Part shown: positions 1-64,000 of the stretch, one piece after another | Numbering within the stretch: position 1 is the first letter of the stretch | Layout of the letters: the number at the start of each line of letters is the position of its first letter | DNA from: a phage | Assembly: GCA_029944565.1 (NCBI GenBank) | Contig: GCA_029944565.1_4115.1 | DNA length: 64,000 nt | Reading direction: 5' to 3' (one strand) | The notes under the pieces: model-generated | Databases searched by the model: none | Seen by the model: the letters and a program-made list of their open reading frames with translations, nothing else | Told to the model about the DNA's origin: nothing | Translations under genes and position numbers: made by a program

Positions 1-25
1 AATCCTCATAAATTTAGACAAAAAA

Positions 26-157
26 TTAGTCTAGAATAAATCTCGACTTGTGTTTTACTTTACCATTTTTCATTTCTTTTTTACGATCCACATGTGTGTG
101 AGGCTTGTTAAACTCATTCATGTGTTTCTGTACGAAATTGTTTACTTTCTTAGCCAT
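26..157 (-). CDS. small basic hypothetical protein (43 aa)
   Basis: ATG with SD ggag ~8 nt upstream; Lys-rich; below ORF-track cutoff. Confidence 0.35.
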   Translation of the reverse strand: MAKKVNNFVQKHMNEFNKPHTHVDRKKEMKNGKVKHKSRFILD

Positions 158-159
158 AC

Positions 160-633
160 TTACTCCAAACTGGGATCTTTAACTGTTAGACTTTCTATGT
201 CACTCGCATAAAGAACTACATTGGATTGATTTTCAGACACTTTAAAGTCGTGATAACTGTCTTTGACGATAAAATTATCTAATATAAACCCTTTACTACA
301 GCACATCATAATTTTATCATCTTTGATTGTGTAGGTGTTTTTCTTTTTACGTACTTCAGATTGTGGCGTAATACTATCGTTATTACGAATAACACAATCA
401 ATATATTGTTCATTTGTACTCATAGGCATACCCATGATAAACGAGTTTTCAGTACTGATTGTTAGTATAAAAACGTTAGTATTTGGGTTGTGAAAAAAAT
501 CATGCATTGTCTTGCTACACAAAAATAGACATTGAATAATGTCCTTCACATTAAACATTATATCATGAACTTTGAATGCGTCCAACTCTAAAATGTCATC
601 AATTTTCCCATTTTCAACAGTTTTAATCTCCAT
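160..633 (-). CDS. hypothetical protein
   Basis: 157-aa ORF in minus-strand gene chain; no family A module seen. Confidence 0.55.
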   Translation of the reverse strand: MEIKTVENGKIDDILELDAFKVHDIMFNVKDIIQCLFLCSKTMHDFFHNPNTNVFILTISTENSFIMGMPMSTNEQYIDCVIRNNDSITPQSEVRKKKNTYTIKDDKIMMCCSKGFILDNFIVKDSYHDFKVSENQSNVVLYASDIESLTVKDPSLE

Positions 634-675
634 GATCTATCCTTGATCTTCTAATGCACTCCATGTGCGTTTTTA

Positions 676-1173
676 TTAAGTCACTGCATTATACTTCTCT
701 ATAGCATTAGTAATATTTAATATAGCTTCAGGAACCATTTCTTTATTGTATTCACGTTTTAAATTTTCCATTTTCTTAATAATTTCCAAGAAAAATGGCA
801 AAATACATGAAGTATCTGTAAAATTACATGAGTACAAAGTACTCATTTGAAATAATTCACCTGAATCAATATTAAGAGATTTGTATTCCTTAACAATGTT
901 TTCGTTTGTATTGAAAATATGAAATACTGTTCCCATGTGATGAAGATATACACCATTCTCATTTTGAATATTGCATGGTGTGATTACAATAGCAGTGTTG
1001 TCAATATTATTTACTATTGATAAACGTAGACTATGTAAACCTAAAATAACAGTACAATCACTTGAACTGCTTTGAATTTGGTCAGCAGTTTGTGTAACAC
1101 TTGTAATATTTTCCCCATCAAGACAACTCTTGATTTTATCAAATGAATTTTTCATTGATTTAGTTAGATACAT
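676..1173 (-). CDS. hypothetical protein, family A paralog (EE[LY]FQ-S module)
   Basis: motif SGELFQMSTLY; tandem minus-strand array. Confidence 0.6.
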   Translation of the reverse strand: MYLTKSMKNSFDKIKSCLDGENITSVTQTADQIQSSSSDCTVILGLHSLRLSIVNNIDNTAIVITPCNIQNENGVYLHHMGTVFHIFNTNENIVKEYKSLNIDSGELFQMSTLYSCNFTDTSCILPFFLEIIKKMENLKREYNKEMVPEAILNITNAIEKYNAVT

Positions 1174-1577
1174 TTATGAACACCTTCGAAATATTTGATT
1201 AATGATTTTATCATATCGCTACTAATGCCATGTAAGTCAACACCTAAACACTCGTATTGAAAAAAATCAATATCCTCTAGTGTGTTTAGATCAATTTCCA
1301 CCTTATCATGGCCCAACGAATTCATAATAACGTTTTTATCATTAATTGTCAAGAAAGTTTTTTTATCTGAACCTAAAAAGATTTTTACATGTTTTTTTGG
1401 CATTACATCATAAGATAAAGATTGTGAACCATAAATGTATATGCCTTCCATTGAACCAATATCTATAAAATATAGACGAATCCCTTTGTGGTATTTTGAC
1501 TCCTTAGTGATCGCCTCTATTAGTTCATCTGTGGTTGTTAACCTTGTTTCTTTCTTCTCTAAATTGCTCAAATGCAT
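1164..1577 (-). CDS. hypothetical protein, family A-like (divergent)
   Basis: motif DIDFFQYECLG; start uncertain (overlaps neighbour). Confidence 0.5.
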   Translation of the reverse strand: MHLSNLEKKETRLTTTDELIEAITKESKYHKGIRLYFIDIGSMEGIYIYGSQSLSYDVMPKKHVKIFLGSDKKTFLTINDKNVIMNSLGHDKVEIDLNTLEDIDFFQYECLGVDLHGISSDMIKSLIKYFEGVHKCI

Positions 1578-1998
1578 AAAATAATACCTTGATCATTTGT
1601 AATGTTTCTGACATTACATCAGCAGAAAATTGAACATCAGTGTATTTTACCATAGTACTTTGAGTAAAGAAAGTAGCTTCAATATCATCAAGGTCAAATG
1701 GTTCATCAAATAAATTAGTACTGAACATATCAGTTTTTTTCTTATAAGTCAACATAAACTTAGCACTGTATCTCAATACAATTTCATCTTTACTTACTAA
1801 AATTCGTGCAATGTTCTGTCTACCCAGTGTTGTAATGTTAACATTAAACGTATTCTTTCGTGCCTCAACAATATCAACGAAATAACCATCACCTTGGTAA
1901 ACGTTATGACGAACTTCTAATCCTTGTTGAACTGTATTGAACAGTGCGTCCTGGATAAAATAATTTGCAGTATCGATGTTTCCTAAAATATCTAACAT
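1525..1998 (-). CDS. hypothetical protein, family A-like (divergent)
   Basis: motif EATFFTQSTMV. Confidence 0.5.
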   Translation of the reverse strand: MLDILGNIDTANYFIQDALFNTVQQGLEVRHNVYQGDGYFVDIVEARKNTFNVNITTLGRQNIARILVSKDEIVLRYSAKFMLTYKKKTDMFSTNLFDEPFDLDDIEATFFTQSTMVKYTDVQFSADVMSETLQMIKVLFYAFEQFREERNKVNNHR

Positions 1999-2528
1999 AA
2001 CTTCTCCTTTATAGCTGTCATATTTAGAAGAAATTCAGTAAGCAATTCCTCCGTAACATGCTCTGTATACCAGAATATCACAATATCTTTTGAAAGTCGT
2101 GTATTCATAAAAATATCTACTAACTCTTTGTAGAACTCTAGTGTTTCGAGATTTGTTAGAATTAACGAGTACTGAAAGAGTAATTCTTCCGTTAGATTAA
2201 ATTCTGGATAAAGTAAATCATTGAACTCATGTGATGCAGTTTGAACTTTAATTTCTTTGAAGTTATTGGTTATACAACCGGAATAAATATTTCTGTGCAA
2301 CTCTCTGTACAACGCAGCATAATCTATGAATTTTGCTTTAGGGTTAAAATCAAGAACACTTTCACCTTTATATGACAATCGGTGGAACGCCGAGAACATA
2401 GTCACTTCCCACGGTTGCTTAATATCTAGCTCAGTAATATCAATATTATTGGACAGAAGAACCGTAAAAATCTCACCAATCTTTAATAGTAACTTAGTAC
2501 GTGCCAGTGCTACCATCGGGTCAGTCAT
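1992..2528 (-). CDS. hypothetical protein, family A paralog
   Basis: motif EELLFQYSLIL. Confidence 0.6.
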   Translation of the reverse strand: MTDPMVALARTKLLLKIGEIFTVLLSNNIDITELDIKQPWEVTMFSAFHRLSYKGESVLDFNPKAKFIDYAALYRELHRNIYSGCITNNFKEIKVQTASHEFNDLLYPEFNLTEELLFQYSLILTNLETLEFYKELVDIFMNTRLSKDIVIFWYTEHVTEELLTEFLLNMTAIKEKLC

Positions 2529-2941
2529 TATACACCTTCATATTCATCAAGAAAATCTTCGATAATCATTTCAGCTTCATCCATATGCATAGCATCAACT
2601 TCAATGATGCGAACTTTAGATGCATCCCAAATCATATAACTAGGAACATTATCAGGCTCGTAGTCATTTTTGTACTGAACAGCATCATAACCTTGAGTAG
2701 TGCAATTCTCAATAAGTGAACGCCACTCATCATCACTGCCTAAATCTTCACACAGAAGCACGTTATCAACATCAACTTCTAAGGTATGCAAGTATACTGT
2801 ACATGCGTCTACTACGTTCAGTGGGCTTCTCAGCTTGCGTAACGCAGCTTCCAAAGCACTGTGTTTACCTCCCATATGAAGACCACCATACGGGATATAA
2901 AAGTTATCAATTTTTACAGTACTCGCATGATACAGTTTCAT
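2528..2941 (-). CDS. hypothetical protein
   Basis: 137-aa ORF; no family A module. Confidence 0.55.
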   Translation of the reverse strand: MKLYHASTVKIDNFYIPYGGLHMGGKHSALEAALRKLRSPLNVVDACTVYLHTLEVDVDNVLLCEDLGSDDEWRSLIENCTTQGYDAVQYKNDYEPDNVPSYMIWDASKVRIIEVDAMHMDEAEMIIEDFLDEYEGV

Positions 2942-2950
2942 ATTTCATTC

Positions 2951-3535
2951 CTATTTCAGTACTTTAGTCAATGCTTTCACAGCGGTTTCGAGTTGAGCAT
3001 AGTCGTTAATTGTAAGGTAATGAATACCATGTGCCTTCATTTCAGCATCTATTTTACTATATAAATCAAACATGTCAAGGATATGATTGTATGCATATGA
3101 AGTATTTGAAACACACAATTCTTGGAACAAACGTTCTTCCAAGTCATTCACAACTTCTCCATGAATATCAAGTACTACACCATCTTTGTAAGTGTAGTAC
3201 TCTTCACTCCACTCTTCAGAAAGTCGGAACAGTAACGGATTCCCGCCGAACACTTCCATGTCATAGGAATTTATCTCACTAAGTAGTGTTTCACCTGGTT
3301 CTGGTGTGAAGTCAAAATATGCGAGTGTTGTACCATCATAGTCCTTGAGTGATATACCAGTATGATTTAAGGTTACTTCACCATAATTATTATTCTTGAA
3401 CTTGATTTTGATATTAATCTCAATGTATTTTATTGTCTCATCATCACTGAAATTGTAATCAACTTTATACTTTTTCCAAAGAAGTTTGATATCTTTGAAG
3501 TACTTTAATTTACTTTCAATTTCTTTAAAGTCCAT
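2951..3535 (-). CDS. hypothetical protein, family A paralog
   Basis: motif EERLFQELCVS. Confidence 0.6.
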   Translation of the reverse strand: MDFKEIESKLKYFKDIKLLWKKYKVDYNFSDDETIKYIEINIKIKFKNNNYGEVTLNHTGISLKDYDGTTLAYFDFTPEPGETLLSEINSYDMEVFGGNPLLFRLSEEWSEEYYTYKDGVVLDIHGEVVNDLEERLFQELCVSNTSYAYNHILDMFDLYSKIDAEMKAHGIHYLTINDYAQLETAVKALTKVLK

Positions 3536-4127
3536 CTGGAACCACCATTTCTTGAATGTGCTTACATTTTATATTTGCCATATTGGTATGTAATATAATG
3601 CTGTGTTTACGCAATGATTTTACTTTGTAGCACTCATTGAGTACCGAAATAATTCCCCATAACTCTTCTACACTAATAGTGATAGGTTCACTTGTACTCA
3701 GTTGCATCAGTGCTGCTTGAACATCATCTTTGTTATTAATAGTGAACTGGATTCCTCTTTTGAGAATTTTAGTTTTTGGATTGTACTCAGCTAATACATC
3801 ACCTTCTGGATAACCCTCATGAAGTAATAATGTTGTTTCAAAATCACCGCAGTTGAAGTTAATTTCATCATAATCAGGTACACAAATGTTCCCTTCCCCG
3901 TACTCATTAGGTTCAGATTCTAGTGTTAAAATACGCTGAGTCTCATTGCTCAGGATGATAGAATCATTCCAGTACTGGGTAGTGAATGCTCTACGTTTCT
4001 TTTGAAAGCACATACTCGACATTGAACCATACTTCTTGTATATGGACTTCTTGAACTCAATAGCAGCAGGAGCCACCTTGATAACTTCACGAATTAAGTC
4101 AATAGCTTCTTGATAACTTTTTCTCAT
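3525..4127 (-). CDS. hypothetical protein (possibly divergent family A)
   Basis: 200-aa ORF; weak VEELWGIISV. Confidence 0.55.
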   Translation of the reverse strand: MRKSYQEAIDLIREVIKVAPAAIEFKKSIYKKYGSMSSMCFQKKRRAFTTQYWNDSIILSNETQRILTLESEPNEYGEGNICVPDYDEINFNCGDFETTLLLHEGYPEGDVLAEYNPKTKILKRGIQFTINNKDDVQAALMQLSTSEPITISVEELWGIISVLNECYKVKSLRKHSIILHTNMANIKCKHIQEMVVPDGL

Positions 4128-4675
4128 TTATCGTATCCATATAAAATATGATCTAGTGTACTTTGTACTTCTTCATGAAAGAATGAAGGGTAAACTTGTA
4201 TCAATTTATCTTTAAGTTCAAGGGAATGGCATAGTTCTAATGTTTTGTAACAATCCTCGTACTGTGCCAGATCATGTAATGTACTTAACTGAAAATGTTG
4301 TTCTTCGGAGTACAATAAATCATAAACCATATTATCGGATAAAAGATTAGATTTGATTGAAGGATCAAGTACTGTCTGGTGGTGACCAACCCAAAAGATA
4401 GCTTTTGAGTTAATGTTATTACAACCCCATCCTTTCCCCATCTTTTGGTGAATAGCAAATACACAGGAATCATACAAATTAATGCTCAGACGTTCTTCGT
4501 CTGCATGGATAGTTACACCATCAATAGATAGTGTATATTTGAAATCCATAGCCCCCTCACTTCGTGCACGAGAACTAAAGACCAGATATCGATGAATTAT
4601 GGTATTGATTTTATCTGTCCATCCATCAACACATTTGGATGCACATAATGTAAAAAGATCATGATTGTAGTTCAT
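4124..4675 (-). CDS. hypothetical protein, family A paralog
   Basis: motif EEQHFQLSTLH. Confidence 0.6.
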   Translation of the reverse strand: MNYNHDLFTLCASKCVDGWTDKINTIIHRYLVFSSRARSEGAMDFKYTLSIDGVTIHADEERLSINLYDSCVFAIHQKMGKGWGCNNINSKAIFWVGHHQTVLDPSIKSNLLSDNMVYDLLYSEEQHFQLSTLHDLAQYEDCYKTLELCHSLELKDKLIQVYPSFFHEEVQSTLDHILYGYDK

Positions 4676-4736
4676 AAAATTCTCCTTTAGGACAATGTAT
4701 CATACAAAAATACCAGAGTCAACCCCTGGTACGAAT

Positions 4737-5318
4737 TTAATCCATCATAAGTGGGATAATTGCCCATATCTTTTTCATAATCATATCTTCAGTAAAAACA
4801 AATGTTTTAGGAGCAGTATATGATATTGACACACCAAATGGAAGTTTGATTGCATCATCAATTATATTATGAATATCAAACCATGTTTTAACATAATCAT
4901 ACGGTGGAAGTTCATGAATTGTACTTAACTGAAAGTAATTCTCTTCACCAAAATCACTATATTCAATTTCACAAATTTTAGTGAATTGATGATTCCATTT
5001 AGATATAATACTATTTTTATTATTGTACATAGTAGTTCTATGCATAAAACCATTTTTGCTAGTATGATTTGATATTACGTTTTCTTCAATGTCAGTATCT
5101 ATTTTAAAATTCATATCAAAGTTGTAGTACGGACTTGACGATTCTTTGAATTTTAAATGTAAATTGCGATTGTTATTAATTTCAATTTCAATACAAAACA
5201 CATCTGAATCAAAACGATTAAACTTGTAATCGTTATCTTCCGGTAGATTCTGTATTTTTTTCATAATACTAAGCATAGGGTGTACTACACTTTTAATAAA
5301 ATCATTTGTTATTTTCAT
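4737..5318 (-). CDS. hypothetical protein, family A paralog
   Basis: motif EENYFQLSTIH. Confidence 0.6.
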   Translation of the reverse strand: MKITNDFIKSVVHPMLSIMKKIQNLPEDNDYKFNRFDSDVFCIEIEINNNRNLHLKFKESSSPYYNFDMNFKIDTDIEENVISNHTSKNGFMHRTTMYNNKNSIISKWNHQFTKICEIEYSDFGEENYFQLSTIHELPPYDYVKTWFDIHNIIDDAIKLPFGVSISYTAPKTFVFTEDMIMKKIWAIIPLMMD

Positions 5319-5811
5319 AGTATTCCTTTAGAACTTTATATGATTCAACAATACTATCTTGTGTATAATTTGAACTATATACAACAGCACTTGTTTTAGT
5401 TGACCATAGATATGACATAAAGGTTATAACACTACTACATGGACTTAATGTATTGTTTTGAAATTCAATTTCTTCAATGTTATCAGTACTGGTATAGATG
5501 AATTGGAAAGTACCCATTGATTTATTGGACAGCGATACTATAGTAGAATCCGTACCAGGACTATACATGAATGTCTCATTACTAATTGAACTATCATTAG
5601 TATATGATGGTTTGGGAATATAAATCAAACGCATGATATCGCGTTCAAGACCTGACTTATTACTTTCCACCAAAGAAATCATATCTATATTTGATATATG
5701 TTCAACACTGACATGGAACTTTTTGTCGAGAATCACATCTCCATGAGAATTTTTATATGAAGACAAAATCTCATACATCTCAACTAATTCGCGTGCATTT
5801 AATAAACTCAT
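5302..5811 (-). CDS. hypothetical protein, family A paralog
   Basis: motif EEIEFQNNTLS. Confidence 0.55.
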   Translation of the reverse strand: MSLLNARELVEMYEILSSYKNSHGDVILDKKFHVSVEHISNIDMISLVESNKSGLERDIMRLIYIPKPSYTNDSSISNETFMYSPGTDSTIVSLSNKSMGTFQFIYTSTDNIEEIEFQNNTLSPCSSVITFMSYLWSTKTSAVVYSSNYTQDSIVESYKVLKEYYENNK

Positions 5812-6236
5812 GTTTTGTCTCTTAATGAAAGAATATCCTTAGTATAAACTGAAACAGAAATATGATTATATTTCATCATTAATTTATACACATAAGAAGC
5901 TAGTACTAAATCGTAAATTAATTTAGTATTATACAGTACTTGGTATTGTAACGCAAGTGAATCAATATCATCTTTACTTTCAATATCCAGAAATGTACCG
6001 AAAAATGTAGTACCGTAGAGATGAAAAGTGGAATTAATGCAATCAATGCATTCATTGTCCAATAGAGTAGATGCTGATGCCCTCGGTGAATCCCAAATAG
6101 TCACTGCGTGTATGCCCTCAACGAACAAATCTATCCATATTTTGTGTCGTTGTCTTTTTTTTGTTTTATAATTTTCTGGATTTGAAAGTGTAGTTTCAAT
6201 TATATCCCATATGTACAAACAATCATCTCTTGTCAT
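5808..6236 (-). CDS. hypothetical protein (divergent family A?)
   Basis: 142-aa ORF, coupled to neighbours. Confidence 0.5.
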   Translation of the reverse strand: MTRDDCLYIWDIIETTLSNPENYKTKKRQRHKIWIDLFVEGIHAVTIWDSPRASASTLLDNECIDCINSTFHLYGTTFFGTFLDIESKDDIDSLALQYQVLYNTKLIYDLVLASYVYKLMMKYNHISVSVYTKDILSLRDKT

Positions 6237-6814
6237 TGTAGCACCTTATCCATTGCTGCATTTAATGCTTTTAAACGATCAACATTCAAAGTATTGAAGA
6301 TGTACGTTCCTAAAATGTGGAAATCGAATTGGTTCTTTTTGTATGTATGATAAATTAAACTACAAAAAACAACAGTACTAAGAACCTCTTCAGGTATAAC
6401 AGTGCTCATCTGGAACAGTTCTTCTTCAACTGTACTTGAATCTGGATTGATAGCTTTTAACACATACTCTTCATCACCGAATAGTACTTTAATATTATAT
6501 AAAACACCAATAGTACTAATATGGAATGGGTGATGTGAAAAACTTCCATCATCCTTAATTTGTATATCGGTTCTAATCTCACACTCTTCATTACTTTTAC
6601 TTTTATTTTTTACAATACAAATATTTCTGGCCCCAGAAATAGTAAGAATACCGTGGTCGTAATATTCATTTGACCAACATTTAGATGAAATTGATACATC
6701 ACGGATGAGATATTGTTTTTCAATTTCTTTCGCACTACCAACAATTGATAGCATTTTTTTACTGATATCATATAATAACTGATGGCGTTCTGTCATATAA
6801 CTATAAGCGTTCAT
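6233..6814 (-). CDS. hypothetical protein, family A paralog
   Basis: motif EEELFQMSTVI. Confidence 0.6.
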   Translation of the reverse strand: MNAYSYMTERHQLLYDISKKMLSIVGSAKEIEKQYLIRDVSISSKCWSNEYYDHGILTISGARNICIVKNKSKSNEECEIRTDIQIKDDGSFSHHPFHISTIGVLYNIKVLFGDEEYVLKAINPDSSTVEEELFQMSTVIPEEVLSTVVFCSLIYHTYKKNQFDFHILGTYIFNTLNVDRLKALNAAMDKVLQ

Positions 6815-7385
6815 ATTTTTCCTTAACAGATTCTATATTTTGAAGTAGTGTATTCAGAACATCAGTCTTGCAATTGATAAAATCATTGTACATAACTAGT
6901 TCACCACAATCAAGAATTTTTGCAGTATCGTAACAAAGCATTAAGTACTCGAATTCTTTGTAATTGTCCAACAAGGATTTCTGGAAAATGAATGCATCTC
7001 GAATATCTTCACTTTGGTCTAATTCTGGTGGAACATCCAACCCAATAAATCCATCATCTTCACTGAAATTAGATTCTACAATTTTATTCATTTTTTCATG
7101 TAATGCATTCGCAAATACCATATTAGAAGAAATAGAACCAATACGTTCACGATTTCTGGATGTGCGAATGTACATAGTAATCGTATCCCATGAACTTTTA
7201 ATTTTTTTAGAAAATTCATAAGTTTTATATACATCCAACTGAACTGATCCAAAACGATGTTTGGATTTGTTTTCAATTTTCAGTCGATAATCATCAAATT
7301 CAACAATTTCTGTAATGTCATGAATCTCTGAAAGTTCTGCAATGTCATGCATGAGTCTCAAAATTTTAGTTCTGATATGGTTCAT
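6801..7385 (-). CDS. hypothetical protein, family A paralog
   Basis: motif DAFIFQKSLLD. Confidence 0.55.
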   Translation of the reverse strand: MNHIRTKILRLMHDIAELSEIHDITEIVEFDDYRLKIENKSKHRFGSVQLDVYKTYEFSKKIKSSWDTITMYIRTSRNRERIGSISSNMVFANALHEKMNKIVESNFSEDDGFIGLDVPPELDQSEDIRDAFIFQKSLLDNYKEFEYLMLCYDTAKILDCGELVMYNDFINCKTDVLNTLLQNIESVKEKYERL

Positions 7386-7960
7386 TGTGCATCCTCGAAT
7401 TTAACAGGTACATGTTCATTAATGAAATTCTTAAGAGCCTGTACTAAATCCTCTAATTCTTTTGTACTGTATTTTAAAATAGTTTTAAAGTGAATCAAAT
7501 CTTTTCTTTCCATGATCTTTGGAATTTTATATGCTAACTCTAAACAGCGTACAGTACTGGCATCATACAAAAGGTTTGCGTTGAACATTAGAACATTGTA
7601 TTCATCAGATGAAATTTTATAATTATATGTATCAATCACTTCATGTGTGTATAAATTCTTATACACAATTTTATTCTCACTGAAGTTTGAGCAAACACAC
7701 AGATGATCGTTGTAAAATGAAGAACGATAATCTTGTTTACGTTGTACATCTGCTATGATTTGTAATACTGTATATTTTTCTTCAGAATCCAACTCAATGT
7801 TAGCATAACTGCTCGCAGTTTCAGATACAAGGATATTGATGTTATATTTCTCATTAACTTTAATGTACTGGCGTGAGCCAGTATCAGGAATGAACTTAAA
7901 ACAATGCTTCAGAAGTAATGTGACTTCTTTAATTAATTCAGTACTCATAGATTCCTCCAA
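7382..7960 (-). CDS. hypothetical protein (divergent family A?)
   Basis: 192-aa ORF; SD ggagg before ATG. Confidence 0.55.
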   Translation of the reverse strand: MEESMSTELIKEVTLLLKHCFKFIPDTGSRQYIKVNEKYNINILVSETASSYANIELDSEEKYTVLQIIADVQRKQDYRSSFYNDHLCVCSNFSENKIVYKNLYTHEVIDTYNYKISSDEYNVLMFNANLLYDASTVRCLELAYKIPKIMERKDLIHFKTILKYSTKELEDLVQALKNFINEHVPVKFEDAQ

Positions 7961-7975
7961 CTCTAGTTAAAATCA

Positions 7976-8003
7976 AGTATAACACACCTGAATGCTCTTG
8001 TAA
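7976..8003 (-). promoter_or_regulatory. sigma70-like promoter (TTACAA-16-TATACT)
   Basis: -35/-10 hexamers read on minus strand upstream of 7382..7960. Confidence 0.4.
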
Positions 8004-8008
8004 AGCCA

Positions 8009-8036
8009 TAAACACAAAAAGACCCATACGGGTCTT
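8009..8036 (-). terminator. rho-independent terminator
   Basis: hairpin agacccatacgggtct followed by U-run on minus strand, right after stop of 8036..8602. Confidence 0.6.
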
Positions 8037-8602
8037 TATTTTGGTAAAACACTGTCAATGTACGCTAGAACCTCATCTCGAAGGTACGTTCCATCTATAG
8101 TTAGGTAATAGTTCATGGGAATATCACTCCCAACCTTCTCATAAATTTTCATACATGATATCACATCTTCATCACAAATGGTACTCAATTGAAAAAGAAC
8201 TTCATCGGTTAACGGTACGATATCATGTTTAGATAGGGGATTTGTATTTTCATTCAACACAATATTAATCAAGTTAGGAGTATTCTTTGACGAAATATAA
8301 CGATGCTTACTACGAATTACCATTCTCGATAGTGAAATACTGGAACTCCATCTTGGATCAACATCTTCATATGATAACGATATTAACATCTCGTGAAAAT
8401 CTTGAAATTTCATTGACGCATAATATGTTTTATCCTCACCGTACATACCAAATGATTTAAATTCAATATCCCCCACTTTGTATGTATCGACATCATTATT
8501 TGAGAACTTTATTAAACTATTAATTAGTCTAATTAGAATATCATCTTTATCCATTCTTAAATAACTCCAAGTGCATGTCGTATAAATCTCTGAAGTCTTC
8601 AT
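8036..8602 (-). CDS. hypothetical protein, family A paralog
   Basis: motif DEVLFQLSTIC; start may be internal Met (~8554). Confidence 0.6.
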   Translation of the reverse strand: MKTSEIYTTCTWSYLRMDKDDILIRLINSLIKFSNNDVDTYKVGDIEFKSFGMYGEDKTYYASMKFQDFHEMLISLSYEDVDPRWSSSISLSRMVIRSKHRYISSKNTPNLINIVLNENTNPLSKHDIVPLTDEVLFQLSTICDEDVISCMKIYEKVGSDIPMNYYLTIDGTYLRDEVLAYIDSVLPK

Positions 8603-9110
8603 AGAAATCTTTTTCTACCAGAATATCCTTTAAACTAGGAAACTCTTCCATAATTTCTTCTATATCCGATTCTATGAAAAACCCTGATGGTTTATCGTAG
8701 TTTTGTAACAGATAACTGAAAGTAATAATGTAAAGAAGTTCATTAGGATTGTGAATTAAACTTAGCTGGAACATAGCTGATTCTAAATCGGATTCAGTAC
8801 TAAGATCAACCCAACGTGAATTTCTATAATCAATTCGTACTTGACTTGTATTTGGATTCCATGTGAAGCAATGTGTACCAATATGACCTATACAACCAAC
8901 CCTTGTACTGTCTCCGGTATCAACACTGATATCAACAAATAGTTCAACACAGATATCGGATGATGTTACACGACCTTTTTTCAGAAATAAATCATTATCC
9001 TTACGAAATTGTTTGGATGAAAGAGTGTCAATGATGCACATCAATGTTTTTGCAAATGCAACACAATGACGAAATTCAAGCCTATGAAATTGGTAATCAT
9101 TGATATTCAT
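8547..9110 (-). CDS. hypothetical protein, family A paralog
   Basis: motif ESAMFQLSLIH. Confidence 0.6.
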   Translation of the reverse strand: MNINDYQFHRLEFRHCVAFAKTLMCIIDTLSSKQFRKDNDLFLKKGRVTSSDICVELFVDISVDTGDSTRVGCIGHIGTHCFTWNPNTSQVRIDYRNSRWVDLSTESDLESAMFQLSLIHNPNELLYIITFSYLLQNYDKPSGFFIESDIEEIMEEFPSLKDILVEKDFYEDFRDLYDMHLELFKNG

Positions 9111-9649
9111 AATTCAACCCCCAATATTTTATCAGCAATTGATATAACCTTATCATTGAATACATTACCAATCTCAATCCTTATATACATAGCAGGTGGA
9201 ATCTTTCCTTGTAGTGAATAATATGTTTGTATACCTAAGTACTCATTATCTGATAATGAAAATTTGATTCTCTCCATATCAATGTCTGTTACTGGTAAAT
9301 CAATCATTTCATAATGGTAGTCAACGTTTTCAGTGTATATTTTATCGAAGTAATTTGAATAATCACTACTAATATAGATGCTATCATCACGAATAATCAC
9401 TTTATAATCAGAAGGTTCAAATTTATCTTTAGAAGAAAAGAATGCATCATCTATCTTCTCTTCTCTTATACCGAATAACATTTTACCATCATATTTTACA
9501 TCAAGAATACTACCTAGTATATTAATGGTACAATGCTCATCAATATTATGACGTAAAGAACGAGTCTTGTATTTTGGGTTAATGAAAATTTTCATTAATT
9601 TTATACAAATGTCAGTAATGCATTTTACATTCTCATTTTCTATGTACAT
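9107..9649 (-). CDS. hypothetical protein (divergent family A?)
   Basis: 180-aa ORF, ATGA-coupled. Confidence 0.5.
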   Translation of the reverse strand: MYIENENVKCITDICIKLMKIFINPKYKTRSLRHNIDEHCTINILGSILDVKYDGKMLFGIREEKIDDAFFSSKDKFEPSDYKVIIRDDSIYISSDYSNYFDKIYTENVDYHYEMIDLPVTDIDMERIKFSLSDNEYLGIQTYYSLQGKIPPAMYIRIEIGNVFNDKVISIADKILGVEL

Positions 9650-10136
9650 TAAAAGCCCTCTTTAATTCTTTTACATTTTTAATGAATACTTTCATTGCAG
9701 AAATCTCAAAAGATAATGTATTAAATTTGCAGTACTTTTTAAAGTACGACATTATGAATAACATTTTGAGTTCTTTTTCTGTATAAATTAAACTGTTTTG
9801 AAAGTAACTTTCTTCGGAAATGTCCGTAAGAAAAGAATAAAATGTATTTTGCTTGTGCACAATTTTAATACTATCAGACCAAGATTTGTATGAAACGTAA
9901 TCAGTACGTGCAAAATCATATAGTGAATTAGATGTATCTGTGTATGTTTCCGAGAACACAATCTTATATATCTTATCTTGAATTCGAGAACATATGTACC
10001 TATGGTCATCTGTCTCACTGATTGCAATGTATCTATGGAGTAAATCTTTATGAGCATTGATGAACTCAAACACTTCTAAACACTCCTTAGCGAACTTCAT
10101 AGTTTCTCTGTACTTTCGGTTCATTAGTCTCTCCAA
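9633..10136 (-). CDS. hypothetical protein, family A paralog
   Basis: motif EESYFQNSLIY. Confidence 0.6.
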   Translation of the reverse strand: MERLMNRKYRETMKFAKECLEVFEFINAHKDLLHRYIAISETDDHRYICSRIQDKIYKIVFSETYTDTSNSLYDFARTDYVSYKSWSDSIKIVHKQNTFYSFLTDISEESYFQNSLIYTEKELKMLFIMSYFKKYCKFNTLSFEISAMKVFIKNVKELKRAFNVHRK

Positions 10137-10537
10137 ACTTTACCAGGGAAGTGTTTTTCGTAGTACTCATCATCACTTAACATATAATCAGGAGTTTCTA
10201 CTTCTATGGTTTTGAAGATTGTTTCTGGAATGTGTGTGACTTTATTGGGTTGTACTTTATGTTCGCGTAAAACCTTCTGTATCGCTCCTAGACGTTGTAA
10301 ATCGATACATGTAGGAAGAACTAAGCTGTACTGGAATAACTCATCAGGGGTCATTATAGACACATCCTTAGCTTGTTTGATTTTATTGTTGGCATCAATG
10401 AATATATCAAATCCATGTACAGCATTATAGCTTACATAGGTTGTTTTATTTTTGTCAATAGGAGCACTTAAACGATATCCATATACCCCGTGTTGATCAA
10501 CAAGACAGCGTTGCATAATTTTAATCATTTCTAACAT
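10124..10537 (-). CDS. hypothetical protein, family A paralog
   Basis: motif PDELFQYSLVL. Confidence 0.6.
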   Translation of the reverse strand: MLEMIKIMQRCLVDQHGVYGYRLSAPIDKNKTTYVSYNAVHGFDIFIDANNKIKQAKDVSIMTPDELFQYSLVLPTCIDLQRLGAIQKVLREHKVQPNKVTHIPETIFKTIEVETPDYMLSDDEYYEKHFPGKVWRD

Positions 10538-10883
10538 AATTTACCTCATATGTATTGTAACACCACGGTTTAACAATATCTATTTGTATATCATTTGCTT
10601 CATGAAAATGTTTAAGTACCTTCTGGTATTCCATTATTTCGTACACATCTTCAGTACTTATAGTGTTCTCCTGAAACAATTCCTCTTCTGATAAAGTACT
10701 ATAATCAGGGATTTTTATTTCTGAATATATATCATTTATCTTTCCATTATTTTGATAAATCTGAATATAAAATTGATTGTACTCTGGAATATAGGTTACA
10801 TAATGGTTGTAGTTGATTACATATCTTGAAACAAAGTATTCAGAACCATCAGTCATGTACTGAATTGTTTTCTTATTTTGCAT
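10521..10883 (-). CDS. hypothetical protein, family A paralog
   Basis: motif EEELFQENTIS. Confidence 0.6.
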   Translation of the reverse strand: MQNKKTIQYMTDGSEYFVSRYVINYNHYVTYIPEYNQFYIQIYQNNGKINDIYSEIKIPDYSTLSEEELFQENTISTEDVYEIMEYQKVLKHFHEANDIQIDIVKPWCYNTYEVNYVRND

Positions 10884-11358
10884 TCAAATAATCCACGCAT
10901 TTATAGTAGACTGCTAAATCTAAAAAGAATCGTTGATTGTATTTGTAATGATTAAGTAGTGCACCATAAAATAACATAGCATTAAGTACTTTTACATCAT
11001 GAATACAAGAACCCTGAAAGTACATTTCCTCTGACATGAAGACTAAATCATTATACGGAACAAATACTGCTTCTCTAAATGTATCAATATTAATCTTCAA
11101 ATCAGACCCAGGGCAATATGAAATGTATTCGGCTTTGTAATGAAAGTCATTATCATCAAAGTACTCCGCGTAGATTTGATTACCTCTACCATTAGTAAAT
11201 GCTAGTCTTCCTTTAGATGAACTGAACTCATCGTATTGAAACATACCACCAAAAGGCATTCCACCAAAAGGCTTAGGACTTCTGAACTCCTTTGCAATGC
11301 GATAGATATTTTCTGTAAATTCTAAAACACCATAGTAATCATATTCTGTAGTAATCAT
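10873..11358 (-). CDS. hypothetical protein, family A paralog
   Basis: motif EEMYFQGSCIH. Confidence 0.6.
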   Translation of the reverse strand: MITTEYDYYGVLEFTENIYRIAKEFRSPKPFGGMPFGGMFQYDEFSSSKGRLAFTNGRGNQIYAEYFDDNDFHYKAEYISYCPGSDLKINIDTFREAVFVPYNDLVFMSEEMYFQGSCIHDVKVLNAMLFYGALLNHYKYNQRFFLDLAVYYKCVDYLNAK

Positions 11359-11831
11359 AAACCATTTTTCTCCAGGTACTCAATAATACAATCGACATTG
11401 TTCAGGTCCAAGTAGAAATGATCACTATCGGAATTTAGTTCATTTTTAAGGGCTGTTAAAATCACTGAACTGAAAACAATCCTCTCTGGATACACAGTAC
11501 TGTACTGGAAGAACTCTTCTTCATTGTTAATTACAATCGTATCAAAGTATTCTCCTATGAGAATACTATTGTAGTATTTGAAATTATCTGAACTTGGAAA
11601 ATGGTATGAAATAAAATCTCCGTTTGGTACAGTATCAAGTACTCTAATACCACAAGATGATTCATCTGAACTATAGAGTAACCCATCCATAAAGGAAAGG
11701 TATCCATTTCGTTTAATAACTTTATTTTTATCAATTAAAAAATCTTCAGTAACATTCGCAAGGAATTTATAAACCCTGATAATGTCTTTTGCTATTTTTT
11801 GTGCATTGGTGAATGTGAGTTCGTTGGACAT
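11355..11831 (-). CDS. hypothetical protein, family A paralog
   Basis: motif EEEFFQYSTVY. Confidence 0.6.
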   Translation of the reverse strand: MSNELTFTNAQKIAKDIIRVYKFLANVTEDFLIDKNKVIKRNGYLSFMDGLLYSSDESSCGIRVLDTVPNGDFISYHFPSSDNFKYYNSILIGEYFDTIVINNEEEFFQYSTVYPERIVFSSVILTALKNELNSDSDHFYLDLNNVDCIIEYLEKNGL

Positions 11832-11890
11832 TGTGTTATAACCCTTTACAATTAATATAAAGGGATTATATCACAAAGAATCGGTGGGTG

Positions 11891-12445
11891 TCAAGAGGGA
11901 TTGCGAAGTTCTACCATTTCTTTCCAAACTAATTGGTAATCTTCTAAGTCCAGATAGAAGTCTTCATTCCAGTGCTCATGAAAGTACTTATACATGAATA
12001 GAACTCCTAAATCGTATGCAGGAAACAATAATGATAGTTGAAAGTAGTATTCCTGATTTAAAACTATATCAATGAACTCTAATGTACGTATGCCACCTTT
12101 CGATGAACGTATCTCAATGTGTGAGGTATCCTTTATACTGTAACACATGAAACCGCCTCTGAATTCTGGATCATATTCACATTCGAACTGCTCACTGTTG
12201 TTATAGAAATCTCTCCCACTTTCTTGATCTTTCGGTCTACGTACTGATACATGAATATTTTTATCACGGTACATTGAACGATTTAGTATTTTCAAACATT
12301 TGAACTTATTTTCTTTAATGAACTTGATAATATCAATTATATCTTGTGCAGTACTGATAGCTGATTCGAATGTATCCAACTTAAGATGATTATATTGTGT
12401 TCCATTGTTCATTTTTTCATCTAACATATAAACCTCATAATTCAT
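11891..12445 (-). CDS. hypothetical protein, family A paralog
   Basis: motif QEYYFQLSLLF. Confidence 0.6.
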   Translation of the reverse strand: MNYEVYMLDEKMNNGTQYNHLKLDTFESAISTAQDIIDIIKFIKENKFKCLKILNRSMYRDKNIHVSVRRPKDQESGRDFYNNSEQFECEYDPEFRGGFMCYSIKDTSHIEIRSSKGGIRTLEFIDIVLNQEYYFQLSLLFPAYDLGVLFMYKYFHEHWNEDFYLDLEDYQLVWKEMVELRNPS

Positions 12446-12770
12446 ACATTTTTGATTTGAACTGCATATGACCTCCTATTTCACATGGATAACAATTCAT
12501 AATTTTGTTCAATAAAATCTGGTATTTTTTAATAACTTCTATATCAATTTTTATATTACTATTAAAAACTAATGATTCTTGAAATAATTCACCCTCGTCA
12601 AGTGAAGTAAAATCATTTATCTTCAACGGTATATTGTTGCATCGCAAGGAGAATGTATTTTCATCACGAATTAAAGTATAGAAATCATTATGTTTTTTAT
12701 TATAATCAAATTTCACAAGTAGTAGTTTAATATGAGTAGCGTACATTACTTTCACTAATTCAGTCTTCAT
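12435..12770 (-). CDS. hypothetical protein, family A paralog
   Basis: motif EGELFQESLVF. Confidence 0.6.
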   Translation of the reverse strand: MKTELVKVMYATHIKLLLVKFDYNKKHNDFYTLIRDENTFSLRCNNIPLKINDFTSLDEGELFQESLVFNSNIKIDIEVIKKYQILLNKIMNCYPCEIGGHMQFKSKMYEL

Positions 12771-13122
12771 AACGGAATAAAATTCTCCTGTACTGCTCCG
12801 GTCCAGTACTCAATCTCTTCACTGGATAATTATCAAAGATTCTTTTCATTTCTTTCTGGATTAAACATAAGAAATCAAAGTTACAATCGTACTTATTATC
12901 CCATACTAAACTTTCTTGGAATAACTCATCCTCTTGCATTAGTGTAGTGTCAATTACATCTTCACGAACATAGCTATATACTTCATAGCTCTTGAAGCCA
13001 TCTTCTGATAATTCTAATTCATATGCAGCCATATCAAACATATCATCATGGTTTGTCTTCAATGATATTAAACAAGTAACTAATTTTTTAGTTGTATAGT
13101 ATGTAATACTTAATGTGTTCAT
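12760..13122 (-). CDS. hypothetical protein, family A paralog
   Basis: motif EDELFQESLVW. Confidence 0.6.
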   Translation of the reverse strand: MNTLSITYYTTKKLVTCLISLKTNHDDMFDMAAYELELSEDGFKSYEVYSYVREDVIDTTLMQEDELFQESLVWDNKYDCNFDFLCLIQKEMKRIFDNYPVKRLSTGPEQYRRILFRYED

Positions 13123-13127
13123 TTGTT

Positions 13128-13730
13128 TTATACCTCAGTATAAAGCTTACAATAGCTTTCATCAAAATCACAAACACTTCTCAAGTACTGACACAGGTCA
13201 TTGAAAATATTTACATTTGATATATATACATTATCAAATTCTGTTCGTTGAAAGAATGTATGCATAGAATTTGTAATATATCGCATTGCATCTTCACGTC
13301 CCATAGTTATATCATTTGTGAACATTGCATCTTCATCAGTACTGATGTGTTCTATTTTAAATGATTTCATAAATGGAATACTCTTTCCTAGGGCATAACC
13401 ATCACCATATGATGCTTCTACTGCACCTTTAGAATAAAGGAATTGATATAAGTCCGAATCACGATTATAAAAAGTACGACATACGGAGGAACATAATTTA
13501 TTATCTATATGAAATAAAAATCTTTTAGCATTTTTGTCTAATACTATTCGCAATGCATCACTCTCTAGAAATATATCACCATCAAGCATAAATGAGAACT
13601 GTACTAATGCTTTTTCTAAATCCGCTCGTTTGTGATAAATCATTTCCTGCATATATATAATATCATTTGCTAATTTCTTAAAAAACAAATGCACATCTGC
13701 ACTACAACATTTATTTGCATTTATTGACAT
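13128..13730 (-). CDS. hypothetical protein (divergent family A?)
   Basis: 200-aa ORF; variant EDAMFTNDITM. Confidence 0.5.
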   Translation of the reverse strand: MSINANKCCSADVHLFFKKLANDIIYMQEMIYHKRADLEKALVQFSFMLDGDIFLESDALRIVLDKNAKRFLFHIDNKLCSSVCRTFYNRDSDLYQFLYSKGAVEASYGDGYALGKSIPFMKSFKIEHISTDEDAMFTNDITMGREDAMRYITNSMHTFFQRTEFDNVYISNVNIFNDLCQYLRSVCDFDESYCKLYTEV

Positions 13731-14281
13731 AATAGTTCCTTATACATATGATGTACTTTACAAATCTCATTATAGTATTTCATATCAATGTCATTTGTAT
13801 TAAAAACGGAAACAGACAATACTGCTAACTTATCAATTAAGTAATTATTATCGGCGTACTCTTTTAACTTATTGAACATATAGATGCATTTTATACTTAA
13901 TTCATCATGCAACACACTGTTCTGAAAAATATTCTCTTCAGTATTAGGAGATAAGTAATCTTCAATTATATACGATAAACTACTATCGCAATCTTTATAG
14001 ATTGAAATTGATGGATGTAATGTGTCATACATTACACTAAACAGATCACCGTCATATGTGGATATTAAACTATTATTGGAAACAGTAGGATGATAATATT
14101 TCAGTACTGAAAACTTTGAACAATCAGTGCAGTAAAAATGATCCATCCCTCGACGACTTTCGTATGAGAATAGTTTACTTGTATATTCAATCCCTTTGGT
14201 GCGACGGATTGTTTCATGCATTTCTGCACATTGCATTAAAATTACCATACGTTCAAACGCAATATCTAAATCATCGTACAT
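13721..14281 (-). CDS. hypothetical protein, family A paralog
   Basis: motif EENIFQNSVLH. Confidence 0.6.
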   Translation of the reverse strand: MYDDLDIAFERMVILMQCAEMHETIRRTKGIEYTSKLFSYESRRGMDHFYCTDCSKFSVLKYYHPTVSNNSLISTYDGDLFSVMYDTLHPSISIYKDCDSSLSYIIEDYLSPNTEENIFQNSVLHDELSIKCIYMFNKLKEYADNNYLIDKLAVLSVSVFNTNDIDMKYYNEICKVHHMYKELLCQ

Positions 14282-14462
14282 AACGGATATCCTTCTTCAG
14301 CGAATTAATATATTCCAAAATAACTTGTTCCTGATATTGGGTTCCCAAGTACATCAGGACTTTCAACTCTTTGAATTCAGTACTATATGAGTCTGTTTGC
14401 ATCATTCTAGTAGAATATATATTGAATAGTTTAGCAATGTCATTTTGGTCTATTATTTTCAT
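14271..14462 (-). CDS. small hypothetical protein, family B paralog
   Basis: motif YLGTQYQEQ; isolated family B member inside family A array. Confidence 0.5.
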   Translation of the reverse strand: MKIIDQNDIAKLFNIYSTRMMQTDSYSTEFKELKVLMYLGTQYQEQVILEYINSLKKDIRYVR

Positions 14463-14661
14463 ATATTCTCTTCTGGATTAGTTCCTGTAAGTGCTGAATA
14501 TAACCCTTCATTGCAACATCCTGTTTGTTAGAGCCAACGAAGAACAAGAGCTTAAAGTCATGGTAATCCATTTTTGGTTTAGTAGTGAACCATATGTCCC
14601 ACACTGCACTCACAGTTCTCATGTATTCAATTCGATTAAATGTTTTTGAATACTTCATCAA
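14440..14661 (-). CDS. small hypothetical protein, family B-like
   Basis: variant FVGSNKQDV. Confidence 0.45.
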   Translation of the reverse strand: MMKYSKTFNRIEYMRTVSAVWDIWFTTKPKMDYHDFKLLFFVGSNKQDVAMKGYIQHLQELIQKRIYENNRPK

Positions 14662-15172
14662 TGTTAATCGCCAATAAGTTAATATACAAATTACTGTTAA
14701 ATGCTATCTGCAATTCCATATAGAACTGAATAATAGCATAGTCAGGGTCAGTACACGATAGTTGAAAACACTGTTCGTCAAATGCATTGTAATTGTACTT
14801 AGGGATGTGAATTTCACGCTTCAAATCAGGTTGACCCCACTTCATCGCATACACACCAATGTTATTGTTCTTTTTCCTTTTCTTAAATGTTAATTGTTGA
14901 ATATTTCCAGCGTTGTCTAGGAAAATAGTATTATTCGACACAGGTGCACCAATAGAAAACAATGATGTATCAATTACGTGTGTCTCACGCACCTCACACT
15001 TCTGGAATGCCCCAGTACCCTGTAATACATAATGAAAATTGTACTTCTCATTAACAACAGTACTAGGATCGATTAAACCAGTACTGCATTTTTTGAGTAC
15101 TGGTACAATGGTGCGAATCTTTTTTGATAAATCTTGTAATGCATCAAAGTCATTGATGTTAACTTTCATCAC
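14636..15172 (-). CDS. hypothetical protein, family A paralog
   Basis: motif DEQCFQLSCTD. Confidence 0.55.
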   Translation of the reverse strand: MMKVNINDFDALQDLSKKIRTIVPVLKKCSTGLIDPSTVVNEKYNFHYVLQGTGAFQKCEVRETHVIDTSLFSIGAPVSNNTIFLDNAGNIQQLTFKKRKKNNNIGVYAMKWGQPDLKREIHIPKYNYNAFDEQCFQLSCTDPDYAIIQFYMELQIAFNSNLYINLLAINIDEVFKNI

Positions 15173-15618
15173 TCGAATGTAGCCTCTTCAGTAGTAACAA
15201 AATTGGTTAGTGTATCCAGTTCAGCAGTGTCAAGATAAAATACATCTAGTACAGATTTCTGATATATTACACTGAATGTGCATAGATTGTCAAGTGTTCC
15301 TTGTTCATAAACAGTACTACCCTGGAAGTACCCTTCTTCAGTACTCAGGGATAAAATATCTGAAATTTTAAAAGATTCTTCAGTTGCATGTCTTTCTATA
15401 TTAACTATATTGCCGTTTCGGTTCAATGAAATATAATCGTATGCTAACTCAATTAGACTATAATTATCCGCATTAGTGTCAAATAAAGCGACAATTTTTC
15501 GTCTCAATCTCTCATCGTGATCATGGTTTTCATCAGCTAAGTATTCAGGATTTTCTTTGAAGAATTTAACGACGCGTAGAATATCATTTGCTTTCTTGAT
15601 TGCACTTTCGTAACTCAT
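15169..15618 (-). CDS. hypothetical protein, family A paralog
   Basis: motif EEGYFQGSTVY. Confidence 0.6.
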   Translation of the reverse strand: MSYESAIKKANDILRVVKFFKENPEYLADENHDHDERLRRKIVALFDTNADNYSLIELAYDYISLNRNGNIVNIERHATEESFKISDILSLSTEEGYFQGSTVYEQGTLDNLCTFSVIYQKSVLDVFYLDTAELDTLTNFVTTEEATFE

Positions 15619-15923
15619 AATAATTCAACCACTCCATCTCTAAAGTACATATAACTACCACCATTGGATACTGTGAATTCTATTGTCCCCAATAATATAT
15701 TATATTTTTTTATTTCACATGTAGTACTTGTAGTGTAAGGCTCACCATCTCCTAAGTACATTGACATATGACATAGAACTTTTCTACCAGCATATTTCTC
15801 TTCAAACGATTGTTCAAAACTATGCATAATTTGATTTAAAGCTGAAATGTAATTAATAAAGTCAGGTATTTCTGTCAATGAATTATAAACCGTACAAAGT
15901 GAATCAAATTCATTTTTAGTCAT
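15615..15923 (-). CDS. hypothetical protein
   Basis: 102-aa ORF; no module. Confidence 0.5.
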   Translation of the reverse strand: MTKNEFDSLCTVYNSLTEIPDFINYISALNQIMHSFEQSFEEKYAGRKVLCHMSMYLGDGEPYTTSTTCEIKKYNILLGTIEFTVSNGGSYMYFRDGVVELL

Positions 15924-16237
15924 TATATTTCTATCTCAATGTAATCCTGTGTGATTAAATAATCCCAATGATACTTCACCTGCTTTTGTAATTCAATTAA
16001 CGTAAAGAAGTTGATCGATTTATCCCATACGAGAGATTCCTGGAAAATAAATGATTCATGTTCATCGTAATAATCACACTCTAAAAAATCAGGTATATAT
16101 TCACTATCGTGAATGTATTCAACAAACGAACTAGCTTGGCATTTCTTTACTACTAGTAATAATGAATTATCATGATCAAACAGATACAATAAACTAATTT
16201 CACCAGGGACGTACTGAACACTGAATAAGTTTTTCAT
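15923..16237 (-). CDS. hypothetical protein, family A paralog
   Basis: motif ESFIFQESLVW. Confidence 0.6.
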   Translation of the reverse strand: MKNLFSVQYVPGEISLLYLFDHDNSLLLVVKKCQASSFVEYIHDSEYIPDFLECDYYDEHESFIFQESLVWDKSINFFTLIELQKQVKYHWDYLITQDYIEIEI

Positions 16238-16686
16238 TCTATACCTTCTGGATCTTTACGAAGTTCTTCGAAATCCAAATAAAATCGAGGACAGTTAACA
16301 CTCTTTAAGTACCACATAATAACTAATGCTTCAAGTACTTCATCATCGTAAACAGTACTGTTTTGGAAGTAATACTCTTCACTATCCCACGGACCTTCCA
16401 GTACTTCATAATTCAAAATTAATGGTTTTTTGCGATTAATAAAACGAATGCTACCATTTTCAACATAACTAATAAATTCTGCATCTCTATTGTATTCAGA
16501 AAACGATATAGGACTATTGGAATTCAACCCAAGAATAACCCTTACACCAACGGAGTTATTATACATTTCATCCTTGTAGTAGTTGCCGTTCTCGGCTTTG
16601 TACACTTCTTTGAACTTTCCTGCCTTTATATCGTCAAAGTATCCATGTAGTTCTTTTGCTTTTTCAAGAGCACTTTGTAATGACAT
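16234..16686 (-). CDS. hypothetical protein, family A paralog (MSLQSALE subgroup)
   Basis: motif EEYYFQNSTVY; N-term MSLQSALEKAK. Confidence 0.6.
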   Translation of the reverse strand: MSLQSALEKAKELHGYFDDIKAGKFKEVYKAENGNYYKDEMYNNSVGVRVILGLNSNSPISFSEYNRDAEFISYVENGSIRFINRKKPLILNYEVLEGPWDSEEYYFQNSTVYDDEVLEALVIMWYLKSVNCPRFYLDFEELRKDPEGIE

Positions 16687-17152
16687 TACCTTCTCCTACA
16701 GTATTCTCTACATATTCATAATCAAAATAGAAACTACTGGAGTCAATACTTTTGAAATACCACATAATTACAATAACATCTAATTCTTCTTCATTGTACA
16801 ACGTACTATTCTGGAAGTAATATTCTTCACTATCCCACGGTCCTTCCAGTACTGAATAAGGAATGATAGTGTCATCAGCATCACTATCTGTGTTGTAGAT
16901 GGTAATATCTTCATTACGGCAATAACTAATGTACTGATTGTACATATGATATTCACAGTTATCACTGTCACCAGTATCAGTGTGCAGTACTAATGTTTCT
17001 GCACATATCTCGGACTCGTCATAATCGTCACGGTCTTTTACAAAAAATTCAGTATCAGATGTTTTATATACACCTGGTACTGAACCTTCCTGTACCATAA
17101 TCATGTACTCATGAATCTTCTTTGCTTCTTTCAATGCACTTTGTAATGACAT
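16664..17152 (-). CDS. hypothetical protein, family A paralog (MSLQSALE subgroup)
   Basis: motif EEYYFQNSTLY. Confidence 0.6.
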   Translation of the reverse strand: MSLQSALKEAKKIHEYMIMVQEGSVPGVYKTSDTEFFVKDRDDYDESEICAETLVLHTDTGDSDNCEYHMYNQYISYCRNEDITIYNTDSDADDTIIPYSVLEGPWDSEEYYFQNSTLYNEEELDVIVIMWYFKSIDSSSFYFDYEYVENTVGEGNVITKCS

Positions 17153-17596
17153 TACAAATCCCCTGTACTTAAATATTCACATGCTCCCCAGTCAAGAAAG
17201 AATGGTTCAAAATTCAATTCCTTAAAGTACCACAACACAACCAAGGAATCAAGAATTTCTTGGTTAAAAATGAGACTCTGTTGGAAGTAATACTCTTCAG
17301 TACCCCACGGGCCATCAAGTACCCCGAAGTCAACAGGTGTATTTGTTGTGTCAAAAGTAATCTTAGTACCTGGAATATATACAAAAAAAATTAGTATATT
17401 GACTACATGAAGAGTACTGTATAGTATTGTCTTTATCCTGTCCCATAAGTAAAATATCATCAGAGTATGTCTTTATACCTGATAGATAATACTCATTACC
17501 AAATGCACTTACTTTATCACCATAGAAACCACTTTTTATGTTATCGTGGAAGTGATGTATTCTGTGTGCTAGTTCAAGTGCACTTGCTAAACTCAT
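17152..17596 (-). pseudogene. family A paralog split by frameshift
   Basis: N-terminal ORF 17363..17596 (MSLASALE...) and C-terminal ORF 17152..17460 (EEYYFQQSLIF) overlap out of frame at A8/T8 run 17383-17390. Confidence 0.5.
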
Positions 17597-18063
17597 ATAT
17601 CCTCTTTAATAACTCGTAGTAGATCCAAGTCCAAATAGAAGCTAGGACAATCTGTATTATTAAAGTACCACAGAATGACAAGCTTGTCAAGTACATCTTC
17701 CTCGTAGATAGTATTCTGCTGGAAGTAGTACTCTTCACTTCCCCAGTCATTATCCAGTACTGAATACGGAAGATGTTTCTCTGCTGCACCAGATATAATG
17801 TCAGAATCTTGTATTAAAATATCAGCATCACGACAGAAGTACATGTAATTATCTTCCAAATTAACATCACACCCATTGAGTGTTGTTTCAGAAGAATCTA
17901 AGTTTTCTTCATACATGTGAATGTACTCACTACTGTCATCGTATCTCATTCGACAATATGATTTACCTTCCTTGAATAGATATCCATTAAGACAATTTGC
18001 TACAATTTCTTTGCTGCATAAATCAATTAACTTCGCAATCTCTAATGCTCTTTCTAAACTCAT
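17593..18063 (-). CDS. hypothetical protein, family A paralog (MSLQSALE subgroup)
   Basis: motif EEYYFQQNTIY. Confidence 0.6.
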   Translation of the reverse strand: MSLERALEIAKLIDLCSKEIVANCLNGYLFKEGKSYCRMRYDDSSEYIHMYEENLDSSETTLNGCDVNLEDNYMYFCRDADILIQDSDIISGAAEKHLPYSVLDNDWGSEEYYFQQNTIYEEDVLDKLVILWYFNNTDCPSFYLDLDLLRVIKEDI

Positions 18064-18064
18064 T

Positions 18065-18556
18065 TCAACCCCTGTTAATACCGTTATCTACAGTTTTCTT
18101 TACGTATTTGTAATCGAAATAGAAGTTCCCAGAACCAATACTTTTAAAGTACCACATAATTATAATAACATCAAGTACTTCATTATCATATACAGTACTT
18201 TGTTGGAAGTAATACTCTTCACTATCCCACGGACCTTCCAGTACTTCACTCGGAATTATAATGTCATTGGAATCGCTGTCAGTACTGTTGATGGTATCTG
18301 TATCATTAATATAGACCATGTACTCATTATGCATATTAATGAAGCATTCATAATCATTAGGGTCGGTATCTAGTATGCACGTTTCTGTATCCAGTACGCA
18401 CGTTTCTGTATCTGAGCAGTCATTATAAAGGAGGTTATCCGGTACATAATATTGAGTACTTGTGTCTTTGAAAACACCGTAAACTGAACCTTCTTTTGCC
18501 ATATTCATGTACTCATGAATCTTCTTTGCTTTTTCCAATGAACTCTGTAATGTCAT
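18065..18556 (-). CDS. hypothetical protein, family A paralog (MSLQSALE subgroup)
   Basis: motif EEYYFQQSTVY. Confidence 0.6.
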   Translation of the reverse strand: MTLQSSLEKAKKIHEYMNMAKEGSVYGVFKDTSTQYYVPDNLLYNDCSDTETCVLDTETCILDTDPNDYECFINMHNEYMVYINDTDTINSTDSDSNDIIIPSEVLEGPWDSEEYYFQQSTVYDNEVLDVIIIMWYFKSIGSGNFYFDYKYVKKTVDNGINRG

Positions 18557-18565
18557 TTTATAATC

Positions 18566-18925
18566 TCATATATTGAAATAATAATTATTCGTTCTTGATG
18601 GGGATGGATTAAATACGTTTTCTTTTTCAAATCTCTTCATTTCATTTTGCAAAGAAACCATTTCTTCAAATGTACAGGAGTACTTATTCTTATCAAACAC
18701 TAATGCAGCCTGAAATAGTTCACCATCGTCCAGTACTGTATAATCTATAAGACTCTCAGATTCATAGTCATAGTCGTCATGTGATACATGAATAAATTTA
18801 AAACAAGAATCTTTGTAATGCATATATAAACTCAACTCATGTTCCGAGTCGCCCTTAATAAGATTACAGCACAAGTCCCATCCTTTAGGTAACTTATAAT
18901 AGTACATAGAATAATCATATGTCAT
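18566..18925 (-). CDS. hypothetical protein, family A paralog
   Basis: motif DGELFQAALVF. Confidence 0.6.
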   Translation of the reverse strand: MTYDYSMYYYKLPKGWDLCCNLIKGDSEHELSLYMHYKDSCFKFIHVSHDDYDYESESLIDYTVLDDGELFQAALVFDKNKYSCTFEEMVSLQNEMKRFEKENVFNPSPSRTNNYYFNI

Positions 18926-19278
18926 TCTTGAATTCCTAAATTGAATTTGTATTCTTGATTAATACTTGCATTGGGTTTATGCAAAGCAGCATACTCTTTC
19001 ATTTCATTTTGTATTGCAATAACTTCTTCAAATGTACACAAGTACTTCTTATCAAATACTAATGATTCTTGGAATAGTTCTGCGGTATCCATTAATGTAT
19101 AGTCCGGCATATCTTGGTGTGGATACTGTAATGAACTGTAATCAATGAATGTAAATTTACCCTGAGTGTAATGAATATACTCATTTGCACTGTGCATTAA
19201 ATCACCTTTGTTTAAATTACAAAAGTACTGATAACTGTGCTTGAAAGTATGTACTGATATTAAAAAATCAAATTCCAT
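18922..19278 (-). CDS. hypothetical protein, family A paralog
   Basis: motif TAELFQESLVF. Confidence 0.6.
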   Translation of the reverse strand: MEFDFLISVHTFKHSYQYFCNLNKGDLMHSANEYIHYTQGKFTFIDYSSLQYPHQDMPDYTLMDTAELFQESLVFDKKYLCTFEEVIAIQNEMKEYAALHKPNASINQEYKFNLGIQE

Positions 19279-19649
19279 CAGTACTCAACCTCTACATAAA
19301 TAGATTCAGGAAACTTAGTCATATAATCTTCTGGATAGTTCTGCATTACTTTGATCATTTCTGCCTGTGTAGCACGGACGTATTCAATTGGTGCTCCTGG
19401 TAAATTCCAGACAGTACTTTCCTGAAAGAATTCCTCTTCTGACAGTACTGTCAGATTTACAAAATCATTACGGTAATTTTTTGAATCATCATATGTGAAG
19501 ATTTTAAAAGACCCATTTTCATATAGTACAAGAACAAAATGGGAGAATTTTTGTAATGCACCACCAAGGCTTTCCACGACCGCATGATTCAGTGTACAGA
19601 TGACCTCTTTTTTCCTCATACCGAATTGAATTCTAATTTCTTTTTTCAT
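19278..19649 (-). CDS. hypothetical protein, family A paralog
   Basis: motif EEEFFQESTVW. Confidence 0.6.
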   Translation of the reverse strand: MKKEIRIQFGMRKKEVICTLNHAVVESLGGALQKFSHFVLVLYENGSFKIFTYDDSKNYRNDFVNLTVLSEEEFFQESTVWNLPGAPIEYVRATQAEMIKVMQNYPEDYMTKFPESIYVEVEY

Positions 19650-19807
19650 AAAATCTCCTTCAGATTAGTACTGAATTTGTACAGAATATTAGAACTGTAT
19701 ACAGCCTCTGTATCTGTATCCATAATCAAATCACCTTTGTTTAAATTACAAAAGTACTGATAACTGTGCTTAAAAGAATGTACTGATATTAAAAAATCAA
19801 ATTCCAT
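19646..19807 (-). pseudogene. truncated duplicate of the N-terminus of 18922..19278
   Basis: ~85-bp direct repeat of 19195-19280 at 19727-19810 gives a 53-aa ORF MEFDFLISVHSFKHSYQYFCNLNKGDL... lacking the module. Confidence 0.45.
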
Positions 19808-20184
19808 CACACTTCCCCTAGATTGAAATGATTACAAAAATCATCTTCACCAGTACTGCACCAGATATCTATACATTCCCTGTGAATACATTTAATTCTA
19901 CGCTGTAATTCAATCATCTCTTCTAATGTACAGATGTACTTCTTATCAAATACTAATGCCGCCTGAAACAGTGCAGCATCATCAAGTACTGTATAGTCCA
20001 ACATCTCGGTTGCTTTACCCCTAAACCCAGTACTAAAATCCATCAAATAAAAGTCAGCATTCCAGTACTTTAAAATCTTGTCCCTAGCGTAGTTTAAATC
20101 ACCCTTGTATAAGTTAGAGTGCGTAACTAACTCACCAGTGTACATCCATGTCCTTGCACAAAATTCATTATATTTTATTTCCAT
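19807..20184 (-). CDS. hypothetical protein, family A paralog
   Basis: motif DAALFQAALVF; start taken at MEIKYNEF by analogy with paralogs, track ORF extends further. Confidence 0.55.
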   Translation of the reverse strand: MEIKYNEFCARTWMYTGELVTHSNLYKGDLNYARDKILKYWNADFYLMDFSTGFRGKATEMLDYTVLDDAALFQAALVFDKKYICTLEEMIELQRRIKCIHRECIDIWCSTGEDDFCNHFNLGEV

Positions 20185-20383
20185 CTTAATCTCTACTATA
20201 ATTAATAAGGTAAACTCCAATATAAGGAGAACGTTCGCCAGCGGGGTATTTTTTGTTTCAAGAAACATGAACTGTACTCTGAAAAACACAATATAAAACT
20301 TTATATTAAACATATACCTTAGCATGTTTTTCAGCGGAAATTTTTTTGACCCCCCCCCTGCGGCCTGTCAAAATGAAACGTCT

Positions 20384-20608
20384 CTATTTATTCAGCCTAG
20401 AAACCTTGATTTCTTCAATCCTTTTCATTGCACAAAGCCTTCGACTCGTCCTCTCGTATATATTCAATACTCGCTGTAATGCATTATCTGTATTATCTGC
20501 AACTGCAATCTGAACCAAATATGTATCCTTCAAAATAGAATCCATCATGAATTCAAAACCTTTCACACTAAAGCAATATGCCACTTCCGGCTCTTCAAAC
20601 GTAATCAT
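20384..20608 (-). CDS. hypothetical protein
   Basis: 74-aa ORF. Confidence 0.45.
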   Translation of the reverse strand: MITFEEPEVAYCFSVKGFEFMMDSILKDTYLVQIAVADNTDNALQRVLNIYERTSRRLCAMKRIEEIKVSRLNK

Positions 20609-20798
20609 AATTCCAATCCCCTATTCCCTCTAACCTTCTAAGATATCTTGCGTAAATTATTTCGAAATATCTGTGCAACGAAATTACGGATTGCTCATAA
20701 TCATCATTCCTGTACATTGTGCATGTCAGAAAATCATTTAACCCAAAATCTAAACTGCACTTGAACTTCTCCTTAGCAACATCTCTAAAATTATTCAT
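20595..20798 (-). CDS. hypothetical protein
   Basis: 67-aa ORF. Confidence 0.45.
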   Translation of the reverse strand: MNNFRDVAKEKFKCSLDFGLNDFLTCTMYRNDDYEQSVISLHRYFEIIYARYLRRLEGIGDWNYDYV

Positions 20799-20980
20799 AA
20801 TATGTCCTCTGTACAGCGTAGGTGTACTGTGAACTCAGCACCACTAATAGGTAATCTATATTGTAAGCACGATTTCCTCGTTGACTAGCACGGCTGGAAT
20901 AAAGAATATTATCCACATATGTATTGAACTGATCTTCAAATAACTCTTTCATCAGCATTATACCATCACATAATCATACA

Positions 20981-21523
20981 TCATACATTAACAACTTTAT
21001 CGATGTAATCTTCTAACATATCAATATATCTGGTATTGGTTCTAACTAAAAGGTATGCAAATCCAGAAAACTCCTGTGTATAATGCTTTACAGCGTACAT
21101 ACAACGAAGCTTATCATTGTCATACATTGTACTGTACTGAAACAAACTCTCGTCTGATAGCTCTAATAACGCTTGGGCTTCACTTCTCGTGAACTTCATA
21201 GGGTCATGTACTGCATCACAAAAACAAACCTGTGTCTCGCTATTGAAACCCTGTGATAGATATATACCTTCACACTCTGAACGCACCGATACTGCATTAT
21301 AACTATGTGTTGCCCCCATCATATCTGAACTCAAAACTAAAATCAACCCATTTTTATTTTTAATCAACAAATCTGACTTAAGGGATTTGATCTCCGTATG
21401 GGAAATATCACCAAATCTTCCTGGGACTTCAAACTTATCAACGTTGTATACAATCTTTTGTACTTGCTCTTTTAAACGCTTAATTGCACTTCTGTCTTTT
21501 TCTAATGTATCTAATAAACTCAT
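20981..21523 (-). CDS. hypothetical protein, family A paralog
   Basis: motif DESLFQYSTMY; start at MSLLDTLEK (internal Met of track ORF). Confidence 0.55.
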   Translation of the reverse strand: MSLLDTLEKDRSAIKRLKEQVQKIVYNVDKFEVPGRFGDISHTEIKSLKSDLLIKNKNGLILVLSSDMMGATHSYNAVSVRSECEGIYLSQGFNSETQVCFCDAVHDPMKFTRSEAQALLELSDESLFQYSTMYDNDKLRCMYAVKHYTQEFSGFAYLLVRTNTRYIDMLEDYIDKVVNV

Positions 21524-21533
21524 TGTACTTTCC

Positions 21534-21878
21534 TTACATATTTGTACCGAACAAAACGGAACTTTGAATGCCATTAATCGACACTTCATGTACATATATA
21601 TTTTGTCTGAACAAAGGAACTAATTGAACTAAACTCGTTTGCATAATAATATGCATATGTACATTGTCATATGCCGTTTCGTATTGGAATCGTGCAGCTT
21701 CATCTTCTATGAAATTCGGAACTTGGACTGGATTCTCAAAATTTGTCCTTGTACTGAACTGTACATCATTGTCCTGTACCTTAATACCATATGAATTATC
21801 ATTGTTATCAACTACATCAAATTCAATTAAACTACCATCTTTACTGACGTTTACTATATAAACCGAAAATCGACTCAT
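21534..21878 (-). CDS. hypothetical protein, family A-like
   Basis: motif EAARFQYETAY. Confidence 0.5.
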   Translation of the reverse strand: MSRFSVYIVNVSKDGSLIEFDVVDNNDNSYGIKVQDNDVQFSTRTNFENPVQVPNFIEDEAARFQYETAYDNVHMHIIMQTSLVQLVPLFRQNIYVHEVSINGIQSSVLFGTNM

Positions 21879-22423
21879 AAACCTATTTCCTCTAAATCTT
21901 TGACAAATGTATCATAATCCGATAATGACAAAAATATGTCTGTACTGATGTTTTGACGTAATGTATTAAACAAATTATGTACCTGTAATAAATCAGGTGC
22001 ATAAATCAGGGATTGCTGGAAATACGATTCTTCTGTATCTAATATATCCCTGCACTCAATTTCACGAACTCGTTGGTATATTGAATTTAATAATACATTT
22101 TCATCTTTGAGCATTGGAAGGTATCGGATGTACATGTGCTCCATCAACTCATCCTGGATTGAACCCCTGAACTGCAACACGTATTCAAAACACATCACTA
22201 CATCTTGTAGGTAATTGGCACTGTAATTATTGCTGTAAACAATCTTATGACTTCTGAACTCATCATCATTTCTGAACCAATTGTCACCTACTTTGGTGTA
22301 CTTATGACTAAGCTTCCCATCCTCCAACGCTCGAATGAACTTCATAATGTTAATTGCAAAATCATATGAATGATGCTTGTGTTGATGCATTTTTACCTCA
22401 ATTCTGTCCGAAAAAATAACCAA
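21875..22423 (-). CDS. hypothetical protein, family A paralog
   Basis: motif EESYFQQSLIY. Confidence 0.6.
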   Translation of the reverse strand: MVIFSDRIEVKMHQHKHHSYDFAINIMKFIRALEDGKLSHKYTKVGDNWFRNDDEFRSHKIVYSNNYSANYLQDVVMCFEYVLQFRGSIQDELMEHMYIRYLPMLKDENVLLNSIYQRVREIECRDILDTEESYFQQSLIYAPDLLQVHNLFNTLRQNISTDIFLSLSDYDTFVKDLEEIGL

Positions 22424-22592
22424 AATGTTTAAAGCAAGAAATCATTACTATGTTCATCACTCTATCATCAAATTCATCTTGTGTTTCTGCACATAATGTT
22501 TCACAGATATTCAAATGTAATAATTCAAGCTGGAAACTGTCGGTGAACCAATCAAACTTACGGTATTTTTGTTTAACATCAACTGTAAGCAT
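22398..22592 (-). CDS. hypothetical protein
   Basis: 64-aa ORF. Confidence 0.4.
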   Translation of the reverse strand: MLTVDVKQKYRKFDWFTDSFQLELLHLNICETLCAETQDEFDDRVMNIVMISCFKHFGYFFGQN

Positions 22593-22593
22593 A

Positions 22594-23217
22594 CTATATA
22601 TCCAACCCTTTTACAACATCTACGAAATGTTCAAACACTTCTTTTGAAAAATAACCACCTTCACAAAAAAGCATACTAAACGGTGGCAGCATGTCCGATA
22701 ACTCTTTAGCTAAATTGATTTCTGCTCTTAACTCTTGAACATCAATGATATCATGTACTAAAGATAATTGAAACATGAATGCATCTACATCTTCATTCAT
22801 TTCTGAATTGTAATATAACTCTTCAGGGAATTTGTCGGTTTCGTAATAATAAAAAACTTTATTGTTGAACACACCACTAATAGGAACATCATTTTCATCT
22901 TTCTTTGAAATGTTTGTTTCCCATGACTCTATATTATTAGGAACAAAAAAATCATAGGCTGATTTTGAACCCTGTACTGAATCCAACTTTATTCCATAAT
23001 ATTCCGTATCCATGTATTTCTGCTGTAATGTAATACCACGTGTACTGACATTCACTTGGAATATATCATCTTTATCTGGAACACTAAATGGAATACATAA
23101 CACTGAATTCTCAGGGTATTTGGCAATGAATGCATCCAGCACTTTATTAAGCACTGGAATGGCAATTTTACTGTACTGCATCAAATCATACATTTTAATT
23201 CTGGTCATATCATTCAC
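22594..23217 (-). CDS. hypothetical protein, family A paralog
   Basis: motif DAFMFQLSLVH. Confidence 0.6.
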   Translation of the reverse strand: MNDMTRIKMYDLMQYSKIAIPVLNKVLDAFIAKYPENSVLCIPFSVPDKDDIFQVNVSTRGITLQQKYMDTEYYGIKLDSVQGSKSAYDFFVPNNIESWETNISKKDENDVPISGVFNNKVFYYYETDKFPEELYYNSEMNEDVDAFMFQLSLVHDIIDVQELRAEINLAKELSDMLPPFSMLFCEGGYFSKEVFEHFVDVVKGLDI

Positions 23218-23749
23218 CTGTGTATGTTTTCACCCTTAGCGATTCAAAATCCCATACATCACTGATTGTACCATTGTGCCTGTAATCATAATATTCTACT
23301 AATACATTATACAATAACTTCAACGATACAAATTCATGATTCCACGGAGCTTTATTCTCATGAACACATTTGGTGATATAAGGTATAATATATAAACTAA
23401 ACAACACTAATGGTGAATGTATACATTGCATTTGAAAATATTCTTCTTCTTTCATACAATGCTCAGGAATAATCAATTCCGTATGTGACCCTAAGCTATA
23501 CGAACCTGCTGTGTATTTTTTCGTATCACATGCGTACCATATTGTACTATCCGAAATAAATGGAATGATACCATTATTGTTTGCAATGTACATCATATGG
23601 TAAGAGCGATTTGTCTTGTTAAATATCTCGATACTTTCGATATTACTACAAATCATGTATTCAAGGCAATCAATGATCTTATCTTTAAATGTACCAATTT
23701 CATTGAATGACATTGCTTTCTGTACTTTTGATACTGTTGTACTGCTCAT
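23210..23749 (-). CDS. hypothetical protein, family A paralog
   Basis: motif EEEYFQMQCIH. Confidence 0.6.
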   Translation of the reverse strand: MSSTTVSKVQKAMSFNEIGTFKDKIIDCLEYMICSNIESIEIFNKTNRSYHMMYIANNNGIIPFISDSTIWYACDTKKYTAGSYSLGSHTELIIPEHCMKEEEYFQMQCIHSPLVLFSLYIIPYITKCVHENKAPWNHEFVSLKLLYNVLVEYYDYRHNGTISDVWDFESLRVKTYTGE

Positions 23750-24288
23750 ATGTTATCCTTAAAAAAATCCAAATACTCTTCATTGAAAGCATATGTATCA
23801 TCTTTTTTGTTATGCACCACATAATCATAAAGAGCTATGAATGCAGGGATTATGATCTTACATGATTTATTATTGTATTTGTGGTACTCCAAATCAACGG
23901 TGTTCAATTTAGCAATAAGCATAGCAACAAAGATATCTTCATGGCGATGTACTGTACTGTACTGAAAATACTCATCCTCTCCAATATCTGGATGATATAA
24001 CGGTATAACCAAATTATTACGAATTGACATCTTATATTTTTGTAATGCAGCTAAATGTATGAACCACAATCTATCTTCATTGAAATATGGAAAAATAATT
24101 TTGTCTGTGCTAATAAAAATTTCTTCATTTCGATTATTTGTCACAAGAGGTGCATACATTTTAATTTTTGCAGATCTAATAATTAAATTAAAAATATAAT
24201 GAATCTTATGAACTGCACTTGATGCATCTTCGTATGTACTTGGGATTATGAAACTCACTATATGTTCTCCTTTAAAATGATTACACAT
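23746..24288 (-). CDS. hypothetical protein, family A paralog
   Basis: motif EDEYFQYSTVH; start at internal Met MCNHFKGEH. Confidence 0.55.
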   Translation of the reverse strand: MCNHFKGEHIVSFIIPSTYEDASSAVHKIHYIFNLIIRSAKIKMYAPLVTNNRNEEIFISTDKIIFPYFNEDRLWFIHLAALQKYKMSIRNNLVIPLYHPDIGEDEYFQYSTVHRHEDIFVAMLIAKLNTVDLEYHKYNNKSCKIIIPAFIALYDYVVHNKKDDTYAFNEEYLDFFKDNI

Positions 24289-24311
24289 GATAACAGCTTT
24301 GCACTTCTTTG

Positions 24312-24352
24312 TCAATACCAAAACGAAAAAAGCCCATATCTTACGATACAGG
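24312..24352 (-). terminator. candidate rho-independent terminator
   Basis: hairpin gccca-N21-tgggc followed by UUUUUUCGUUUU on minus strand, overlapping end of 24341..24847. Confidence 0.35.
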
Positions 24353-24847
24353 CGTGCTGGGCATGTTGATTTGAATTTCATTGTACAAATCATCAATATA
24401 TAGACATGAAAAAAACACACTATCTTGTACTATATTGTTGTGATAAAGCATTTTAAATACTACATAAAAAAATAAATCAATATCATCGTGGACTAAATTC
24501 TGCTGGAACCACCACTCGTCTGTTAAATCTTGTGCATTAAAATCATCAGGAACTTCAATGAACGACATATCACAATCTTCTTTGTACTCAAACCACATGT
24601 CGTCATTCGGATAACGTTCATGCTTCTCTGGGTAACAATTGCTGGGATTAAATGTTAAAATATTAAACCCCGTAGAGCAACGTTCTTTATTTAAAAATGT
24701 ATTATTCCATACCTGATATTTTTCACCAACATCAAGCTCTTCTGTTACTGATTTTATTGCACATAATGTACTGTATATTGTTTCTATCTTGTGAACATAT
24801 TTAAATGCAGCATCTAAGCTGAACTCTAAATCATACATGTACTGCAT
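24341..24847 (-). CDS. hypothetical protein, family A paralog
   Basis: motif DEWWFQQNLVH. Confidence 0.6.
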   Translation of the reverse strand: MQYMYDLEFSLDAAFKYVHKIETIYSTLCAIKSVTEELDVGEKYQVWNNTFLNKERCSTGFNILTFNPSNCYPEKHERYPNDDMWFEYKEDCDMSFIEVPDDFNAQDLTDEWWFQQNLVHDDIDLFFYVVFKMLYHNNIVQDSVFFSCLYIDDLYNEIQINMPSTPVS

Positions 24848-25167
24848 AAAATTACCTCAACTAAAGCAAGGACTGTATTGAATTCCACTATACTTGTAAT
24901 TCCTTGAAGGTACATGTACTTTGCTACTACATATTTCTGTACTAAATTATAATTTTTAAATTCCTCAAAATTGTAATTTAGAACAAAATCTGTACTCAAA
25001 AATAACTTATGCATCTCTAATGCACTTTGATAATACGCGTACAACTCACTGATATCAATACTGGTTAAATTATATTGTTCATATCTATGATACGGGATGG
25101 CTTCAATTTCAATACTATAAAACCATTCTCTTAACTTATTAATATCAAATGTATTATTCAGCTTCAT
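24826..25167 (-). CDS. hypothetical protein
   Basis: 113-aa ORF; no module. Confidence 0.5.
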   Translation of the reverse strand: MKLNNTFDINKLREWFYSIEIEAIPYHRYEQYNLTSIDISELYAYYQSALEMHKLFLSTDFVLNYNFEEFKNYNLVQKYVVAKYMYLQGITSIVEFNTVLALVEVILCSTCMI

Positions 25168-25720
25168 AACTCAATACCTCCATTAAACACTCATACACAC
25201 CATCAATCGCATAAGCACAAAAATTGAAATTAATTTTGTGATTCTTGTGTAATGGACTATTGTGTACTGTACTCATTATGACATTATAAAATAACAAACG
25301 CACTGGTACAAGCATTGAACCTTGGAAAAATTCTTCCTCTGATTTATATGTATTGTACTCTATTGTTTTGTTCGTTTCTTTATCATATGTTACCATTACT
25401 AATGGGGCATTTTTATTATACCATGCGTACTCTAAATCATTCTTTCCAATAACAGCACCAGGTGCGAAATCCAAAAGACCAATAACACTACGGGAATTTG
25501 GGGTATCAGGTGTATTGAATCGTTTATCAAAATGACTCGTGCACGCAATATATGTATTGTACTTCGATGGAATAATACCAATACATTTGTGGAAATGACG
25601 CTTGTGATATTTCTGGGCATTATATAAGGCTGCAACAATACAAGCTAACTTTTGTCCCATAAGGATTGCATTAGCGTAGGTGTACTGAATTTCATTGCTG
25701 GTACGGTACTTCGAGGTCAT
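25154..25720 (-). CDS. hypothetical protein, family A paralog
   Basis: motif EEEFFQGSMLV. Confidence 0.6.
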   Translation of the reverse strand: MTSKYRTSNEIQYTYANAILMGQKLACIVAALYNAQKYHKRHFHKCIGIIPSKYNTYIACTSHFDKRFNTPDTPNSRSVIGLLDFAPGAVIGKNDLEYAWYNKNAPLVMVTYDKETNKTIEYNTYKSEEEFFQGSMLVPVRLLFYNVIMSTVHNSPLHKNHKINFNFCAYAIDGVYECLMEVLSYEAE

Positions 25721-26003
25721 AATATTTCCTTTGCCATATCATGGGCTTAAAATCAATAACAGCTTTCTGTATCTTTTTTAATAATAAGACATCATAACCA
25801 CCCGTGTCAATCACTAATTGCTGTTGGAACAATTCTTCATCGGATAATGTATTGAAATCTACAAAATAATCTGTAACTATCGAATCATTTAAATGTGCCA
25901 TGTACCAACCTGAACTTCTTGAATAAATCAAATTCCACCCATCGTCATCATCTTCTAATTCAACATAAATCATATCTGGGGTATACATCATTTTATACTT
26001 CAT
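25692..26003 (-). CDS. hypothetical protein, family A paralog
   Basis: motif DEELFQQQLVI. Confidence 0.6.
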   Translation of the reverse strand: MKYKMMYTPDMIYVELEDDDDGWNLIYSRSSGWYMAHLNDSIVTDYFVDFNTLSDEELFQQQLVIDTGGYDVLLLKKIQKAVIDFKPMIWQRKYYDLEVPYQQ

Positions 26004-26541
26004 AACTATATCCTTGCATTAATAAATCATAAACTACATGGACTAAATTTAATTGAATATAAAATTTTAAACCTTTAATTAATGGATTCAAATGCATTGT
26101 ACTGAATAACATTAGATACATCATCTCATGCGGTTTTGTGATTAATGATTGTTGGAATACGCCAGCTTCATCATAAGGGTCTATGAACTGAAATTTGTCT
26201 TCATCATAATTTGTATTGGAATGCTGATATATAAAATAATCATCATTGGTATTGTACCACAAATATCCTTCGAATCCTGTACTAACATCTTTGGTCAATG
26301 GGGATGCTGATACTGGATTTGAACTGATTAATGCACCTACATCAACAATCCCCGTTGTATCATATTCGATTTCAACATCAATATCAATGTATTTCCTTGC
26401 GATATCTGCGTTTATGGACAAATATAAACTACCACCTGTCCTCTGACTCAGGATTCCATCTATATGCGATATAGGATGGTTGTTATTGAGGATAAGCATT
26501 ATTGTACTTATCTTGTGTGCTAATAACTCTATCTCATTCAT
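25993..26541 (-). CDS. hypothetical protein, family A paralog
   Basis: motif EAGVFQQSLIT. Confidence 0.6.
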   Translation of the reverse strand: MNEIELLAHKISTIMLILNNNHPISHIDGILSQRTGGSLYLSINADIARKYIDIDVEIEYDTTGIVDVGALISSNPVSASPLTKDVSTGFEGYLWYNTNDDYFIYQHSNTNYDEDKFQFIDPYDEAGVFQQSLITKPHEMMYLMLFSTMHLNPLIKGLKFYIQLNLVHVVYDLLMQGYSYEV

Positions 26542-26741
26542 AATTTACCTATCGATGGATACCTAGGATTTGTAGGATGTAAAATCCTGTCCTGTACTGA
26601 AAGGTGCTCAAATGTAATTAAACTCAAATAATAATCGTAATTATCAATACCACCCTTCAAATGTATATTGTAATACATCTTAATACTATCTAATAATGAA
26701 TCCTGTAATGCATTTAATGTTATCGTATTAATCTTTTGCAT
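26538..26741 (-). CDS. hypothetical protein
   Basis: 67-aa ORF. Confidence 0.4.
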   Translation of the reverse strand: MQKINTITLNALQDSLLDSIKMYYNIHLKGGIDNYDYYLSLITFEHLSVQDRILHPTNPRYPSIGKL

Positions 26742-26889
26742 TAATGTTCTTCTCTTAAAAATCGTTTGATAGCATAATCTAAATAAAATTCATAACACAT
26801 GCTATCTCTGTTCTTTATCCATATTTTGTAATCGGATTTTATATTACGCAACAAATAATTTGTATTAATTGTGTAATAATCTAATCGCC

Positions 26890-27282
26890 CTAATCTTTCC
26901 ATTTAATAGGATACTCCTTTCCTTGTACTATATATGACAAAATCCATCCGTAATGAATAGGATGATTTTTGTCTGAATCAGGAATAAAATATAAAGCTGT
27001 ACTTGGATTATGACTGAATAAATCTTTATTGTCAAATGTAAAATGTGATAATATAATTTTCCTTGCACTTGGACGAATAACATTCTTAACACTGAACTCT
27101 GAACCTTTGTATTTCTCCGATAATTCAAATAATGCATCTGTAATTAAATCACTGATCTCTTGGATTACAAAATTCTGATAAAATGCATTAATCTCTTTTA
27201 ACTCTGTATACAATTCACTTCTGGTATTCAAAAGAAATATTACTTTTTTAAGATCCTGAACTATTTCTGGATTCATATTCAT
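26890..27282 (-). CDS. hypothetical protein
   Basis: 130-aa ORF. Confidence 0.5.
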   Translation of the reverse strand: MNMNPEIVQDLKKVIFLLNTRSELYTELKEINAFYQNFVIQEISDLITDALFELSEKYKGSEFSVKNVIRPSARKIILSHFTFDNKDLFSHNPSTALYFIPDSDKNHPIHYGWILSYIVQGKEYPIKWKD

Positions 27283-27514
27283 TTATCTCATTCTGTAACT
27301 TAAGCATCAAAATTTGCATATTAATTTTTTGTAAAAGGTGCTTGATAAATTTCTGTGCCATTTCTTCTTGTTCTTTTGTACCAAGATAAAATAACAGATT
27401 AAATTCTGATAATCGCAAAGAAAAATCTTCATCACCACCCTTTAAACAAAAATCCCTGTACTTTGTAGCGTACAAATATTGGTTTACCTTTTTATAATAC
27501 CCTGTGTTTTGCAT
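27248..27514 (-). CDS. small hypothetical protein, family B paralog
   Basis: motif YLGTKEQEE. Confidence 0.5.
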   Translation of the reverse strand: MQNTGYYKKVNQYLYATKYRDFCLKGGDEDFSLRLSEFNLLFYLGTKEQEEMAQKFIKHLLQKINMQILMLKLQNEINEYESRNSSGS

Positions 27515-27702
27515 ACTATCTCCGTTCGCAACGAATTTATATAATAATGAACAAATTGTTCTTGTGAACGTGTTCCAAGAAAAATAAACATATCAAACTC
27601 TGTTGTTTTTAAATTCAATGCATCTTTTGTAAAACTCCTGTTGAATTCCCTGTACTTTTGGGTCTTCCATTCTTGATTAATTGTCTTGTATATCGATTTC
27701 AA
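27484..27702 (-). CDS. small hypothetical protein, family B paralog
   Basis: motif FLGTRSQEQ. Confidence 0.5.
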   Translation of the reverse strand: MKSIYKTINQEWKTQKYREFNRSFTKDALNLKTTEFDMFIFLGTRSQEQFVHYYINSLRTEIVCKTQGIIKR

Positions 27703-28003
27703 TGATTCTCCCTGATGTACCTTGTATTAGCTTATCATACATATCGAGCATCACTTTTTGAATACTAATTAGTACTGGCATCGTGCAAATATCAATGTCG
27801 TATATTAAGCTGTACTGGAATAATTCATCTTCCTGCATTTGTACTAAATTAGGTAAAGGATAATTGTCTGCCTCTTCATCCTGGTACTTGAAATGCATAA
27901 CACCATCCTTTTTGTACAAAAGAATGTCAATATCACCTAACTCTTCTGCATAACCAAAAATACATATACTCGATGTTTTTGCTATATTAAATTTCATCTC
28001 CAC
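27677..28003 (-). CDS. hypothetical protein, family A paralog
   Basis: motif EDELFQYSLIY. Confidence 0.6.
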   Translation of the reverse strand: MEMKFNIAKTSSICIFGYAEELGDIDILLYKKDGVMHFKYQDEEADNYPLPNLVQMQEDELFQYSLIYDIDICTMPVLISIQKVMLDMYDKLIQGTSGRIIEIDIQDN

Positions 28004-28239
28004 CTCTCTCCGTCAGCACAAGAGTACTGGTACGTTGTCGTTAGGGTAGGGACCATGTTTGTAATGGGCATGTTGTTAACAATAACCGTAACAGGCATAA
28101 GAATCGTCTCTTCTCTACTCTGTCCTGTCCTTGTGCAATTCATCTTCTGCATTTCATCTGAATCCATGAAATACAATACAAATGGTGCAATCCCAAGAAC
28201 AATACACAAAACGATAAGGAAATTTAAAAAATTTAACAT
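27994..28239 (-). CDS. small membrane protein (predicted)
   Basis: N-terminal hydrophobic stretch LNFLNFLIVLCIVLGIAPFVLYF. Confidence 0.45.
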   Translation of the reverse strand: MLNFLNFLIVLCIVLGIAPFVLYFMDSDEMQKMNCTRTGQSREETILMPVTVIVNNMPITNMVPTLTTTYQYSCADGERWR

Positions 28240-28268
28240 AATTTTTACCCTATGATTAACGTTAGTGT

Positions 28269-28297
28269 ACTATATCAGTAATGAAAAGTACTGTCAA
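28269..28297 (-). promoter_or_regulatory. sigma70-like promoter (TTGACA-17-TATAGT)
   Basis: hexamers on minus strand in the gap upstream of 27994..28239. Confidence 0.45.
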
Positions 28298-28298
28298 G

Positions 28299-28703
28299 CT
28301 AGTATTGCACTGTTCTAATGAAAGTACCTGAACTCATGGATTTAAGCTTATGAACCTCTTCCTGCATACCCTTGATTAACCCTAAAGGTATAGGTACATC
28401 ATGTACTAAGCTGTACTGAAAGTATTCTTCTTCAGATAAAGTACTAACATCTGGAACGCCAATTTTAGTTATATAATCTTGATGTGTTGACCAATAAATT
28501 ATATCTTCAGTACTATTGTACTCCCCATATACTGAACAATATTGATGAATATCTTTCCTGTACCCTTGAGCAATAAAGAACTTATCTACTGCATTACCAG
28601 CATTAATAGAATTCACTTCGATTGTCACAGTACTTGAGCTTGTATAACTCTTAGTATTATCAGTACTTTTAATACTCAACTGTGTGTTCTTCATAATCAC
28701 CAT
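28299..28703 (-). CDS. hypothetical protein, family A paralog
   Basis: motif EEEYFQYSLVH. Confidence 0.6.
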   Translation of the reverse strand: MVIMKNTQLSIKSTDNTKSYTSSSTVTIEVNSINAGNAVDKFFIAQGYRKDIHQYCSVYGEYNSTEDIIYWSTHQDYITKIGVPDVSTLSEEEYFQYSLVHDVPIPLGLIKGMQEEVHKLKSMSSGTFIRTVQY

Positions 28704-29013
28704 TAGGCTCCTGTTTAGATTCTTTCATTAGTACTATCATCTTATGTACTAATGGCATAGGAAACTCTAAATCCCATACTAATGATTCCTGAAAGTATTC
28801 CTCTGGTGATAAAGTACTTAAATCTTTAATATCAACGTGCTTGTATATTTTATTTTCGTAATTAACAAATGATATATATAAATCACTAACATAAGAATCA
28901 TAGGTAATTGTGAATGGCTTACCCTTGTAATCCATTACATCTCTACATAGACTACTTTTGATATATGTATGTTCAAATGATTTATATACCTTGAGTTGTA
29001 TATTAGTTTTCAT
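28669..29013 (-). CDS. hypothetical protein, family A paralog
   Basis: motif PEEYFQESLVW. Confidence 0.6.
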   Translation of the reverse strand: MKTNIQLKVYKSFEHTYIKSSLCRDVMDYKGKPFTITYDSYVSDLYISFVNYENKIYKHVDIKDLSTLSPEEYFQESLVWDLEFPMPLVHKMIVLMKESKQEPNGDYEEHTVEY

Positions 29014-29278
29014 ATTTCTCTTTATTAGCTTGTTTGGTTTTATAGTGAATTAAATCTATTAATGTAATCAAGTACAACGTCAAATAGTACTCTTGTTGAT
29101 CTGTACCTAATGATACAAAGAACTTGTGCTCATAGATTAAAACCTGTTTCTCTTCAAATGGACATTTAATCCTCTGTATAGGCTTAAGTAAATGATAGTA
29201 CTTATTAAATCTATGATACATTTCTAGTTCTGTCAGTACTTTCATATTAAACACATACTCCATTAGCAGTAGCATCAC
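29003..29278 (-). CDS. small hypothetical protein, family B paralog
   Basis: motif SLGTDQQEY. Confidence 0.5.
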   Translation of the reverse strand: MMLLLMEYVFNMKVLTELEMYHRFNKYYHLLKPIQRIKCPFEEKQVLIYEHKFFVSLGTDQQEYYLTLYLITLIDLIHYKTKQANKEKYEN

Positions 29279-29468
29279 GTAAAGCTGTCAAATACTTCTG
29301 TACGGCTTGCTCTTGCTTATTTGTACCTAAAAGTATATACATCCATAATTCACTGTAATGTACATCTTGTGTATAAGGGTCATTGTAACTTTTTGATAAT
29401 ATAGCATCAAATTCAGATGCATAATCCCTTGTGAACTTAAACATATCTTGTTGTGTTATGATTCTCAT
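29247..29468 (-). CDS. small hypothetical protein, family B paralog
   Basis: motif LLGTNKQEQ. Confidence 0.5.
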   Translation of the reverse strand: MRIITQQDMFKFTRDYASEFDAILSKSYNDPYTQDVHYSELWMYILLGTNKQEQAVQKYLTALRDATANGVCV

Positions 29469-29680
29469 AACTTTTCCTGTATAAGCTTCTTAAGTATTTC
29501 TATGTGTGAATTAACAGTTCTTTCTTGATGCTGTGTTCCTAAGAGTGTCAGTACTATCATCTCTGAACGCAAAAGATTTTTTTCAAGTTCACTTATATCA
29601 GTTCTTGAATCAAGTGCCATATATTTGTGATTATTCTTCCTGAATAGTGCCAAGTACTCTTGGTTTGATATTATCTTCAT
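29465..29680 (-). CDS. small hypothetical protein, family B paralog
   Basis: motif LLGTQHQER. Confidence 0.5.
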   Translation of the reverse strand: MKIISNQEYLALFRKNNHKYMALDSRTDISELEKNLLRSEMIVLTLLGTQHQERTVNSHIEILKKLIQEKL

Positions 29681-29892
29681 AGTTTACTTTTAATTTCCAT
29701 TAAAAGTGCTCTAATGTGCTCATTGACAAAACGCTCTTGGGAATCTGTGTCTAGGGTGAGAAGCATTCTTAAATCTGAACCTCTGATGGTATATTCTAAA
29801 TCATTCTTTGATTCTCGCATAAGTTTCTGAAAGGATGAGAAGTGTAATCCCATGAGTTCAATGTATTCTGCTGTTCCTAGTGGTTTTGGCAT
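29677..29892 (-). CDS. small hypothetical protein, family B paralog
   Basis: motif TLDTDSQER. Confidence 0.5.
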   Translation of the reverse strand: MPKPLGTAEYIELMGLHFSSFQKLMRESKNDLEYTIRGSDLRMLLTLDTDSQERFVNEHIRALLMEIKSKL

Positions 29893-30104
29893 TTTAGTTC
29901 AATCGCTCGTTTAAGTGTATTAATATAATCATTAATATCGTATTCTTGATAGTTAGTTCCCAGGGTAGCTAGAACATAGATTTCATTTCTCTTAATAATT
30001 TTATCCATATCTGGTATATCTGATGTGTTAATAACAAACAACTTCAAAAACAATCCATTTATAATTGTTAGGTATTCTTCGTCGGTAATCATTCGCATTT
30101 GCAT
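29877..30104 (-). CDS. small hypothetical protein, family B paralog
   Basis: motif TLGTNYQEY. Confidence 0.5.
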   Translation of the reverse strand: MQMRMITDEEYLTIINGLFLKLFVINTSDIPDMDKIIKRNEIYVLATLGTNYQEYDINDYINTLKRAIELKCQNH

Positions 30105-30310
30105 CTTCTCAGTACTGATTCTTTAAGTTCATTGATGTAGCACTCTACATATTCTTCTTGTAGGTTTGTTCCGATATGTAACAGTACTCTTAAATCTGCT
30201 CTCAGTACTTCTTTATCATCTTCATCTATATCAGACAGTGTTATGTTTAAGAATTTACTTGAACTCTCTATAAGTAATATTACTGAATCACCTTTGCTTA
30301 AAATTTTCAT
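30089..30310 (-). CDS. small hypothetical protein, family B paralog
   Basis: motif HIGTNLQEE. Confidence 0.5.
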   Translation of the reverse strand: MKILSKGDSVILLIESSSKFLNITLSDIDEDDKEVLRADLRVLLHIGTNLQEEYVECYINELKESVLRRCKCE

Positions 30311-30518
30311 AATCTCTTTTTGCTTTCCTCGCCAAAAGGTACATATACGATTCTTCGTATTGTGCTTGGTAGTTTGTGTTTAAGAGTCGAAACAACTTCT
30401 GTTCTGCTAGAACGAGTTGCTTATCTTCATAACAACGATAGCGTATCAACTTTTTGTATTCGATGTTGATTACATCCATTACTATAAGCCCATGTTCATC
30501 ATCTGTCAAGTGTTTCAT
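30288..30518 (-). CDS. small hypothetical protein, family B paralog
   Basis: motif LLNTNYQAQ. Confidence 0.5.
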   Translation of the reverse strand: MKHLTDDEHGLIVMDVINIEYKKLIRYRCYEDKQLVLAEQKLFRLLNTNYQAQYEESYMYLLARKAKRDYENFKQR

Positions 30519-30757
30519 GCATTTTTTCTTTTTCTTATATGTTTAGTTAAAAGGTATATTAGTTTTCTATTGTATTCTTCCTGATAGTTTGTTCCTAATA
30601 GTGCAAGAAGTTTTGCTTCAACTAAAGCTAATTGACGTTCTTCAAATGTGTGTTCCAGTATGTACTTTGGGTTTGATTTTTTAGCGTAAGCACTATTAGT
30701 CTTCATTACAATCTTATGATATTCATTAGCAGTTAGGATTTTTAAATACTTGATCAT
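30515..30757 (-). CDS. small hypothetical protein, family B paralog
   Basis: motif LLGTNYQEE. Confidence 0.5.
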   Translation of the reverse strand: MIKYLKILTANEYHKIVMKTNSAYAKKSNPKYILEHTFEERQLALVEAKLLALLGTNYQEEYNRKLIYLLTKHIRKRKNA

Positions 30758-30977
30758 GTATCTTTTCCTTTATAGAGAATTTAAGATATCGAAGCATACT
30801 TTCAATGTAATACTCTTGTCTGTCAGTGCCAAGAAAGTACATGAGTTGAATGTATAAAACTTCTGCACTCCTTTCCGCTGGAGACTTGTTTGTGTCGTTT
30901 TGAAGTTGATTTGTATGTTTTCTTGATTTAATTAGTCGTTCTTTTAACTCATCGTCTGTTAAGTATTTCATTTGCAT
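30726..30977 (-). CDS. small hypothetical protein, family B paralog
   Basis: motif FLGTDRQEY. Confidence 0.5.
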   Translation of the reverse strand: MQMKYLTDDELKERLIKSRKHTNQLQNDTNKSPAERSAEVLYIQLMYFLGTDRQEYYIESMLRYLKFSIKEKIHDQVFKNPNC

Positions 30978-31203
30978 TTACTTTTTCCTTAATAGTGATT
31001 TTAAGATATCTAATCATACGTGCAACATATTCCTCTTGTCTATCAGTTCCCAGAAGATATGGTAGTGATTGGAATAATACTTCTGCACTCCTTTCTGCTG
31101 GGGTTTGGTTTAGGTCAATTGGACGTTTATTGGTATATCTCTTGGCACGAACTAATCTCTCGACGTATTCATTATAGGTTAAGTATATCATTTCATTTTG
31201 CAT
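30949..31203 (-). CDS. small hypothetical protein, family B paralog
   Basis: motif LLGTDRQEE. Confidence 0.5.
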   Translation of the reverse strand: MQNEMIYLTYNEYVERLVRAKRYTNKRPIDLNQTPAERSAEVLFQSLPYLLGTDRQEEYVARMIRYLKITIKEKVNANEILNRR

Positions 31204-31439
31204 TTAATGTTCCTTACATGAATTGTCTGGATTAAACAATCAATCCAAGTTTGAACATATCTTGTTTGATATTGTGTTCCTAAGAGACTCTGCATTTTAA
31301 ACTCTGTTTCCAGTTCATATCTCTTTTCTATAGAAAAGCTTAAATGACCATATTCCTTTTCGTATCTTTTCAGAGCTTCCCCCATTCTGGCAAAACTTTC
31401 TGCTAAGTCGATTTTATTAATTTTATTCATAGTATTCAT
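31188..31439 (-). CDS. small hypothetical protein, family B paralog
   Basis: motif LLGTQYQTR. Confidence 0.5.
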   Translation of the reverse strand: MNTMNKINKIDLAESFARMGEALKRYEKEYGHLSFSIEKRYELETEFKMQSLLGTQYQTRYVQTWIDCLIQTIHVRNIKCKMK

Positions 31440-31726
31440 CGATCAGTACACCTTAGTGGTTGGGTCATTTGATAAAAGTACAGCTTACCTTTGATTTCCA
31501 GTAGTAACTCCGCGATTAAGCGATTTACTTCTGTATCTTGATAGTTTGTTCCTAAGAATACACCCATCTTTAACTCACGCATCATAATCATTTTCTTACT
31601 GTGTTGAATTTCTGGGTTGTGATAGATTGTATTACGTTTGTGCGTAATTTTTGTCATACGCTCGGTATATTCATCTTTACTTAAATTGATCATTTGCATG
31701 TTCATCAACCTCACATTTATTTTCAA
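31436..31726 (-). CDS. small hypothetical protein, family B paralog
   Basis: motif FLGTNYQDT. Confidence 0.5.
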   Translation of the reverse strand: MKINVRLMNMQMINLSKDEYTERMTKITHKRNTIYHNPEIQHSKKMIMMRELKMGVFLGTNYQDTEVNRLIAELLLEIKGKLYFYQMTQPLRCTDR

Positions 31727-31728
31727 TA

Positions 31729-31995
31729 CTATTCTTTAGTTTGTAGATATAGTTTTCTTCCAATGTATCTCTTAAGTGCGATTATGTATTCATCTACATA
31801 ATACTCCTGATAGTTTGTTCCTATGAATGCACCCACCTTTAACTCAAGTTTCATAATCATCTTATTTCCGTGTTTAATGACTTCTCCGTGATGGATTTCA
31901 TTAAGTCCAGGTGCAATTTTCACCAGGCGTTCTTTATATTTTGCTTGAGATAATTTAATCATTTTCATGTTAATTACCCTTACATTTATTTTCAA
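31729..31995 (-). CDS. small hypothetical protein, family B paralog
   Basis: motif FIGTNYQEY. Confidence 0.5.
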   Translation of the reverse strand: MKINVRVINMKMIKLSQAKYKERLVKIAPGLNEIHHGEVIKHGNKMIMKLELKVGAFIGTNYQEYYVDEYIIALKRYIGRKLYLQTKE

Positions 31996-32200
31996 TACTA
32001 TTCATGAGTTCTATAAGATAGTTTTCTACCTTACCTTCCTGATAGTTAGTCCCTAGGAAGTTGCACAACACGGCTTCTATGATTTTGATTTTCCTGATAT
32101 CAGGCTTCAATCTTTTGTTATTGAATATTTGAATCCTTATATCTCTGGATGCATTTAAACGTTTTTGATATTCATGGTAAGTTAAATGAATCATTTTCAT
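31970..32200 (-). CDS. small hypothetical protein, family B paralog
   Basis: motif FLGTNYQEG. Confidence 0.5.
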   Translation of the reverse strand: MKMIHLTYHEYQKRLNASRDIRIQIFNNKRLKPDIRKIKIIEAVLCNFLGTNYQEGKVENYLIELMNSIENKCKGN

Positions 32201-32415
32201 TTACGTTTAACCTCTCGCTGGAGGGCATCAATTAACATCAGTACAGCATTCTCTTGATAGTTTGTTCCTAAGACTGAAAGCATCTTTATCTCATTTACTA
32301 AAATCAACTTCTTTGAGGGTTCAATAATGTGACTATCATAAACGGCCTTACGTGCTGGATAAGTTTTCGCCAGTATAACATAAAATTCGTCTTTACTTAA
32401 ATTAATCATTTGCAT
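32197..32415 (-). CDS. small hypothetical protein, family B paralog
   Basis: motif VLGTNYQEN. Confidence 0.5.
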   Translation of the reverse strand: MQMINLSKDEFYVILAKTYPARKAVYDSHIIEPSKKLILVNEIKMLSVLGTNYQENAVLMLIDALQREVKRK

Positions 32416-32624
32416 TTACTTTTAACCTCTTTCTGTAGAGCGTCAATCCATAGATCTACATACATTTGTTGATAGTTTGTGCCTAAGAGTGCACCTACAT
32501 AGAGTTCAGTTACTAGTGCGTGCTTAAGGTTAGCTTGGATGCTCTTATCGCTTGATATCATTCTCCTTCTGCTTCCACATGTTTTCAGGAGTCTGATGTA
32601 TTCAAAGCCTTGTAAATTTCTCAT
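32406..32624 (-). CDS. small hypothetical protein, family B paralog
   Basis: motif LLGTNYQQM. Confidence 0.5.
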   Translation of the reverse strand: MRNLQGFEYIRLLKTCGSRRRMISSDKSIQANLKHALVTELYVGALLGTNYQQMYVDLWIDALQKEVKSKCK

Positions 32625-32836
32625 ATTTTGGATACTACCTTGTTACGTAAGGAACTTAATAATACGTCAGTGTAGATGTTTTGATAGTTTGTCCCTACGA
32701 ATACACCCAACTTCATTTCAGCTATTATAACACATTTGTCCTCTTGTGCAATAGATTTGTTTAACACAATACTATACACTTTTGATTTGATAGTTTGTAA
32801 CCTCCAATGATACTGATACTCATTAAGGATTATCAT
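32621..32836 (-). CDS. small hypothetical protein, family B paralog
   Basis: motif FVGTNYQNI. Confidence 0.5.
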   Translation of the reverse strand: MIILNEYQYHWRLQTIKSKVYSIVLNKSIAQEDKCVIIAEMKLGVFVGTNYQNIYTDVLLSSLRNKVVSKI

Positions 32837-33071
32837 TCTCTTTCCTCCAGATTTCGGTTCTCATGTGTTGGCAGTGTGCATCAATATATTGCTCTATCGA
32901 TCTGGCGATTGCTGTTTTATCAGTGCCTGTCATCAGTACAAGCATCTCGGCCTCACAGTGAAGTAAACGCATGATATCATAGGGTAATATTTCAGATACC
33001 GTGTCATAGTGTTTCTGTGCCAGTGTCTGCAATAGTTTACAATACATTTTGTGATTTAGTCTTTGTCGCAT
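32823..33071 (-). CDS. small hypothetical protein, family B-like
   Basis: variant MTGTDKTAI. Confidence 0.45.
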   Translation of the reverse strand: MRQRLNHKMYCKLLQTLAQKHYDTVSEILPYDIMRLLHCEAEMLVLMTGTDKTAIARSIEQYIDAHCQHMRTEIWRKENDNP

Positions 33072-33328
33072 TGTTTATTCCATTCTTTTTTGGCTCTCTG
33101 GGTTTTATATTGGATTTGGTTTCTTAATGATGCCAAGTATCGTTGAATGAACAGATCTTGATAGTTTGTTCCAATGAATTTCATAAGATAAACATCACCG
33201 TTGATAACATCCACTTCAGGTGCACCATGTAATACATTGTTTTTTCTAAGGGTGTTAATAAGAGAGAAGAGGGCAGTTTGATACTCAACTCCTGATAAAG
33301 TCTTCATGTTTTGCGAGCCAATATTCAT
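33056..33328 (-). CDS. small hypothetical protein, family B paralog
   Basis: motif FIGTNYQDL. Confidence 0.5.
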   Translation of the reverse strand: MNIGSQNMKTLSGVEYQTALFSLINTLRKNNVLHGAPEVDVINGDVYLMKFIGTNYQDLFIQRYLASLRNQIQYKTQRAKKEWNKQCDKD

Positions 33329-33548
33329 CTAGTTTATCCTGTATAACATTCATTAATTGATCGACAAATTCTTTGCAAAACTTATCTTGATATTGAGTCC
33401 CCATAAAGTACAGCAACCATAGCTCATTAACTTTAGCTCGCATTTGGTTCCATGTAAGGGTGGGGTCATCGTAGATTACTCTTGCTTCTGGGGTGAGCTT
33501 TCGAATTCTAAGTGAATATTCATCTTGTGTTAAGTATTTCATTTGCAT
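33285..33548 (-). CDS. small hypothetical protein, family B paralog
   Basis: motif FMGTQYQDK. Confidence 0.5.
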   Translation of the reverse strand: MQMKYLTQDEYSLRIRKLTPEARVIYDDPTLTWNQMRAKVNELWLLYFMGTQYQDKFCKEFVDQLMNVIQDKLDEYWLAKHEDFIRS

Positions 33549-33697
33549 TTGTCCATAATGTAATTCTTGAGTGCAACTATGTGTTCATGGATATAAAAAT
33601 TCTGATGAGAAGTTCCAAGAAAGTACAGCATCCATCCCTCACTCTGCTCGACTTCTAGTTTAGTATCGAGTTGGTCAGATATGTTAATGAAAACCAT
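33539..33697 (-). CDS. short family B member (52 aa), possibly truncated
   Basis: motif FLGTSHQNF; below ORF-track cutoff; start shares duplicated 45-bp block with neighbour. Confidence 0.4.
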   Translation of the reverse strand: MVFINISDQLDTKLEVEQSEGWMLYFLGTSHQNFYIHEHIVALKNYIMDKCK

Positions 33698-33954
33698 TAG
33701 TTCTTTTCCTTTCTTTCTATTTGTTTCATAAGAACATTGATATACTCACCCGCAAACCTATTCTGATACTGCGTCCCCATGAATTCCAACATCCATACTT
33801 CAGCAACCTTTTCTTCAATTTCAGTCCATTGTAAGTACATCATAGTGAAGTAAATGGTGTTCTCTTTTTTTCTGGCACTCTTAGCACGGGCCTCGTATTC
33901 AAAGTTATTAATGATGTTCATTACATTTGTCCATAATGTAATTCTTGAGTGCAA
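33697..33954 (-). CDS. small hypothetical protein, family B paralog
   Basis: motif FMGTQYQNR. Confidence 0.5.
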   Translation of the reverse strand: MHSRITLWTNVMNIINNFEYEARAKSARKKENTIYFTMMYLQWTEIEEKVAEVWMLEFMGTQYQNRFAGEYINVLMKQIERKEKN

Positions 33955-34135
33955 CTATGTGTGCAATAACATACTCTTCCTGGAAGTTCGTCCCCAGTAC
34001 AGCCATCATGCGTTTATCGGTGGTGTTTATCCTGTGTTCCCTTACACATAAACCTTCTTTGTGAGGAAGTGTAAAATATTTGTTTATTGCAGCTATGATA
34101 ATTTTATTCTTCTCTATATTACTTAAATGTTTCAT
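33908..34135 (-). CDS. small hypothetical protein, family B paralog
   Basis: motif VLGTNFQEE. Confidence 0.5.
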   Translation of the reverse strand: MKHLSNIEKNKIIIAAINKYFTLPHKEGLCVREHRINTTDKRMMAVLGTNFQEEYVIAHIVALKNYIMDKCNEHH

Positions 34136-34344
34136 AGTTTACTCTTAATGTAGTTCTGAAGTTCAATTAAGTATTTCCCTACATAATACTCCTGAAAGTC
34201 TGTATCCAAAAATGCACCCATAAGTAAATCCTTCTCCATTGCCCTTGATAAGTTAAGGTCTGCATTTGAAAGGTATATAAGTAATATTTCAGTCTGGACA
34301 GAATTAAAACGTTTCTTATATTCTTCAGGTGTTAATATAATCAT
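34132..34344 (-). CDS. small hypothetical protein, family B paralog
   Basis: motif FLDTDFQEY. Confidence 0.5.
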   Translation of the reverse strand: MIILTPEEYKKRFNSVQTEILLIYLSNADLNLSRAMEKDLLMGAFLDTDFQEYYVGKYLIELQNYIKSKL

Positions 34345-34556
34345 AATTTGCTCCTGATGTATTTCTCAAGAGATGACAAATACTTTTCCTCATAATACTC
34401 CTGATAGTCTGTTCCCAAGAATGCACCCAAAAGTATTTCATTTTCCAATACCTCGGCTAAGTTTAAATCAGACGTCTCTTCGTATATTATGAGGATTTCA
34501 AGTTGTCTGGCAGCGATGCGTTCAGTATATTGATATGAGTTTTCTATAATAATCAT
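34341..34556 (-). CDS. small hypothetical protein, family B paralog
   Basis: motif FLGTDYQEY. Confidence 0.5.
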   Translation of the reverse strand: MIIIENSYQYTERIAARQLEILIIYEETSDLNLAEVLENEILLGAFLGTDYQEYYEEKYLSSLEKYIRSKL

Positions 34557-34762
34557 ATTTTACTCTTAATATCTTCTATTAAAAATCGAATCCATTCTTC
34601 AACATAATCTTCCTGATGGTTTGTGTTCAGTACAGCCAACATGCGGATCTCTGCTCTTGCAACTTCAATTTCAGTTTTAGGCAGGTCTTTGCTGATATCC
34701 ACCATTAAGTCCATGTATTTCAAGATAAGACCGTATGATTGGGTTCGTGTTATAGTTTTCAT
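34553..34762 (-). CDS. small hypothetical protein, family B paralog
   Basis: motif VLNTNHQED. Confidence 0.5.
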   Translation of the reverse strand: MKTITRTQSYGLILKYMDLMVDISKDLPKTEIEVARAEIRMLAVLNTNHQEDYVEEWIRFLIEDIKSKI

Positions 34763-34959
34763 TGTTTCCTCGTGGACAATATTTTATTTTTCAATGTATC
34801 CATATATTGCCACACCCATCTACCCTGATAGTTTGTTCCCAATGTAATCAAAAGGTATAACTCCATTCGTTCTACGTGTGTGTCTGTGTTGTAAATCTTT
34901 ACGTAGTTTTTACGTAACAGTGATTGATATTCTTCTTTATTTAAAATACGCATTTTCAT
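34759..34959 (-). CDS. small hypothetical protein, family B paralog
   Basis: motif TLGTNYQGR. Confidence 0.5.
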   Translation of the reverse strand: MKMRILNKEEYQSLLRKNYVKIYNTDTHVERMELYLLITLGTNYQGRWVWQYMDTLKNKILSTRKQ

Positions 34960-35153
34960 AGTTTACTCGTTATATCTTCAATTAAATACCAAATCCAATC
35001 GTTGACATACCTTTCCTGAAAGTTAGTTCCAATGAATAGTGCCATAATTAATTCACGCTTATAGGCAATACCACGGTCATGGGACTTATACATTATCATA
35101 GCCATGTTATTGATAAGTCTTTCGTGGTGCTGTTCTTTAGTTAAAATACGCAT
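34956..35153 (-). CDS. small hypothetical protein, family B paralog (first gene of array)
   Basis: motif FIGTNFQER; start at MRILTKEQ with SD aagggag, track ORF extends 10 codons further. Confidence 0.5.
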   Translation of the reverse strand: MRILTKEQHHERLINNMAMIMYKSHDRGIAYKRELIMALFIGTNFQERYVNDWIWYLIEDITSKL

Positions 35154-35183
35154 AGGGACTCCCTTAAAATTAATATCAATCAT

Positions 35184-35211
35184 ATTTTATACGATTCATA
35201 TAAAAAGTCAA
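35184..35211 (-). promoter_or_regulatory. sigma70-like promoter of the family B array (TTGACT-16-TAAAAT)
   Basis: hexamers on minus strand upstream of 34956..35153. Confidence 0.5.
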
Positions 35212-35402
35212 TAACATTTTATTCGTAATACCCCTTTATCGAAGTCGCTAAGGTTACCCGCCCTTTAGCCCCCTACGCATTTTGCCATAGTCCAATCCCT
35301 TTTATTTCAAAAAAGTCAAGGGATTACCTATGCATTTTTTTAACGCATAATTTTAAAAACGCCTTGACTTTTTTCTGAATCAGTACTAGATCCCTTTACG
35401 CA
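35212..35402. promoter_or_regulatory. repeat-rich upstream region of the family B array
   Basis: four ACGCAT-type repeats (ctacgcatttt, ctatgcatttt, aacgcataatttt, ttacgcattaat), inverted repeat TATGC-N11-GCATA, 8-bp stem aatccctt/aagggatt. Confidence 0.4.
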
Positions 35403-35612
35403 TTAATCCTTCGTTACGCTAACGATTATCTGTGTATCCCCGTAGTCCTGCCATACTTCCACGCCATCGGTCGCCCTGGTTAGTCGTGCTGTCATCTGCT
35501 TAATGGTCTTAGGCTTTAGTGGAACCTGTTGCAGTACTGTACGCATAGCATCATTGACGTTATCATGTACGCCTGCAATAGTGCCTAGGACGCTGTATAC
35601 TGTATAGAACAT
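35403..35612 (-). CDS. hypothetical protein
   Basis: 69-aa ORF; SD aggag 8 nt upstream. Confidence 0.55.
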   Translation of the reverse strand: MFYTVYSVLGTIAGVHDNVNDAMRTVLQQVPLKPKTIKQMTARLTRATDGVEVWQDYGDTQIIVSVTKD

Positions 35613-35624
35613 ATGTATGTACTC

Positions 35625-35657
35625 CTGATATAGTTAAGGCCGCTACAAGGCGGCCTA
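35625..35657 (-). terminator. candidate terminator hairpin
   Basis: ggccgc-tacaag-gcggcc stem-loop followed by U-rich tract on minus strand. Confidence 0.35.
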
Positions 35658-35680
35658 TGATGTTTGGTGATGTGTAACGC

Positions 35681-36082
35681 TTACAGTCCTAAGATAGTGC
35701 GTGCTTCGTTACGTTCCGTACACAGCTGCATGATGTGAGCAAGTAAGTCCTTGCTAATGTATCCGGTGTTCATAGCTTCACGAATAGATACATCATAAGC
35801 ACCGAACCCCGTGCGAACGATACGCACATCATTCAGGTTAGTATTATAGATACCGCCGAGATCAACGGCTTCGAATACTACATCAACAGAATATTCATTG
35901 TTGCCATCGTGGAAGTTTTCCAGTGCAATAGTATTGGATACCGCCCAACGTTTGCAGTTTCCAATGATGCGGCACTGTTCCGGTTGGATAGTACCATTAC
36001 TTACAGCGTACTCCAGTGCATCTTTACCAAAAGTCCGAGCCAGTACTAAAACGTCAGCGAAGGAATTGATTGAGAAGGTCAT
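35681..36082 (-). CDS. hypothetical protein
   Basis: start MTFSINSF with SD aaggag; track ORF extended through leader hairpin. Confidence 0.6.
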   Translation of the reverse strand: MTFSINSFADVLVLARTFGKDALEYAVSNGTIQPEQCRIIGNCKRWAVSNTIALENFHDGNNEYSVDVVFEAVDLGGIYNTNLNDVRIVRTGFGAYDVSIREAMNTGYISKDLLAHIMQLCTERNEARTILGL

Positions 36083-36103
36083 GATAAAACTCCTTAATTT
36101 AGG

Positions 36104-36165
36104 AGGGAGAACCATTTCCCCCTCTCTATGTAAAACATTATACTTGATTCTAAGTACTATGCAAG
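36104..36165 (-). promoter_or_regulatory. early promoter (TTGCAT-16-TATAAT) plus 5' leader hairpin
   Basis: plus-strand cattatac at 36136-36143 and atgcaa at 36159-36164; GC hairpin gggagaaccatttccccctc between TSS and SD. Confidence 0.65.
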
Positions 36166-36171
36166 TACTTT

Positions 36172-36504
36172 TTACATTTTAATACCTGGATTCAGGTAGC
36201 GGTGAGATCCATATTCTGGATCGGTTTCGGTCCAGTACTGTAAATCGATAGTACCTTTCGCGTTAATCTTGTCTACCAGCTTATTCATCTTAGCGTATAC
36301 TACGTCAGCATCGATGCGTTTAAAGCCAGTAGCTTTAGTGAAGTAGTAGTGATTTGCTTCACTATCATTAAGGATATACCGAGCACCGTTTGCAGTCTGT
36401 GCGATAATGATTGAGTATTCTACTTCCCGATCCAGACCGTCGATGAATACAGATGAAACATTGGTACGGATGAAAGCTTTAACGATAGCGATTGAAGTAC
36501 TCAT
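36172..36504 (-). CDS. hypothetical protein
   Basis: 110-aa ORF; SD aggag. Confidence 0.6.
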   Translation of the reverse strand: MSTSIAIVKAFIRTNVSSVFIDGLDREVEYSIIIAQTANGARYILNDSEANHYYFTKATGFKRIDADVVYAKMNKLVDKINAKGTIDLQYWTETDPEYGSHRYLNPGIKM

Positions 36505-36557
36505 TTTGAATCTCCTAACTTTGTGGGCCGTCGCACCATTGCCGCCCTACGAGATAC

Positions 36558-36586
36558 ATTATCGCAGTACTGATATACTTTGTCAA
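36558..36586 (-). promoter_or_regulatory. early promoter (TTGACA-17-GATAAT)
   Basis: hexamers on minus strand upstream of 36172..36504. Confidence 0.6.
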
Positions 36587-36612
36587 TACTTTTTTTATTA
36601 ATAGTTTTAGTT

Positions 36613-36620
36613 CCACCAGC
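36613..36620. other. Chi octamer (CCACCAGC, complement of GCTGGTGG)
   Basis: exact 8-mer in intergenic DNA. Confidence 0.5.
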
Positions 36621-36652
36621 AGATAGTTACTCACCGTTATTAACTATATATT

Positions 36653-36732
36653 TTAGATACACCTATGCACCCTGTGGGCTAGTTTTTGTCTATGCGTATA
36701 TAGTACTAAAGGAGCGGACCGAAGTCAACTCC
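36653..36732 (-). promoter_or_regulatory. conserved intergenic element, copy 1 (promoter TTGACT-17-TACTAT inside UUCG hairpin, then conserved core)
   Basis: core ...tgcaccctgtgggct... at 36653-36681; hairpin ggagcggac-cgaa-gtcaactcc at 36711-36732. Confidence 0.5.
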
Positions 36733-36751
36733 TTTTTTTATTCTTTTTTTG

Positions 36752-36952
36752 TTAGATGATTCTCCAATCATCAACGATCATGGTAAGATACCGAACCAGT
36801 GATTCGAGTGATTCGTGTTCTCGATAGTCTGCCGCTCCACCAGCGGTACAAGTACAGCCGATTAAGCCGTTTTGTAGTTCCTGGATCTTTACGTCGATCT
36901 GGTTGGCTTTAGCTTCTTTCAGTACTTCAACCAGGGCGATAGCGATAGACAT
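36752..36952 (-). CDS. hypothetical protein
   Basis: 66-aa ORF; SD ggag. Confidence 0.55.
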   Translation of the reverse strand: MSIAIALVEVLKEAKANQIDVKIQELQNGLIGCTCTAGGAADYREHESLESLVRYLTMIVDDWRII

Positions 36953-36974
36953 AATGTTTTACTCCAAACTATTG

Positions 36975-37035
36975 GCGGGAGAACTATTCCCCCGCTCTAT
37001 GTAAAACATTATACATTACTGGTTAGTACTGTCAA
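36975..37035 (-). promoter_or_regulatory. early promoter (TTGACA-16-TATAAT) plus leader hairpin
   Basis: perfect hexamers; hairpin gcgggagaactattcccccgc. Confidence 0.7.
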
Positions 37036-37041
37036 ATAGTT

Positions 37042-37299
37042 TTATGAAATATCTTCGATGTAGTCGGCCCATTTCATTTTTTCAGTACTGTCAATGGCTA
37101 CCGGATTATTTGGATCAAACCATTCACCATTCCCGCAATACATACCCACGCCAGCGGTAGTATATCCATCCTGGGCCGTATTCCATGACATTGCACGATA
37201 GATATGGCCTTTAATTGGTGTTAGTACTGGTAACGTTTTATGGTCTTCTACGTAGGCCATAGCTTGAGGATTTACCCGATATTGTGTGAACTGTTCCAT
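37042..37299 (-). CDS. hypothetical protein
   Basis: 85-aa ORF. Confidence 0.55.
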   Translation of the reverse strand: MEQFTQYRVNPQAMAYVEDHKTLPVLTPIKGHIYRAMSWNTAQDGYTTAGVGMYCGNGEWFDPNNPVAIDSTEKMKWADYIEDIS

Positions 37300-37327
37300 T
37301 ATGTTTCCCCTTGTAGTTAGTAAAGTT

Positions 37328-37356
37328 ATTACATCAGTACTATCAAGCTATGTCAA
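37328..37356 (-). promoter_or_regulatory. early promoter (TTGACA-17-TGTAAT)
   Basis: hexamers on minus strand. Confidence 0.45.
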
Positions 37357-37375
37357 TAGTACTGAAATAAAACTT

Positions 37376-37600
37376 TTAGATTAGATTATTGATGCCGTTG
37401 ATGGTAGACTCGCTTTCTTCTTTCTCCCATTGGCGGTAGTACTTCCATGCTTCATGATATGTGGCGATTAGTTCATCTTTTTGATCCTGAGTACATGCCA
37501 GTACTGAATCACGGTGAGCGGTGTTATAGATAGAATCGAATGATTTCTTCTCTTCTGCCAGGTTAGCTACTTCCCGCATCAGTTCATCAAAGTTAGCCAT
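37376..37600 (-). CDS. hypothetical protein
   Basis: 74-aa ORF; SD aaggag. Confidence 0.6.
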   Translation of the reverse strand: MANFDELMREVANLAEEKKSFDSIYNTAHRDSVLACTQDQKDELIATYHEAWKYYRQWEKEESESTINGINNLI

Positions 37601-37618
37601 TTTATTACTCCTTTTAGT

Positions 37619-37675
37619 GGGGGAGGATATCTCCCCCTATGCAAAACATTATACTTTGTTTTAGTTATTATGCAA
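37619..37675 (-). promoter_or_regulatory. early promoter (TTGCAT-16-TATAAT) plus leader hairpin
   Basis: hairpin gggggag-gatat-ctccccc. Confidence 0.65.
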
Positions 37676-37931
37676 GTACTTTTTTCATATAAAGATTATA
37701 TTCTACACCGCCGTAACCTTCTACGATGATATGTTTTGCGTTATCACGTTTGCACATAGTGAAACCGTTGTTGATGTGTTCTGCATTTTCCAGGGCGACA
37801 TCACCGATAGCGGCACATACGGCACTAATAACAGTATTCCGCAAAGTACTGGTATCATTAGCGGTCATAGTAGTTTGCAGTACTACGTTGTCGTATACGT
37901 GTGCATTGATAGTGATTTCGATAGTGTTCAT
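37668..37931 (-). CDS. hypothetical protein
   Basis: 87-aa ORF; SD aggag. Confidence 0.6.
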   Translation of the reverse strand: MNTIEITINAHVYDNVVLQTTMTANDTSTLRNTVISAVCAAIGDVALENAEHINNGFTMCKRDNAKHIIVEGYGGVEYNLYMKKVLA

Positions 37932-37949
37932 GGTGTATCTCCTGGACTG

Positions 37950-38010
37950 GCGGGAGAACTATTCCCCCGCTCTATGTAAAACATTATACGTTAATCTAAC
38001 TACAATGCAA
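37950..38010 (-). promoter_or_regulatory. early promoter (TTGCAT-16-TATAAT) plus leader hairpin
   Basis: same architecture as 36975..37035. Confidence 0.65.
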
Positions 38011-38017
38011 GTACTTT

Positions 38018-38209
38018 TTAAATTTTATTTCCGATATAGTCCGGTCTATTCTTTTCGGTCATACGCTTTGCTAATGTTTGCATATGGCTTATTGCGTTTA
38101 ATGTGTCTTCCTCCAGGGATGAATCAACATAATCAGGATCATTCTTCACCTTGCAATGATTATGATAGCGTAGTACTGCCAGTACTTTTTTAACTTCTTC
38201 TACTGTCAT
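38018..38209 (-). CDS. hypothetical protein
   Basis: 63-aa ORF, ATGA-coupled to upstream gene. Confidence 0.5.
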   Translation of the reverse strand: MTVEEVKKVLAVLRYHNHCKVKNDPDYVDSSLEEDTLNAISHMQTLAKRMTEKNRPDYIGNKI

Positions 38210-38478
38210 AATAAGTACCCCACTTCGTTAGCTTTCAGGTTAGTATCAATCATCAGTGGATTTTTGTAGTTCACAAAACGATTAGTTTTCTCGATAGCGA
38301 ATCCCATATAATCCAGCTTACTAACAGTACATTCATTCTTAAAAACTTCTTTCGCTGCATCGATGGCTGATTGCATGGATAACCGACCATCTAAATTAAT
38401 GTTTCCAAATGATCCACCAGCAGAAGTAGGATTACCGTTCATATCTTTAATGATCATAGTAGCGGAGTAGCTGGACAT
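38206..38478 (-). CDS. hypothetical protein
   Basis: 90-aa ORF. Confidence 0.6.
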   Translation of the reverse strand: MSSYSATMIIKDMNGNPTSAGGSFGNINLDGRLSMQSAIDAAKEVFKNECTVSKLDYMGFAIEKTNRFVNYKNPLMIDTNLKANEVGYLL

Positions 38479-38500
38479 AATTTTGTTTCCTTTTAGTATC

Positions 38501-38559
38501 GGGGAGAACTATTCTCCCCTTGATGTAAACTATTATACAGTACTGATATACTTTGTCAA
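38501..38559 (-). promoter_or_regulatory. early promoter (TTGACA-16-TATAAT) plus leader hairpin
   Basis: hairpin ggggagaa-ctat-tctcccc. Confidence 0.7.
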
Positions 38560-38565
38560 ATACTT

Positions 38566-38973
38566 TTATTCGCCCATATAGATTAAGTTATCATCGCCTA
38601 CATAGGGATCGCAAACGTTGATTTCTTCGCAGTACTTCGTGAATACATCGCCATAGTGACCTAAACCACGATCCCAAAAACCAGTTCCGTGACCTTCGCG
38701 GGTAAGGAACAGATCATGACCAGCTTGCTCATAACCGTAATCAATAAACATACCGCGAACTACTTCCAGATCATTACCGTGTTTCTCAATGAAGCGAGAA
38801 CATGCAATCACCGCCGCTTGACGTGCTTCATCAGATAACTCATAATCTTCCAGGTAATCGCCGTTATCATTATGTACAGTACTGAATTGCATAGCTTCAA
38901 TGTAAGCTACAACCATTGCAGCATGATTTTTATCGTTAGTGATGTTCCGAGCGAGATTAGTAGTAGTAGACAT
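38566..38973 (-). CDS. hypothetical protein
   Basis: 135-aa ORF. Confidence 0.6.
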   Translation of the reverse strand: MSTTTNLARNITNDKNHAAMVVAYIEAMQFSTVHNDNGDYLEDYELSDEARQAAVIACSRFIEKHGNDLEVVRGMFIDYGYEQAGHDLFLTREGHGTGFWDRGLGHYGDVFTKYCEEINVCDPYVGDDNLIYMGE

Positions 38974-38994
38974 GATTTTATTCCTTATTGTATT

Positions 38995-39053
38995 GGGGAG
39001 AACTATTCTCCCCTTGATGTAAACTATTATACAGTACTGATATACTTTGTCAA
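38995..39053 (-). promoter_or_regulatory. early promoter (TTGACA-16-TATAAT) plus leader hairpin
   Basis: near-identical copy of 38501..38559. Confidence 0.7.
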
Positions 39054-39056
39054 TAC

Positions 39057-39278
39057 TTAATTACGTTTAAAATGATATGTGCCTTTATCATCCTGTACGC
39101 CCCACACTGATTTACCATCAACACCAGTGAAACCGGATTGTAATTCAATATGGAAACCATTATTATCAACTACAAAAACTTTTTTATTTTCATCCCGATA
39201 ACATTGATATTCTGAATCAACATTAAAGGCCGCATCATTCAGAAGATTGGAAGCGTAAATGCAAGTCATTGTAGTCAT
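39057..39278 (-). CDS. hypothetical protein
   Basis: start MTTMTCIYAS; track ORF extended through leader hairpin. Confidence 0.55.
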   Translation of the reverse strand: MTTMTCIYASNLLNDAAFNVDSEYQCYRDENKKVFVVDNNGFHIELQSGFTGVDGKSVWGVQDDKGTYHFKRN

Positions 39279-39301
39279 GATTTTATTCCTTATTCTTTGA
39301 G

Positions 39302-39360
39302 GGAGAACCATTTCCCCCTCTCGATATAAAACATTATACTTGATTCTAAGTACAATGCAA
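39302..39360 (-). promoter_or_regulatory. early promoter (TTGCAT-16-TATAAT) plus leader hairpin
   Basis: hexamers and hairpin gggagaaccatttccccctc. Confidence 0.65.
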
Positions 39361-39402
39361 GTACTTTTTTAAAAATAGTTTTCAGTACTGAATACTTATA
39401 TA

Positions 39403-39487
39403 ATAGATACATTTATGCACCCTGTGGGTCAGTGAGCTATCTCTCAATGAATATATAATAGCAAAGGGACTGACCGAAGTCAATCCC
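39403..39487 (-). promoter_or_regulatory. conserved intergenic element, copy 2 (promoter TTGACT-17-TATTAT inside UUCG hairpin, then conserved core)
   Basis: core at 39403-39432; hairpin gggactgac-cgaa-gtcaatccc at 39465-39487. Confidence 0.5.
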
Positions 39488-39501
39488 TTTTTTAATCTTT
39501 T

Positions 39502-40086
39502 TTATCGTGTTATAGTTACGGCTTTTACATCCCGCTTTTTATAGTACTGATTCCAGATATTGCGGGTTAAACCGTAATCAAGTACTTTAATAAGGCCGTT
39601 GCGATCCTGGCCGATATTCTGTTTTCTGATATCTCTTATCGTTAGTGTTGACAGTGTATCATCAACGTGTTGTAGTGCATCAGCAAAGCGGTGCTGGCGT
39701 TCAATTGCATTACGTTTAATATTGTACTTTAATTCGTTGCACGCGTTAACGTGCTTTACACTGCCTTTGCTTGCAGTACTCAACCGATCCATAACGATAA
39801 ACATATTATCAGGATCGCTTAAATGCATATGCACTTTAGCAAAGTACTGTTTCAATTGAGGGCGGTCATAGTCTAAAAAATTCCATACCTTACATTCAGT
39901 TTCATTTTGTTCTACACCCGCATCACAATTGGCGACCTTAATCACTAACCGATCATTTAAAGCGAAAACTATACGGGAAGATCCCGCCCCGATGATCTCC
40001 AGGCCAGCTAACCGACAAGCTGAAAGGATCTCTTTGTTGGTTTCCATTTCTGACAGTGTACGGATGAATTTAGTATAATTACGCAT
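39502..40086 (-). CDS. protein kinase-like protein (putative)
   Basis: glycine-rich loop IGAGSSRIVF then VIKV; catalytic-loop-like NIGQDRNGLIKVLDYG; start MRNYTKF with SD aaggag. Confidence 0.4.
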   Translation of the reverse strand: MRNYTKFIRTLSEMETNKEILSACRLAGLEIIGAGSSRIVFALNDRLVIKVANCDAGVEQNETECKVWNFLDYDRPQLKQYFAKVHMHLSDPDNMFIVMDRLSTASKGSVKHVNACNELKYNIKRNAIERQHRFADALQHVDDTLSTLTIRDIRKQNIGQDRNGLIKVLDYGLTRNIWNQYYKKRDVKAVTITR

Positions 40087-40114
40087 TGCATGTTCTCCTT
40101 GAGTTAATGAAACT

Positions 40115-40143
40115 ATATTACAGTACTTTACTATCAATTGCAA
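40115..40143 (-). promoter_or_regulatory. early promoter (TTGCAA-17-TAATAT)
   Basis: hexamers on minus strand. Confidence 0.5.
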
Positions 40144-40360
40144 CTACTTTTTTAACATTAACGGCGTGGATCACTTCCTTAGTGTTTTTAGTACTGAATA
40201 CTTTCGCCGCTCCTTGTTCGACCGTGATACGATAGCGACCATTAACATCAACCATATTAATAAAGTCCGGCGTGCTGAATGGTGTTGTTTTACATTTCAG
40301 TACTGTTAACAATTCCACCAGCGATGTAGTTTCTTTGATACGTTTTTCTAAAGTAATCAT
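40118..40360 (-). CDS. hypothetical protein
   Basis: 80-aa ORF. Confidence 0.55.
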   Translation of the reverse strand: MITLEKRIKETTSLVELLTVLKCKTTPFSTPDFINMVDVNGRYRITVEQGAAKVFSTKNTKEVIHAVNVKKVVAIDSKVL

Positions 40361-40389
40361 TTTGTTTTTCCCCGTGTTGGTATGTACAT

Positions 40390-40418
40390 ATAGTACTAAA
40401 ACATTTGAGTACTGTCAA
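40390..40418 (-). promoter_or_regulatory. early promoter (TTGACA-17-TACTAT)
   Basis: ~60-bp block duplicated at 40640-40694. Confidence 0.55.
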
Positions 40419-40637
40419 TTAGATAATTGCATATTTCTTTAAAGATAATGCGTCTTGGGTTGGCTGATACTCAATGCCGTTACCGTTATCTACTTTAACT
40501 AATAAACCTTTGTCAATTAGTTTTTTAATAGTCCTTTGGCCTTGTTGAAAATTGGTAAAATGTGAATCATTACGAAAGGTATAACCGTGCTTAACTGCTT
40601 CATCAATAGTTTTCTTTTCGATTTTAGATAATTTCAT
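40419..40637 (-). CDS. hypothetical protein
   Basis: start MKLSKIEKK; track ORF extended upstream. Confidence 0.55.
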   Translation of the reverse strand: MKLSKIEKKTIDEAVKHGYTFRNDSHFTNFQQGQRTIKKLIDKGLLVKVDNGNGIEYQPTQDALSLKKYAII

Positions 40638-40665
40638 TTTGTTTCTCCCGTGTTGGTATGTGTAC

Positions 40666-40694
40666 ATAATACTAAAACAATTGAGTACTGTCAA
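40666..40694 (-). promoter_or_regulatory. early promoter (TTGACA-17-TATTAT)
   Basis: duplicate of 40390..40418 block. Confidence 0.55.
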
Positions 40695-40945
40695 CGTGAT
40701 ATTAGTTTTATTTTCTTATTATATTGTTGGTGTTCATATAGGTTTATCTTTCCTGTGTTCTCAATTACTATTCTGTTGTTAGTGTCTACATCGATTACAC
40801 GCAGTTTTCCGTTGCTTAACTTCCTTGGTAATAGGTTACCATTAATAAACTCATTAGCAAGCTGTACGGCCTTTGTGATGATTCTCTGTGGTGCTTTATA
40901 GTGTACCCGCAAGATATTATCTTTAGATAGTTGTACCTTAATCAT
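40691..40945 (-). CDS. hypothetical protein
   Basis: 84-aa ORF. Confidence 0.55.
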   Translation of the reverse strand: MIKVQLSKDNILRVHYKAPQRIITKAVQLANEFINGNLLPRKLSNGKLRVIDVDTNNRIVIENTGKINLYEHQQYNKKIKLISR

Positions 40946-40959
40946 TTTAGTTTATCCTA

Positions 40960-40986
40960 TAAAAAAGGCGGGAACTGATCCCGCCG
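40960..40986 (-). terminator. rho-independent terminator
   Basis: hairpin ggcggga-actga-tcccgcc followed by UUUUUU on minus strand. Confidence 0.55.
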
Positions 40987-41007
40987 TGTTGTTAGTACTG
41001 CAAGTTA

Positions 41008-41403
41008 TTAGATAACCTGGCGGCGTTTACTGTATACTGTTACACGATTACCCTTACGGTCGTGTCGGATCTCTTTCTGGTTGCGTACCAGTTCACTTGG
41101 ACGCTTAAGGTTTGCCAGGTGATCCGCGTGAGTCCAAGCGGTATGGTTTGTCTGTACTTTGATATCAGAATCAGCGATAAATTCATCTTGTGCGTTAAGT
41201 ACTGCCGCCAGTAAATCCGCTCGTTTTAGTTCTGCTGCTGTTAGTACTGGCTCCGGTGAATTCACGATATCAGAGATTTCTTTGAACTGTACGGCCCAGC
41301 GTTGACCTTTCGGTGCATCTTTGCCCATGTCTTTAAATGCTGCTCCTTCCTCGCGTGCAACAATACGGGCAGCTTCACGGGTAGCGTAGAATTTAGTAAT
41401 CAT
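41008..41403 (-). CDS. hypothetical protein (paralog of 52725..52991)
   Basis: shared YATREAARIAAR, FKDMG, DRKGNRVTVY; start MITKFYATRE. Confidence 0.6.
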   Translation of the reverse strand: MITKFYATREAARIVAREEGAAFKDMGKDAPKGQRWAVQFKEISDIVNSPEPVLTAAELKRADLLAAVLNAQDEFIADSDIKVQTNHTAWTHADHLANLKRPSELVRNQKEIRHDRKGNRVTVYSKRRQVI

Positions 41404-41447
41404 GGTATACATCCTATTAGTTGAGTTAGTACTACAAGTTAGAGTCT

Positions 41448-41476
41448 ATTATAAAGTACTATCTGGGCAATGTCAA
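41448..41476 (-). promoter_or_regulatory. early promoter (TTGACA-17-TATAAT)
   Basis: perfect hexamers. Confidence 0.65.
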
Positions 41477-41498
41477 ATAGTACTTTAAATGGATTCTA

Positions 41499-41822
41499 TT
41501 ACATGTCTTTCTTACGTTTTACATCGTTGTATCGAACTGTTATTTCTTTGTTAATCTCTTTTTCGATGCGGTGAATAACTTTTTCTTTCGGGTTGAAACC
41601 TATAACGGTTTCTTTAATGATCTCCAAGCCCGTGTATTCGCCTTGTGTGCCGTAACCGTATGTAAAGGTTTCATGTCCCAGGTCTTCCCAACGATCACCA
41701 ATTAACGCAGACACGTAGCAAGAGTGGTAAGTATTGCCGTGTGAATCAGTCCACCGATTAACTTTAATGTCAAAGGAGGTTACAATTTTCAGTTCTACTT
41801 TCTGGGCAAGGATCATAGCCAT
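41499..41822 (-). CDS. hypothetical protein (paralog of 48459..48782)
   Basis: shared RWTDSxGNTYHSC, FTYGY, DVKRKKD; start MAMILAQ. Confidence 0.6.
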   Translation of the reverse strand: MAMILAQKVELKIVTSFDIKVNRWTDSHGNTYHSCYVSALIGDRWEDLGHETFTYGYGTQGEYTGLEIIKETVIGFNPKEKVIHRIEKEINKEITVRYNDVKRKKDM

Positions 41823-41844
41823 TTTTATTTCTCTCTCTTTGTTA

Positions 41845-41907
41845 GGAGGGGAACCGTTTCCCCTCACTTGATGTAAACTATTATACAGTACTAAGATACT
41901 TTGTCAA
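41845..41907 (-). promoter_or_regulatory. early promoter (TTGACA-16-TATAAT) plus leader hairpin
   Basis: hairpin gaggggaaccgtttcccctc. Confidence 0.7.
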
Positions 41908-41910
41908 TAC

Positions 41911-42093
41911 TTATTTTTTGGAAAGTTTACGCATTAATTCTACGCTTTCTTGTGAACGTTTTGCTACCTGGCAAGCTGCATGGACAGTAAACATTTTTGT
42001 ATAGTCTGACGGTTTGCCACCGAACCGAGCGGCACGTTCACGGGCACTTGGAACTAATACGATTTCTTTCTTACAGATAGTGCATTTAGCCAT
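41911..42093 (-). CDS. small Cys-containing hypothetical protein
   Basis: 60-aa ORF MAKCTICKK... Confidence 0.5.
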   Translation of the reverse strand: MAKCTICKKEIVLVPSARERAARFGGKPSDYTKMFTVHAACQVAKRSQESVELMRKLSKK

Positions 42094-42113
42094 TTTTATT
42101 TCTCTCTCTTTGT

Positions 42114-42176
42114 TAGGAGGGGAACCATTCCCCCTCTCGATGTAAACTATTATACAGTACTAAGATACTTTGTCAA
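42114..42176 (-). promoter_or_regulatory. early promoter (TTGACA-16-TATAAT) plus leader hairpin
   Basis: near-identical copy of 41845..41907. Confidence 0.7.
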
Positions 42177-42179
42177 TAC

Positions 42180-42455
42180 TTAATTATTGTAAATGTCGTG
42201 AATAGTGATAAAGTTTTTACGACCGTAAACCTGCAAATCAATATCAATGTAGTGCTTATCTAGTACATCCTCGACGCTTAACGCGGTGTCGTGGATATCT
42301 TCGTAGAATTGAGGATCTACAATCTTGCTTAAGTCATCCGGCGTTAACTCATCGTTAAGCCGTTGAACCGCCTGGATATCTGCTTCACGTTTCCAGTCTT
42401 CCAGGTTAGTAGTCAGTACTTGTTCGATTTCGTTAGCTGTCAGTAGAATCCGCAT
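42180..42455 (-). CDS. hypothetical protein
   Basis: 91-aa acidic ORF. Confidence 0.6.
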   Translation of the reverse strand: MRILLTANEIEQVLTTNLEDWKREADIQAVQRLNDELTPDDLSKIVDPQFYEDIHDTALSVEDVLDKHYIDIDLQVYGRKNFITIHDIYNN

Positions 42456-42488
42456 TTTAATGTTTCCTTATCAGTGGTTGATGTAAGT

Positions 42489-42516
42489 ATTATACTCGTT
42501 TACTTTCTATTGTCAA
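42489..42516 (-). promoter_or_regulatory. early promoter (TTGACA-16-TATAAT)
   Basis: proximal of three tandem promoters. Confidence 0.6.
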
Positions 42517-42604
42517 ACTATTTTATCAGGGGAGGTTTTCTTATGTCTTACTCCTGGACTACTTAACGGGGTTACTTGTTTCGTTCCCCGTCCTGATGTA
42601 AAAT

Positions 42605-42632
42605 ATTATACTTGATTCTAAGTACAATGCAA
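42605..42632 (-). promoter_or_regulatory. early promoter (TTGCAT-16-TATAAT)
   Basis: second tandem promoter; 70-nt leader with hairpin acgggg-N14-ccccgt. Confidence 0.55.
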
Positions 42633-42662
42633 GTACTTTTTAAAAATAGTTTTCAGTACTAG

Positions 42663-42670
42663 CCACCAGC
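42663..42670. other. Chi octamer (CCACCAGC)
   Basis: exact 8-mer next to conserved element. Confidence 0.5.
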
Positions 42671-42675
42671 AAACA

Positions 42676-42755
42676 ATAGATACATTTATGCACCCTGTGG
42701 GCTGATTTGTTTCTATGCGTATATAATAGCAAAGGGACTGACCGGAGTCAATCCC
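42676..42755 (-). promoter_or_regulatory. conserved intergenic element, copy 3 (promoter TTGACT-17-TATTAT inside hairpin, then core)
   Basis: core at 42676-42704; hairpin gggactgac-cgga-gtcaatccc. Confidence 0.5.
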
Positions 42756-42769
42756 TTTTTCAATTATTT

Positions 42770-42919
42770 TTAAACTTGTTTCGGGTTGCGATAGGTGATA
42801 GCGTTCGGGTACATTTGTTTAATGTTATTCCATGCCTGGTTAACATTGTAACCACTTGAGCGAATCAGTTGGTTGCTACCGACACCTTGAAACACTACTT
42901 CGAATAAGAATTCTTTCAT
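42770..42919 (-). CDS. small hypothetical protein (~49 aa)
   Basis: ATGA-coupled to upstream small ORF; below ORF-track cutoff. Confidence 0.35.
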   Translation of the reverse strand: MKEFLFEVVFQGVGSNQLIRSSGYNVNQAWNNIKQMYPNAITYRNPKQV

Positions 42920-43092
42920 GCTTTCACCTCGCTATCTTCTTTACCTTTACGCCAGGACATTACTAATTGTTCGCGTTGCCATAAGTCGAGTGATACAAAA
43001 AGTTTTGCGGTATCACTTTTAGGATACTCGCCATTAGTACCTAACCGATAAAACAGATCTTTCAGTACTGATAATTCTACTTGGATCATTTT
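42916..43092 (-). CDS. small hypothetical protein (~58 aa)
   Basis: ATGA-coupled on both sides. Confidence 0.35.
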   Translation of the reverse strand, partial: KMIQVELSVLKDLFYRLGTNGEYPKSDTAKLFVSLDLWQREQLVMSWRKGKEDSEVKA

Positions 43093-43178
43093 ATTACTCC
43101 TGATTGCGTTAATACTTCTACTATTGCATGAATGATCATAAGTACAGCTAAAACAATAATCATCGGATTCATTTGCAT
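43089..43178 (-). CDS. hydrophobic micro-protein (29 aa, MQMNPMIIVLAVLMIIHAIVEVL...)
   Basis: SD aaggag 8 nt upstream; single predicted TM helix. Confidence 0.35.
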
Positions 43179-43195
43179 AAGCTGTACTCCTTATA

Positions 43196-43408
43196 TTAAT
43201 CTTTCAGCCAATGATCTTGAATGAATTTTTCACAGAATCCCTGTTTCATGGATTCTAACAGGCGTTCGCGGTGAGCGTTGGCAAATTGCTCAGTACTATG
43301 CGTTACGCCAGGCTGATAACGTGATACCCCATCCGGTCCGATGTATTGAACATCCCACGGTTTTTCATTAGTATCAGACCATTTACGAACGATTAGTTGA
43401 CCTTGCAT
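43196..43408 (-). CDS. hypothetical protein
   Basis: 70-aa ORF. Confidence 0.6.
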   Translation of the reverse strand: MQGQLIVRKWSDTNEKPWDVQYIGPDGVSRYQPGVTHSTEQFANAHRERLLESMKQGFCEKFIQDHWLKD

Positions 43409-43425
43409 TTTTCTTTCCTCTCAGT

Positions 43426-43485
43426 GGGGAGAATCATTTCTCCCCTTCATGTAACTTATTATACAGTACTAGATTACATTGTCAA
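43426..43485 (-). promoter_or_regulatory. early promoter (TTGACA-16-TATAAT) plus leader hairpin
   Basis: hairpin ggggagaa-tcat-ttctcccc. Confidence 0.7.
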
Positions 43486-43491
43486 TAGTTT

Positions 43492-43815
43492 TTATTCACC
43501 TTGTTTGAATTTAGTTTTCTCCATTGATTCCATGATTGCAACCAATACGCCGTGGATCTCGCTTAACGTGGAATCACTAAAAGCATTAATGAATAGTCGA
43601 TCATTCTCACGAATATTTTTAATGTACTTTTCAGCAGTAGTTGCGAATTCATTCAACGGTAGATCAAATGCTTTATCCCATGATGGATGGCGTAATTGTA
43701 ACAGTACTGGATTATCACGATCACCAGGGGAAAACGTACCAGTGATGAAACATACGCCCGGAATACTTTCGAACTGGCAACGGACTTCCTTTGTGATAGT
43801 AGTATGAATGTACAT
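43492..43815 (-). CDS. hypothetical protein
   Basis: 107-aa ORF. Confidence 0.6.
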   Translation of the reverse strand: MYIHTTITKEVRCQFESIPGVCFITGTFSPGDRDNPVLLQLRHPSWDKAFDLPLNEFATTAEKYIKNIRENDRLFINAFSDSTLSEIHGVLVAIMESMEKTKFKQGE

Positions 43816-43842
43816 TTATTGTTATCCTCTATTAAATTAATA

Positions 43843-44031
43843 TTACAGTTTATGAATCAATTCTTTATCTAAGCGATAGCGTACATTATTAATAGTAACG
43901 GCATTGTTTTTAATGCTACGCTGTACAGGTCCACCAGCAATAACAAACGTTGCTTTATTACCCCGAACAATGATAGCACTTCCAGGATTACCGAAATCAT
44001 CTTGTACTAAAATACTTGATAAGTTTTCCAT
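43843..44031 (-). CDS. hypothetical protein
   Basis: 62-aa ORF. Confidence 0.55.
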   Translation of the reverse strand: MENLSSILVQDDFGNPGSAIIVRGNKATFVIAGGPVQRSIKNNAVTINNVRYRLDKELIHKL

Positions 44032-44050
44032 TTTTTATTTCCTCTTAGTA

Positions 44051-44107
44051 GGGGAAGATGTTTCCCCTTGATGTAAGTATTATAACAGTACTGAAAACTA
44101 AATGCAA
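44051..44107 (-). promoter_or_regulatory. early promoter (TTGCAT-17-TATAAT) plus leader hairpin
   Basis: hairpin ggggaa-gatgt-ttcccc. Confidence 0.6.
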
Positions 44108-44110
44108 GTA

Positions 44111-44467
44111 CTATGATAAAATCATGATAGGATATTCACTATCGATCAGTACCTCGAATCCGAAACCTTCGTACCATTCTTTAAGATTGAAGGCGTTATC
44201 TTCTCCTGTATCGCATTCTAAAATGATACAATCTGAATCATCGGCGGCATCAATAAAGGCATTCATTAATTCGTTACCTTCACCATTGCCCCGACTATCA
44301 GGATCAACATAAAGAGAATCAATAAACGCTACACGGTCATAATCAAGATCCGGTGCAATGATTCCACGTTTAACAAACCAGTACTGCAATTGTGCTACTT
44401 TGCCCTGTACTTGATAGCCAGTGATCTCGCCATTGTCAGTAGTACGCGTGATATGTTGTATTCCCAT
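44111..44467 (-). CDS. GNAT-like N-acetyltransferase (tentative)
   Basis: LYVDPDSRGNGEGNELMNAFIDAA resembles GNAT motif A; by eye only. Confidence 0.3.
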   Translation of the reverse strand: MGIQHITRTTDNGEITGYQVQGKVAQLQYWFVKRGIIAPDLDYDRVAFIDSLYVDPDSRGNGEGNELMNAFIDAADDSDCIILECDTGEDNAFNLKEWYEGFGFEVLIDSEYPIMILS

Positions 44468-44496
44468 GATTTCAATCCTCAGTTAAGATATAAAAT

Positions 44497-44524
44497 ATTA
44501 TACACTATCTTTCAGTACTGTCAA
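44497..44524 (-). promoter_or_regulatory. early promoter (TTGACA-16-TATAAT)
   Basis: perfect hexamers, no leader hairpin. Confidence 0.65.
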
Positions 44525-44530
44525 TACTTT

Positions 44531-44788
44531 TTATCTCATAGATCTATGCCAACAATTACGCGGGGGACGTTTAAAAGTACTATCATGATCCTCCTGGCAA
44601 GTTATGCAGTACTTACATCCCTTAACGGCCTGGCGTCGATTCTCAGGGATTATATCGCCGCAGTCGAGGCAATGTATCAGTGATTCTATTTGTGCGTTAA
44701 TTTGCTTTCTAGCGTGGTTAACGGCGGCCTGAATCACTGCGTTAATCTCGTCTTGTTCGGCCCCATCTTTCGCGAATCCTACAGCCAT
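44531..44788 (-). CDS. TraR/DksA-family C4 zinc-finger protein (putative)
   Basis: CLDCG-N17-CKYCITC spacing (CxxC-N17-CxxC). Confidence 0.5.
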   Translation of the reverse strand: MAVGFAKDGAEQDEINAVIQAAVNHARKQINAQIESLIHCLDCGDIIPENRRQAVKGCKYCITCQEDHDSTFKRPPRNCWHRSMR

Positions 44789-45039
44789 TATTTTAACCTC
44801 ATTATAAAAATACTATAGTACTGTAATGCGACAATAATATTACTTGTTCTTACTTTTTCCAATCCACATGATACCACATATTCATCCCCATATGTGCGAA
44901 ACGATACACCATGAAAATTTTTATACACTTGCACTACTAATCATAACCTTTCGTCTAACCAACTGCATAGAATTATACTACTTTACGCAAATTGATCAAG
45001 TATTGATCAGATCATTTTTTGATCAATATTATACAGTTA

Positions 45040-45115
45040 CATTTGTGCACCCTATGGGTTAGTGACGTTCTCGTCTTGATGTAAGTATTATGCCAGTACT
45101 TGATGATATTGTCAA
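45040..45115 (-). promoter_or_regulatory. orphan promoter (TTGACA-17-CATAAT) with conserved transcribed core, no ORF downstream
   Basis: hexamers at 45087-45115; transcript begins acttacatcaagacgagaacgtcactaacccatagggtgc. Confidence 0.5.
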
Positions 45116-45119
45116 TAGT

Positions 45120-45317
45120 TTATTTTAATTTTTTTCTGTCATTGATTAATGCTTTCAGTACTATACTAATGATTTGCAATGATTCATCAATGACTATAAA
45201 ATTATTCTCTTTCATTAGATGATAGTTACCATTGATTGTATATTCTAAGGAGTACTGTTTACGTTTAATTTTTGATAATGTTTCTATTTGTTTTTGTACT
45301 GATTTCATGCTAATCAT
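45120..45317 (-). CDS. hypothetical protein
   Basis: 65-aa ORF. Confidence 0.5.
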   Translation of the reverse strand: MISMKSVQKQIETLSKIKRKQYSLEYTINGNYHLMKENNFIVIDESLQIISIVLKALINDRKKLK

Positions 45318-45393
45318 TGTTAAACGTCCTGTAACGCATTCTAACGAGATAAACGGTTTAGTACTGGCATTGTATAGGGTAATGAATTAAAGC

Positions 45394-45401
45394 CCACCAG
45401 C
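45394..45401. other. Chi octamer (CCACCAGC)
   Basis: exact 8-mer within hairpin agcccaccagcg... Confidence 0.45.
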
Positions 45402-45422
45402 GTTAACCAGTGGGCTATAATC

Positions 45423-45557
45423 TTACATCTTGCGGATAATCTTAACAGTATCTTTCACCGATTTACCGTCTTGCTGGCATTGCTCGATCATTGCGTATTG
45501 TTCTGCTGTAAGATCCTCGCCAGTTTTTGCCAGTACTGCGTCGATGAATGAATCCAG
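45423..45557 (-). CDS. small hypothetical protein (~44 aa)
   Basis: downstream of promoter 45602..45629; below ORF-track cutoff. Confidence 0.4.
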   Translation of the reverse strand: MDSFIDAVLAKTGEDLTAEQYAMIEQCQQDGKSVKDTVKIIRKM

Positions 45558-45601
45558 TGCGATCATTTTGTTTCTCTCTTAGGTTAAGTTAACTACTGTT
45601 T

Positions 45602-45629
45602 ATAAAACTTATTATACAGTACTATCAAA
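45602..45629 (-). promoter_or_regulatory. early promoter (TTGACA-16-TATAAT)
   Basis: perfect hexamers. Confidence 0.65.
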
Positions 45630-45665
45630 CGTTGTCAATATCTTTAATAGTACTGGTAATATATT

Positions 45666-45845
45666 TTAGCGGTAATCGTCGTATGCTTTATTCACCTGGC
45701 GAATGTAACTTTCAAAGGCTTCGTCTACCGTTTCATACTCCCGAACATAATCACCATAGGAAACTACATACATACCTTTTTGATCTTCAAACGACATGAT
45801 GATAGAATCCAGGCCGATGATTTCAGTTTTTGCGATGATAGCCAT
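45666..45845 (-). CDS. hypothetical protein
   Basis: start MAIIAKTEI with SD aaggaa; track ORF extends upstream. Confidence 0.55.
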   Translation of the reverse strand: MAIIAKTEIIGLDSIIMSFEDQKGMYVVSYGDYVREYETVDEAFESYIRQVNKAYDDYR

Positions 45846-45879
45846 TTTTAATTCCTTAGTAGTGTAGTTGATAAAAGTT

Positions 45880-45908
45880 ATTATGCCAGTACTATCAATC
45901 AGTGTCAA
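45880..45908 (-). promoter_or_regulatory. early promoter (TTGACA-17-CATAAT)
   Basis: same subtype as 45087..45115 and 48826..48854. Confidence 0.55.
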
Positions 45909-45928
45909 TAGTACTGTGATAATATTTT

Positions 45929-46141
45929 TTAGTTAATAATAGTCAGTGTAAAATTGTAATCCCCTGCCTGGTATAGTACTTTATCGCCGAACGTTCCAAC
46001 ACGTTTCATATTGCAATAGATACCCATAACACTTTTTACATCTTTGATATTCCGAACGCCAGTAATATCCTTGTTTAAATGATCGTGATCAGAAAATAAA
46101 ACTTGTTTTGCATTTTTCAGTACAGTGCAGATATTAGCCAT
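45929..46141 (-). CDS. hypothetical protein
   Basis: 70-aa ORF. Confidence 0.6.
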   Translation of the reverse strand: MANICTVLKNAKQVLFSDHDHLNKDITGVRNIKDVKSVMGIYCNMKRVGTFGDKVLYQAGDYNFTLTIIN

Positions 46142-46161
46142 TTTGTTTTCTCTCTGTTAGT

Positions 46162-46221
46162 GGGGAGAATCATTTCTCCCCTTCATGTAACTTATTATAC
46201 AGTACTATAATCTATTGTCAA
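46162..46221 (-). promoter_or_regulatory. early promoter (TTGACA-16-TATAAT) plus leader hairpin
   Basis: hairpin ggggagaa-tcat-ttctcccc. Confidence 0.7.
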
Positions 46222-46235
46222 ACTATTTTTTTATA

Positions 46236-46577
46236 TTATTCGAAATCTTCTGGACCGGACTGATAATCATCTTCACCGTATGCACTTTCTAACTTCTCGC
46301 CAGTGTGATCATCAGTTAGTGAATCATCCTCATAATTCACGTCTACGCCTACAATGTAAAACTGGCTATCGTCTGGATCATTGAAATTAATTTTCTGAAT
46401 GTTTACAATAACTGTATTGATGCCCAGGACACAGCCATCAGCCGTTACAAAGTACTGATAGTTTTCACAACCGCCTGAATTGAAACCGTAATTGATTTCG
46501 GCCCGACCATCATTTAAACGCAGTGCCTGGGCGATGATTTCGTTTTCAAAGTTAGATTGAGCAATTGAGATAGTCAT
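46236..46577 (-). CDS. hypothetical acidic protein
   Basis: 113-aa ORF, Asp/Glu-rich C-terminus. Confidence 0.6.
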   Translation of the reverse strand: MTISIAQSNFENEIIAQALRLNDGRAEINYGFNSGGCENYQYFVTADGCVLGINTVIVNIQKINFNDPDDSQFYIVGVDVNYEDDSLTDDHTGEKLESAYGEDDYQSGPEDFE

Positions 46578-46597
46578 GATTCGTTTCCTTATTACTA

Positions 46598-46656
46598 GGG
46601 GAAACCGTTTCCCCTTTCGATGTAAAACATTATACGCTTATTGAGATAGTTTGCAA
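46598..46656 (-). promoter_or_regulatory. early promoter (TTGCAA-16-TATAAT) plus leader hairpin
   Basis: hairpin ggggaaa-ccg-tttcccc. Confidence 0.65.
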
Positions 46657-46709
46657 GTACTTTTTATCAAATACTTTAAAATAGTTTTCAGTACTCAAAC
46701 ATTATACAA

Positions 46710-46792
46710 TAGATACACTCCTGCACCCTGTGGGCTAGTGAGCTATCTCTCAATGATTATATAATAACAAAATGGCTGACCGAAGTCAACCA
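46710..46792 (-). promoter_or_regulatory. conserved intergenic element, copy 4 (promoter TTGACT-17-TATTAT inside UUCG hairpin, then core)
   Basis: core at 46710-46755; hairpin tggctgac-cgaa-gtcaacca. Confidence 0.5.
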
Positions 46793-46802
46793 CTTTTTTC
46801 AT

Positions 46803-46937
46803 TTATTTTTTAGCTTTAAGTACTGCGGCCTTTCGTGTCATGCCTTGCTTGATGTATTCCTGTACTTTCGCTTTACGTGCTTTAGCTTTATCTGCTTTAG
46901 TTTTAGGAGTACTGTAAACTATACCGTTAGGATTCAT
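46803..46937 (-). CDS. small basic hypothetical protein (44 aa)
   Basis: Lys/Ala-rich; follows stop of upstream micro-ORF directly. Confidence 0.35.
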   Translation of the reverse strand: MNPNGIVYSTPKTKADKAKARKAKVQEYIKQGMTRKAAVLKAKK

Positions 46938-47027
46938 TTAAATCACCATAAAGAATAGATAGGTTACTAACAACGCCGCGATCAATGCACCGACCAGGGC
47001 CGAACTGTAATAAGCTAAGGATCTCAT
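46938..47027 (-). CDS. hydrophobic micro-protein (29 aa, MRSLAYYSSALVGALIAALLV...)
   Basis: ATGA overlap with 47024..47176; single predicted TM helix. Confidence 0.35.
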   Translation of the reverse strand: MRSLAYYSSALVGALIAALLVTYLFFMVI

Positions 47028-47176
47028 TTTTTAGCCTGAAAATAATGTTTAATTTGTGCGGCGGTCAGTGCACAATTACGCAGGAAGTTTTCTGTATAAC
47101 TGCGGCGAGTATTAAAAGAGAATTGACCTTTACCGTTACCGATAGTTACATCCATCCGAGCGTTGTATTGTTTCAT
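47024..47176 (-). CDS. small hypothetical protein (50 aa)
   Basis: start MKQYNARMDV with SD aggag; track ORF extended through leader hairpin. Confidence 0.5.
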   Translation of the reverse strand: MKQYNARMDVTIGNGKGQFSFNTRRSYTENFLRNCALTAAQIKHYFQAKK

Positions 47177-47194
47177 TTTGTATCTCCTGTTATC

Positions 47195-47254
47195 GGGGAG
47201 AATCATTTCTCCCCTTCATGTAAAACATTATACAGTACTAAAAACTAATTGCAA
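47195..47254 (-). promoter_or_regulatory. early promoter (TTGCAA-16-TATAAT) plus leader hairpin
   Basis: hairpin ggggagaa-tcat-ttctcccc. Confidence 0.65.
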
Positions 47255-47257
47255 GTA

Positions 47258-47500
47258 TTATTTTAAACTTTGTGCGACTAATTTCGCACGGTCAATCATA
47301 TACTGCCATTTTTGGATCTCTTCTGGCAGAAAACGATATTCACCAATAACAATAGTGATACACTTTTCAGCTTGGTCAATGTATGTAGTATCAATCTCGA
47401 CTTGAACGGGTACACGTTCGCCGTATTCAGTCCCTGGGATAATGCAATCATTATCATAAGTTACAGTAGTAGTAGTGTCTTTGATTAAAATTGTTTCCAT
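47258..47500 (-). CDS. hypothetical protein
   Basis: 80-aa ORF. Confidence 0.6.
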   Translation of the reverse strand: METILIKDTTTTVTYDNDCIIPGTEYGERVPVQVEIDTTYIDQAEKCITIVIGEYRFLPEEIQKWQYMIDRAKLVAQSLK

Positions 47501-47523
47501 TATACTTTCCTCGTTAGGTGTAA

Positions 47524-47579
47524 GGGGAACGTTTTCCCCTTCATGTAAAACATTATACAGTACTGAAAACTAATTGCAA
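47524..47579 (-). promoter_or_regulatory. early promoter (TTGCAA-16-TATAAT) plus leader hairpin
   Basis: hairpin ggggaa-cgtt-ttcccc. Confidence 0.65.
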
Positions 47580-47779
47580 GTACTTTCCGAAAGTAAATGC
47601 TCATACGCTGCATTAACTACATTTTCAATAACCGACTGTACAGAAAGATCCCCCACGTCCTGGCTATAGTAGAAATTGCTTACAGTGGTGTCATCGTATG
47701 CAAATACTTTACCAGGTACTGCATCAATCACATACATATTAACCTTTAAGATGTCGATCTTATCCTGTACAGTAAGCAT
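47570..47779 (-). CDS. hypothetical protein
   Basis: 69-aa ORF. Confidence 0.5.
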   Translation of the reverse strand: MLTVQDKIDILKVNMYVIDAVPGKVFAYDDTTVSNFYYSQDVGDLSVQSVIENVVNAAYEHLLSESTCN

Positions 47780-47784
47780 ATTAA

Positions 47785-48057
47785 TTAACCTTTTAAGTAC
47801 TGGCTTAAGTAGTCTTTTTGATCTTCGGTGATTGCAGTCATCTTCCCTAGTACTGGATTGATGATATAATCCCCTGTAACGTCCTGTAACGCATTCTCAG
47901 GCGGTTTAACGGCTGGGGTAGCCATAGCCATTGCCTGGACTTGTTCGACGCTGTAACGCTCATAAAGGCGGCATTCTTCCGGTGTTAACATAGCATCAGT
48001 ACGCTTCATCGGTTTAATGATGCTTTCGATCTCATTCAGTACTTGATTAACGTTCAT
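47785..48057 (-). CDS. hypothetical protein
   Basis: 90-aa ORF. Confidence 0.55.
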   Translation of the reverse strand: MNVNQVLNEIESIIKPMKRTDAMLTPEECRLYERYSVEQVQAMAMATPAVKPPENALQDVTGDYIINPVLGKMTAITEDQKDYLSQYLKG

Positions 48058-48108
48058 GGTATAATCCCCAATATAAGCGGCCTAAATCGACCGCTAACGA
48101 TGTTTTGA

Positions 48109-48378
48109 TTAATAGGTGTAAGGTTGACGCTCAAACAATGATTGTACGCTGTACGCCCCGCTAATGGGCTTCGCTGGCAAATCAATTTTATATTGTTCAC
48201 GCTTAAAGATAATAAAACGGCAATTGTTTTTAACATCAAAATTGATTGAACGTTCCAGGAGTTTTCCATCGTGCACAAATACAAGATAACCGCTTGGTAC
48301 TTGTTTTGTAGAACTGGTTGCAACCATAGACCGACGAACATGTGTACCTGCATCGATTAAAGTACTGATATTTTTCAT
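48109..48378 (-). CDS. hypothetical protein
   Basis: 89-aa ORF with SD gagga; preferred over overlapping ORF 48054..48353. Confidence 0.5.
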   Translation of the reverse strand: MKNISTLIDAGTHVRRSMVATSSTKQVPSGYLVFVHDGKLLERSINFDVKNNCRFIIFKREQYKIDLPAKPISGAYSVQSLFERQPYTY

Positions 48379-48458
48379 TTTACTATCCTCTTAAGTTGAT
48401 TTAATTTCTTTCCCCTATGCAGACACTGTATCAAAGTATCTGCATAAAGTAAAGCTAA

Positions 48459-48782
48459 TTAAAGATCTTTTTTACGTTTTACATCCTGTACAGTACAATG
48501 CAACGGGATAGACAAATCATTACACAAACGAGTAAGGGAGGTTTCAACAGTATCAAGCCCGTCTACTGATTCCTTTAAGAGATCAAACGCCGTTTGTTGA
48601 TATGCATCTTCATAGCCATAAGTAAATGATTCAACCGCCAGATCATTCAAACCGTTATCCAGTTCAACGCTTACATGACAAGAATGATAAGTATTGCCAT
48701 ATGAATCAGTCCAACGTTTACCGTCAACATTGATTGCATGGATTGCAGCCAGGGAAACGGTATTGATGATAGTTTTAGCCAT
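48459..48782 (-). CDS. hypothetical protein (paralog of 41499..41822)
   Basis: shared RWTDSYGNTYHSC, FTYGY, DVKRKKD. Confidence 0.6.
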   Translation of the reverse strand: MAKTIINTVSLAAIHAINVDGKRWTDSYGNTYHSCHVSVELDNGLNDLAVESFTYGYEDAYQQTAFDLLKESVDGLDTVETSLTRLCNDLSIPLHCTVQDVKRKKDL

Positions 48783-48825
48783 TTTAGTATTCCTTAAATT
48801 AATATGTGTCGTCTTGATAAAATCT

Positions 48826-48854
48826 ATTATGCCAGTACTATCAAACTATGTCAA
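48826..48854 (-). promoter_or_regulatory. early promoter (TTGACA-17-CATAAT)
   Basis: hexamers on minus strand. Confidence 0.55.
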
Positions 48855-48873
48855 TAGTACTGTGATAATATTT

Positions 48874-49086
48874 TTACTTACTTTCTTTCGCTGCTTTATA
48901 TGTTGCCACTGCCATAACCACATCAGCACGAACAAAGTTTTTAACCGTGTCACTGTAATAATTGATCGCATCATCTATATCTGCGAACGTCCGATACATA
49001 CCGCACCAAGATACTTTATAACCTTCTTTCACTTCTGCCAGTTTAACGATAGTCTTGTTAACTTTGATTTTAGTAATGATAGCCAT
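48874..49086 (-). CDS. hypothetical protein
   Basis: start MAIITKIKV; track ORF extended through leader. Confidence 0.55.
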   Translation of the reverse strand: MAIITKIKVNKTIVKLAEVKEGYKVSWCGMYRTFADIDDAINYYSDTVKNFVRADVVMAVATYKAAKESK

Positions 49087-49105
49087 TTTAGTTTCCTCAT
49101 TATCA

Positions 49106-49164
49106 GGGAGAACCATTTCTCCCCTTGATGTAATGTATTATACTTTATTCGATTTACTTTGCAA
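49106..49164 (-). promoter_or_regulatory. early promoter (TTGCAA-16-TATAAT) plus leader hairpin
   Basis: hairpin gggagaaccatttctcccc. Confidence 0.65.
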
Positions 49165-49173
49165 GTACTTTTT

Positions 49174-49401
49174 TTAATTTAATTCATCCAGGCAAAGGAT
49201 ACGCTCAACGCCCAAATCAGTTAAACTAATCGACGGCACTTGATAGGTTTCAATGTATGCTACACTTGCCCACTGACCGAACTCATTAACGGCCCAGGTA
49301 TTCATTGCATTTTGCAATTCCGCACCTGCCTTGTTAGTAATGACTGCAACTACTTGTTCGTTGCCAGTAGTACCAGATACGCGAGTAATGATAATAGCCA
49401 T
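49174..49401 (-). CDS. hypothetical protein
   Basis: start MAIIITRVSG. Confidence 0.55.
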   Translation of the reverse strand: MAIIITRVSGTTGNEQVVAVITNKAGAELQNAMNTWAVNEFGQWASVAYIETYQVPSISLTDLGVERILCLDELN

Positions 49402-49421
49402 TGTTTTGATTCCTTTGATTT

Positions 49422-49484
49422 GGAAGGAGAACCGTTTCCCCCTCTCGATGTAAAACATTATACGCTAATCTCTTAATCGTGCAA
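49422..49484 (-). promoter_or_regulatory. early promoter (TTGCAC-16-TATAAT) plus leader hairpin
   Basis: hexamers and hairpin ggagaaccgtttcccc. Confidence 0.6.
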
Positions 49485-49549
49485 GTACTTTTTATTACTT
49501 TTTGCAAAATACTTTAAACGCTCTCAATCGCATTCTAACGACCTTAACG

Positions 49550-49557
49550 CCACCAGC
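49550..49557. other. Chi octamer (CCACCAGC)
   Basis: exact 8-mer; partner in opposite orientation at 49612. Confidence 0.5.
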
Positions 49558-49611
49558 TAGGGCGATGTATCAGATAATCAGTTTAATGCGTTAGAATCGA
49601 TTCTAGGCGGT

Positions 49612-49619
49612 GCTGGTGG
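49612..49619. other. Chi octamer (GCTGGTGG)
   Basis: exact 8-mer. Confidence 0.5.
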
Positions 49620-49635
49620 ACTGGAATACTACAGA

Positions 49636-49666
49636 CACAAAAAAGCCCACTGTTTAAGGTGGGCTA
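49636..49666 (-). terminator. rho-independent terminator
   Basis: hairpin agcccac-tgtttaag-gtgggct followed by UUUUUUGUGU on minus strand. Confidence 0.65.
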
Positions 49667-49686
49667 GTGATTCAGTACTTTAATTG

Positions 49687-50169
49687 TTATGCTTCAACTT
49701 TGCGATGAGCTTCGATCCATTCCTCGCGAGTCATACCGCTTTCTTTGATAGCGTCCAGTACTACCGCAATGCAGTTACCGCGTACAGGAATCATATGTTC
49801 TTCCCCGTTATCAAGTACTACAGTAACACGTTCTTGAATCCATTTTTTAGGTTTAGATTCTGGCTTATCTTCACCATACTTAACCGCCAGGGCTTTATGT
49901 GCCATTTCTACAACTACTTCCAGATCCAATCCAGCCACCGCCGCCTGGATACTTTCGATTGTTGCTTGCAGTTCGGCTTCACGGGCTTTTTTCTGTTCTT
50001 CCAGTTCTGCTACCTTTTTGGCTTGCAGTTCTTTAGCTTCACTGTACGCAATGTTAAAATTGTTGCGTACTGCTTTCATGGTATCGTTATCCAGGTCAGC
50101 CAACAATTCAGCAGCAATAACAGTATCGTTTGAAATCAGTGCTTTCAGGAATGATTTTACATTAGCCAT
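49687..50169 (-). CDS. hypothetical protein with central coiled-coil-like segment
   Basis: start MANVKSFLKAL with SD gagga; Ala/Glu/Lys-rich heptad-like middle. Confidence 0.6.
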   Translation of the reverse strand: MANVKSFLKALISNDTVIAAELLADLDNDTMKAVRNNFNIAYSEAKELQAKKVAELEEQKKAREAELQATIESIQAAVAGLDLEVVVEMAHKALAVKYGEDKPESKPKKWIQERVTVVLDNGEEHMIPVRGNCIAVVLDAIKESGMTREEWIEAHRKVEA

Positions 50170-50292
50170 TTTATAAATCCTCAATTAAAGTTTAGTTTAC
50201 GTTTATTAGTGTATCAAAGTTTTATCGACGTGTCCAGTTTTTCGTTCGACTTACTGGCGGTCTACTTAGTGCTCCCCGTCTTGATGTAATAC

Positions 50293-50320
50293 ATTCTACG
50301 CCTTTTTGTGGTAATGTCAA
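50293..50320 (-). promoter_or_regulatory. promoter (TTGACA-16-TAGAAT) with ~110-nt leader
   Basis: leader starts ...catcaagacgg... like other conserved-core transcripts. Confidence 0.5.
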
Positions 50321-50369
50321 CTACTATTTTAAAACTATTTTTAAAGTATGCAGTACTACGATAATACAA

Positions 50370-50401
50370 AAACAAAAAAGCCCACTGTTTAAGGTGGGCT
50401 A
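50370..50401 (-). terminator. rho-independent terminator (identical copy of 49636..49666)
   Basis: same hairpin agcccactgtttaaggtgggct plus U-run. Confidence 0.65.
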
Positions 50402-50417
50402 GTGATTCAGTACTATA

Positions 50418-50717
50418 TTATAAACAGTTAATTACTCCGGTGTGCGTTACTTTCTCAGTATCCATAACCGTGACCGATCCACGCTTAGTACTTACATCGT
50501 AATAAATTGTCGTGCTACCTTTTTCGTCTTCTTCATGGAACGGGCCGCTTTTAAATGCTTCTGGCTGGATCTCTAAATCCTTTAAAACAATCTCGCCAGT
50601 ACTTTCATCTGTCATCGCAACAGTGCACTGAATGAATTTTTCACTACTTACATCTAACGACGCATTAACAGCGAAAGAGGAAACAGATAAAGCCAGGGCG
50701 ATGATTGCAATTTTCAT
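50418..50717 (-). CDS. secreted/periplasmic protein (predicted signal peptide)
   Basis: N-terminus MKIAIIALALSVSSFAVNA with AxA-type cleavage site. Confidence 0.55.
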   Translation of the reverse strand: MKIAIIALALSVSSFAVNASLDVSSEKFIQCTVAMTDESTGEIVLKDLEIQPEAFKSGPFHEEDEKGSTTIYYDVSTKRGSVTVMDTEKVTHTGVINCL

Positions 50718-50728
50718 TTGATTATCCT

Positions 50729-50796
50729 TAGTTACCAGGGGGAACCGCTCCCCCGTGCGATGTAAAATATTGTACAGTACTAAAAACTAATTGCAA
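50729..50796 (-). promoter_or_regulatory. early promoter (TTGCAA-16-TACAAT) plus leader hairpin
   Basis: hairpin ggggga-accgc-tccccc. Confidence 0.6.
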
Positions 50797-50801
50797 GTAC
50801 T

Positions 50802-51038
50802 TTATGATTTTTTATAAAACATTTCGGCAGTAATATTTTTACCCGTTGGTTGTACTTTATCCAGAATTTTTTGATGCCCTGGCCGTCCAAATGAATATGA
50901 TCCGTAAACCGTAAACCAGTAGTTACCCTCAGTGTTTACATGTACAGCACAATAGGGAACGCCCCGCGATTCATCACCAATAAAGTGTGATACCGTTCCC
51001 GTTACATTAGCAGACGTTGATTTGATTTGTTCAAGCAT
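50802..51038 (-). CDS. hypothetical protein
   Basis: 78-aa ORF. Confidence 0.55.
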   Translation of the reverse strand: MLEQIKSTSANVTGTVSHFIGDESRGVPYCAVHVNTEGNYWFTVYGSYSFGRPGHQKILDKVQPTGKNITAEMFYKKS

Positions 51039-51058
51039 TTTCTTATTCCTTAGTTACC

Positions 51059-51114
51059 AGGGGGAACCGCTCCCCCTATGCAAAACATTATACGCGTTTA
51101 AAAACTAATAGCAA
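51059..51114 (-). promoter_or_regulatory. early promoter (TTGCTA-16-TATAAT) plus leader hairpin
   Basis: duplicate of the 50729..50796 block. Confidence 0.6.
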
Positions 51115-51147
51115 GTATTTTAATAAAAAGTATTTGAAAAATAATTG

Positions 51148-51176
51148 TTGACAACTGCATCCAGTACTGGCATAAT
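51148..51176 (+). promoter_or_regulatory. plus-strand promoter (TTGACA-17-CATAAT)
   Basis: hexamers read on plus strand; drives conserved-core transcript. Confidence 0.55.
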
Positions 51177-51182
51177 TACTAC

Positions 51183-51275
51183 ATCAAGACGAAACAGTCA
51201 CTAACCCACCGGGTGCCGAGATCCGTCTATTAAATGATTCAGTACTTAACAATAAAGGGGATCAATCGATCCCCT
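51183..51275 (+). ncRNA. candidate small RNA carrying the conserved promoter-proximal core
   Basis: no ORF; GAC-gaaaca-GTC hairpin then ACTAACCCACCGGGTGC; ends at hairpin ggggatc-aatc-gatcccc. Confidence 0.35.
51248..51275 (-). terminator. candidate rho-independent terminator
   Basis: same hairpin read on minus strand is followed by UUUAUUGUU after stop of 51281..51502. Confidence 0.45.
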
Positions 51276-51280
51276 ATGTA

Positions 51281-51502
51281 TTACTTAGTAAGGTATAAAC
51301 AGAAGTCACCTTTATTTGCTACGCCGCCAGTGTAACGCGATGAATAGTTAGAAACGTCCTGGACTTCTGCTATTACCAGTGTATCATCATTCAATTCGTC
51401 GCAGAAGCAAACGGCTGGATCTTTTACGCCGATCTTGTCGGCATGTTCCCGCATAGATTTAACCAGTGCTTCCAGTTGAGAAAGAGTAGTGATATTAGCC
51501 AT
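51281..51502 (-). CDS. hypothetical protein
   Basis: start MANITTLSQ; track ORF extended through leader. Confidence 0.55.
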   Translation of the reverse strand: MANITTLSQLEALVKSMREHADKIGVKDPAVCFCDELNDDTLVIAEVQDVSNYSSRYTGGVANKGDFCLYLTK

Positions 51503-51521
51503 TGTATTTTCCTCATTACCA

Positions 51522-51580
51522 GGGAGAACCATTTCTCCCCTCTATGTAAACTATTATACAGTACTGAAAACTAATTGCAA
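51522..51580 (-). promoter_or_regulatory. early promoter (TTGCAA-16-TATAAT) plus leader hairpin
   Basis: hairpin gggagaaccatttctcccc. Confidence 0.65.
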
Positions 51581-51586
51581 GTACTT

Positions 51587-51775
51587 TTAATTAAATTCCA
51601 TAAAATCATTCTCAACGTGCACAACAATTTGATTGTTTTTAAAGTCCGCAGCGAACTCGATGCAATCATAAACCGCTTTTTGTGTTACAATGCTATGAGT
51701 ACCAATCGGATTAATAGGGGATTGAATTGTTTCAATCTCGTTCCCTTGCTCATTAACAATTAAAATATTAAACAT
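51587..51775 (-). CDS. hypothetical protein
   Basis: 62-aa ORF; SD aggag. Confidence 0.5.
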   Translation of the reverse strand: MFNILIVNEQGNEIETIQSPINPIGTHSIVTQKAVYDCIEFAADFKNNQIVVHVENDFMEFN

Positions 51776-51813
51776 CGCTGTTACTCCTGGGTAGTGTTAA
51801 CTCGATATAAAGT

Positions 51814-51841
51814 ATTATACGCCTTTATTGCTTAGTGTCCA
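51814..51841 (-). promoter_or_regulatory. early promoter (TGGACA-16-TATAAT)
   Basis: hexamers on minus strand. Confidence 0.5.
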
Positions 51842-52038
51842 GTACTTTTTAAAACATATTCATAAACACTACGCACATCATTGATCATCGCCTGGCGGTT
51901 AGCAGGTAACGCACCAGGATCGCCACTATCCCAGGCATTGATAAAACTCCCCAAATCATGAAAGATTTTATTCTGTAAGCCGATTAACTGCAATTCTTTT
52001 TCTTCAAGCTCTTTGATACGGTCAATTAAAAGACTCAT
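51832..52038 (-). CDS. hypothetical protein
   Basis: start MSLLIDRIKE with RBS ctgaggattatcta identical to next gene. Confidence 0.5.
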   Translation of the reverse strand: MSLLIDRIKELEEKELQLIGLQNKIFHDLGSFINAWDSGDPGALPANRQAMINDVRSVYEYVLKSTGH

Positions 52039-52055
52039 TAGATAATCCTCAGTAC

Positions 52056-52337
52056 TTAATTGTAAGATCCGCAACGGTTACAATAGTGCCCGTCTTCCTC
52101 GTCAACGAATTGACCGACGAAATTATCTACTTTCTCTTTGAGATTCTGATAATTGTTTTCAACTTCCTTTAGACGTTCCTGGTAGTATTCCAGGGCTTGC
52201 ACATACGCCGCCTCAGCCGTTTTCGCTCTTAAGGCTAAATTCATGCCACGCGTTTCATCGTACATCCAAAAGCCATCGGTGCACTCACTGATTGACAATG
52301 ATTTGGTTAACACTTTATAGTCAATTACTTTGCTCAT
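52056..52337 (-). CDS. hypothetical protein
   Basis: start MSKVIDYKV; C-terminal CNRCGSYN. Confidence 0.5.
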   Translation of the reverse strand: MSKVIDYKVLTKSLSISECTDGFWMYDETRGMNLALRAKTAEAAYVQALEYYQERLKEVENNYQNLKEKVDNFVGQFVDEEDGHYCNRCGSYN

Positions 52338-52393
52338 TAGATAATCCTCAGTAAAGGCGGGAACCACACCCGCCATTGATTCAGTACTGAATG

Positions 52394-52633
52394 TTACATT
52401 CCAACCATTGCAGCACGGATCGCCGTAGTGCTATACTTGAATCCGTCCGGTGTTGTAGTAGTACCGTTGGCTTTTAATCTGCGGTACATACATTGGGCCG
52501 CAATATCTTTAGTTTTACATTGTGCGATGCAACTTTGAGCAAGCCGATATAATGACTCACCGTTATTAATCCACAATGAAACATTCCAATGAGTTTTGTT
52601 TTTGTGCCCGTTGTAAGTTTTAGTAGTAGCCAT
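52394..52633 (-). CDS. hypothetical protein (paralog of 53077..53316)
   Basis: shared GHKNKTxWNVSLWINN and TPDGFKYSTTAIRAAMVGM. Confidence 0.6.
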   Translation of the reverse strand: MATTKTYNGHKNKTHWNVSLWINNGESLYRLAQSCIAQCKTKDIAAQCMYRRLKANGTTTTPDGFKYSTTAIRAAMVGM

Positions 52634-52655
52634 TTTTAAATCCTCGTTTAATTGA

Positions 52656-52717
52656 GCGGGAGAACCATTCCCCCGCCTCGATATAAAGTATTATACGCTT
52701 TTAAACTTAGTTTGCAA
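52656..52717 (-). promoter_or_regulatory. early promoter (TTGCAA-16-TATAAT) plus leader hairpin
   Basis: hairpin gcgggagaaccattcccccgc. Confidence 0.65.
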
Positions 52718-52724
52718 GTACTTT

Positions 52725-52991
52725 TTATTCAAGTACTGCGATCTTTTTAATACGGTACACGGTCACGCGGTTGCCCTTTCGGTCGAGCTTTATTTCTACC
52801 ACTCGACGCGATACACTATCAGGACTTTTCAACGCCGCTAACCAGTACTGTAATGATCTGGCGGTACTACGCTTTACAATGGCCCAACGTTTACCACGTT
52901 CCGATTGTACGCCCATATCTTTAAACGTTGCCCCGTCCTGGCGTGCGGCGATCCGAGCTTGTTCACGCGTCGCAAAATACTTAATATTCAT
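52725..52991 (-). CDS. hypothetical protein (paralog of 41008..41403)
   Basis: shared FATREQARIAAR and DRKGNRVTVY; start MNIKYFATRE. Confidence 0.6.
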   Translation of the reverse strand: MNIKYFATREQARIAARQDGATFKDMGVQSERGKRWAIVKRSTARSLQYWLAALKSPDSVSRRVVEIKLDRKGNRVTVYRIKKIAVLE

Positions 52992-53022
52992 GCTGTTGCC
53001 CTTATCGTTGGTGTATGAATAA

Positions 53023-53060
53023 AACACTATTATAAAGTACTATCGCAAAAAATGATAGTA
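53023..53060. promoter_or_regulatory. perfect palindrome AGTACTATC-N9-GATAGTACT next to a -10-like TATAAT
   Basis: 9-bp inverted arms upstream of 52725..52991; candidate operator. Confidence 0.35.
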
Positions 53061-53076
53061 CTTTAAATCTATTCTA

Positions 53077-53316
53077 TTACATTCCAACCATTGCAGCACG
53101 GATCGCCGTAGTACTGTACTTGAATCCGTCCGGCGTTTTATCTTGTCCAGTCTGTTCTAAAAATAGCATCATATGACGGGCCGCATCATTGCGATTAGTG
53201 TTAGCGGCAATAAAGTCCTGGGCCAACCGGTATAATGATTCATCGTTATTAATCCAAAGGCTTACATTCCATTGAGTTTTGTTTTTGTGACCTAAGAACA
53301 TTTTTGATTTAGCCAT
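53077..53316 (-). CDS. hypothetical protein (paralog of 52394..52633)
   Basis: identical C-terminal 19 aa. Confidence 0.6.
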   Translation of the reverse strand: MAKSKMFLGHKNKTQWNVSLWINNDESLYRLAQDFIAANTNRNDAARHMMLFLEQTGQDKTPDGFKYSTTAIRAAMVGM

Positions 53317-53337
53317 TTTTAAATCCTCTTAATTATA

Positions 53338-53396
53338 GTGGGGAACTATTCCCCACCTGATGTAAAACATTATACGCTTTTAAACTTAGTTTGCAA
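53338..53396 (-). promoter_or_regulatory. early promoter (TTGCAA-16-TATAAT) plus leader hairpin
   Basis: hairpin gtgggga-actat-tccccac. Confidence 0.65.
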
Positions 53397-53410
53397 GTAC
53401 TTTTTAAAAC

Positions 53411-53773
53411 TTATTCGTAAATCTTGCCACTGTCAGCCCATACCAGGAAACGAGGCATATTATCCCATGCATCTTGCTTTAAATTTAAACCGTGTAATAC
53501 TTCTGTACTTTCCATTCCTGGTACTGGTTTACTATACACCGCAAATAGTTCACCCATATACTGATAAGCCATCGTTAAATCACTGGCGATCATCTTATGG
53601 ATCATCGCATCAAGCATCACGGTAGCGGCGTATTGTTCACGCTTAAGCGGTAACATTGCAATAAGTTCCCGATAAGCTGAAATGTGAATTTTTACCGTTT
53701 CAGCCGGAAGACCTTTCATCTCTTCACGGAAGTTAACCAGGTTAGCAATAATTTTATTGATTTGAGTCGCCAT
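53411..53773 (-). CDS. hypothetical protein
   Basis: start MATQINKII; track ORF extended through leader. Confidence 0.6.
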   Translation of the reverse strand: MATQINKIIANLVNFREEMKGLPAETVKIHISAYRELIAMLPLKREQYAATVMLDAMIHKMIASDLTMAYQYMGELFAVYSKPVPGMESTEVLHGLNLKQDAWDNMPRFLVWADSGKIYE

Positions 53774-53797
53774 CGTTTTCATCTCTCTTACAGTGTA

Positions 53798-53856
53798 GCG
53801 GGAAGTGTTCCCGCTCTCGATGTAAAACATTATACGCTTTTAAACATAGTTTGCAA
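53798..53856 (-). promoter_or_regulatory. early promoter (TTGCAA-16-TATAAT) plus leader hairpin
   Basis: hairpin agcggga-agtgt-tcccgct. Confidence 0.65.
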
Positions 53857-53886
53857 GTACTTTCTACATGTACTTTTAAAATAGTT

Positions 53887-53975
53887 TTCTTTCTATATAG
53901 GAGTACTATTATTCAGTACTGCAACCATCCAGGGGAACTATCTTTCTATATAGGAGTACTATGATTCAGTACTGA
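53887..53975. repeat. two ~33-bp direct repeats (tctttctatataggagtactatNattcagtactg)
   Basis: copies at ~53889-53920 and ~53942-53975. Confidence 0.6.
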
Positions 53976-54136
53976 ATCAATCCACCAAATCATCCCGATA
54001 CCCCGTAAAACGGCCTCAGACGCATTCTAACGCATTAATACACCTAAGCTATACATTTGCACCATTCCAATCATTCCAGGGCTTTACGGGCCGTTTAAAC
54101 GCGTTAAATTATTTTCAATTATTTTGTTTTTAGCTA

Positions 54137-54164
54137 TTGACTCAGTACTGAAAAAGCGTATAAT
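54137..54164 (+). promoter_or_regulatory. plus-strand promoter (TTGACT-16-TATAAT)
   Basis: hexamers on plus strand; followed by conserved-core transcript. Confidence 0.55.
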
Positions 54165-54351
54165 TACTATATAGACGCGAGAAAGCGGATACCCCAGGGG
54201 GTGGGAAGATCCGTCCAAAATTCAAGATATAAAAAAAGGATAGACTCCCGCACCCTAGCAGGTTAACGCACTTTCTCAGTACTGAATTATAGTACCATAG
54301 TCCGGCCCAGGATGGCAAGCAAATTAATTAAAACTTTTTTCATCCAGGGTA

Positions 54352-54380
54352 TTGCTTTATTTTTCCAGTACTGCTATAAT
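54352..54380 (+). promoter_or_regulatory. plus-strand promoter (TTGCTT-17-TATAAT)
   Basis: followed by GTC-gagaaa-GAC hairpin and CCCACCGGGTGCATAGTTGTATCTA core. Confidence 0.5.
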
Positions 54381-54477
54381 ATTTTTATCAAGTCGAGAAA
54401 GACTCTAGCCCACCGGGTGCATAGTTGTATCTAAAATTCAGTACTAGATTATTTTTTAAAATTATTCATCCAAGCGG

Positions 54478-54506
54478 TTGACATACCAGGCGAAAACGGG
54501 GATAAT
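54478..54506 (+). promoter_or_regulatory. plus-strand promoter (TTGACA-17-GATAAT)
   Basis: hexamers on plus strand, no ORF downstream. Confidence 0.5.
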
Positions 54507-54599
54507 GATTCCAGATTCAGAAAAATCTAACTCCAGATACTGCGGGGAAACCATCCCCACGCGGTAGGGGAACTATTGGAAAAAATAAAATAAAAATTT

Positions 54600-54770
54600 T
54601 GATTTAGCCGTCTATACATCCAGACGTGTAACCATCTAGCCGTTTAGCCGTCCAAACGTCTAGCAGTACAGCCATCTAGAAATCTAGCCATCCAGCCGCC
54701 TAGAGGGATAGCCATCTTTACTTCCAGCCATCTGGAGGTCTAGACATCTCTACGTCTAAATTTAACCTAG
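54600..54770. repeat. iteron-like cluster of short GC-rich repeats (CCATCTAG / CGTCTA / TCTAGC)
   Basis: at least 10 degenerate units with CTAG cores in 170 bp, GC-rich against AT-rich background. Confidence 0.6.
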
Positions 54771-54914
54771 GGTTACTACACCCAAAATCCGTCAGTACTA
54801 TACCATAGATCTATCTTTTGAAAGGGAGTATTCAGTACTGCCATCATAGCCCTCACTATGTTACCCTAGGAGGATGAAGACTATCATGTAGTACTGAATA
54901 CTGTTAGGGGGAAT

Positions 54915-54934
54915 CCACCAGCACAAGCTGGTGG
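54915..54934. other. back-to-back Chi octamers CCACCAGC-acaa-GCTGGTGG
   Basis: perfect 8-bp inverted pair, Chi in both orientations. Confidence 0.55.
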
Positions 54935-55570
54935 CATAATGCTTTAGATTAAAATCAGTACTGACACCATTCTGTTAATATCAGTACTGTTATTACGATT
55001 TTCATATGAGGTTCAAAAAGATGTACCACCACAGGAGGAACTATCTTTTCTGTACTGTCTCACGACAGGAGGTAGAGTAAATGAATTGTTCGCAGCAACT
55101 CATCACCCTATGTAGAACATTATACAGTACTGAATCATAATGTCAATAACTTTCTTTCACCATTCAGTACTGATATTCTTGAGAACTACCCGACTACAAA
55201 CATCATTATATCCCACAAATCATAAACGTCCCAACGTAAATTTCAACTTTCGAAGATCCAACTTTTATTTCATAGGTACTCCAAAATTTTTAGGATCGAG
55301 ATTTAGAATGGAGTACTAACCAACTTTTTGCTGGAGCCTCAAGGGGTAATGGAATTTTACCCCGAAGGGTAAAAGGGTAATTGTAATTAAGGTGAAAGTA
55401 ATAATTCAGTACTAATCATTGCGTGATTACTTTTGATTACATTTGATGTAATTTGCAAAATGGAAAAGGAGCTTGGAAACTACAAAGTACGGCAGACTTC
55501 CTCTGCCTACTTAGTGGCATATCAGTACTGCTACGTTCTTGATTAAACGTGAACATTCCTGTACTCTAGT

Positions 55571-55610
55571 ACTCACTACTGTTCACTACTGTTCACTACT
55601 GATCACTACA
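55571..55610. repeat. four tandem 10-bp repeats (CTCACTACT/GTTCACTACT/GTTCACTACT/GATCACTACA)
   Basis: helical-pitch spacing, followed by ATGATTAC-type repeats at 55619-55670. Confidence 0.65.
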
Positions 55611-55721
55611 GTGATTATAAATGATTACTTAAATGTTTATATATGATTACTTATGACTACCTATGATTACGGGGTTTAGCCTGGGGAGAATCCTAGTGAT
55701 CGCATTTGTCCAGGCTGAATT

Positions 55722-55756
55722 TTAACATATGCAACATATGTTAAAGCCTGTATAAT
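55722..55756 (+). promoter_or_regulatory. perfect palindrome TTAACATATG-caa-CATATGTTAA next to -10 TATAAT
   Basis: 10-bp inverted arms at 55722-55744; TATAAT at 55751-55756 preceded by TG. Confidence 0.45.
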
Positions 55757-55786
55757 GCTTCCACTACGGAGCTTCCCCTAGCTATA

Positions 55787-55978
55787 TTACTTCCTATATA
55801 TAAGCATTAAGATATAGTAGTACTGATTATACTGTACATTCTCTTTAATATTATAAGGGTCTATAGCAATCTCGGTACATCTGTTAAATGCATATCTATT
55901 AAATGCCAGTGGAATTATAGATCTAATCCATACTTGTTCATTTTCTTTTAGTTTACTTATATAGAAGTTTTTATACAT
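55787..55978 (-). CDS. small hypothetical protein, family C paralog
   Basis: ends LMLIYRK; tandem array. Confidence 0.45.
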   Translation of the reverse strand: MYKNFYISKLKENEQVWIRSIIPLAFNRYAFNRCTEIAIDPYNIKENVQYNQYYYILMLIYRK

Positions 55979-55993
55979 AGTATTCTCTATTAA

Positions 55994-56176
55994 TTAATAT
56001 GGTAGTACTAGTGTTAGTACTGAGCACAATTGTTCTTTGTAGTTCTTAGGGTATATAGAATCTTTTATGCACTCATTGAAGTGCCATAGGTATAATCTTG
56101 GGTCGCATTCTTTATATATTCTTACGGGGACGAATGTTAGTTTTCGTATATAGAATTCTTTATGTTCTTTATTCAT
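55994..56176 (-). CDS. small hypothetical protein, family C paralog
   Basis: MNKEHKEFY start. Confidence 0.45.
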   Translation of the reverse strand: MNKEHKEFYIRKLTFVPVRIYKECDPRLYLWHFNECIKDSIYPKNYKEQLCSVLTLVLPY

Positions 56177-56177
56177 A

Positions 56178-56366
56178 TTAGTACCTGAATATAAGTAGGA
56201 TTATGTTATAGTACTGGTTAGTACTGCAATGATTCTCTATACATCGATTAACAGTTATGGAATAGCTATATCTGGCGTAAGCATTATCCAGCGGGATTTT
56301 ACATTGAGCACTTAGAGAAAGTACAGTAGGTAGTGTATTCAAATAGAAGTCTTTGTAATTATTCAT
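56178..56366 (-). CDS. small hypothetical protein, family C paralog
   Basis: ends ILLIFRY. Confidence 0.45.
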   Translation of the reverse strand: MNNYKDFYLNTLPTVLSLSAQCKIPLDNAYARYSYSITVNRCIENHCSTNQYYNIILLIFRY

Positions 56367-56568
56367 ACAGGAATAGTATACCTATGATACCTGAGTACAG
56401 GTTAGTACTGTTACCATCTTCGTTTGCGTTTAAAGTCATTTGAATACAATTATTGTAGCATACTCTGCCGAAAAATGTATTAGTACTTAAAGGTGGAGTA
56501 GTCCTTAGAAACATTTGTTCTGAGGGGCTTATGTATTTGGAGTAGAATTCTTTATGTTCTTTATTCAT
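56359..56568 (-). CDS. small hypothetical protein, family C paralog
   Basis: MNKEHKEFY start. Confidence 0.45.
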   Translation of the reverse strand: MNKEHKEFYSKYISPSEQMFLRTTPPLSTNTFFGRVCYNNCIQMTLNANEDGNSTNLYSGIIGILFLYE

Positions 56569-56573
56569 ATTAG

Positions 56574-56759
56574 TTAGTGTCTGTATATAAGTAATAGTAA
56601 GAATACGTACTGCACATCTTCATCTTTAGTATTGAGTACTGTACGTATTGCGTCATTAAACAAGAATATAGTACTTGGGTCATGAGAATTTAAAGGGGTT
56701 CTGGGTACGGCATGTTTGTAGTTCCCTTTAACAAATTGTGTGTAGTATTCTCTATGCAT
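56574..56759 (-). CDS. small hypothetical protein, family C paralog
   Basis: MHREYY start, ends LLLIYRH. Confidence 0.45.
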   Translation of the reverse strand: MHREYYTQFVKGNYKHAVPRTPLNSHDPSTIFLFNDAIRTVLNTKDEDVQYVFLLLLIYRH

Positions 56760-56760
56760 A

Positions 56761-56946
56761 TTAGTACCTATATATTAGGGCGAGAATGTAGTACAATTCA
56801 TATGGAATGTAATTTGGGGTGATCGCACACTGTGTATGGTAAATGAATTGTTCGGTATTTTTCTTATCCTTGATATCTATTGGGATTTGTGGTATAAGCA
56901 TTTGGGAGTTTAGATCGAGATGGCTTAAGTAGAATTCTTTATGCAT
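56761..56946 (-). CDS. small hypothetical protein, family C paralog
   Basis: MHKEFY start, ends LALIYRY. Confidence 0.45.
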   Translation of the reverse strand: MHKEFYLSHLDLNSQMLIPQIPIDIKDKKNTEQFIYHTQCAITPNYIPYELYYILALIYRY

Positions 56947-56955
56947 ATTGTTCTC

Positions 56956-57144
56956 TTAGAATACGAAAGCTAGGTACAGGGTATGATACAGTACTTGATT
57001 ATAGTTGTAATAATTTATCACGCATTTAGTGCACGTAATGAAGTAGTCTTTTTTGTAGTTTATTTCTATACCGCTAGGTTCATCTTCTAACAGATTACCT
57101 TGAAGGTGCGGAGGTAAATCTTTTATGTAGTATTCTTTATGCAT
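56956..57144 (-). CDS. small hypothetical protein, family C paralog
   Basis: start at internal MHKEYYIKDL of track ORF. Confidence 0.45.
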   Translation of the reverse strand: MHKEYYIKDLPPHLQGNLLEDEPSGIEINYKKDYFITCTKCVINYYNYNQVLYHTLYLAFVF

Positions 57145-57145
57145 G

Positions 57146-57328
57146 TTAGTACCTGAATATAAGTAGGATAGTGTTATATAGCTGGTCATAACTACTACTA
57201 TTTTCTATACTTCGTTCTATGCAGTTATTGAATCCCAGTACTGCCAAATCGTTATCCATAGGGACTTTATATCTGGCGTAGTGTTCAAAAATGCTGGGGA
57301 GAAATTGTGTGTAGTATTCTTTGTGCAT
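57146..57328 (-). CDS. small hypothetical protein, family C paralog
   Basis: MHKEYY start, ends ILLIFRY. Confidence 0.45.
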   Translation of the reverse strand: MHKEYYTQFLPSIFEHYARYKVPMDNDLAVLGFNNCIERSIENSSSYDQLYNTILLIFRY

Positions 57329-57329
57329 A

Positions 57330-57521
57330 TTAGTACCTATATATTAGTAAAAGGATGTGATACAGTACTCGATTATAGTCGTCAATATATATCGAGGATT
57401 TAGTGCACTGAATGAAGTAGTCTTTTTCGTAGTTTTTTTCTATACCCAATGCAACGTTTGGTACAAGGTGTTGGAGATACATTGGGAGTTTCTCTATGTA
57501 GTATTCTTTGTGGTTATTCAT
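57330..57521 (-). CDS. small hypothetical protein, family C paralog
   Basis: MNNHKEYY start, ends LLLIYRY. Confidence 0.45.
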   Translation of the reverse strand: MNNHKEYYIEKLPMYLQHLVPNVALGIEKNYEKDYFIQCTKSSIYIDDYNRVLYHILLLIYRY

Positions 57522-57529
57522 ATTATGTG

Positions 57530-57709
57530 TTATTTCGTGAAAACAAGGGTTAGTACTGCATAGTACAAGTCATACGTATCTTTAGGGTTAATAGCACCTT
57601 TAATACATTCTTTTATTAATTCATTATAGATAATTTTAGTACTGAAGGTATTGGATGTTACTATATCGGAATTAAGGTACGAGAGGTAGAATTCTTTATG
57701 TTTGTGCAT
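57530..57709 (-). CDS. small hypothetical protein, family C paralog (59 aa)
   Basis: MHKHKEFY start; below ORF-track cutoff. Confidence 0.4.
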   Translation of the reverse strand: MHKHKEFYLSYLNSDIVTSNTFSTKIIYNELIKECIKGAINPKDTYDLYYAVLTLVFTK

Positions 57710-57710
57710 A

Positions 57711-57893
57711 TTAGTACCTGAATGTTAGCATTACTACGTAGTACAGCATATATGGATTATCATCGTATATGAGCGTGTACTTAGTACATTGTTGGAACAT
57801 TATTTTTGCGTGATCTTTTATTCCTATTGGTTCTTTTGGTATATGGTGCTGGAGATGCATTGGGAGATGTTCCCTGTAGTATTCTTTATACAT
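57711..57893 (-). CDS. small hypothetical protein, family C paralog
   Basis: start at internal MYKEYYREHL, ends VMLTFRY. Confidence 0.45.
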   Translation of the reverse strand: MYKEYYREHLPMHLQHHIPKEPIGIKDHAKIMFQQCTKYTLIYDDNPYMLYYVVMLTFRY

Positions 57894-58557
57894 AGTTTGT
57901 AATATACGTAATGAGGTGATGCATTTTCTTATTAGTACTGATAAGTTCCTGTACATGTTTTGTCAGATTGTACGCGTTTTTATAGAGTACTGGATTATCG
58001 ATTACAGTACTGTACATGAATAGTTCTTCTTCCTGTAGTTCTTTGTGTTCTAGTTCTTTGAGGAATTGTAGTACTGTATCAGTTTCTTCTGTACGTTGTG
58101 CTTGCCAGAAGTGCATATTCTCGTGTACTTTTTCTGCATCAGTAGAGTATATGCCACCCATTTGGAATTGTGCTGTATTGACATCGTGGGAGGTGTTACA
58201 ATTCCCGAAGAAGTATGTATTCCCGAAGTATAGCATTAAAGTGCACGGGGTATTATCCAACTGCATATTGATGATGAAGGATGCGTTCTTTAGTACCTTT
58301 GTGCTCGTATTAGTACTCAATACTTTTAAATCAGTATTATAGATATTCATATAATGAACAGCTATATTATTTTTCTTCATGTACAATTCAAGGTTCTTTG
58401 ATACGTTAACTCCATTTGTACTGGATTTTTCCTTTTTATTTCGTTTCTTTAGTACATTCGGGTGATACGTATATGCAGATGTAACTGATTCTGCCTGAAT
58501 ACTATTGAGGTACTTAAAGTGCTTAAGGTATTGTTTGCTGTGTGCATTAAGTTTCAT
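57886..58557 (-). CDS. hypothetical protein with family A module, embedded in family C array
   Basis: 223 aa; C-terminal LQEEELFMYSTVIDNPVLY. Confidence 0.6.
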   Translation of the reverse strand: MKLNAHSKQYLKHFKYLNSIQAESVTSAYTYHPNVLKKRNKKEKSSTNGVNVSKNLELYMKKNNIAVHYMNIYNTDLKVLSTNTSTKVLKNASFIINMQLDNTPCTLMLYFGNTYFFGNCNTSHDVNTAQFQMGGIYSTDAEKVHENMHFWQAQRTEETDTVLQFLKELEHKELQEEELFMYSTVIDNPVLYKNAYNLTKHVQELISTNKKMHHLITYITNYV

Positions 58558-58567
58558 TTGGTTTCCT

Positions 58568-58747
58568 TTATATAGATGCCAGGGCGAGGATTTCCCTGTA
58601 GGGATTATCTTGTGTTAGTACAGCATAAATGCAGTTATTGAGATTAATATTTTTAGTACTTTTTGTTCCTAGTTTGTAGTACTTCACGAAGGTGTCGTAC
58701 ATGAAACGGTCTTTTATGGTTATACGTTCTCTATAGAATTGTTGCAT
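58568..58747 (-). CDS. small hypothetical protein, family C-like (59 aa)
   Basis: MQQFYRERI start; below ORF-track cutoff. Confidence 0.35.
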   Translation of the reverse strand: MQQFYRERITIKDRFMYDTFVKYYKLGTKSTKNINLNNCIYAVLTQDNPYREILALASI

Positions 58748-58755
58748 AGTATTCC

Positions 58756-58938
58756 TTATATAGAGATTAGTTTCATTACTTCTCTGTATGTGTACTTTTC
58801 GTTTTGTGCATCTCTTGTGACGACATATAGGAAGGTGTGTTTATCTTTTTTGTTCCCGCAATTGTAGAAAATATTGAACTTATTGAAGTTGAATCTTTCG
58901 GCGTGTTGTAGTTTAGTTAAATAGAATTCTATGTTCAT
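58756..58938 (-). CDS. small hypothetical protein, family C-like
   Basis: 60-aa ORF ending MKLISI. Confidence 0.4.
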   Translation of the reverse strand: MNIEFYLTKLQHAERFNFNKFNIFYNCGNKKDKHTFLYVVTRDAQNEKYTYREVMKLISI

Positions 58939-58946
58939 TTTCTTCC

Positions 58947-59132
58947 TTACATTTCAATAAGTTTCAGTACTGCTCGGTACGTGTACTTAGTTGTCAGTGC
59001 TTCTTTAATAGAAATACAGAAGTAATGTTGTTTGTCTCTTATACTGCCGCGTTTGTAGTACCACACATGGGAGTTGTGACTGTACTTGTCTCTGTCGGAT
59101 AGTTGTTGGTAGTAGTAGCTTATATGATTCAT
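58947..59132 (-). CDS. small hypothetical protein, family C-like
   Basis: 61-aa ORF ending LKLIEM. Confidence 0.4.
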   Translation of the reverse strand: MNHISYYYQQLSDRDKYSHNSHVWYYKRGSIRDKQHYFCISIKEALTTKYTYRAVLKLIEM

Positions 59133-59341
59133 TATAATGTAATTAGCCTTACTATATTAAAGTACTCGGTCCCTGGTGTACCTTGTAGTATATTACGCAC
59201 GACATTTTTTTGGTGCTGGATGATTGCTGAAGGTGCGGTTCTTTTTAGTTTTTTTAAAGTACTGAATTCTTGTTTAAGTATGAACTGTACATCTTTAGGG
59301 AGAATATCTATGTAGTACTGATGAATGTTTGTAGTTTTCAT
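59132..59341 (-). CDS. small hypothetical protein, family C paralog
   Basis: QYYIDILP start region, ends VRLITL. Confidence 0.45.
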   Translation of the reverse strand: MKTTNIHQYYIDILPKDVQFILKQEFSTLKKLKRTAPSAIIQHQKNVVRNILQGTPGTEYFNIVRLITL

Positions 59342-59351
59342 ATAGCACCTT

Positions 59352-59546
59352 TTAGAACTTAAAGATGAGGTTCAGGATAGAGCGGTACTTAGTTTCAGGG
59401 AACTGATGTTCTATTGCATAACGTGTCGCCATCCTGAAATCGTAATTGTAATATAGATTATCCTTTCTCATAGGTGGTGCTAAAGAGAATGATAGCTGGT
59501 CTTGCTTGTGTAGTTTACTACCATAGAAATCTTTATGATTATTCAT
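59352..59546 (-). CDS. small hypothetical protein, family C paralog
   Basis: MNNHKDFY start, ends LNLIFKF. Confidence 0.45.
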   Translation of the reverse strand: MNNHKDFYGSKLHKQDQLSFSLAPPMRKDNLYYNYDFRMATRYAIEHQFPETKYRSILNLIFKF

Positions 59547-59748
59547 AGAAGTAGATTAGTCCTATTAAACCTGAGTACATAATATTTTTGTTATTGCATT
59601 CGATTGCTTCTAGAGTACTACGTATACAATTATTAAAGCAATCTCTACCGAAGTGAGTATTGGTACTTACAGGTGATACACTCCTTAGAAACAATTGTTC
59701 TTCGTTGCTAAGGTATTTGGTGTAGAATTCTTTATGTTCAGTATTCAT
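59539..59748 (-). CDS. small hypothetical protein, family C paralog
   Basis: MNTEHKEFY start. Confidence 0.45.
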   Translation of the reverse strand: MNTEHKEFYTKYLSNEEQLFLRSVSPVSTNTHFGRDCFNNCIRSTLEAIECNNKNIMYSGLIGLIYFYE

Positions 59749-59749
59749 A

Positions 59750-59953
59750 TTAGTACTCGATTAAAAGGGCAAGGATATAATAGTATTGCATACTTTCTGC
59801 CCCTTGTAAAGCATTTCTTATGATATTACTCCTGTACGAGTTCAGGAGTTTAGGACAACGTTTGTAGTGTATAAAAGTATTTTGTGTATACAGTAGGCTT
59901 TCTCGTAGACCTTTTGTTGGTAGTGCATCGATGTAGTACTGTTCAATGTTCAT
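59750..59953 (-). CDS. small hypothetical protein, family C paralog
   Basis: MNIEQYYIDALP start, ends LALLIEY. Confidence 0.45.
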   Translation of the reverse strand: MNIEQYYIDALPTKGLRESLLYTQNTFIHYKRCPKLLNSYRSNIIRNALQGAESMQYYYILALLIEY

Positions 59954-60177
59954 ATAGATAGCAGTACTAAGATTTTTGATAATTGTTTATTGCTATCCCC
60001 GCAGATGTTGCTGTGTAAAATACTCACAATGAGGGTATCAATTGCATTGTTCATCATAAGGGTGCATCCTGGACTATTATAATTTTTTAGCTCAATTAGC
60101 CACGAACTATCCGAGAGAAATTCCCCGTACTCTAGTTCATTTAGAGTATTGAGGTAGTACTTAAGAGTATTTGTCAT
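59950..60177 (-). CDS. small hypothetical protein (first gene of family C operon)
   Basis: 75-aa ORF with SD aaggag. Confidence 0.45.
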   Translation of the reverse strand: MTNTLKYYLNTLNELEYGEFLSDSSWLIELKNYNSPGCTLMMNNAIDTLIVSILHSNICGDSNKQLSKILVLLSI

Positions 60178-60202
60178 GTGTAGTTCTCCTTATATTCCTT
60201 CT

Positions 60203-60231
60203 ATAGTACACCAGTACTGAAAGGATGTCAA
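60203..60231 (-). promoter_or_regulatory. promoter of family C array (TTGACA-17-TACTAT)
   Basis: hexamers on minus strand upstream of 59950..60177. Confidence 0.55.
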
Positions 60232-60249
60232 GGGTTTTCTTTATGGGGT

Positions 60250-60279
60250 AAATATGATATAATGAATAAGGAGGGAAAT
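60250..60279 (+). promoter_or_regulatory. -10-only promoter-like element and RBS for first RCC1-like gene
   Basis: TGATATAAT then aaggaggg; box aaatatagtataatgaataaggagg repeats before each family D gene. Confidence 0.4.
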
Positions 60280-61428
60280 ATGTTACCTTTTGTTAGAATG
60301 ATTAAGTACGGGAATATTGCCCCTGGTGATGATGGACGTTTTAAAATATATTCCAGTGATTCCATGTATCTTCATGATACTTATACTGATAAGTTGTATG
60401 CATCTTCTGCGACGAATTGGGGTACTGGAACAGGTGTTTCGTCGAGTAAATTTATTCTTAGTGCGGAGAATGTTAAACGAGTTCTATTGGAAAATAACAG
60501 TAGTGATTGTCAATTGTATGAAGAGAAAGGTACTGGAAAAGTTTTTATCACTGGTAACACGAAGGCATTCACTGGTGTAACTGATAGAAAAACTTTGTGG
60601 ACGGAATGTACTACGTGGATAACATCAGGTGGTATTAATGTTTCTGATATAAAATACATGAGTAGTTTTAATGATATGAAGGTAAATTTGATAACAAACG
60701 ATGGTACATTGTATTGTTGTGGAGCTAACAATAACTCTAACCTATCATCATTTGGTGATGGTACAAACATTAATTCTTTTAACACATTCAAAAGGGTAGA
60801 TACTATAACTTCGGTTAAAAAGGCAGTTGGTAACATATACCTAAAAGAAGATAATACTTTATGGGGTTGTGGTTTTAACTATTACTATCAGTTAGGTACA
60901 GGTAATCAAACTTCTATTACTGGGGTGACGATGATTGCTTCGGATGTTATAGATTTTGATGTAAGTTATCAGAGTACATTTTTTATTAAATCAGATAATA
61001 ATTTGTACGCATGTGGTAAACAGTTCGGTGCACAATACGGGAACGAATTTGGCACAGGTGGTACTTCTTCATCTACAGATATACAATACAAAACTCCAAC
61101 ATTATTGAGTCCAGGAGTTTATAGTTTATATACTTGTGTTGGTAACATGGCGTCACATATAGTTAAAGGTGATGAAGTACTTTATGCATCTGGAAGCAAC
61201 TCGTCTGGTCAATTAGGTGTTGGTAATAATATTAATCAGTACTCTTATACCCCTTCATATACTTCGTTTAATACTTCGTGTAATTTGGTACGCACCCCAT
61301 CTGGTTCACTTATACTTACTGACACTTCGAAGTTATATTATTGTGGGGCTTCAATTGTAGTAATGGGAGGTATTGCTGGACAGAACGTTCTTAATTATAC
61401 CGAAGTCGATATGTCATTTTTGCAGTGA
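60280..61428 (+). CDS. RCC1-like repeat (beta-propeller) protein, family D copy 1
   Basis: repeated Gx(N)xxGQLGxG units (LWGCGFNYYYQLGTGN, LYASGSNSSGQLGVGN); start MLPFVRM after SD. Confidence 0.55.
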   Translation: MLPFVRMIKYGNIAPGDDGRFKIYSSDSMYLHDTYTDKLYASSATNWGTGTGVSSSKFILSAENVKRVLLENNSSDCQLYEEKGTGKVFITGNTKAFTGVTDRKTLWTECTTWITSGGINVSDIKYMSSFNDMKVNLITNDGTLYCCGANNNSNLSSFGDGTNINSFNTFKRVDTITSVKKAVGNIYLKEDNTLWGCGFNYYYQLGTGNQTSITGVTMIASDVIDFDVSYQSTFFIKSDNNLYACGKQFGAQYGNEFGTGGTSSSTDIQYKTPTLLSPGVYSLYTCVGNMASHIVKGDEVLYASGSNSSGQLGVGNNINQYSYTPSYTSFNTSCNLVRTPSGSLILTDTSKLYYCGASIVVMGGIAGQNVLNYTEVDMSFLQ

Positions 61429-61435
61429 TTTGATA

Positions 61436-61466
61436 TGCCAGTACTTGATGCTGGCTTTTCTTTTTT
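61436..61466 (+). terminator. rho-independent terminator
   Basis: hairpin gccag-N9-ctggc followed by T-run. Confidence 0.6.
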
Positions 61467-61501
61467 GTATTAAATATAGTATAATGAATAAGGAGGGATT
61501 T

Positions 61502-62611
61502 ATGTTACCTTTTGGAAGAATGGTTAAGTACGGAAATATTGTACCTGGTCCTAAAAATATAATTAAAGTTGGTGCTTCTACACAAGGTCAATTCTTATTG
61601 ACTGATTCACATGATTTATATTACATAGGTAGAAATCAAGGTGGTGAATCTGGAAATGGTAATACCAACACGGTATCTTCATGGATATTAGTAAGTGCAG
61701 ATGTTTCTAATTTTTTCGTGGGTGATCGTACACTTGTTATTATTAAAAATGATAATACGATATGGACATCAGGTCAAACGTACTGGTTCTCATCTTCTAC
61801 AACTACTTCTTACAGTACTGTATTAGTTGAAAGGACTAGTTGGTTTACCACGGCTATACCAGTAAGTGAGATTGCTAATATTGTATGTACAAATGGTTTA
61901 ATATTTGTACTTAGCACTAATTCAGTACTCTATGGTGCAGGAGATAATGGATATCGTGGTTCTTTGGGTATTGGTTCATCATCAATTTATACATTAACTC
62001 AATGTGCTACGAACGTTCGTAAAGTAATGACCAATGCGAATGATAGTATGTATCTTACATTAGATAATAAGCTATATAGTTCTGGATGGAATAGTAGTGG
62101 GCAGCATGGTACGGGGAACCAAACACAAATTAACACTTGGGGATTGCGTAGTTCTGGTGTAATCGATGCAGCCATTGGTGGTAATGCATTAAATTACTAT
62201 AATGGTACATCATATTTCGTATGTGGTCAAACTCCAAACTTTCTTAGTTCAGGTACGACTACATTCCGTGCAGTTCCTGTAAGTACTTTGCCTAATAGTT
62301 CTCCGTTGTTTATGACGAATTCACCTGCATTAAATACTGCTACACAAATGGTAATTACTAGTACATATCAAAAGGGTGTTGGGGCGAACCGTGGTTTGGG
62401 ATTAAACAATTCTCAAACTGGTGCTATATATAGTGCTACCAATTTACAATTACCCGTTGAAGTTAGTGAGATTAGGGATGTTCTTTTTAGTGATGGTTTG
62501 ACATCGATATTAACCAAAAATGGAGATGTGTATAGTACTGGATCGTATTACGCCATTCCAGGTGCAATCGAGGATGTTGCAGTCTTTACTAAAATTGATT
62601 TACCAAAATAA
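61502..62611 (+). CDS. RCC1-like repeat protein, family D copy 2
   Basis: motifs LYGAGDNGYRGSLGIG and LYSSGWNSSGQHGTGN; start MLPFGRM. Confidence 0.55.
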   Translation: MLPFGRMVKYGNIVPGPKNIIKVGASTQGQFLLTDSHDLYYIGRNQGGESGNGNTNTVSSWILVSADVSNFFVGDRTLVIIKNDNTIWTSGQTYWFSSSTTTSYSTVLVERTSWFTTAIPVSEIANIVCTNGLIFVLSTNSVLYGAGDNGYRGSLGIGSSSIYTLTQCATNVRKVMTNANDSMYLTLDNKLYSSGWNSSGQHGTGNQTQINTWGLRSSGVIDAAIGGNALNYYNGTSYFVCGQTPNFLSSGTTTFRAVPVSTLPNSSPLFMTNSPALNTATQMVITSTYQKGVGANRGLGLNNSQTGAIYSATNLQLPVEVSEIRDVLFSDGLTSILTKNGDVYSTGSYYAIPGAIEDVAVFTKIDLPK

Positions 62612-62615
62612 CATA

Positions 62616-62647
62616 ATGCCAGTGCTTGATACTGGCATTCTTATTTG
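62616..62647 (+). terminator. rho-independent terminator
   Basis: hairpin atgccagt-gcttgat-actggcat followed by T-rich tract. Confidence 0.6.
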
Positions 62648-62681
62648 TATTAAATATAGTATAATGAATAAGGAGGGAAAT

Positions 62682-63830
62682 ATGTTACCTTTTGGAAGAA
62701 TGATTAAGTACGGAAATATTGCACCTAACCCGCCTGATCCTAGTACACGTTTTAAAATATATTCCGGCGGTAGTGCTATGTATTTTCATGATACATACAC
62801 GAAAAATTTGTATGCATCAGCGGCAGTCAGTCAGGGTACTGGAACTGGTGTAGCGTCGAGTAAATTTATTCTTAGTGCGACTAATGTTAAAAGAGTCCTT
62901 TTGGAAAATAACAGTAGTGGTTGTCAATTATATGAAGAAGACGGTACTGGAAAAGTGTTTATAACTGGAAGTCCGAGTGCGTTTTCTGGTTCAGGTGCAT
63001 ATTATAACACGTGGACAGATTGTACTTCATGGATAACATCCAGTGGTATTAATGTTTCTGATATAAAATACATGAGTAGTTACAGTGATCTTAAAGTGAA
63101 TTTGATAACAACTGATGGTACTTTATATTGCTGCGGAACAAACAGCACATCAACCAGATCATCTTTTGGTAATGGCACAAATACAAATTCATTTAACGCC
63201 TTTGTTAAGATTGAAGCCATATCATCGGTAAAAAAAGCTGTTGGTAACATATACCTAAAAGAAGATAATACATTATGGGGTTGTGGTATTAACACTTACT
63301 ATCAGTTAGGGACAGGCAATCAAACTGCTAGTACTGGTGTTGTTAGAATACAGACTAATGTTATAGATGTCGATGTAAGTTATCAGAGTACATTTTTTAT
63401 TAAAGATGATAATAAATTGTACGCTTGTGGTACACAATATGGAGTATCATATGGTAATGAATTCGGCACAGGCACAACACTTAAGCAATACACAACACCA
63501 ACTTTATTGAATTCGGATGTACAGAATATATACTGTTGTGTTGGTAATATGGCTTCACATATTCTCAGATTTGGGACTACAATATTTGCATCTGGGGTTA
63601 ACACTGGTGGGCAATTGGGTGTTGGTAATCTTACAAATCAGTTCTATTATACCAAGTCTTATGAAAATTTTAATAGTTCTTACAGTTTAGTACTGAATAA
63701 CATCGGTAGTTTGATTCTCACAGATGAAGGGAAGTTATTTTATACTGGTTTTTCCAATCTAGTAATGGGTGGAAGTTCTGGGCAGTACACTACAAGATAT
63801 ACCGAAGTTGATATGTCATTTATACAATGA
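62682..63830 (+). CDS. RCC1-like repeat protein, family D copy 3
   Basis: close paralog of copy 1 (LWGCGINTYYQLGTGN, IFASGVNTGGQLGVGN). Confidence 0.55.
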   Translation: MLPFGRMIKYGNIAPNPPDPSTRFKIYSGGSAMYFHDTYTKNLYASAAVSQGTGTGVASSKFILSATNVKRVLLENNSSGCQLYEEDGTGKVFITGSPSAFSGSGAYYNTWTDCTSWITSSGINVSDIKYMSSYSDLKVNLITTDGTLYCCGTNSTSTRSSFGNGTNTNSFNAFVKIEAISSVKKAVGNIYLKEDNTLWGCGINTYYQLGTGNQTASTGVVRIQTNVIDVDVSYQSTFFIKDDNKLYACGTQYGVSYGNEFGTGTTLKQYTTPTLLNSDVQNIYCCVGNMASHILRFGTTIFASGVNTGGQLGVGNLTNQFYYTKSYENFNSSYSLVLNNIGSLILTDEGKLFYTGFSNLVMGGSSGQYTTRYTEVDMSFIQ

Positions 63831-63833
63831 ATT

Positions 63834-63866
63834 AAAGCCAGTACTTGATACTGGCTTTTATTTTTT
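63834..63866 (+). terminator. rho-independent terminator
   Basis: hairpin aaagccagta-cttga-tactggcttt followed by T-run. Confidence 0.65.
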
Positions 63867-63900
63867 GATTAAATATAGTATAATGAATAAAGGAGGAATT

Positions 63901-64000
63901 ATGTTACCTTTTACAAGAATGGTTAAGTACGGGAATAAAGTCATTCCATATGTTCCCAATTTTACTAAATTAGTCACCCCAGCAGTTGGTTATTCATTTA
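63901..64000 (+). CDS. RCC1-like repeat protein, family D copy 4 (3' truncated by window)
   Basis: same promoter/RBS box and N-terminus MLPFTRMVKYGN. Confidence 0.5.
   Translation, partial: MLPFTRMVKYGNKVIPYVPNFTKLVTPAVGYSF

Follow-up and report, generated by a model that had tools for sequence, protein, structure and literature searches.

A single-base frameshift or miscall at a homopolymer in one of many paralogues of an Asteriusvirus jumbo phage

Introduction

Two overlapping open reading frames (ORFs) on the minus strand of a phage contig meet at a run of eight A/T pairs. The locus raises the question whether the two ORFs constitute a single gene broken by one extra base and, if so, whether that base is present in the phage DNA or only in the assembled sequence, and whether the run serves as a site of recoding or separates two functional small genes. 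The preliminary description of the locus had offered a pseudogene in decay, a slippage-prone site and a sequencing error as possible explanations. The DNA analyzed here is a stretch of 64,000 nucleotides (contig GCA_029944565.1_4115.1 of assembly GCA_029944565.1; henceforth the window) from an Asteriusvirus jumbo coliphage of the PBECO4/121Q/G17 group.

Two halves of one gene

The N-terminal ORF begins with MSLASALELAHRIH and reaches ...QYTNFF before it runs into a six-residue missense tail and a stop (Table 1). The reading frame of the C-terminal ORF is one base further on; it carries FFVYIPGTK and EEYYFQQSLIFNQE up to the normal gene end, and also holds the stretches FFVYIPGTKITFD and GPWGTEEYYFQQSLIFNQE. 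Both ORFs are open and overlap at the run, which consists of exactly eight A on the plus strand and reads AAU UUU UUU UGU by codon in the sense of the minus-strand genes. Deletion of one A fuses the two ORFs into a protein of 147 aa, for which the junction peptide DNTIQYSSCSQYTNFFVYIPGTK is a distinguishing mark, as is DNTIQYSSCSQYTNFFCIYSR for the truncated product. The preliminary description had placed the halves of a paralogue in different frames around this homopolymer, and this is borne out. It had also proposed that a run of 7 or 9 nt would restore a single frame, which is correct for 7 and incorrect for 9: only 7 or 10 T put the halves back in one frame, and 9 stays out of frame.

Table 1 Features of the disrupted locus and its flanking paralogues
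Feature	Coordinates	Strand	Description
Disrupted gene, whole	17152..17596	(-)	445 nt; relatives hold an intact CDS of 444 nt or 441 nt at the equivalent position
A8/T8 run, one-base insertion site	17383..17390		A8 on the plus strand, T8 in the sense strand
N-terminal ORF	17363..17596	(-)	77 aa: 71 native residues, missense tail CIYSRY and TAA stop
C-terminal ORF	17152..17460	(-)	102 aa; first 24 residues out-of-frame filler, native from FFVYIPGTK
Downstream PHROG 9317 paralogues, intact	16234..16686 and 16664..17152	(-)	
Upstream PHROG 9317 paralogues, intact	17593..18063 and 18065..18556	(-)	

The two ORFs are two halves of one gene, and this reading is not a matter of chance, because the repaired protein aligns end to end with all four flanking paralogues listed in Table 1. 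The repaired protein also matches the PHROG 9317 profile over its full length (residues 1–145 against positions 1–155 of 160, E = 1.8e-55), whereas each unrepaired ORF spans only half of the profile. The disrupted gene is the orthologue of PBECO4 gp190, 121Q gp372 and G17_00553 (intact CDS of 444 nt), a member of PHROG 9317, an uncharacterised family found in RaK2/121Q-like jumbo phages, and one of five adjacent close paralogues, besides which there are about 35 distant ones. Its start and the end of the nearer upstream paralogue overlap in ATGA; its stop and the start of the nearer downstream paralogue overlap in TAATG, and the latter gene has its own GGGGA Shine-Dalgarno sequence.

Protein family and predicted fold

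An AlphaFold2 model was built for the orthologue P0001, which is 94% identical, and it comprises one compact α/β domain (pLDDT 88, pTM 0.84). In this model the break after residue 71 falls inside the β-strand formed by residues 70–73. The 77-aa product would keep helix 3–22 and four β-strands, and would be left without the remaining half of the sheet, all C-terminal helices and the EE-YFQ core; paralogue alignment and model together place the invariant residues E100, E101, Y103, F104 and Q105 in the part removed by truncation. If the extra base is real, the 77-aa main product is probably non-functional.

The predicted fold bears directly on gene fission, according to which the two ORFs would be separate functional small genes. 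That both are open agrees with such an arrangement, but the single compact domain of the model would be cut within a strand, the C-terminal ORF starts with 24 out-of-frame residues, and no relative has the arrangement. We consider fission extremely improbable. Independent translation of the C-terminal ORF was likewise rejected, given those out-of-frame residues and the lack of a ribosome-binding site: no Shine-Dalgarno-like sequence was found at a usable distance upstream of its ATG.

An iterated search that started from the repaired protein recovered about 35 tandem ORFs on the minus strand at approximately 600–29000 of the window, which share an F-Q core motif (EEYYFQ, ELFQ or EEFFQ), and PHROGs 9317, 12674, 15629 and 13866 match one another. 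These ORFs form a very large paralogue superfamily with a confidently predicted fold, for which no structural relative was found in the PDB. The family, of which the first 29 kb of the window contain about 35 members, is a more interesting object than its split copy.

Comparison with related phages

The region is 84–99.8% identical to 34 phage records, all of them from jumbo phages of E. coli or Salmonella and most of them labelled Asteriusvirus (PBECO4, 121Q, G17, phAPEC6, SHEFM2K and others). None of the 34 is identical to the region, and none carries the A8 allele. In 28 records the match extends over all 445 nt of the query, in each case over 444 nt of the record's own sequence, and for the Salmonella phages SD-2_S15, SD-6_S16 and SD-15_S21 the extra base is the sole difference, the remaining 444 nt being identical. 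An intact gene with an A7 tract was seen in SD-6_S16, G17 and PBECO4; 121Q has an interrupted run. Across 25 phage-record loci the tract is A7 in 19 and CATAAAA in 121Q, slurp01 and A4; the tract pattern search found no run in ph0011 and UE-S1. One intact ORF of 146–147 aa is present in 24 of the 25 records, the exception being CMSTMSU, an UNVERIFIED record with seven gaps within the orthologue. Twelve more NCBI assemblies, with contigs of about 350 kb, have T7 or TTTTATG in the sense strand and an intact gene in all cases, which brings the sequence-checked genomes with an intact gene to about 36, CMSTMSU remaining the sole exception. A comparison of orthologues had been proposed as a check in the preliminary description, and it yields the same 146–147-aa gene in these relatives, with either A7 or an interrupted run.

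The closest records to the window are L044 (GCA_012474735.2) and L039 (GCA_014816185.1), with one mismatch (99.94% identity) and two mismatches, respectively, in 3454 nt. In both alignments the extra base is the only gap and in both records the gene is intact; the tract in L044 is A7. In a large protein collection the orthologue is represented by five clusters with 68 member sequences, and a length of 146–147 aa is common to the five cluster representatives and the 15 sequences listed from the largest cluster. Searches of complete E. coli genomes and of a plasmid collection returned no match whatever, and pattern scans of IMG/VR and JGI metagenomes for A7–A9 alleles returned zero matches. Neither split product was recovered by exact look-up, which is weak evidence, as pseudogenes may have no recorded product.

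Among the records compared, A8 is unique to the genome of the window, and the ancestral state is A7 or an interrupted run. The dN/dS values of 0.18–0.46 obtained against divergent orthologues (121Q, slurp01, ph0011, UE-S1 and EC.P1) indicate that the orthologues are under purifying selection. In divergent orthologues the tract residues NFF are replaced by SFM or NFI, and because these replacements break the run while one ORF is kept, the homopolymer itself is not under selection. The run is broken and the protein nevertheless kept in 121Q, slurp01, A4, ph0011, UE-S1 and L045. The proposal of a pseudogene in decay is not supported by these comparisons, in which the other 444 nt are identical to those of intact orthologues and the relative at 99.94% identity over 3.4 kb is intact.

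Recoding and phase variation

A different role for the run would be that of a functional slippery site, used for programmed +1 ribosomal frameshifting, for programmed transcriptional slippage at U8, or as a phase-variable switch. The sense T8 has a length at which E. coli RNA polymerase slips measurably, productive slippage on eight A occurs in some organisms (Baranov et al., PMC1088944), re-pairing from UUU to UUU in the +1 direction is possible, and A/T 8-mers are otherwise strongly avoided in the genome (2 runs of eight in the window versus 16.4 ± 5.3 in dinucleotide shuffles). The split is, however, not conserved and is not programmed recoding, because the relatives are intact with A7 or an interrupted run; the two-frame layout is found in 0 of about 36 relatives, and those with a broken run (CATAAAA and others) keep the protein. 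Conservation of both run and two-frame layout in homologues, the hallmark of programmed transcriptional slippage, is not seen here. Programmed +1 frameshifting is characterized by a slippery P-site codon with a stop or a slowly read codon next to it in the A site, by an upstream stimulator and by conservation in orthologues, whereas the codon after the present run is UGU, which is neither a stop nor rare, no Shine-Dalgarno-like element precedes the run, the RNA around the run has less structure than shuffled sequences (z = +1.38), and orthologues do not share the arrangement. Relatives, codon context and lack of RNA structure together led us to reject programmed recoding. A -1 frameshift at U_UUU_UUU was rejected as well, the -1 frame being an unrelated 56-aa ORF.

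For a phase-variable locus, polymorphism of tract length among isolates would be expected, but about 36 genomes have an in-frame length and A8 occurs only in the window. On comparative grounds the functional slippery site is largely refuted, and we regard it as very unlikely. The slippage-prone site of the preliminary description, if understood as a site that is used or programmed, is left without support, given that no other genome compared has the split and that the run is unconserved in divergent orthologues.

As in prfB-type programmed +1 frameshifting, a +1 step leads from the upstream to the downstream frame and a P-site UUU can re-pair with an overlapping UUU; unlike in prfB, there is no stop or hungry A-site codon, no upstream Shine-Dalgarno-like stimulator and no conservation in orthologues. 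The U_UUU_UUU heptamer in a phage gene is reminiscent of the -1 frameshifting of tail assembly chaperones (G/GT), but a -1 shift would here enter an unrelated frame, the gene lies outside the tail module and the arrangement is unconserved. Phase-variable contingency loci likewise have a homopolymer in the coding region that toggles the frame by ±1; in contrast to these, the present tract has no length polymorphism besides the window's genome, and its ON state is a mere 7 nt and unconserved. A leaky contingency-type switch in a jumbo phage is a highly improbable notion; if the extra base is real, replication slippage in phage populations would toggle this one paralogue between A7 and A8, and about a tenth of the full-length protein would still be made through slippage of the host RNA polymerase on U8.

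Mutation or miscall

The best explanation, to which we assign about an even chance, is that the extra A:T pair is really in the phage DNA and arose by very recent replication slippage from A7 to A8; we infer that the base is present in the DNA and not only in the assembly. DNA polymerase would have slipped on the A7 tract that nearly all close relatives carry in the gene, and the slippage would be very recent and specific to the isolate or stock from which the window derives. The frame would shift after residue 71 of the 147-aa single-domain PHROG 9317 protein, the main product would be a 77-aa fragment without the conserved core, and the affected copy would be a null or strong hypomorph. Homopolymer frameshift lesions are recognized by a one-base change in run length relative to intact orthologues and by the loss of conserved, structurally required parts; the present locus has A8 against A7 with no other difference, and such parts are lost.

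Comparison with SHEFM2K, from which the window differs by approximately 1.7% substitutions, reveals this as the sole genuinely split gene across 64 kb, and in the densely coding first 31 kb as a single isolated coding-frame indel. The 28 runs of seven in the window present no frame-breaking problem, and the second A/T 8-mer (6155-6162, A8 in the sense strand) lies in frame within ORF 5808..6236(-). A generally error-prone assembly is unlikely, because this one split gene with its isolated frame-breaking indel is all that is seen, and general assembly error was rejected as an explanation. Substitutions also separate the window from every known relative, and one real indel is therefore in proportion. 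Several points count against a real mutation: real disruptions in the 11-gene block are rare, with none in 14 relatives, A8 occurs in no other record searched, and purifying selection argues against free tolerance of null alleles.

Homopolymer length is a classic error class of several sequencing platforms, and a sequencing or assembly artefact, with A7 and an intact gene in the phage and a consensus miscalled as A8, is a serious possibility that we nonetheless rate somewhat below an even chance. Run length is the only difference from three intact orthologues (SD-2_S15, SD-6_S16 and SD-15_S21), relatives at 99.9% identity have A7, A8 is in no other public record searched, neither split product is recorded, and the intact copies are under purifying selection, all of which is compatible with a miscall. 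The data are explained equally well by a lone consensus error, placed where the gene has its longest run of sense T, and the UNVERIFIED record CMSTMSU demonstrates that poor assemblies exist in the genus. As in known homopolymer miscalls, a single-base over-call in a 7-mer would split an otherwise perfect gene; unlike in these, the event is isolated in a window otherwise free of such errors. With an error-prone platform one would expect several such indels, but there is no second frame-breaking homopolymer indel despite 28 runs of seven and another run of eight.

A similar change was observed in a different assembly, L038 (GCA_958334435.1 CATVAS010000009.1). At the equivalent of window position ~15711, the orthologue of 15615..15923 has an A7-to-A8 change that shortens it from 102 to 74 aa. 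This lesion, in a gene near the disrupted one, is of the same class and counts in favour of a real mutation.

Possible rescue by transcriptional slippage

If A8 is real, a minority of full-length protein could plausibly be made through slippage of the host RNA polymerase on the sense T8, one U fewer in the mRNA being enough to restore the frame. For E. coli RNA polymerase on T8 in a GFP reporter, rescue by deletion amounts to ~10% (PMC6260861), and a similar level may apply to the gene of the window. Disrupted genes that carry such runs have been described by Baranov et al. 2005 (PMC1088944), and tssM of Citrobacter rodentium (PMC4256274) is a further example of an A/T-homopolymer frameshift allele with partial rescue through non-programmed transcriptional slippage. 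The present allele resembles those rescued by slippage in that a one-base run change occurs in a gene with intact orthologues, T8 is long enough for measurable slippage by E. coli RNA polymerase and a one-base deletion in the mRNA would restore the frame. It differs in that its run of 8 nt is shorter than the 9 nt at which selection is usually visible, and in that the allele occurs in a single genome, is known from sequence alone and may be absent from the DNA. Polarity on the downstream paralogue 16664..17152 should be limited, because this gene has a Shine-Dalgarno sequence of its own.

Annotation and further features of the window

The split amounts to an ordinary frameshift of one base within a homopolymer, or else to a miscall, and concerns one of many copies of a phage gene. 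The annotation should describe both ORFs together as a single, frameshifted orthologue of PBECO4 gp190/121Q gp372, to be corrected if the tract is A7; an annotation as a recoding site or as two novel small genes would be mistaken. A real mutation would amount to a naturally occurring knock-down within a large uncharacterised family under purifying selection in Asteriusvirus, affecting one of its members, and could serve for asking whether single copies are dispensable.

Several other features of the window were noted. A run of C9 on the plus strand at 20350-20358 (G9 in the sense of the minus-strand genes, followed by A7) lies in the intergenic region between 20384..20608(-) and 19807..20325(-); it is the only G/C run longer than five in a window of 34.5% GC, and has no length difference from SHEFM2K. 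An in-frame insertion of 15 nt relative to SHEFM2K is located at 11258-11274 and resembles a local duplication of CACCAAAAGGC. In the region ~36500-49200, the motifs TTGTCAATAC-T6/7 and ATGCAAGTAC-T5/6-AAAAA recur in short intergenic regions between small genes, with T-run lengths one base off those of SHEFM2K; they are probably repeated promoter or terminator elements. Many Asteriusvirus contigs, mostly of 320–355 kb, were also found in NCBI assemblies with proteins labelled as Escherichia coli (L026, L030, L032-L034, L038, L039 and L042-L046), which suggests carry-over or a carrier state of these jumbo phages in isolate sequencing.

Follow-up and report, generated by a model that had tools for sequence, protein, structure and literature searches.

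Within the window analysed here, a 64,000-nucleotide stretch of phage DNA taken as a whole, a reading frame of 53 residues on the minus strand (19646..19807) is a chimera, in which the N-terminus of a neighbouring gene type of 118 residues is joined to the C-terminal tail of a different, lost gene. Two 85-nt direct repeats flank a 529-bp unit, consisting of this tail and an adjacent 123-aa gene, and this unit is present or absent among related phages. The explanation that we regard as the best one, and as likely to be correct, is that the joint is the scar of a fusion by insertion, that 63 nt were later lost from it, that the unit has been gained and lost through the repeats and that the reading frame itself is most likely a by-product.

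The gene array and the make-up of the 53-residue reading frame

The window belongs to a jumbo phage of E. coli (genus Asteriusvirus): the ~5.5 kb surrounding the feature show 92–99% identity to phages of this genus, with vB_EcoM_G17 as the best match (98.6%) and with SHEFM2K, phAPEC6, BF17, slurp01 and 121Q as further matches. Every gene here is encoded on the minus strand, and the genes are closely chained, each stop overlapping the next start: a 125-aa gene (19807..20184) is followed by the chimeric ORF, a 123-aa gene (19278..19649), a 118-aa gene (18922..19278) and a 119-aa gene (18566-18925). The 125-, 118- and 119-aa genes are intact and belong to phrog_15629; they are ~60–62% identical to each other at full length and only 53–59% identical over their first 84 nt. 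The 123-aa gene, which is the cargo of the 529-bp unit, belongs to phrog_13866. An iterative profile search in the window placed ~39 ORFs between 0.6 and 29 kb in one FQ-core superfamily with the core ...EELFQESLV[FW]D...; we found no description of this array in the literature on Asteriusvirus paralog families. For the ORF-poor region at 29–57 kb an alternative genetic code was considered and found to be needless, as the region is full of ~60–90-aa genes. Near 17383-17390, a T8/T7 run may reflect either a sequencing error or a real pseudogene.

The ORF comprises 53 aa when read from the ATG at 19807 and 54 aa when read from the GTG at 19810. At its 3' end it overlaps the 123-aa gene by the 4 nt ATGA (19646-19649), whilst at its 5' end the string TGATG combines the stop of the 125-aa gene and the ATG of the ORF with one shared base (19807); the ATGA overlaps that an earlier note on this DNA had placed on both sides are thus found at the 3' end only. 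The same note had taken the start of the ORF for a near-duplicate of the N-terminal coding region of the 118-aa gene, and pairwise alignment confirms this: 82 of 85 nt (96%) are identical between a left copy at 19725..19809 and a right copy at 19196..19280, both on the minus strand and spaced 529 nt apart, with the right copy made up of the 5' end of the intact 118-aa gene and 2 nt upstream of it. The limits of the left segment, previously put at 19727-19810, had to be moved. The pair was recovered by a repeat search and by blastn inside the window with E=2.9e-36, where the next best match reached 27 bits (E=0.045). Over its first 84 nt the fragment is 95% identical to the 118-aa gene, with 26 of 27 aa identical; compared with the 53–59% found among the intact paralogs, this places the repeat far above ordinary paralog similarity.

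The translation of the window ORF, MEFDFLISVHSFKHSYQYFCNLNKGDL IMDTDTEAVYSSN ILYKFSTNLKEIL, can be described as MEFDFLISVHSFKHSYQYFCNLNKGDL joined to IMDTDTEAVYSSNILYKFSTNLKEIL. Codons 1–27 (19727..19807, minus strand) match the N-terminus of the 118-aa gene type of phrog_15629. Codons 28–53 (19649..19726, minus strand) are the remnant of the C-terminal tail of an A4_364-type gene and carry the ribosome-binding region of the 123-aa gene: a Shine-Dalgarno sequence AAGGAG, as read from the sequence, lies at 19655..19660 on the minus strand, 5 nt before the ATG and inside the retained tail. This 3' half of the ORF (19649-19726), and with it the 75 nt that separate the repeat from the following gene, occurs only once in the window. 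In phage A4, the 123-aa gene (A4_365, 95% nt identity) has another upstream neighbour, the 192-aa A4_364, and the similarity continues into the 3' end of that gene: A4_364 ends ...VAFQQDL IMDVDSAATYSSNVLCKEFQNSKILELLYIADCNILYKFCTHLKEIL, and the version of the fragment found in 121Q, which comprises 74 aa (MEFDFLISVHTVKGAPQYLCNLNKGDL IMDTDTEVVYSSNVLCKEFQNSKMLELLCIADCNILYKFSTNLKEIL), reads ...KGDL IMDTDTEVVYSSNVLCKEFQNSKMLELLCIADCNILYKFSTNLKEIL (tblastn E=2e-13). The C-terminal 47 residues of the 121Q ORF are identical to those of A4_364 at 38 positions, and the window retains 26 of these codons. The chimera claim rests on an alignment that is very unlikely to be spurious, since it runs collinearly over 141 nt and leads into the same downstream gene. 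A derivation of the tail from the C-terminus of the 118-aa gene itself, through an internally deleted paralog (YKFSTNL vs YKFNLG), was dropped given this collinearity with A4_364. The ORF is not an assembly artefact, because it is present in independent genomes (G17, BF17, slurp01, phAPEC6, CRJP21 and Turkey3) as well as in metagenome contigs; in G17, slurp01, BF17, phAPEC6 and others it is annotated as a hypothetical protein.

The A4_364-type gene, of 192–198 aa, occurs at full length only in A4-like genomes. Searching 50,697 phage records by tblastn with A4_364 returned A4 alone, plus the 121Q tail; the full-length sequences form a 15-member cluster in a large protein collection, and every full-length context that was read exhibits the gene order 182 → 364 → 122/123 → 112 → 178 aa. 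Within the window, tblastn with A4_364 finds only a 21-aa tail piece (19676-19738), and the N-terminal ~145 residues of this gene type are absent. Compared with the FQ-core superfamily profile, A4_364 reaches E=0.076 in hmmsearch; hhalign aligned only TDIAFQQDLIMDV with TAELFQESLVFDK, at a probability of 0.9%, and in A4_364 the FQ motif is about as far from the C-terminus as it is in the superfamily protein.

At the left joint, the 118-aa gene and A4_364 have the 8 nt GATTTGAT in common (19725..19732, minus strand): the 118-aa gene reads GGTGATTT[A/G]ATGCAC (in longer view AAAGGTGATTT[A/G]ATGCAC), A4_364 reads CAGGATTTGATTATGGAT (in longer view CAACAGGATTTGATTATGGAT) and the product reads AAAGGTGATTTGATTATGGAT. 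The 8-nt microhomology holds with the 118-aa allele of Turkey3, WPEC3 and fEgEco12. Unrelated parental sequences thus share identical bases exactly at the joint, which is what defines a microhomology-mediated illegitimate junction. At the right junction the common string is TGATGGA, 7 nt in length (19274..19280, minus strand), which forms a stop/start overlap and is found at three boundaries: between the 123-aa stop and the A4_366 start in A4, between the 123-aa stop and the 118-aa start in the window and between the 125-aa stop and the 118-aa start in phages without the unit. Because TGATGGA often marks gene boundaries in this region, the match at the right junction says less about where a crossover took place.

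The difference between the 74- and the 53-aa versions is an in-frame deletion of 63 nt, positioned between 19691 and 19692 by comparison with 121Q and A4. These 63 nt are present in A4 and 121Q and absent in the window, G17, BF17, slurp01, CRJP21 and Turkey3; the long form is ancestral, since the intact gene has them. In 121Q they lie between TAATGTTCTGTGCAA and TAATATTCTGTACAA, the two copies of an imperfect direct repeat of 15 nt (13/15 identical), of which the window retains the second (19677..19691, minus strand), and judged by these flanks the loss would be an in-frame deletion of the slippage type.

A 529-bp unit present or absent among related phages

The comparison of related genomes, which the earlier note had named as a check, proved decisive and gave a richer picture than that of a simple duplication. 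We measured the span from the start of the 125-aa gene to the end of the 118-aa gene in the fetched genomes: it amounts to 1260–1263 nt in the window, G17, BF17, CRJP21, slurp01 and Turkey3 (unit present), to 1323 nt in 121Q (unit present in its long form) and to 731–734 nt in the 12 genomes of E9.1, PBECO4, JP4, SP27, UB, TH47, UE-S1, Ec-M-J, fEgEco12, ph0011, WPEC3 and CMSTMSU (unit absent). E9.1 lacks, as one block, the 529 bp that separate corresponding points of the two repeats, and its order is 125 → 118. A census of the 85-mer over all records gave at least two copies in 12 records (11 genomes) and one copy in 23 records (22 genomes), and the more distant relatives L028-L030 and JNE01 exhibit a 118-type gene without the unit. 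Further variation was seen at this locus: L028 and L029 are without the 125-aa gene, a 125::118 hybrid gene (P0008 in L027) has its crossover in the conserved core, and the annotation of a 125+118 read-through in UE-S1 is due to a 1-nt indel.

The 5' part of the fragment occurs as three haplotypes. In the window group, its 85 nt agree at every position with the start of the 118-aa gene that PBECO4 has in single copy; in Turkey3, they agree just as fully with the start of the 118-aa gene of Ec-M-J, CMSTMSU and TH47; and in 121Q and CRJP21 they show a dense substitution patch, located in a stretch that is also variable among 118-aa alleles. We considered this patch as a relic of a lost second paralog and rejected the idea: it occurs in only two genomes and in an allele-variable segment, and so reads as another allele. 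Turkey3 and fEgEco12 share a backbone that is 85.45% (125-aa gene), 90.15% (118-aa body) and ~82% (119-aa gene) identical to the window. Of these two phages, only Turkey3 has the unit, and its 123-aa gene is 100% identical to that of the window, as is that of CRJP21; the points at which Turkey3 switches from backbone-type to window-type sequence fall inside the repeats. It follows from this haplotype pattern that homologous exchange via the 85-mers has carried the unit from one diverged genome to another. The pattern fits either a double crossover or, as a conjectural version, the integration of a circle by one crossover at repeat nt ~58–81. The unit is no transposon footprint: it contains no transposase or integrase, its one complete gene product is the 123-aa superfamily protein, its ends show no inverted repeats, and the duplication measures 85 nt rather than 2–14 bp.

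Status of the reading frame and origin of the joint

Against phrog_15629 the fragment matches profile positions 1–39 of 121 only (E=1.2e-9), whilst the intact neighbours match positions 1–121 with E=1e-56 to 1e-60. The earlier description of an ORF exhibiting a paralog N-terminus without the conserved module was therefore right: the fragment contains the N-terminal segment of the family and lacks the conserved core ...ELFQ.[SA]LVFDKKY.CT... needed for membership over the full profile. Against the FQ-core superfamily profile the fragment is not significant (E=0.22), and it contains no FQ motif; in an alignment of 18 diverse superfamily members F69 and Q70, which lie in helix 1, are invariant. 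The nearest known families are phrog_15629 and phrog_13866, together with the wider FQ-core superfamily found in RaK2-like jumbo phages; the first 27 residues of the fragment belong to phrog_15629. In the predicted model of an intact paralog, codons 1–27 correspond to strands beta1-beta2; the F69-Q70 core, strands 3–5 and both helices of the predicted fold are missing, and a foreign C-terminal piece is present instead. Because of these missing parts, the fragment is not a functional member of the family.

The history that we favour would begin with an illegitimate, microhomology-guided event in which the first 27 codons of a 118-type gene became linked, in frame, with the 47 codons at the end of a 364-type gene. 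By copying or by recombination, the 364 tail together with the 123-aa gene would have entered a phage with the order 125 → 118 → 119 at the 5' end of its 118-aa gene, with strand entry at GATTTGAT and return at the stop/start string TGATGGA, and the 85 nt between these points would have been duplicated, as by template switching or by two crossovers on sister molecules. The 74-aa product would survive in 121Q; in the window lineage, slippage between the imperfect 15-nt direct repeats would have removed 63 nt in frame and left 53 aa. Since then, the 85-nt repeats would have served as homology arms, with recombination deleting the unit or installing it in relatives that have a 118-aa gene, and this would account for the unit being polymorphic in the genus. 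The 95% identity of the unit was rejected as a clock for a recent import, since A4 and the window are ~93% identical over another 7.9 kb elsewhere. Neither of the intermediates fragment → 123 → A4_366-like and 364 → 123 → 118 was found in metagenomes, GTDB genomes or the contigs that encode the products; IMG/VR contained no further junction-bearing contigs, only 121Q itself, and the exact 23-mer of the joint gave one chance match in metagenomes (L031, unrelated) and none in GTDB genomes. All contigs that encode the 53- or 74-aa products exhibit the same gene order.

As to the direction of the event, insertion is not the only route to this scar: one deletion within an ancestral array of greater length would produce it as well. 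The ancestor would then have had the order 125 → 118' → ... → 364 → 123 → 118 → 119, and the deletion would have codon 27 of 118' and codon ~145 of 364 as its end points; the identity of the 85 nt would have been kept by gene conversion or allelic exchange, and all genomes without the unit would be secondary losses via the repeats. Such a deletion needs one illegitimate junction only, and the order 364 → 123 could be ancestral in situ, as A4 is an ordinary relative of the window. Neighbouring paralogs do undergo unequal exchange at this locus, as the 125::118 hybrid demonstrates, and the 5' ends in unit-less phages are either of the left-copy type (CATTCTTTTAAG: PBECO4, E9.1) or of the right-copy type (CATACTTTCAAG: JP4, SP27, UB), as differing crossover points would give. 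We nevertheless favour insertion, because both parental arrangements are observed, because the unit-less order is that of the majority (22/33 genomes) and is also found in the most diverged backbones and in metagenomic relatives, and because neither 364 → 123 → 118 nor a second full-length 118-type gene is seen in any sampled genome. Given the low identity among the other paralog 5' ends, a tandem 118' would moreover need continual homogenisation. Deletion thus seems to us rather unlikely. A far poorer account is given by the literal reading of the earlier note, in which an 85-bp 5' piece was merely duplicated within the array and ran on into unrelated or random sequence. The 85-nt repeat itself speaks for it; what follows the repeat, however, runs collinearly with the A4_364 tail and on into the gene downstream of it, and between the copies lies a complete unit of 529 bp, which relatives lack as one block. 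Collinearity and block absence already refute this reading, which we hold to be almost certainly wrong: the proposed footprint of illegitimate recombination stands, whilst a mere duplication inside the array does not, as the 3' half of the ORF comes from another gene.

A related question is whether the product of the fusion does anything. Between the tail and A4 there are ~11 nonsynonymous but only 7 synonymous changes; the pN of the tail, 0.099, compares with 0.031–0.044 for the adjacent 123-aa gene, a nonsynonymous divergence 2–3 times as high, and the intact A4-like tails differ among themselves by 3 synonymous and 0 nonsynonymous changes. These counts, small as they are, suggest relaxed constraint. 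A functional mini-protein born by the fusion and kept by selection, for example one that interferes with or regulates 118-type paralogs via its N-terminal hairpin, would agree with a frame that is open in every genome carrying it (~11) despite three 5' haplotypes and the 63-nt deletion, with the tight coupling to both neighbours through TGATG and ATGA and with a tail dN/dS below 1 (0.4–0.7, on very few sites), so that some selection on the reading frame is possible. Fusion and deletion both being in frame has a chance probability of ~1/9, which is not compelling, and the raised nonsynonymous divergence argues the other way. The putative mini-protein is without the invariant FQ core and strands 3–5 of the fold, has lost 21 more residues in one lineage, is absent from two thirds of the relatives and yields a weak single-sequence model (pLDDT 69, pTM 0.37) that disagrees with the secondary structure of the parent; we regard its existence as very doubtful. 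Quite unlikely, too, is the combined proposal that the coding repeats turn the 123-aa gene into a self-contained mobile cassette, analogous to PeSL mini-circles (see below) but built on coding sequence, in which a 529-bp circle excises and enters any co-infecting relative with a 118-aa gene by a single crossover, and in which the ORF may add a role as a translated leader or mini-protein; the ORF might then set the expression of the cassette gene or interfere with 118-aa-type paralogs. Most likely, the 53-aa ORF is a non-functional by-product that stays open, the 3' end of which, on our reading, would be kept as it serves expression of the 123-aa gene through the predicted AAGGAG site within it.

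Relation to known recombination systems and meaning for jumbo phages

Martinsohn, Radman and Petit (2008, PMC2327257) discuss phage mosaicism by illegitimate and homeologous recombination; their work deals with lambdoid phages, which are temperate, and with Red/Gam. As in that case, a novel joint of unrelated coding sequences lies at a few shared bases in a region of non-essential genes and has later been spread by homologous or homeologous exchange between related phages; unlike in that case, the phage here is a lytic 350-kb jumbo phage, and both parental arrangements as well as a decay intermediate (121Q) are still sampled. Arbiol et al. (2010, PMC2839356) describe modular shuffling through repeated PeSL cassettes in T4-type phages, whose hyperplastic regions undergo insertions, deletions and replacements by way of these cassettes, with mini-circles as a possible product. 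The likeness lies in short direct repeats that flank a small non-essential gene, which is gained, lost or replaced by homologous recombination. The repeats described here are instead the coding 5' end of a gene rather than intergenic promoter/terminator cassettes, and a circle is postulated only. Promoter-like sites (17 vs 16.1 expected) and terminator-like sites (1 vs 0.8 expected) are not enriched, with none in the repeats; as the repeats are coding and no such signal is enriched, the unit is not a member of the PeSL system.

Microhomology-mediated template switching or deletion comprises events of the slipped-strand and copy-choice type. The microhomologies of 8 nt and 7 nt, the duplication of the target stretch and the later 63-nt deletion between repeats identical at 13 of 15 positions all resemble such events, although the mechanism is deduced here from its footprint and a two-step crossover history leaves the same footprint. 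The feature is ordinary phage mosaicism with unusually clear intermediates, that is, a known kind of event of which this instance is new, and the general view of phage evolution is unchanged by it. For annotation, the 53-/74-aa hypothetical protein of G17, slurp01, phAPEC6, 121Q and others is best labelled a gene remnant. It is rare to catch the founding events of mosaicism alongside their parents; in this case the sequenced jumbo phages of E. coli still include four states, namely the A4-like donor type (364 → 123), the PBECO4-like recipient type (125 → 118), the first product in 121Q (74 aa) and the decayed product in the window (53 aa), to which Turkey3 adds the unit moved into a diverged backbone. 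Together they make up a small and concrete case in which illegitimate recombination in jumbo phages can be measured against the repeat-mediated kind.

The FQ-core superfamily and rearrangement among its members

Comparison of the window ORFs groups about 39 of them (100–215 aa, minus strand, window positions about 600–29000) into one superfamily, whose conserved core resembles EELFQESLV[FW]D and contains an invariant F-Q pair. The fold predicted for the superfamily comprises five strands and two helices followed by one last strand; comparison with the PDB gave no informative match, and matches were limited to proteins of RaK2-like jumbo phages. A literature search found no account of the superfamily.

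Relatives of the phage display several rearrangements of the subfamily to which the intact 125-aa (19807–20184) and 118-aa (18922–19278) paralogs belong. A metagenomic contig (Logan SRR27732228; L027:2501–2830) carries a 109-aa gene that is a 125::118 hybrid, its crossover falling within the conserved core. In two further metagenomic relatives (L028 and L029) the 125-aa gene is absent, and the intergenic region is followed directly by the 118-aa gene. For the E. coli jumbo phage UE-S1, a 242-aa fusion is annotated for the same subfamily (L009:1523–2251), which results from a 1-nt indel ahead of the stop codon.

A single-nucleotide difference also concerns the superfamily within the window itself: the region at 17152–17596 (minus strand) corresponds to a single 147-aa superfamily gene in the related phages BF17, G17 and 121Q, whilst the window holds two overlapping ORFs of 102 and 77 aa. 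This split is caused by one extra T in a homopolymer near 17383–17390, which reads T8 in the window versus T7 in the relatives; the extra T is either a sequencing error or the mark of a true frameshifted paralog.

The intergenic gap upstream of the 125-aa gene

Around the chimeric 53-aa ORF (19646–19807), just one stretch of non-coding sequence is of notable size; it spans 20185–20383 and precedes the 125-aa gene, which is encoded on the minus strand. It includes a run of nine C residues (about 20352–20360) and, read along the coding strand, an inverted repeat of 10 nt, CTGAAAAACA ... TGTTTTTCAG; the gap is conserved in part in L028. It may be a promoter or regulatory region serving the gene chain.

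Further tandem arrays and other genes

Clustering with phmmer shows that 27 paralogous ORFs of about 70–90 aa follow one another at 29003–35183 (minus strand). They form a second tandem array, which explains why few ORFs of at least 90 aa are present across 29–57 kb. A third array comprises 9 consecutive paralogous ORFs of about 60–77 aa (55787–57521, minus strand), and its end coincides with a sign change in GC skew and a switch of coding strand. RCC1 repeats (PF00415/PF13540; E-values down to 1e-11 to 1e-19) occur in three genes of 388, 412 and 436 aa that lie in tandem on the plus strand (60262–63830).

A 213-aa ORF (39502–40143, minus strand) matches a protein-kinase-like Pfam entry weakly (E=1.6e-3), below the curated cut-off; in relatives, a serine/threonine kinase is annotated in this region. 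Short stretches of window 36000–43900 match a large number of unrelated phages, in 252 records that include phages of Campylobacter and Klebsiella and, at 89%, Escherichia phage muut. The recurrence of such short matches in many unrelated phages suggests that 36000–43900 holds a small element or gene that is widely shared.

Follow-up and report, generated by a model that had tools for sequence, protein, structure and literature searches.

The stretch of phage DNA analysed here (64,000 nucleotides; the window) derives from an Asteriusvirus, a jumbo coliphage like PBECO4, 121Q and G17, and carries on its minus strand 28 contiguous genes of one family of small proteins (family B; 29003..35153) that is practically limited to the Asteriusvirus group. 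These genes are real and under selection, and the sequence comparisons support the view that the locus grew by tandem expansion long ago, in this lineage only, and has diversified. As for function, the explanation we favour, at a probability of roughly 45%, is that the products are early, non-structural and diversified small binders that serve host takeover or counter-defence.

Extent and setting of the array

The ORFs of the window were listed in six frames, and the family HMM was run on every ORF of at least 35 aa. The 28 array genes (E from 1e-18 to 1e-27) and exactly four dispersed genes were found, with no match among the other ORFs of that size (Table 1). An earlier note on this DNA had proposed ~27 tandem paralogues of 70-90 aa at 29003-35183; the array itself stands, yet its exact count is 28, and the products, small as claimed, range from 52 to 87 aa in the main array after their starts were refined by alignment fit and annotation of relatives. 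The four further members placed inside the array of a second family (family A) correspond to the dispersed matches at 14271-14661 and 27248-27702.

Table 1. Family B genes and neighbouring features in the window
Feature	Position	Strand	Basis
Member 1, 65 aa	34956..35153	-	HMM; start refined
Member 2, 66 aa, ATGA overlap	34759..34959	-	HMM
Member 3, 69 aa, ATGA overlap	34553..34762	-	HMM
Member 4, 71 aa, ATGA overlap	34341..34556	-	HMM
Member 5, 70 aa, ATGA overlap, 50% identity to member 4	34132..34344	-	HMM
Member 6, 75 aa, ATGA overlap	33908..34135	-	HMM
Member 7, 74 aa	33697..33921	-	HMM
Member 8, 52 aa, truncated, without most of helix 1	33539..33697	-	Alignment
Member 9, 87 aa	33285..33548	-	HMM
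Member 10, 83 aa	33056..33307	-	HMM
Member 11, 82 aa, divergent motif MTGTDKT and insertion	32823..33071	-	HMM, alignment
Member 12, 71 aa	32621..32836	-	HMM
Member 13, 72 aa, ATGA overlap	32406..32624	-	HMM
Member 14, 72 aa	32197..32415	-	HMM
Member 15, 76 aa, ATGA overlap	31970..32200	-	HMM
Member 16, 79 aa, used for structure model	31729..31968	-	HMM
Member 17, 87 aa	31436..31699	-	HMM
Member 18, 83 aa, ATGA overlap	31188..31439	-	HMM
Member 19, 84 aa	30949..31203	-	HMM
Member 20, 83 aa, 50% identity to member 19	30726..30977	-	HMM
Member 21, 80 aa	30515..30757	-	HMM
Member 22, 76 aa, ATGA overlap	30288..30518	-	HMM
Member 23, 73 aa	30089..30310	-	HMM
Member 24, 75 aa	29877..30104	-	HMM
Member 25, 71 aa	29677..29892	-	HMM
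Member 26, 71 aa, ATGA overlap	29465..29680	-	HMM
Member 27, 73 aa, ATGA overlap	29247..29468	-	HMM
Member 28, 80 aa, end of array	29003..29245	-	HMM
Dispersed member 29, 72 aa	27484..27702	-	HMM
Dispersed member 30, 88 aa	27248..27514	-	HMM
Dispersed member 31, 73 aa, motif variant GSNKQ	14440..14661	-	HMM
Dispersed member 32, 63 aa	14271..14462	-	HMM
Candidate sigma70-type promoter, TTGACT-16 nt-TAAAAT	35184..35211	-	Scan; hexamers conserved in 8 relatives
Shine-Dalgarno AAGGGAG and spacer before ATG at 35153	35156..35166	-	Sequence; conserved in relatives
GC-rich block across inner terminal-repeat boundary	35245..35310	-	Conserved in all relatives compared

Adjacent array genes overlap at 24 of the 27 junctions: 11 by the 4-nt ATGA, which had been described as frequent, one by 1 nt and 12 by 10-32 nt, the remaining three being gaps of 1, 29 and 1 nt. 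All array genes share one orientation and read away from the genome end at ~55511. The 3′ end of member 28 overlaps the start of a family A gene (28669-29013) by 11 nt, and the transcription unit probably continues into two family A genes.

The promoter match upstream of the array (35211..35184) scores 10 of 12 against the sigma70 consensus; as 46 sites were found in this AT-rich DNA versus 44.7 expected, this score alone is at the level of chance. Both hexamers and the Shine-Dalgarno sequence are nevertheless kept in eight of eight relatives, JNE01 with its diverged flanks among them. The site proposed in the earlier note is thus present and conserved; that it is the sole driver of the array is plausible but unproven. 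Because no terminator is predicted between the upstream terminal-repeat promoters and the array, read-through from those promoters may also transcribe it. For the first gene, the most likely start is the ATG at 35153, after AAGGGAG; 35183 is disfavoured because the −10 hexamer abuts the ATG there.

The direct terminal repeat is ~20 kb long, with its inner boundary at ~35256 as mapped from the annotation of vB_Ec-M-J; from this boundary, the promoter and the first gene lie, respectively, ~45 and ~100 nt into the unique region. In PA5oct, a related jumbo phage, the genes of the terminal repeat belong to the early class and depend on host RNA polymerase for their transcription (PMC7318152), and by analogy the array may be early as well. 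The array promoter is, however, weaker than, and unlike, the stereotyped perfect sigma70 promoters within the terminal repeat, so its timing could be middle rather than immediate-early.

Selection, divergence and turnover

Concatenated array orthologues compared with those of four phages (over 1,100 codons in each comparison) gave dN/dS of 0.36-0.45, and 0.32-0.40 in a second test; that of neighbouring terminal-repeat genes was 0.17. A few array genes reach dN/dS of ~1 or more, on short alignments only, and since the overall value is below 1 a strong arms-race signal is not demonstrated. Reading frames and overlaps of the array are conserved across 36 genomes. TRF detected no DNA-level tandem repeat in the array, and recurrence at the DNA level is restricted to a ~20-nt stretch coding for the family motif; the array is therefore not a repeat artefact, an outcome that the earlier note had named as a possible refutation. 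That these are spurious ORFs or decayed repeat relics is extremely improbable: the genes are short and annotated merely as hypothetical proteins, but dN/dS stays below 0.5 in every one of these long comparisons, frames and overlaps are retained in all 36 genomes, HMM E-values go down to 1e-27 and the fold prediction (below) is very confident, so that the selection and structure results together contradict such a reading.

Identity between paralogues averages ~30%, with a maximum of 50% in the joint closest pairs (members 19/20 and members 4/5), and synonymous sites between paralogues are saturated; neighbouring paralogues are only slightly more similar than non-neighbours (P=0.0016). Across genomes, each paralogue is maintained as a distinct orthologue; clustering at 65% identity gave 60 clusters in nine genomes, with order largely conserved. 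Copy number in the main array, which the earlier note had suggested comparing, ranges from 19 to 29 in the nine genomes, and the differences are single-gene gains, losses and swaps. For example, the position of member 18 holds an unrelated paralogue in G17, PBECO4, Turkey3 and 121Q. Members 21 and 22 are fused in one metagenomic ORF (P0097). Identity to G17, gene by gene, jumps between 100% and 42-80%, which indicates gene-scale mosaicism. Compared with JNE01, the terminal-repeat proteins are 84-100% identical, whereas the array proteins have best matches of 27-69%; the break in similarity is located at the junction of terminal repeat and array, with a near-complete change of repertoire.

Of the two pressures originally suggested for this amplification, diversification is supported by the ~30% identity, the spread of pI (4.3-9.9), the separate orthologues and the turnover between lineages, whereas dosage is not supported: recent duplicates and DNA-level repeats are absent, and copy number changes by single genes only. 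A 'gene accordion', in which the copies raise the amount of one activity, would account for the high copy number itself, but is highly improbable: recent amplification is rejected because no two paralogues exceed 50% identity, their synonymous sites are saturated and each is preserved as a distinct orthologue, and both near-identical copies and tandem DNA repeats (TRF) are absent.

Predicted fold and database relatives

The motif read from the sequence by the earlier note, LGTNYQExYVxxxIxxLxxxI, was reproduced by the alignment consensus of family B, in which T51, Q54 and L65 are each found in 31 of 32 members. The structure prediction also called for there yielded, for member 16, a confident AF2 model (pLDDT 96.5, pTM 0.82, from an alignment of only 32 sequences) of a three-helix bundle, with helices at residues 8-27, 33-47 and 54-78 and a bridge from residue 4 to 51. 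The conserved columns make up a single hydrophobic stripe on each helix, together with the G-T-N-Y-Q-E turn; the other columns, mostly exposed, show near-maximal entropy, and length also varies in helix 1b and the loop. The polar columns E10, E42, E55 and K72 are conserved beyond the needs of the hydrophobic core, and synonymous codons are unusually conserved within the motif. The pI of members runs from 4.3 to 9.9, with ~20 of 32 basic (pI >8) and a third acidic. Neither a transmembrane segment (GRAVY −0.45) nor, in the 32-member alignment, a conserved Cys or His was found in family B. The C-terminal helix of the truncated member 8 matches that of member 6 (repeat family D7).

As modelled, a family B protein would be a soluble up-down-up three-helix bundle of ~75 aa, in which the N-terminal strand, the Gly ending helix 2 and the Thr-x-x-Gln cap starting helix 3 meet at one conserved pole. 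LGTNYQE would supply that Gly end and cap; variation would be tolerated in the loop between helices 1 and 2, on the exposed faces of the helices and in the C-terminal tail. As G-x-T-x-x-Q/E is a classic combination of a helix C-cap with an N-cap, the motif may be conserved for structural reasons alone; alternatively, T51 and Q54 may do more than cap a helix and belong to an active or binding site common to the family.

Among database families, PHROG 4148 matched 31 of 32 members over the full length (best E 9.3e-27, profile positions 1-72 of 74), and PHROG 28039, a fragment family of the C-terminal half, matched 16 of 32. Both are phage orthologous groups with no annotated function, and the PHROG 4148 entry, a sequence cluster only, gives no function, structure, tandem organisation or placement beside the terminal repeat. 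No Pfam family had matches in two or more members (best E 0.002), the best hit of a PDB profile search had an E of 8.8 and Foldseek of the model against PDB returned no match with E <1; none of these four resources provided a function from fold or sequence relatives. No detectable homology links family B to the SUKH, SuFu or Imm families, and PADLOC gave scattered single matches only, none of them consistent. A virion or inner-body protein family was rejected on the finding that no product of the phAPEC6 array (gp467c-gp489c) is among 62 virion proteins identified by mass spectrometry, in which small proteins are easily missed (PMC7247149).

Possible functions and comparison with known systems

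Under the favoured explanation, the 28 genes would be co-transcribed from the conserved host-type (sigma70) promoter just inside the left direct terminal repeat and translated by coupling, which is proposed because nearly all junctions overlap. The products would be non-virion accessory proteins acting early in infection, each paralogue binding its own target, either a host protein or one from a competing element, and neutralising or redirecting it; the early timing, the binding and the nature of the targets are inferred. The diversity of the repertoire would stem from ancient duplication and divergence, from recombination of gene-sized segments between phages, and from gains and losses. A further elaboration, to which a rather small probability is given, is a germline-encoded binder library on one rigid three-helix scaffold with a conserved docking pole and hypervariable faces; with the co-inherited family A it would form a two-part system that recognises many variable host immunity proteins and hands them over to a shared partner for inhibition or degradation. 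If true, the phage would possess an analogue of a diversified receptor repertoire, and the codon conservation in the motif would represent a recombination or conversion anchor for shuffling gene halves.

Also doubtful is an adaptor repertoire, in which the conserved pole (N-terminal strand, E10/Y11, E42 and G-T-N-Y-Q-E) docks onto a common partner (for instance a host protease or RNA polymerase, or else the family A proteins inherited along with it) and the variable surfaces recruit different targets. The near-invariant T51 and Q54 and the four polar columns conserved beyond core needs are consistent with it, as are the interleaving of families A and B in a deeply divergent metagenomic relative and the in-frame fusions of a B domain to a larger protein in phages UB and EC.P1. 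The motif is, however, textbook helix capping; A and B genes in the window adjoin block-wise, without pairing or 1:1 adjacency; and the profile-profile comparison, in which the two families show no detectable relation, and the low-confidence family A model are silent on interaction. Co-inheritance of A and B would also fit an immunity-type array that neutralises phage-encoded (for example, family A) or bacterial toxins, which may be bacteriocins or contact-dependent or abortive-infection toxins, and conflict systems are known to contain immunity paralogues of this kind, small and divergent, in tandem (PMC3482391, PMC3113570). No toxin domain is recognisable in family A or nearby genes (Pfam and PHROGs yield nothing with an annotated function, and the neighbours have no Pfam domains), toxin-immunity adjacency is absent and PADLOC offers no consistent match, which leaves this reading quite improbable.

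An action directed at rival phages or mobile elements, and not at the defences of the host, would draw on the same evidence as the favoured explanation (non-structural products that diversify and turn over, with early timing presumed), and nothing sets it apart from host-directed action; we regard such a superinfection function as unlikely, as membrane or exclusion-type features are missing (GRAVY −0.45, no transmembrane segment). A slim chance is likewise given to a family of small regulators, acting in transcription or by binding DNA, that would adjust the phage's own temporal programme. DNA binding is within the reach of small helical proteins, ~20 of the 32 members are basic, and an expanded putative transcription-factor family has precedent in a jumbo phage (PMC7824862); yet at 15-25 residues the helices are long, and they run antiparallel, unlike a helix-turn-helix, a third of members are acidic (pI down to 4.3) and no repeated operator-like sites were seen. 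An HTH or RHH fold was itself rejected, given the three long antiparallel helices and no Foldseek match to PDB with E <1.

Several known systems resemble the array. Bacillus phage G harbours a lineage-specific expansion of ~35 zinc ribbons, proposed as transcription factors or DNA-binding proteins (Iyer et al. 2021, PMC7824862), and is like family B a case of tens of copies of one very small domain in a jumbo phage, but family B has no conserved Cys or His, is of mixed charge and gives no DNA-binding fold signal. Immunity arrays of bacterial polymorphic toxin systems (PMC3482391, PMC3113570) also consist of runs of small, highly divergent paralogues at a conflict-type locus, whereas family B is without toxin gene or cassettes and resides in a lytic phage genome. 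Among large eukaryotic DNA viruses, the MGF110/360/505 families of ASFV and the terminal host-range families of poxviruses are, like the array, tandem and strongly diverged paralogues near termini; copy number and content vary similarly (19-29 here, with swaps, insertions and losses), and families A and B make up a large share of the genome, as those families do. For these viral families, roles in host range or immune evasion have been shown experimentally, and recent accordion-like copy-number change is documented in poxviruses. Such change is not seen in the family B array, and hosts and protein folds are unrelated.

Finally, the early blocks at the genome ends of the virulent phages T5, SPO1, T7 and PA5oct share with the array many small genes with no assigned function at or near a long direct terminal repeat. 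Such blocks include the T5 pre-early genes in the terminal repeat, the SPO1 host-takeover module and the T7 class I genes. They consist of unrelated genes, often with their own promoters, whereas the array comprises 28 genes of one family behind one candidate promoter just outside the repeat, and early timing, measured in those phages, is presumed for the array. The likeness lies in inward reading from the genome end and non-structural products, and perhaps in host-type promoters, that of the array being a candidate; beside the terminal repeat and transcribed inward, the array occupies the location of an early or takeover block.

Gene content and distribution of the family B array

A profile HMM built from the array of small, predicted three-helix proteins (family B) was run on all six-frame ORFs of at least 35 aa in the window. 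In the array stretch 28 contiguous members were recovered (E values from 1e-18 to 1e-27), one more than the approximately 27 counted in the earlier note, and exactly four further members were found outside it, all within the family A stretch as had been described. The alignment of the 32 sequences (A1) returned the consensus LGTNYQExYVxxxIxxLxxxI just as the note had written it, with a mean column identity of only 26%; T51, Q54 and L65 each occur in 31 of the 32 members. With start codons refined by agreement with the alignment and with the annotation of relatives, the proteins are 52–87 aa long, and 35153 is a more likely start for the first gene than 35183. ATGA overlaps, which had been called frequent, account for 11 of the 27 array junctions; the others are one 1-nt overlap, 12 overlaps of 10–32 nt and three gaps (1, 29 and 1 nt).

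That the motif might be a repeat-encoded artefact, as the earlier note had allowed, is excluded: Tandem Repeats Finder reported nothing on the array and recurrent DNA is limited to a stretch of ~20 nt coding for the motif, thus the array is not a repeat artefact. For concatenated family B orthologues, dN/dS was 0.36–0.45 over 1,144–1,742 codons (window versus four relatives); a second analysis based on reciprocal best hits gave 0.32–0.40 for family B and 0.32–0.42 for family A versus 0.17 for the adjoining terminal-repeat genes. Thus, family B genes experience purifying selection, about twice as relaxed as that on their upstream neighbours. Spurious ORFs are ruled out by the selection and predicted-structure results, and these gene-level facts are near certain.

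By megablast, the array stretch matched 36 phage records, all from jumbo phages of Escherichia or Salmonella in the genus Asteriusvirus (including PBECO4, 121Q, G17 and CRJP21; best identity 93–96%), with every gene under the matches annotated as 'hypothetical protein'. Searches by tblastn with family B matched the same 36 phage records only; complete E. coli genomes gave no match. When 1.84 billion representative proteins were searched with the profile, only 96 matches were obtained, all of 52–122 aa but for a single 269-aa fusion; where a source is named, it is an Asteriusvirus phage or an 'E. coli' contig of ~350 kb which is itself one of those phages. Neither Pfam nor PADLOC gave a consistent match for family B, and PDB sequence profiles gave no usable one; phrog_4148 and phrog_28039 matched 31 and 16 of the 32 members, respectively, with function unassigned for both. 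Family B is PHROG 4148 and nothing more. No Rfam families or tRNAs were found in the window, and literature searches found no published description of the array.

Two fusions were encountered. In the 269-aa protein (P0093; phages UB and EC.P1), a family B domain is in frame with a ~200-aa protein whose homologue is free-standing in the Klebsiella phages RaK2 and K64-1. It was rejected as a functional clue, as this C-terminal part matches only the RaK2 and K64-1 hypothetical proteins and no family A profile. The other (P0097; 154 aa), from a metagenomic contig, joins members 21 and 22 in a single ORF.

Features of the window and their positions
Feature	Position	Strand	Remark
Family A stretch	1-29013	-	at least 35 of 54 ORFs with shared motif
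Dispersed family B member	14271-14462
Dispersed family B member	14440-14661
Dispersed family B member	27248-27514
Dispersed family B member	27484-27702
81-aa protein between the arrays	27994-28239	-	hydrophobic N-terminal segment
Main family B array stretch	29003-35183	-	28 contiguous members
Weak hairpin within the array	29420-29404
Motif codon bias, example	31538-31557		GGA ACA AAC TAT
Member 8, shared 3' segment	33530-33587
Member 6, shared 3' segment	33908-33965
GC-rich block	35245-35310		GGGATTGGACTATGGCAAAATGCGTAGGGGGCTAAAGGGCGGGTAACCTTAGCGACTTCGAT; 7-bp hairpin
Direct terminal repeat	~35256-55511		~20 kb
Stereotyped sigma70 promoters	36500-49000, intergenic gaps	-	TTGACA-AAGTATATCAGTACTG-TATAAT
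Right end of unique genome	55512-64000
Strand and GC-skew switch	~56 kb		physical genome end

Terminal repeat, promoters and family A

The record of the relative vB_Ec-M-J annotates direct terminal repeats at 1..21525, with the first family B gene from 21624. The repeat was placed in the window by aligning the left end, the inner repeat boundary and the right-end junction of that record. Since the last segment of the window corresponds to the right end of the unique genome, the repeat is collapsed in the source assembly. By this mapping the array starts just inside the unique region (~45 nt for its promoter and ~100 nt for the first ATG) and reads away from the genome end; consistently, in several other records the array lies 20–21.7 kb from the record end. 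Coding is on the minus strand throughout from 1 to ~55.5 kb, and the physical genome end coincides with the switch in strand and GC skew. The GC-rich block at the inner repeat boundary is kept in the divergent relative JNE01 despite diverged flanks, and may serve as a signal for the repeat boundary, packaging or replication.

Each of at least 12 small genes of the repeat has a perfect sigma70 promoter, nearly the same from gene to gene and conserved in its spacer; this class is presumably immediate-early and is distinct from the array promoter. The latter (TTGACT-16-TAAAAT/TATTAT) differs from the repeat class and is weaker, with hexamers, spacing and Shine-Dalgarno sequence kept in all eight aligned relatives; JNE01 is one of them, although identity in the intergenic DNA around the promoter is only 68% there. 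Terminator prediction gave no intrinsic terminator from the last repeat gene up to the array, and within the array only one weak hairpin; member 28 overlaps the first family A gene. The earlier proposal of one promoter driving the array is therefore plausible, with the transcription unit not delimited. PA5oct, a related jumbo phage, has early terminal-repeat genes that are host-RNA-polymerase-dependent (PMC7318152). Literature searches found no Asteriusvirus transcriptome.

Family A is the larger of the two multigene families; at least 35 of the 54 ORFs of 100–220 aa in its stretch share the motif (D/E)(D/E)(Y/L)FQxS(L/T)(V/I), and PHROG matches are only to entries without assigned function. 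The motif resembles the TEV protease site, ENLYFQ/S. Profile comparison detected no relationship between families A and B, and distant homology of the two via an aromatic-Gln motif was rejected (hhalign probability <1%). The AlphaFold2 model of a short family A member, a beta-sheet followed by two helices, is weak (pLDDT 64), too weak to serve as a structure-search query. On a metagenomic contig from a much more distant relative (L012; Logan SRR34023385_227669; 40.8 kb, 29% GC), 13 genes of family B and at least 18 of family A are interleaved at 2100-20200, and few other genes are in common with the window; thus, the two families are co-inherited across long evolutionary distances, while the individual paralogues are not. 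The 81-aa protein encoded between the arrays, unlike its neighbours, retains 60% identity in JNE01 and 49% in L012.

Predicted fold and divergence of the paralogues

Structure prediction, which the earlier note had suggested alongside the HMM search, gave a confident AlphaFold2 model for member 16 (pLDDT 96.5, pTM 0.82) from the 32 paralogues only, with three helices (residues 8–27, 33–47 and 54–78) and a one-residue bridge from an N-terminal strand to T51. The conserved columns comprise a hydrophobic stripe in each helix, the N-terminal M-K-x-L-T, E10/Y11, E42, K72 and the turn G50-T51-N52-Y53-Q54-E55. Most exposed positions are near maximal entropy, in particular residues 16–37 (second half of helix 1, loop and start of helix 2), where length varies too, and positions variable among orthologues coincide with those variable among paralogues (r=0.69). 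A Gly that ends helix 2, with Thr-x-x-Gln/Glu opening helix 3, amounts to a C-cap followed by an N-cap, so the LGTNYQE motif may be mainly structural. The proteins look soluble (GRAVY −0.45), with pI from 4.3 to 9.9 and no conserved Cys or His. Such variation in charge speaks against one nucleic-acid-binding or DNA-mimic role for all members and, together with the predicted fold, makes DNA binding of the helix-turn-helix type unlikely.

With all 32 members considered, synonymous codons for G-T-N-Y-Q are far more uniform than background: AAC for Asn in 16 of 17 (versus 31%), TAT for Tyr in 14 of 15 (versus 57%), GGA for Gly in 15 of 27 (versus 24%) and ACA for Thr in 20 of 30 (versus 39%). JNE01, 121Q and Turkey3 favour the same codons at these positions. 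As this uniformity coexists with paralogues that are saturated with substitutions, it points either to a constraint at the RNA or DNA level or to the motif as a seed of gene conversion. Systematic half-gene shuffling at the motif was dismissed as a dominant process (few discordant pairs, some of them artefacts).

Identity among paralogues averages 30% and reaches at most 50% (pairs 4/5 and 19/20). Neighbours are slightly more similar than random pairs (32.6% versus 29.8%; p=0.0016) and the closest paralogue is a neighbour for 8 of the 28 array genes, a faded trace of tandem duplication. Comparison of copy number among relatives, another check named in the earlier note, gave 19–29 genes in the main array; the 261 members from nine genomes fell into 60 clusters at 65% identity, with largely conserved order and single-gene insertions, losses and replacements. 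Divergence is uneven along the array: for example, identity to G17 is 100% for genes 1–3 and 11–16, and 99% for genes 4–5, yet falls to 64–80% at genes 6, 9 and 10 and to 42% at gene 18, and dS of adjacent genes within the same phage pair lies anywhere from 0 to ~1.0, a mark of recombination. Between JNE01 (L004) and the window, the 22 repeat proteins just upstream of the array are 84–100% identical, and conservation breaks exactly at the repeat/array junction (35256); best matches of array proteins are at 27–69% (mostly ~35%), and array and family A proteins are mostly <45% identical. A 58-nt 3' segment, 86% identical and coding for an identical HIVALKNYIMDKC helix, is common to members 6 and 8, although their N-terminal parts differ, a pattern suggestive of local gene conversion; the copy of 52 aa, member 8, is truncated yet kept in several phages.

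Candidate roles and comparison with known systems

The earlier note had proposed pressure for dosage or diversification. Dosage amplification was rejected, there being no recent copies, no DNA repeats and every copy retained as its own orthologue; diversification stands. Nor did a virion role find support: among the 62 proteins identified by mass spectrometry in phAPEC6 virions, none derives from its array (gp467c-gp489c; PMC7247149). Family B would thus be non-structural, probably early and diversified, its members built on a rigid scaffold whose faces vary, the pattern expected for binders of different proteins. A panel of small binders, each directed at a different host or competitor protein, is our leading reading, with a probability of roughly 0.45. 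The main variant of this reading, in which the proteins would be adaptors whose conserved pole contacts a common partner, is favoured by the polar residues that do not vary, by families A and B being inherited together and by the natural fusion of a B domain; we consider it unlikely.

Families A and B, which have no assigned function and whose relatives are confined to Asteriusvirus-like phages, occupy ~35 kb, about one-tenth of a 350-kb phage genome. This is a large investment for two families, adjoining the terminal repeat and the genes expected to act earliest, and its content changes fast between lineages while the repeat is nearly constant. Were the proteins host- or defence-directed binders, they would provide some 60 or more natural variants of one small, confidently predicted scaffold, among which screens could look for new inhibitors of E. 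coli or Salmonella functions or immune systems, and the array could help account for differences in host range among jumbo phages considered for therapy. Were they dispensable, tailed phages would still be shown to maintain long-lived terminal multigene families, as large eukaryotic DNA viruses do.

In placement, the array is like the early or host-takeover blocks of T5, SPO1, T7 and PA5oct, yet those consist of unrelated genes, unlike the one-family array here. In form, it is like the multigene families at the genome termini of ASFV and poxviruses, and like the expansion of a zinc ribbon to ~35 copies in phage G (PMC7824862). The family B array is a lineage-specific multigene family in a large virus.
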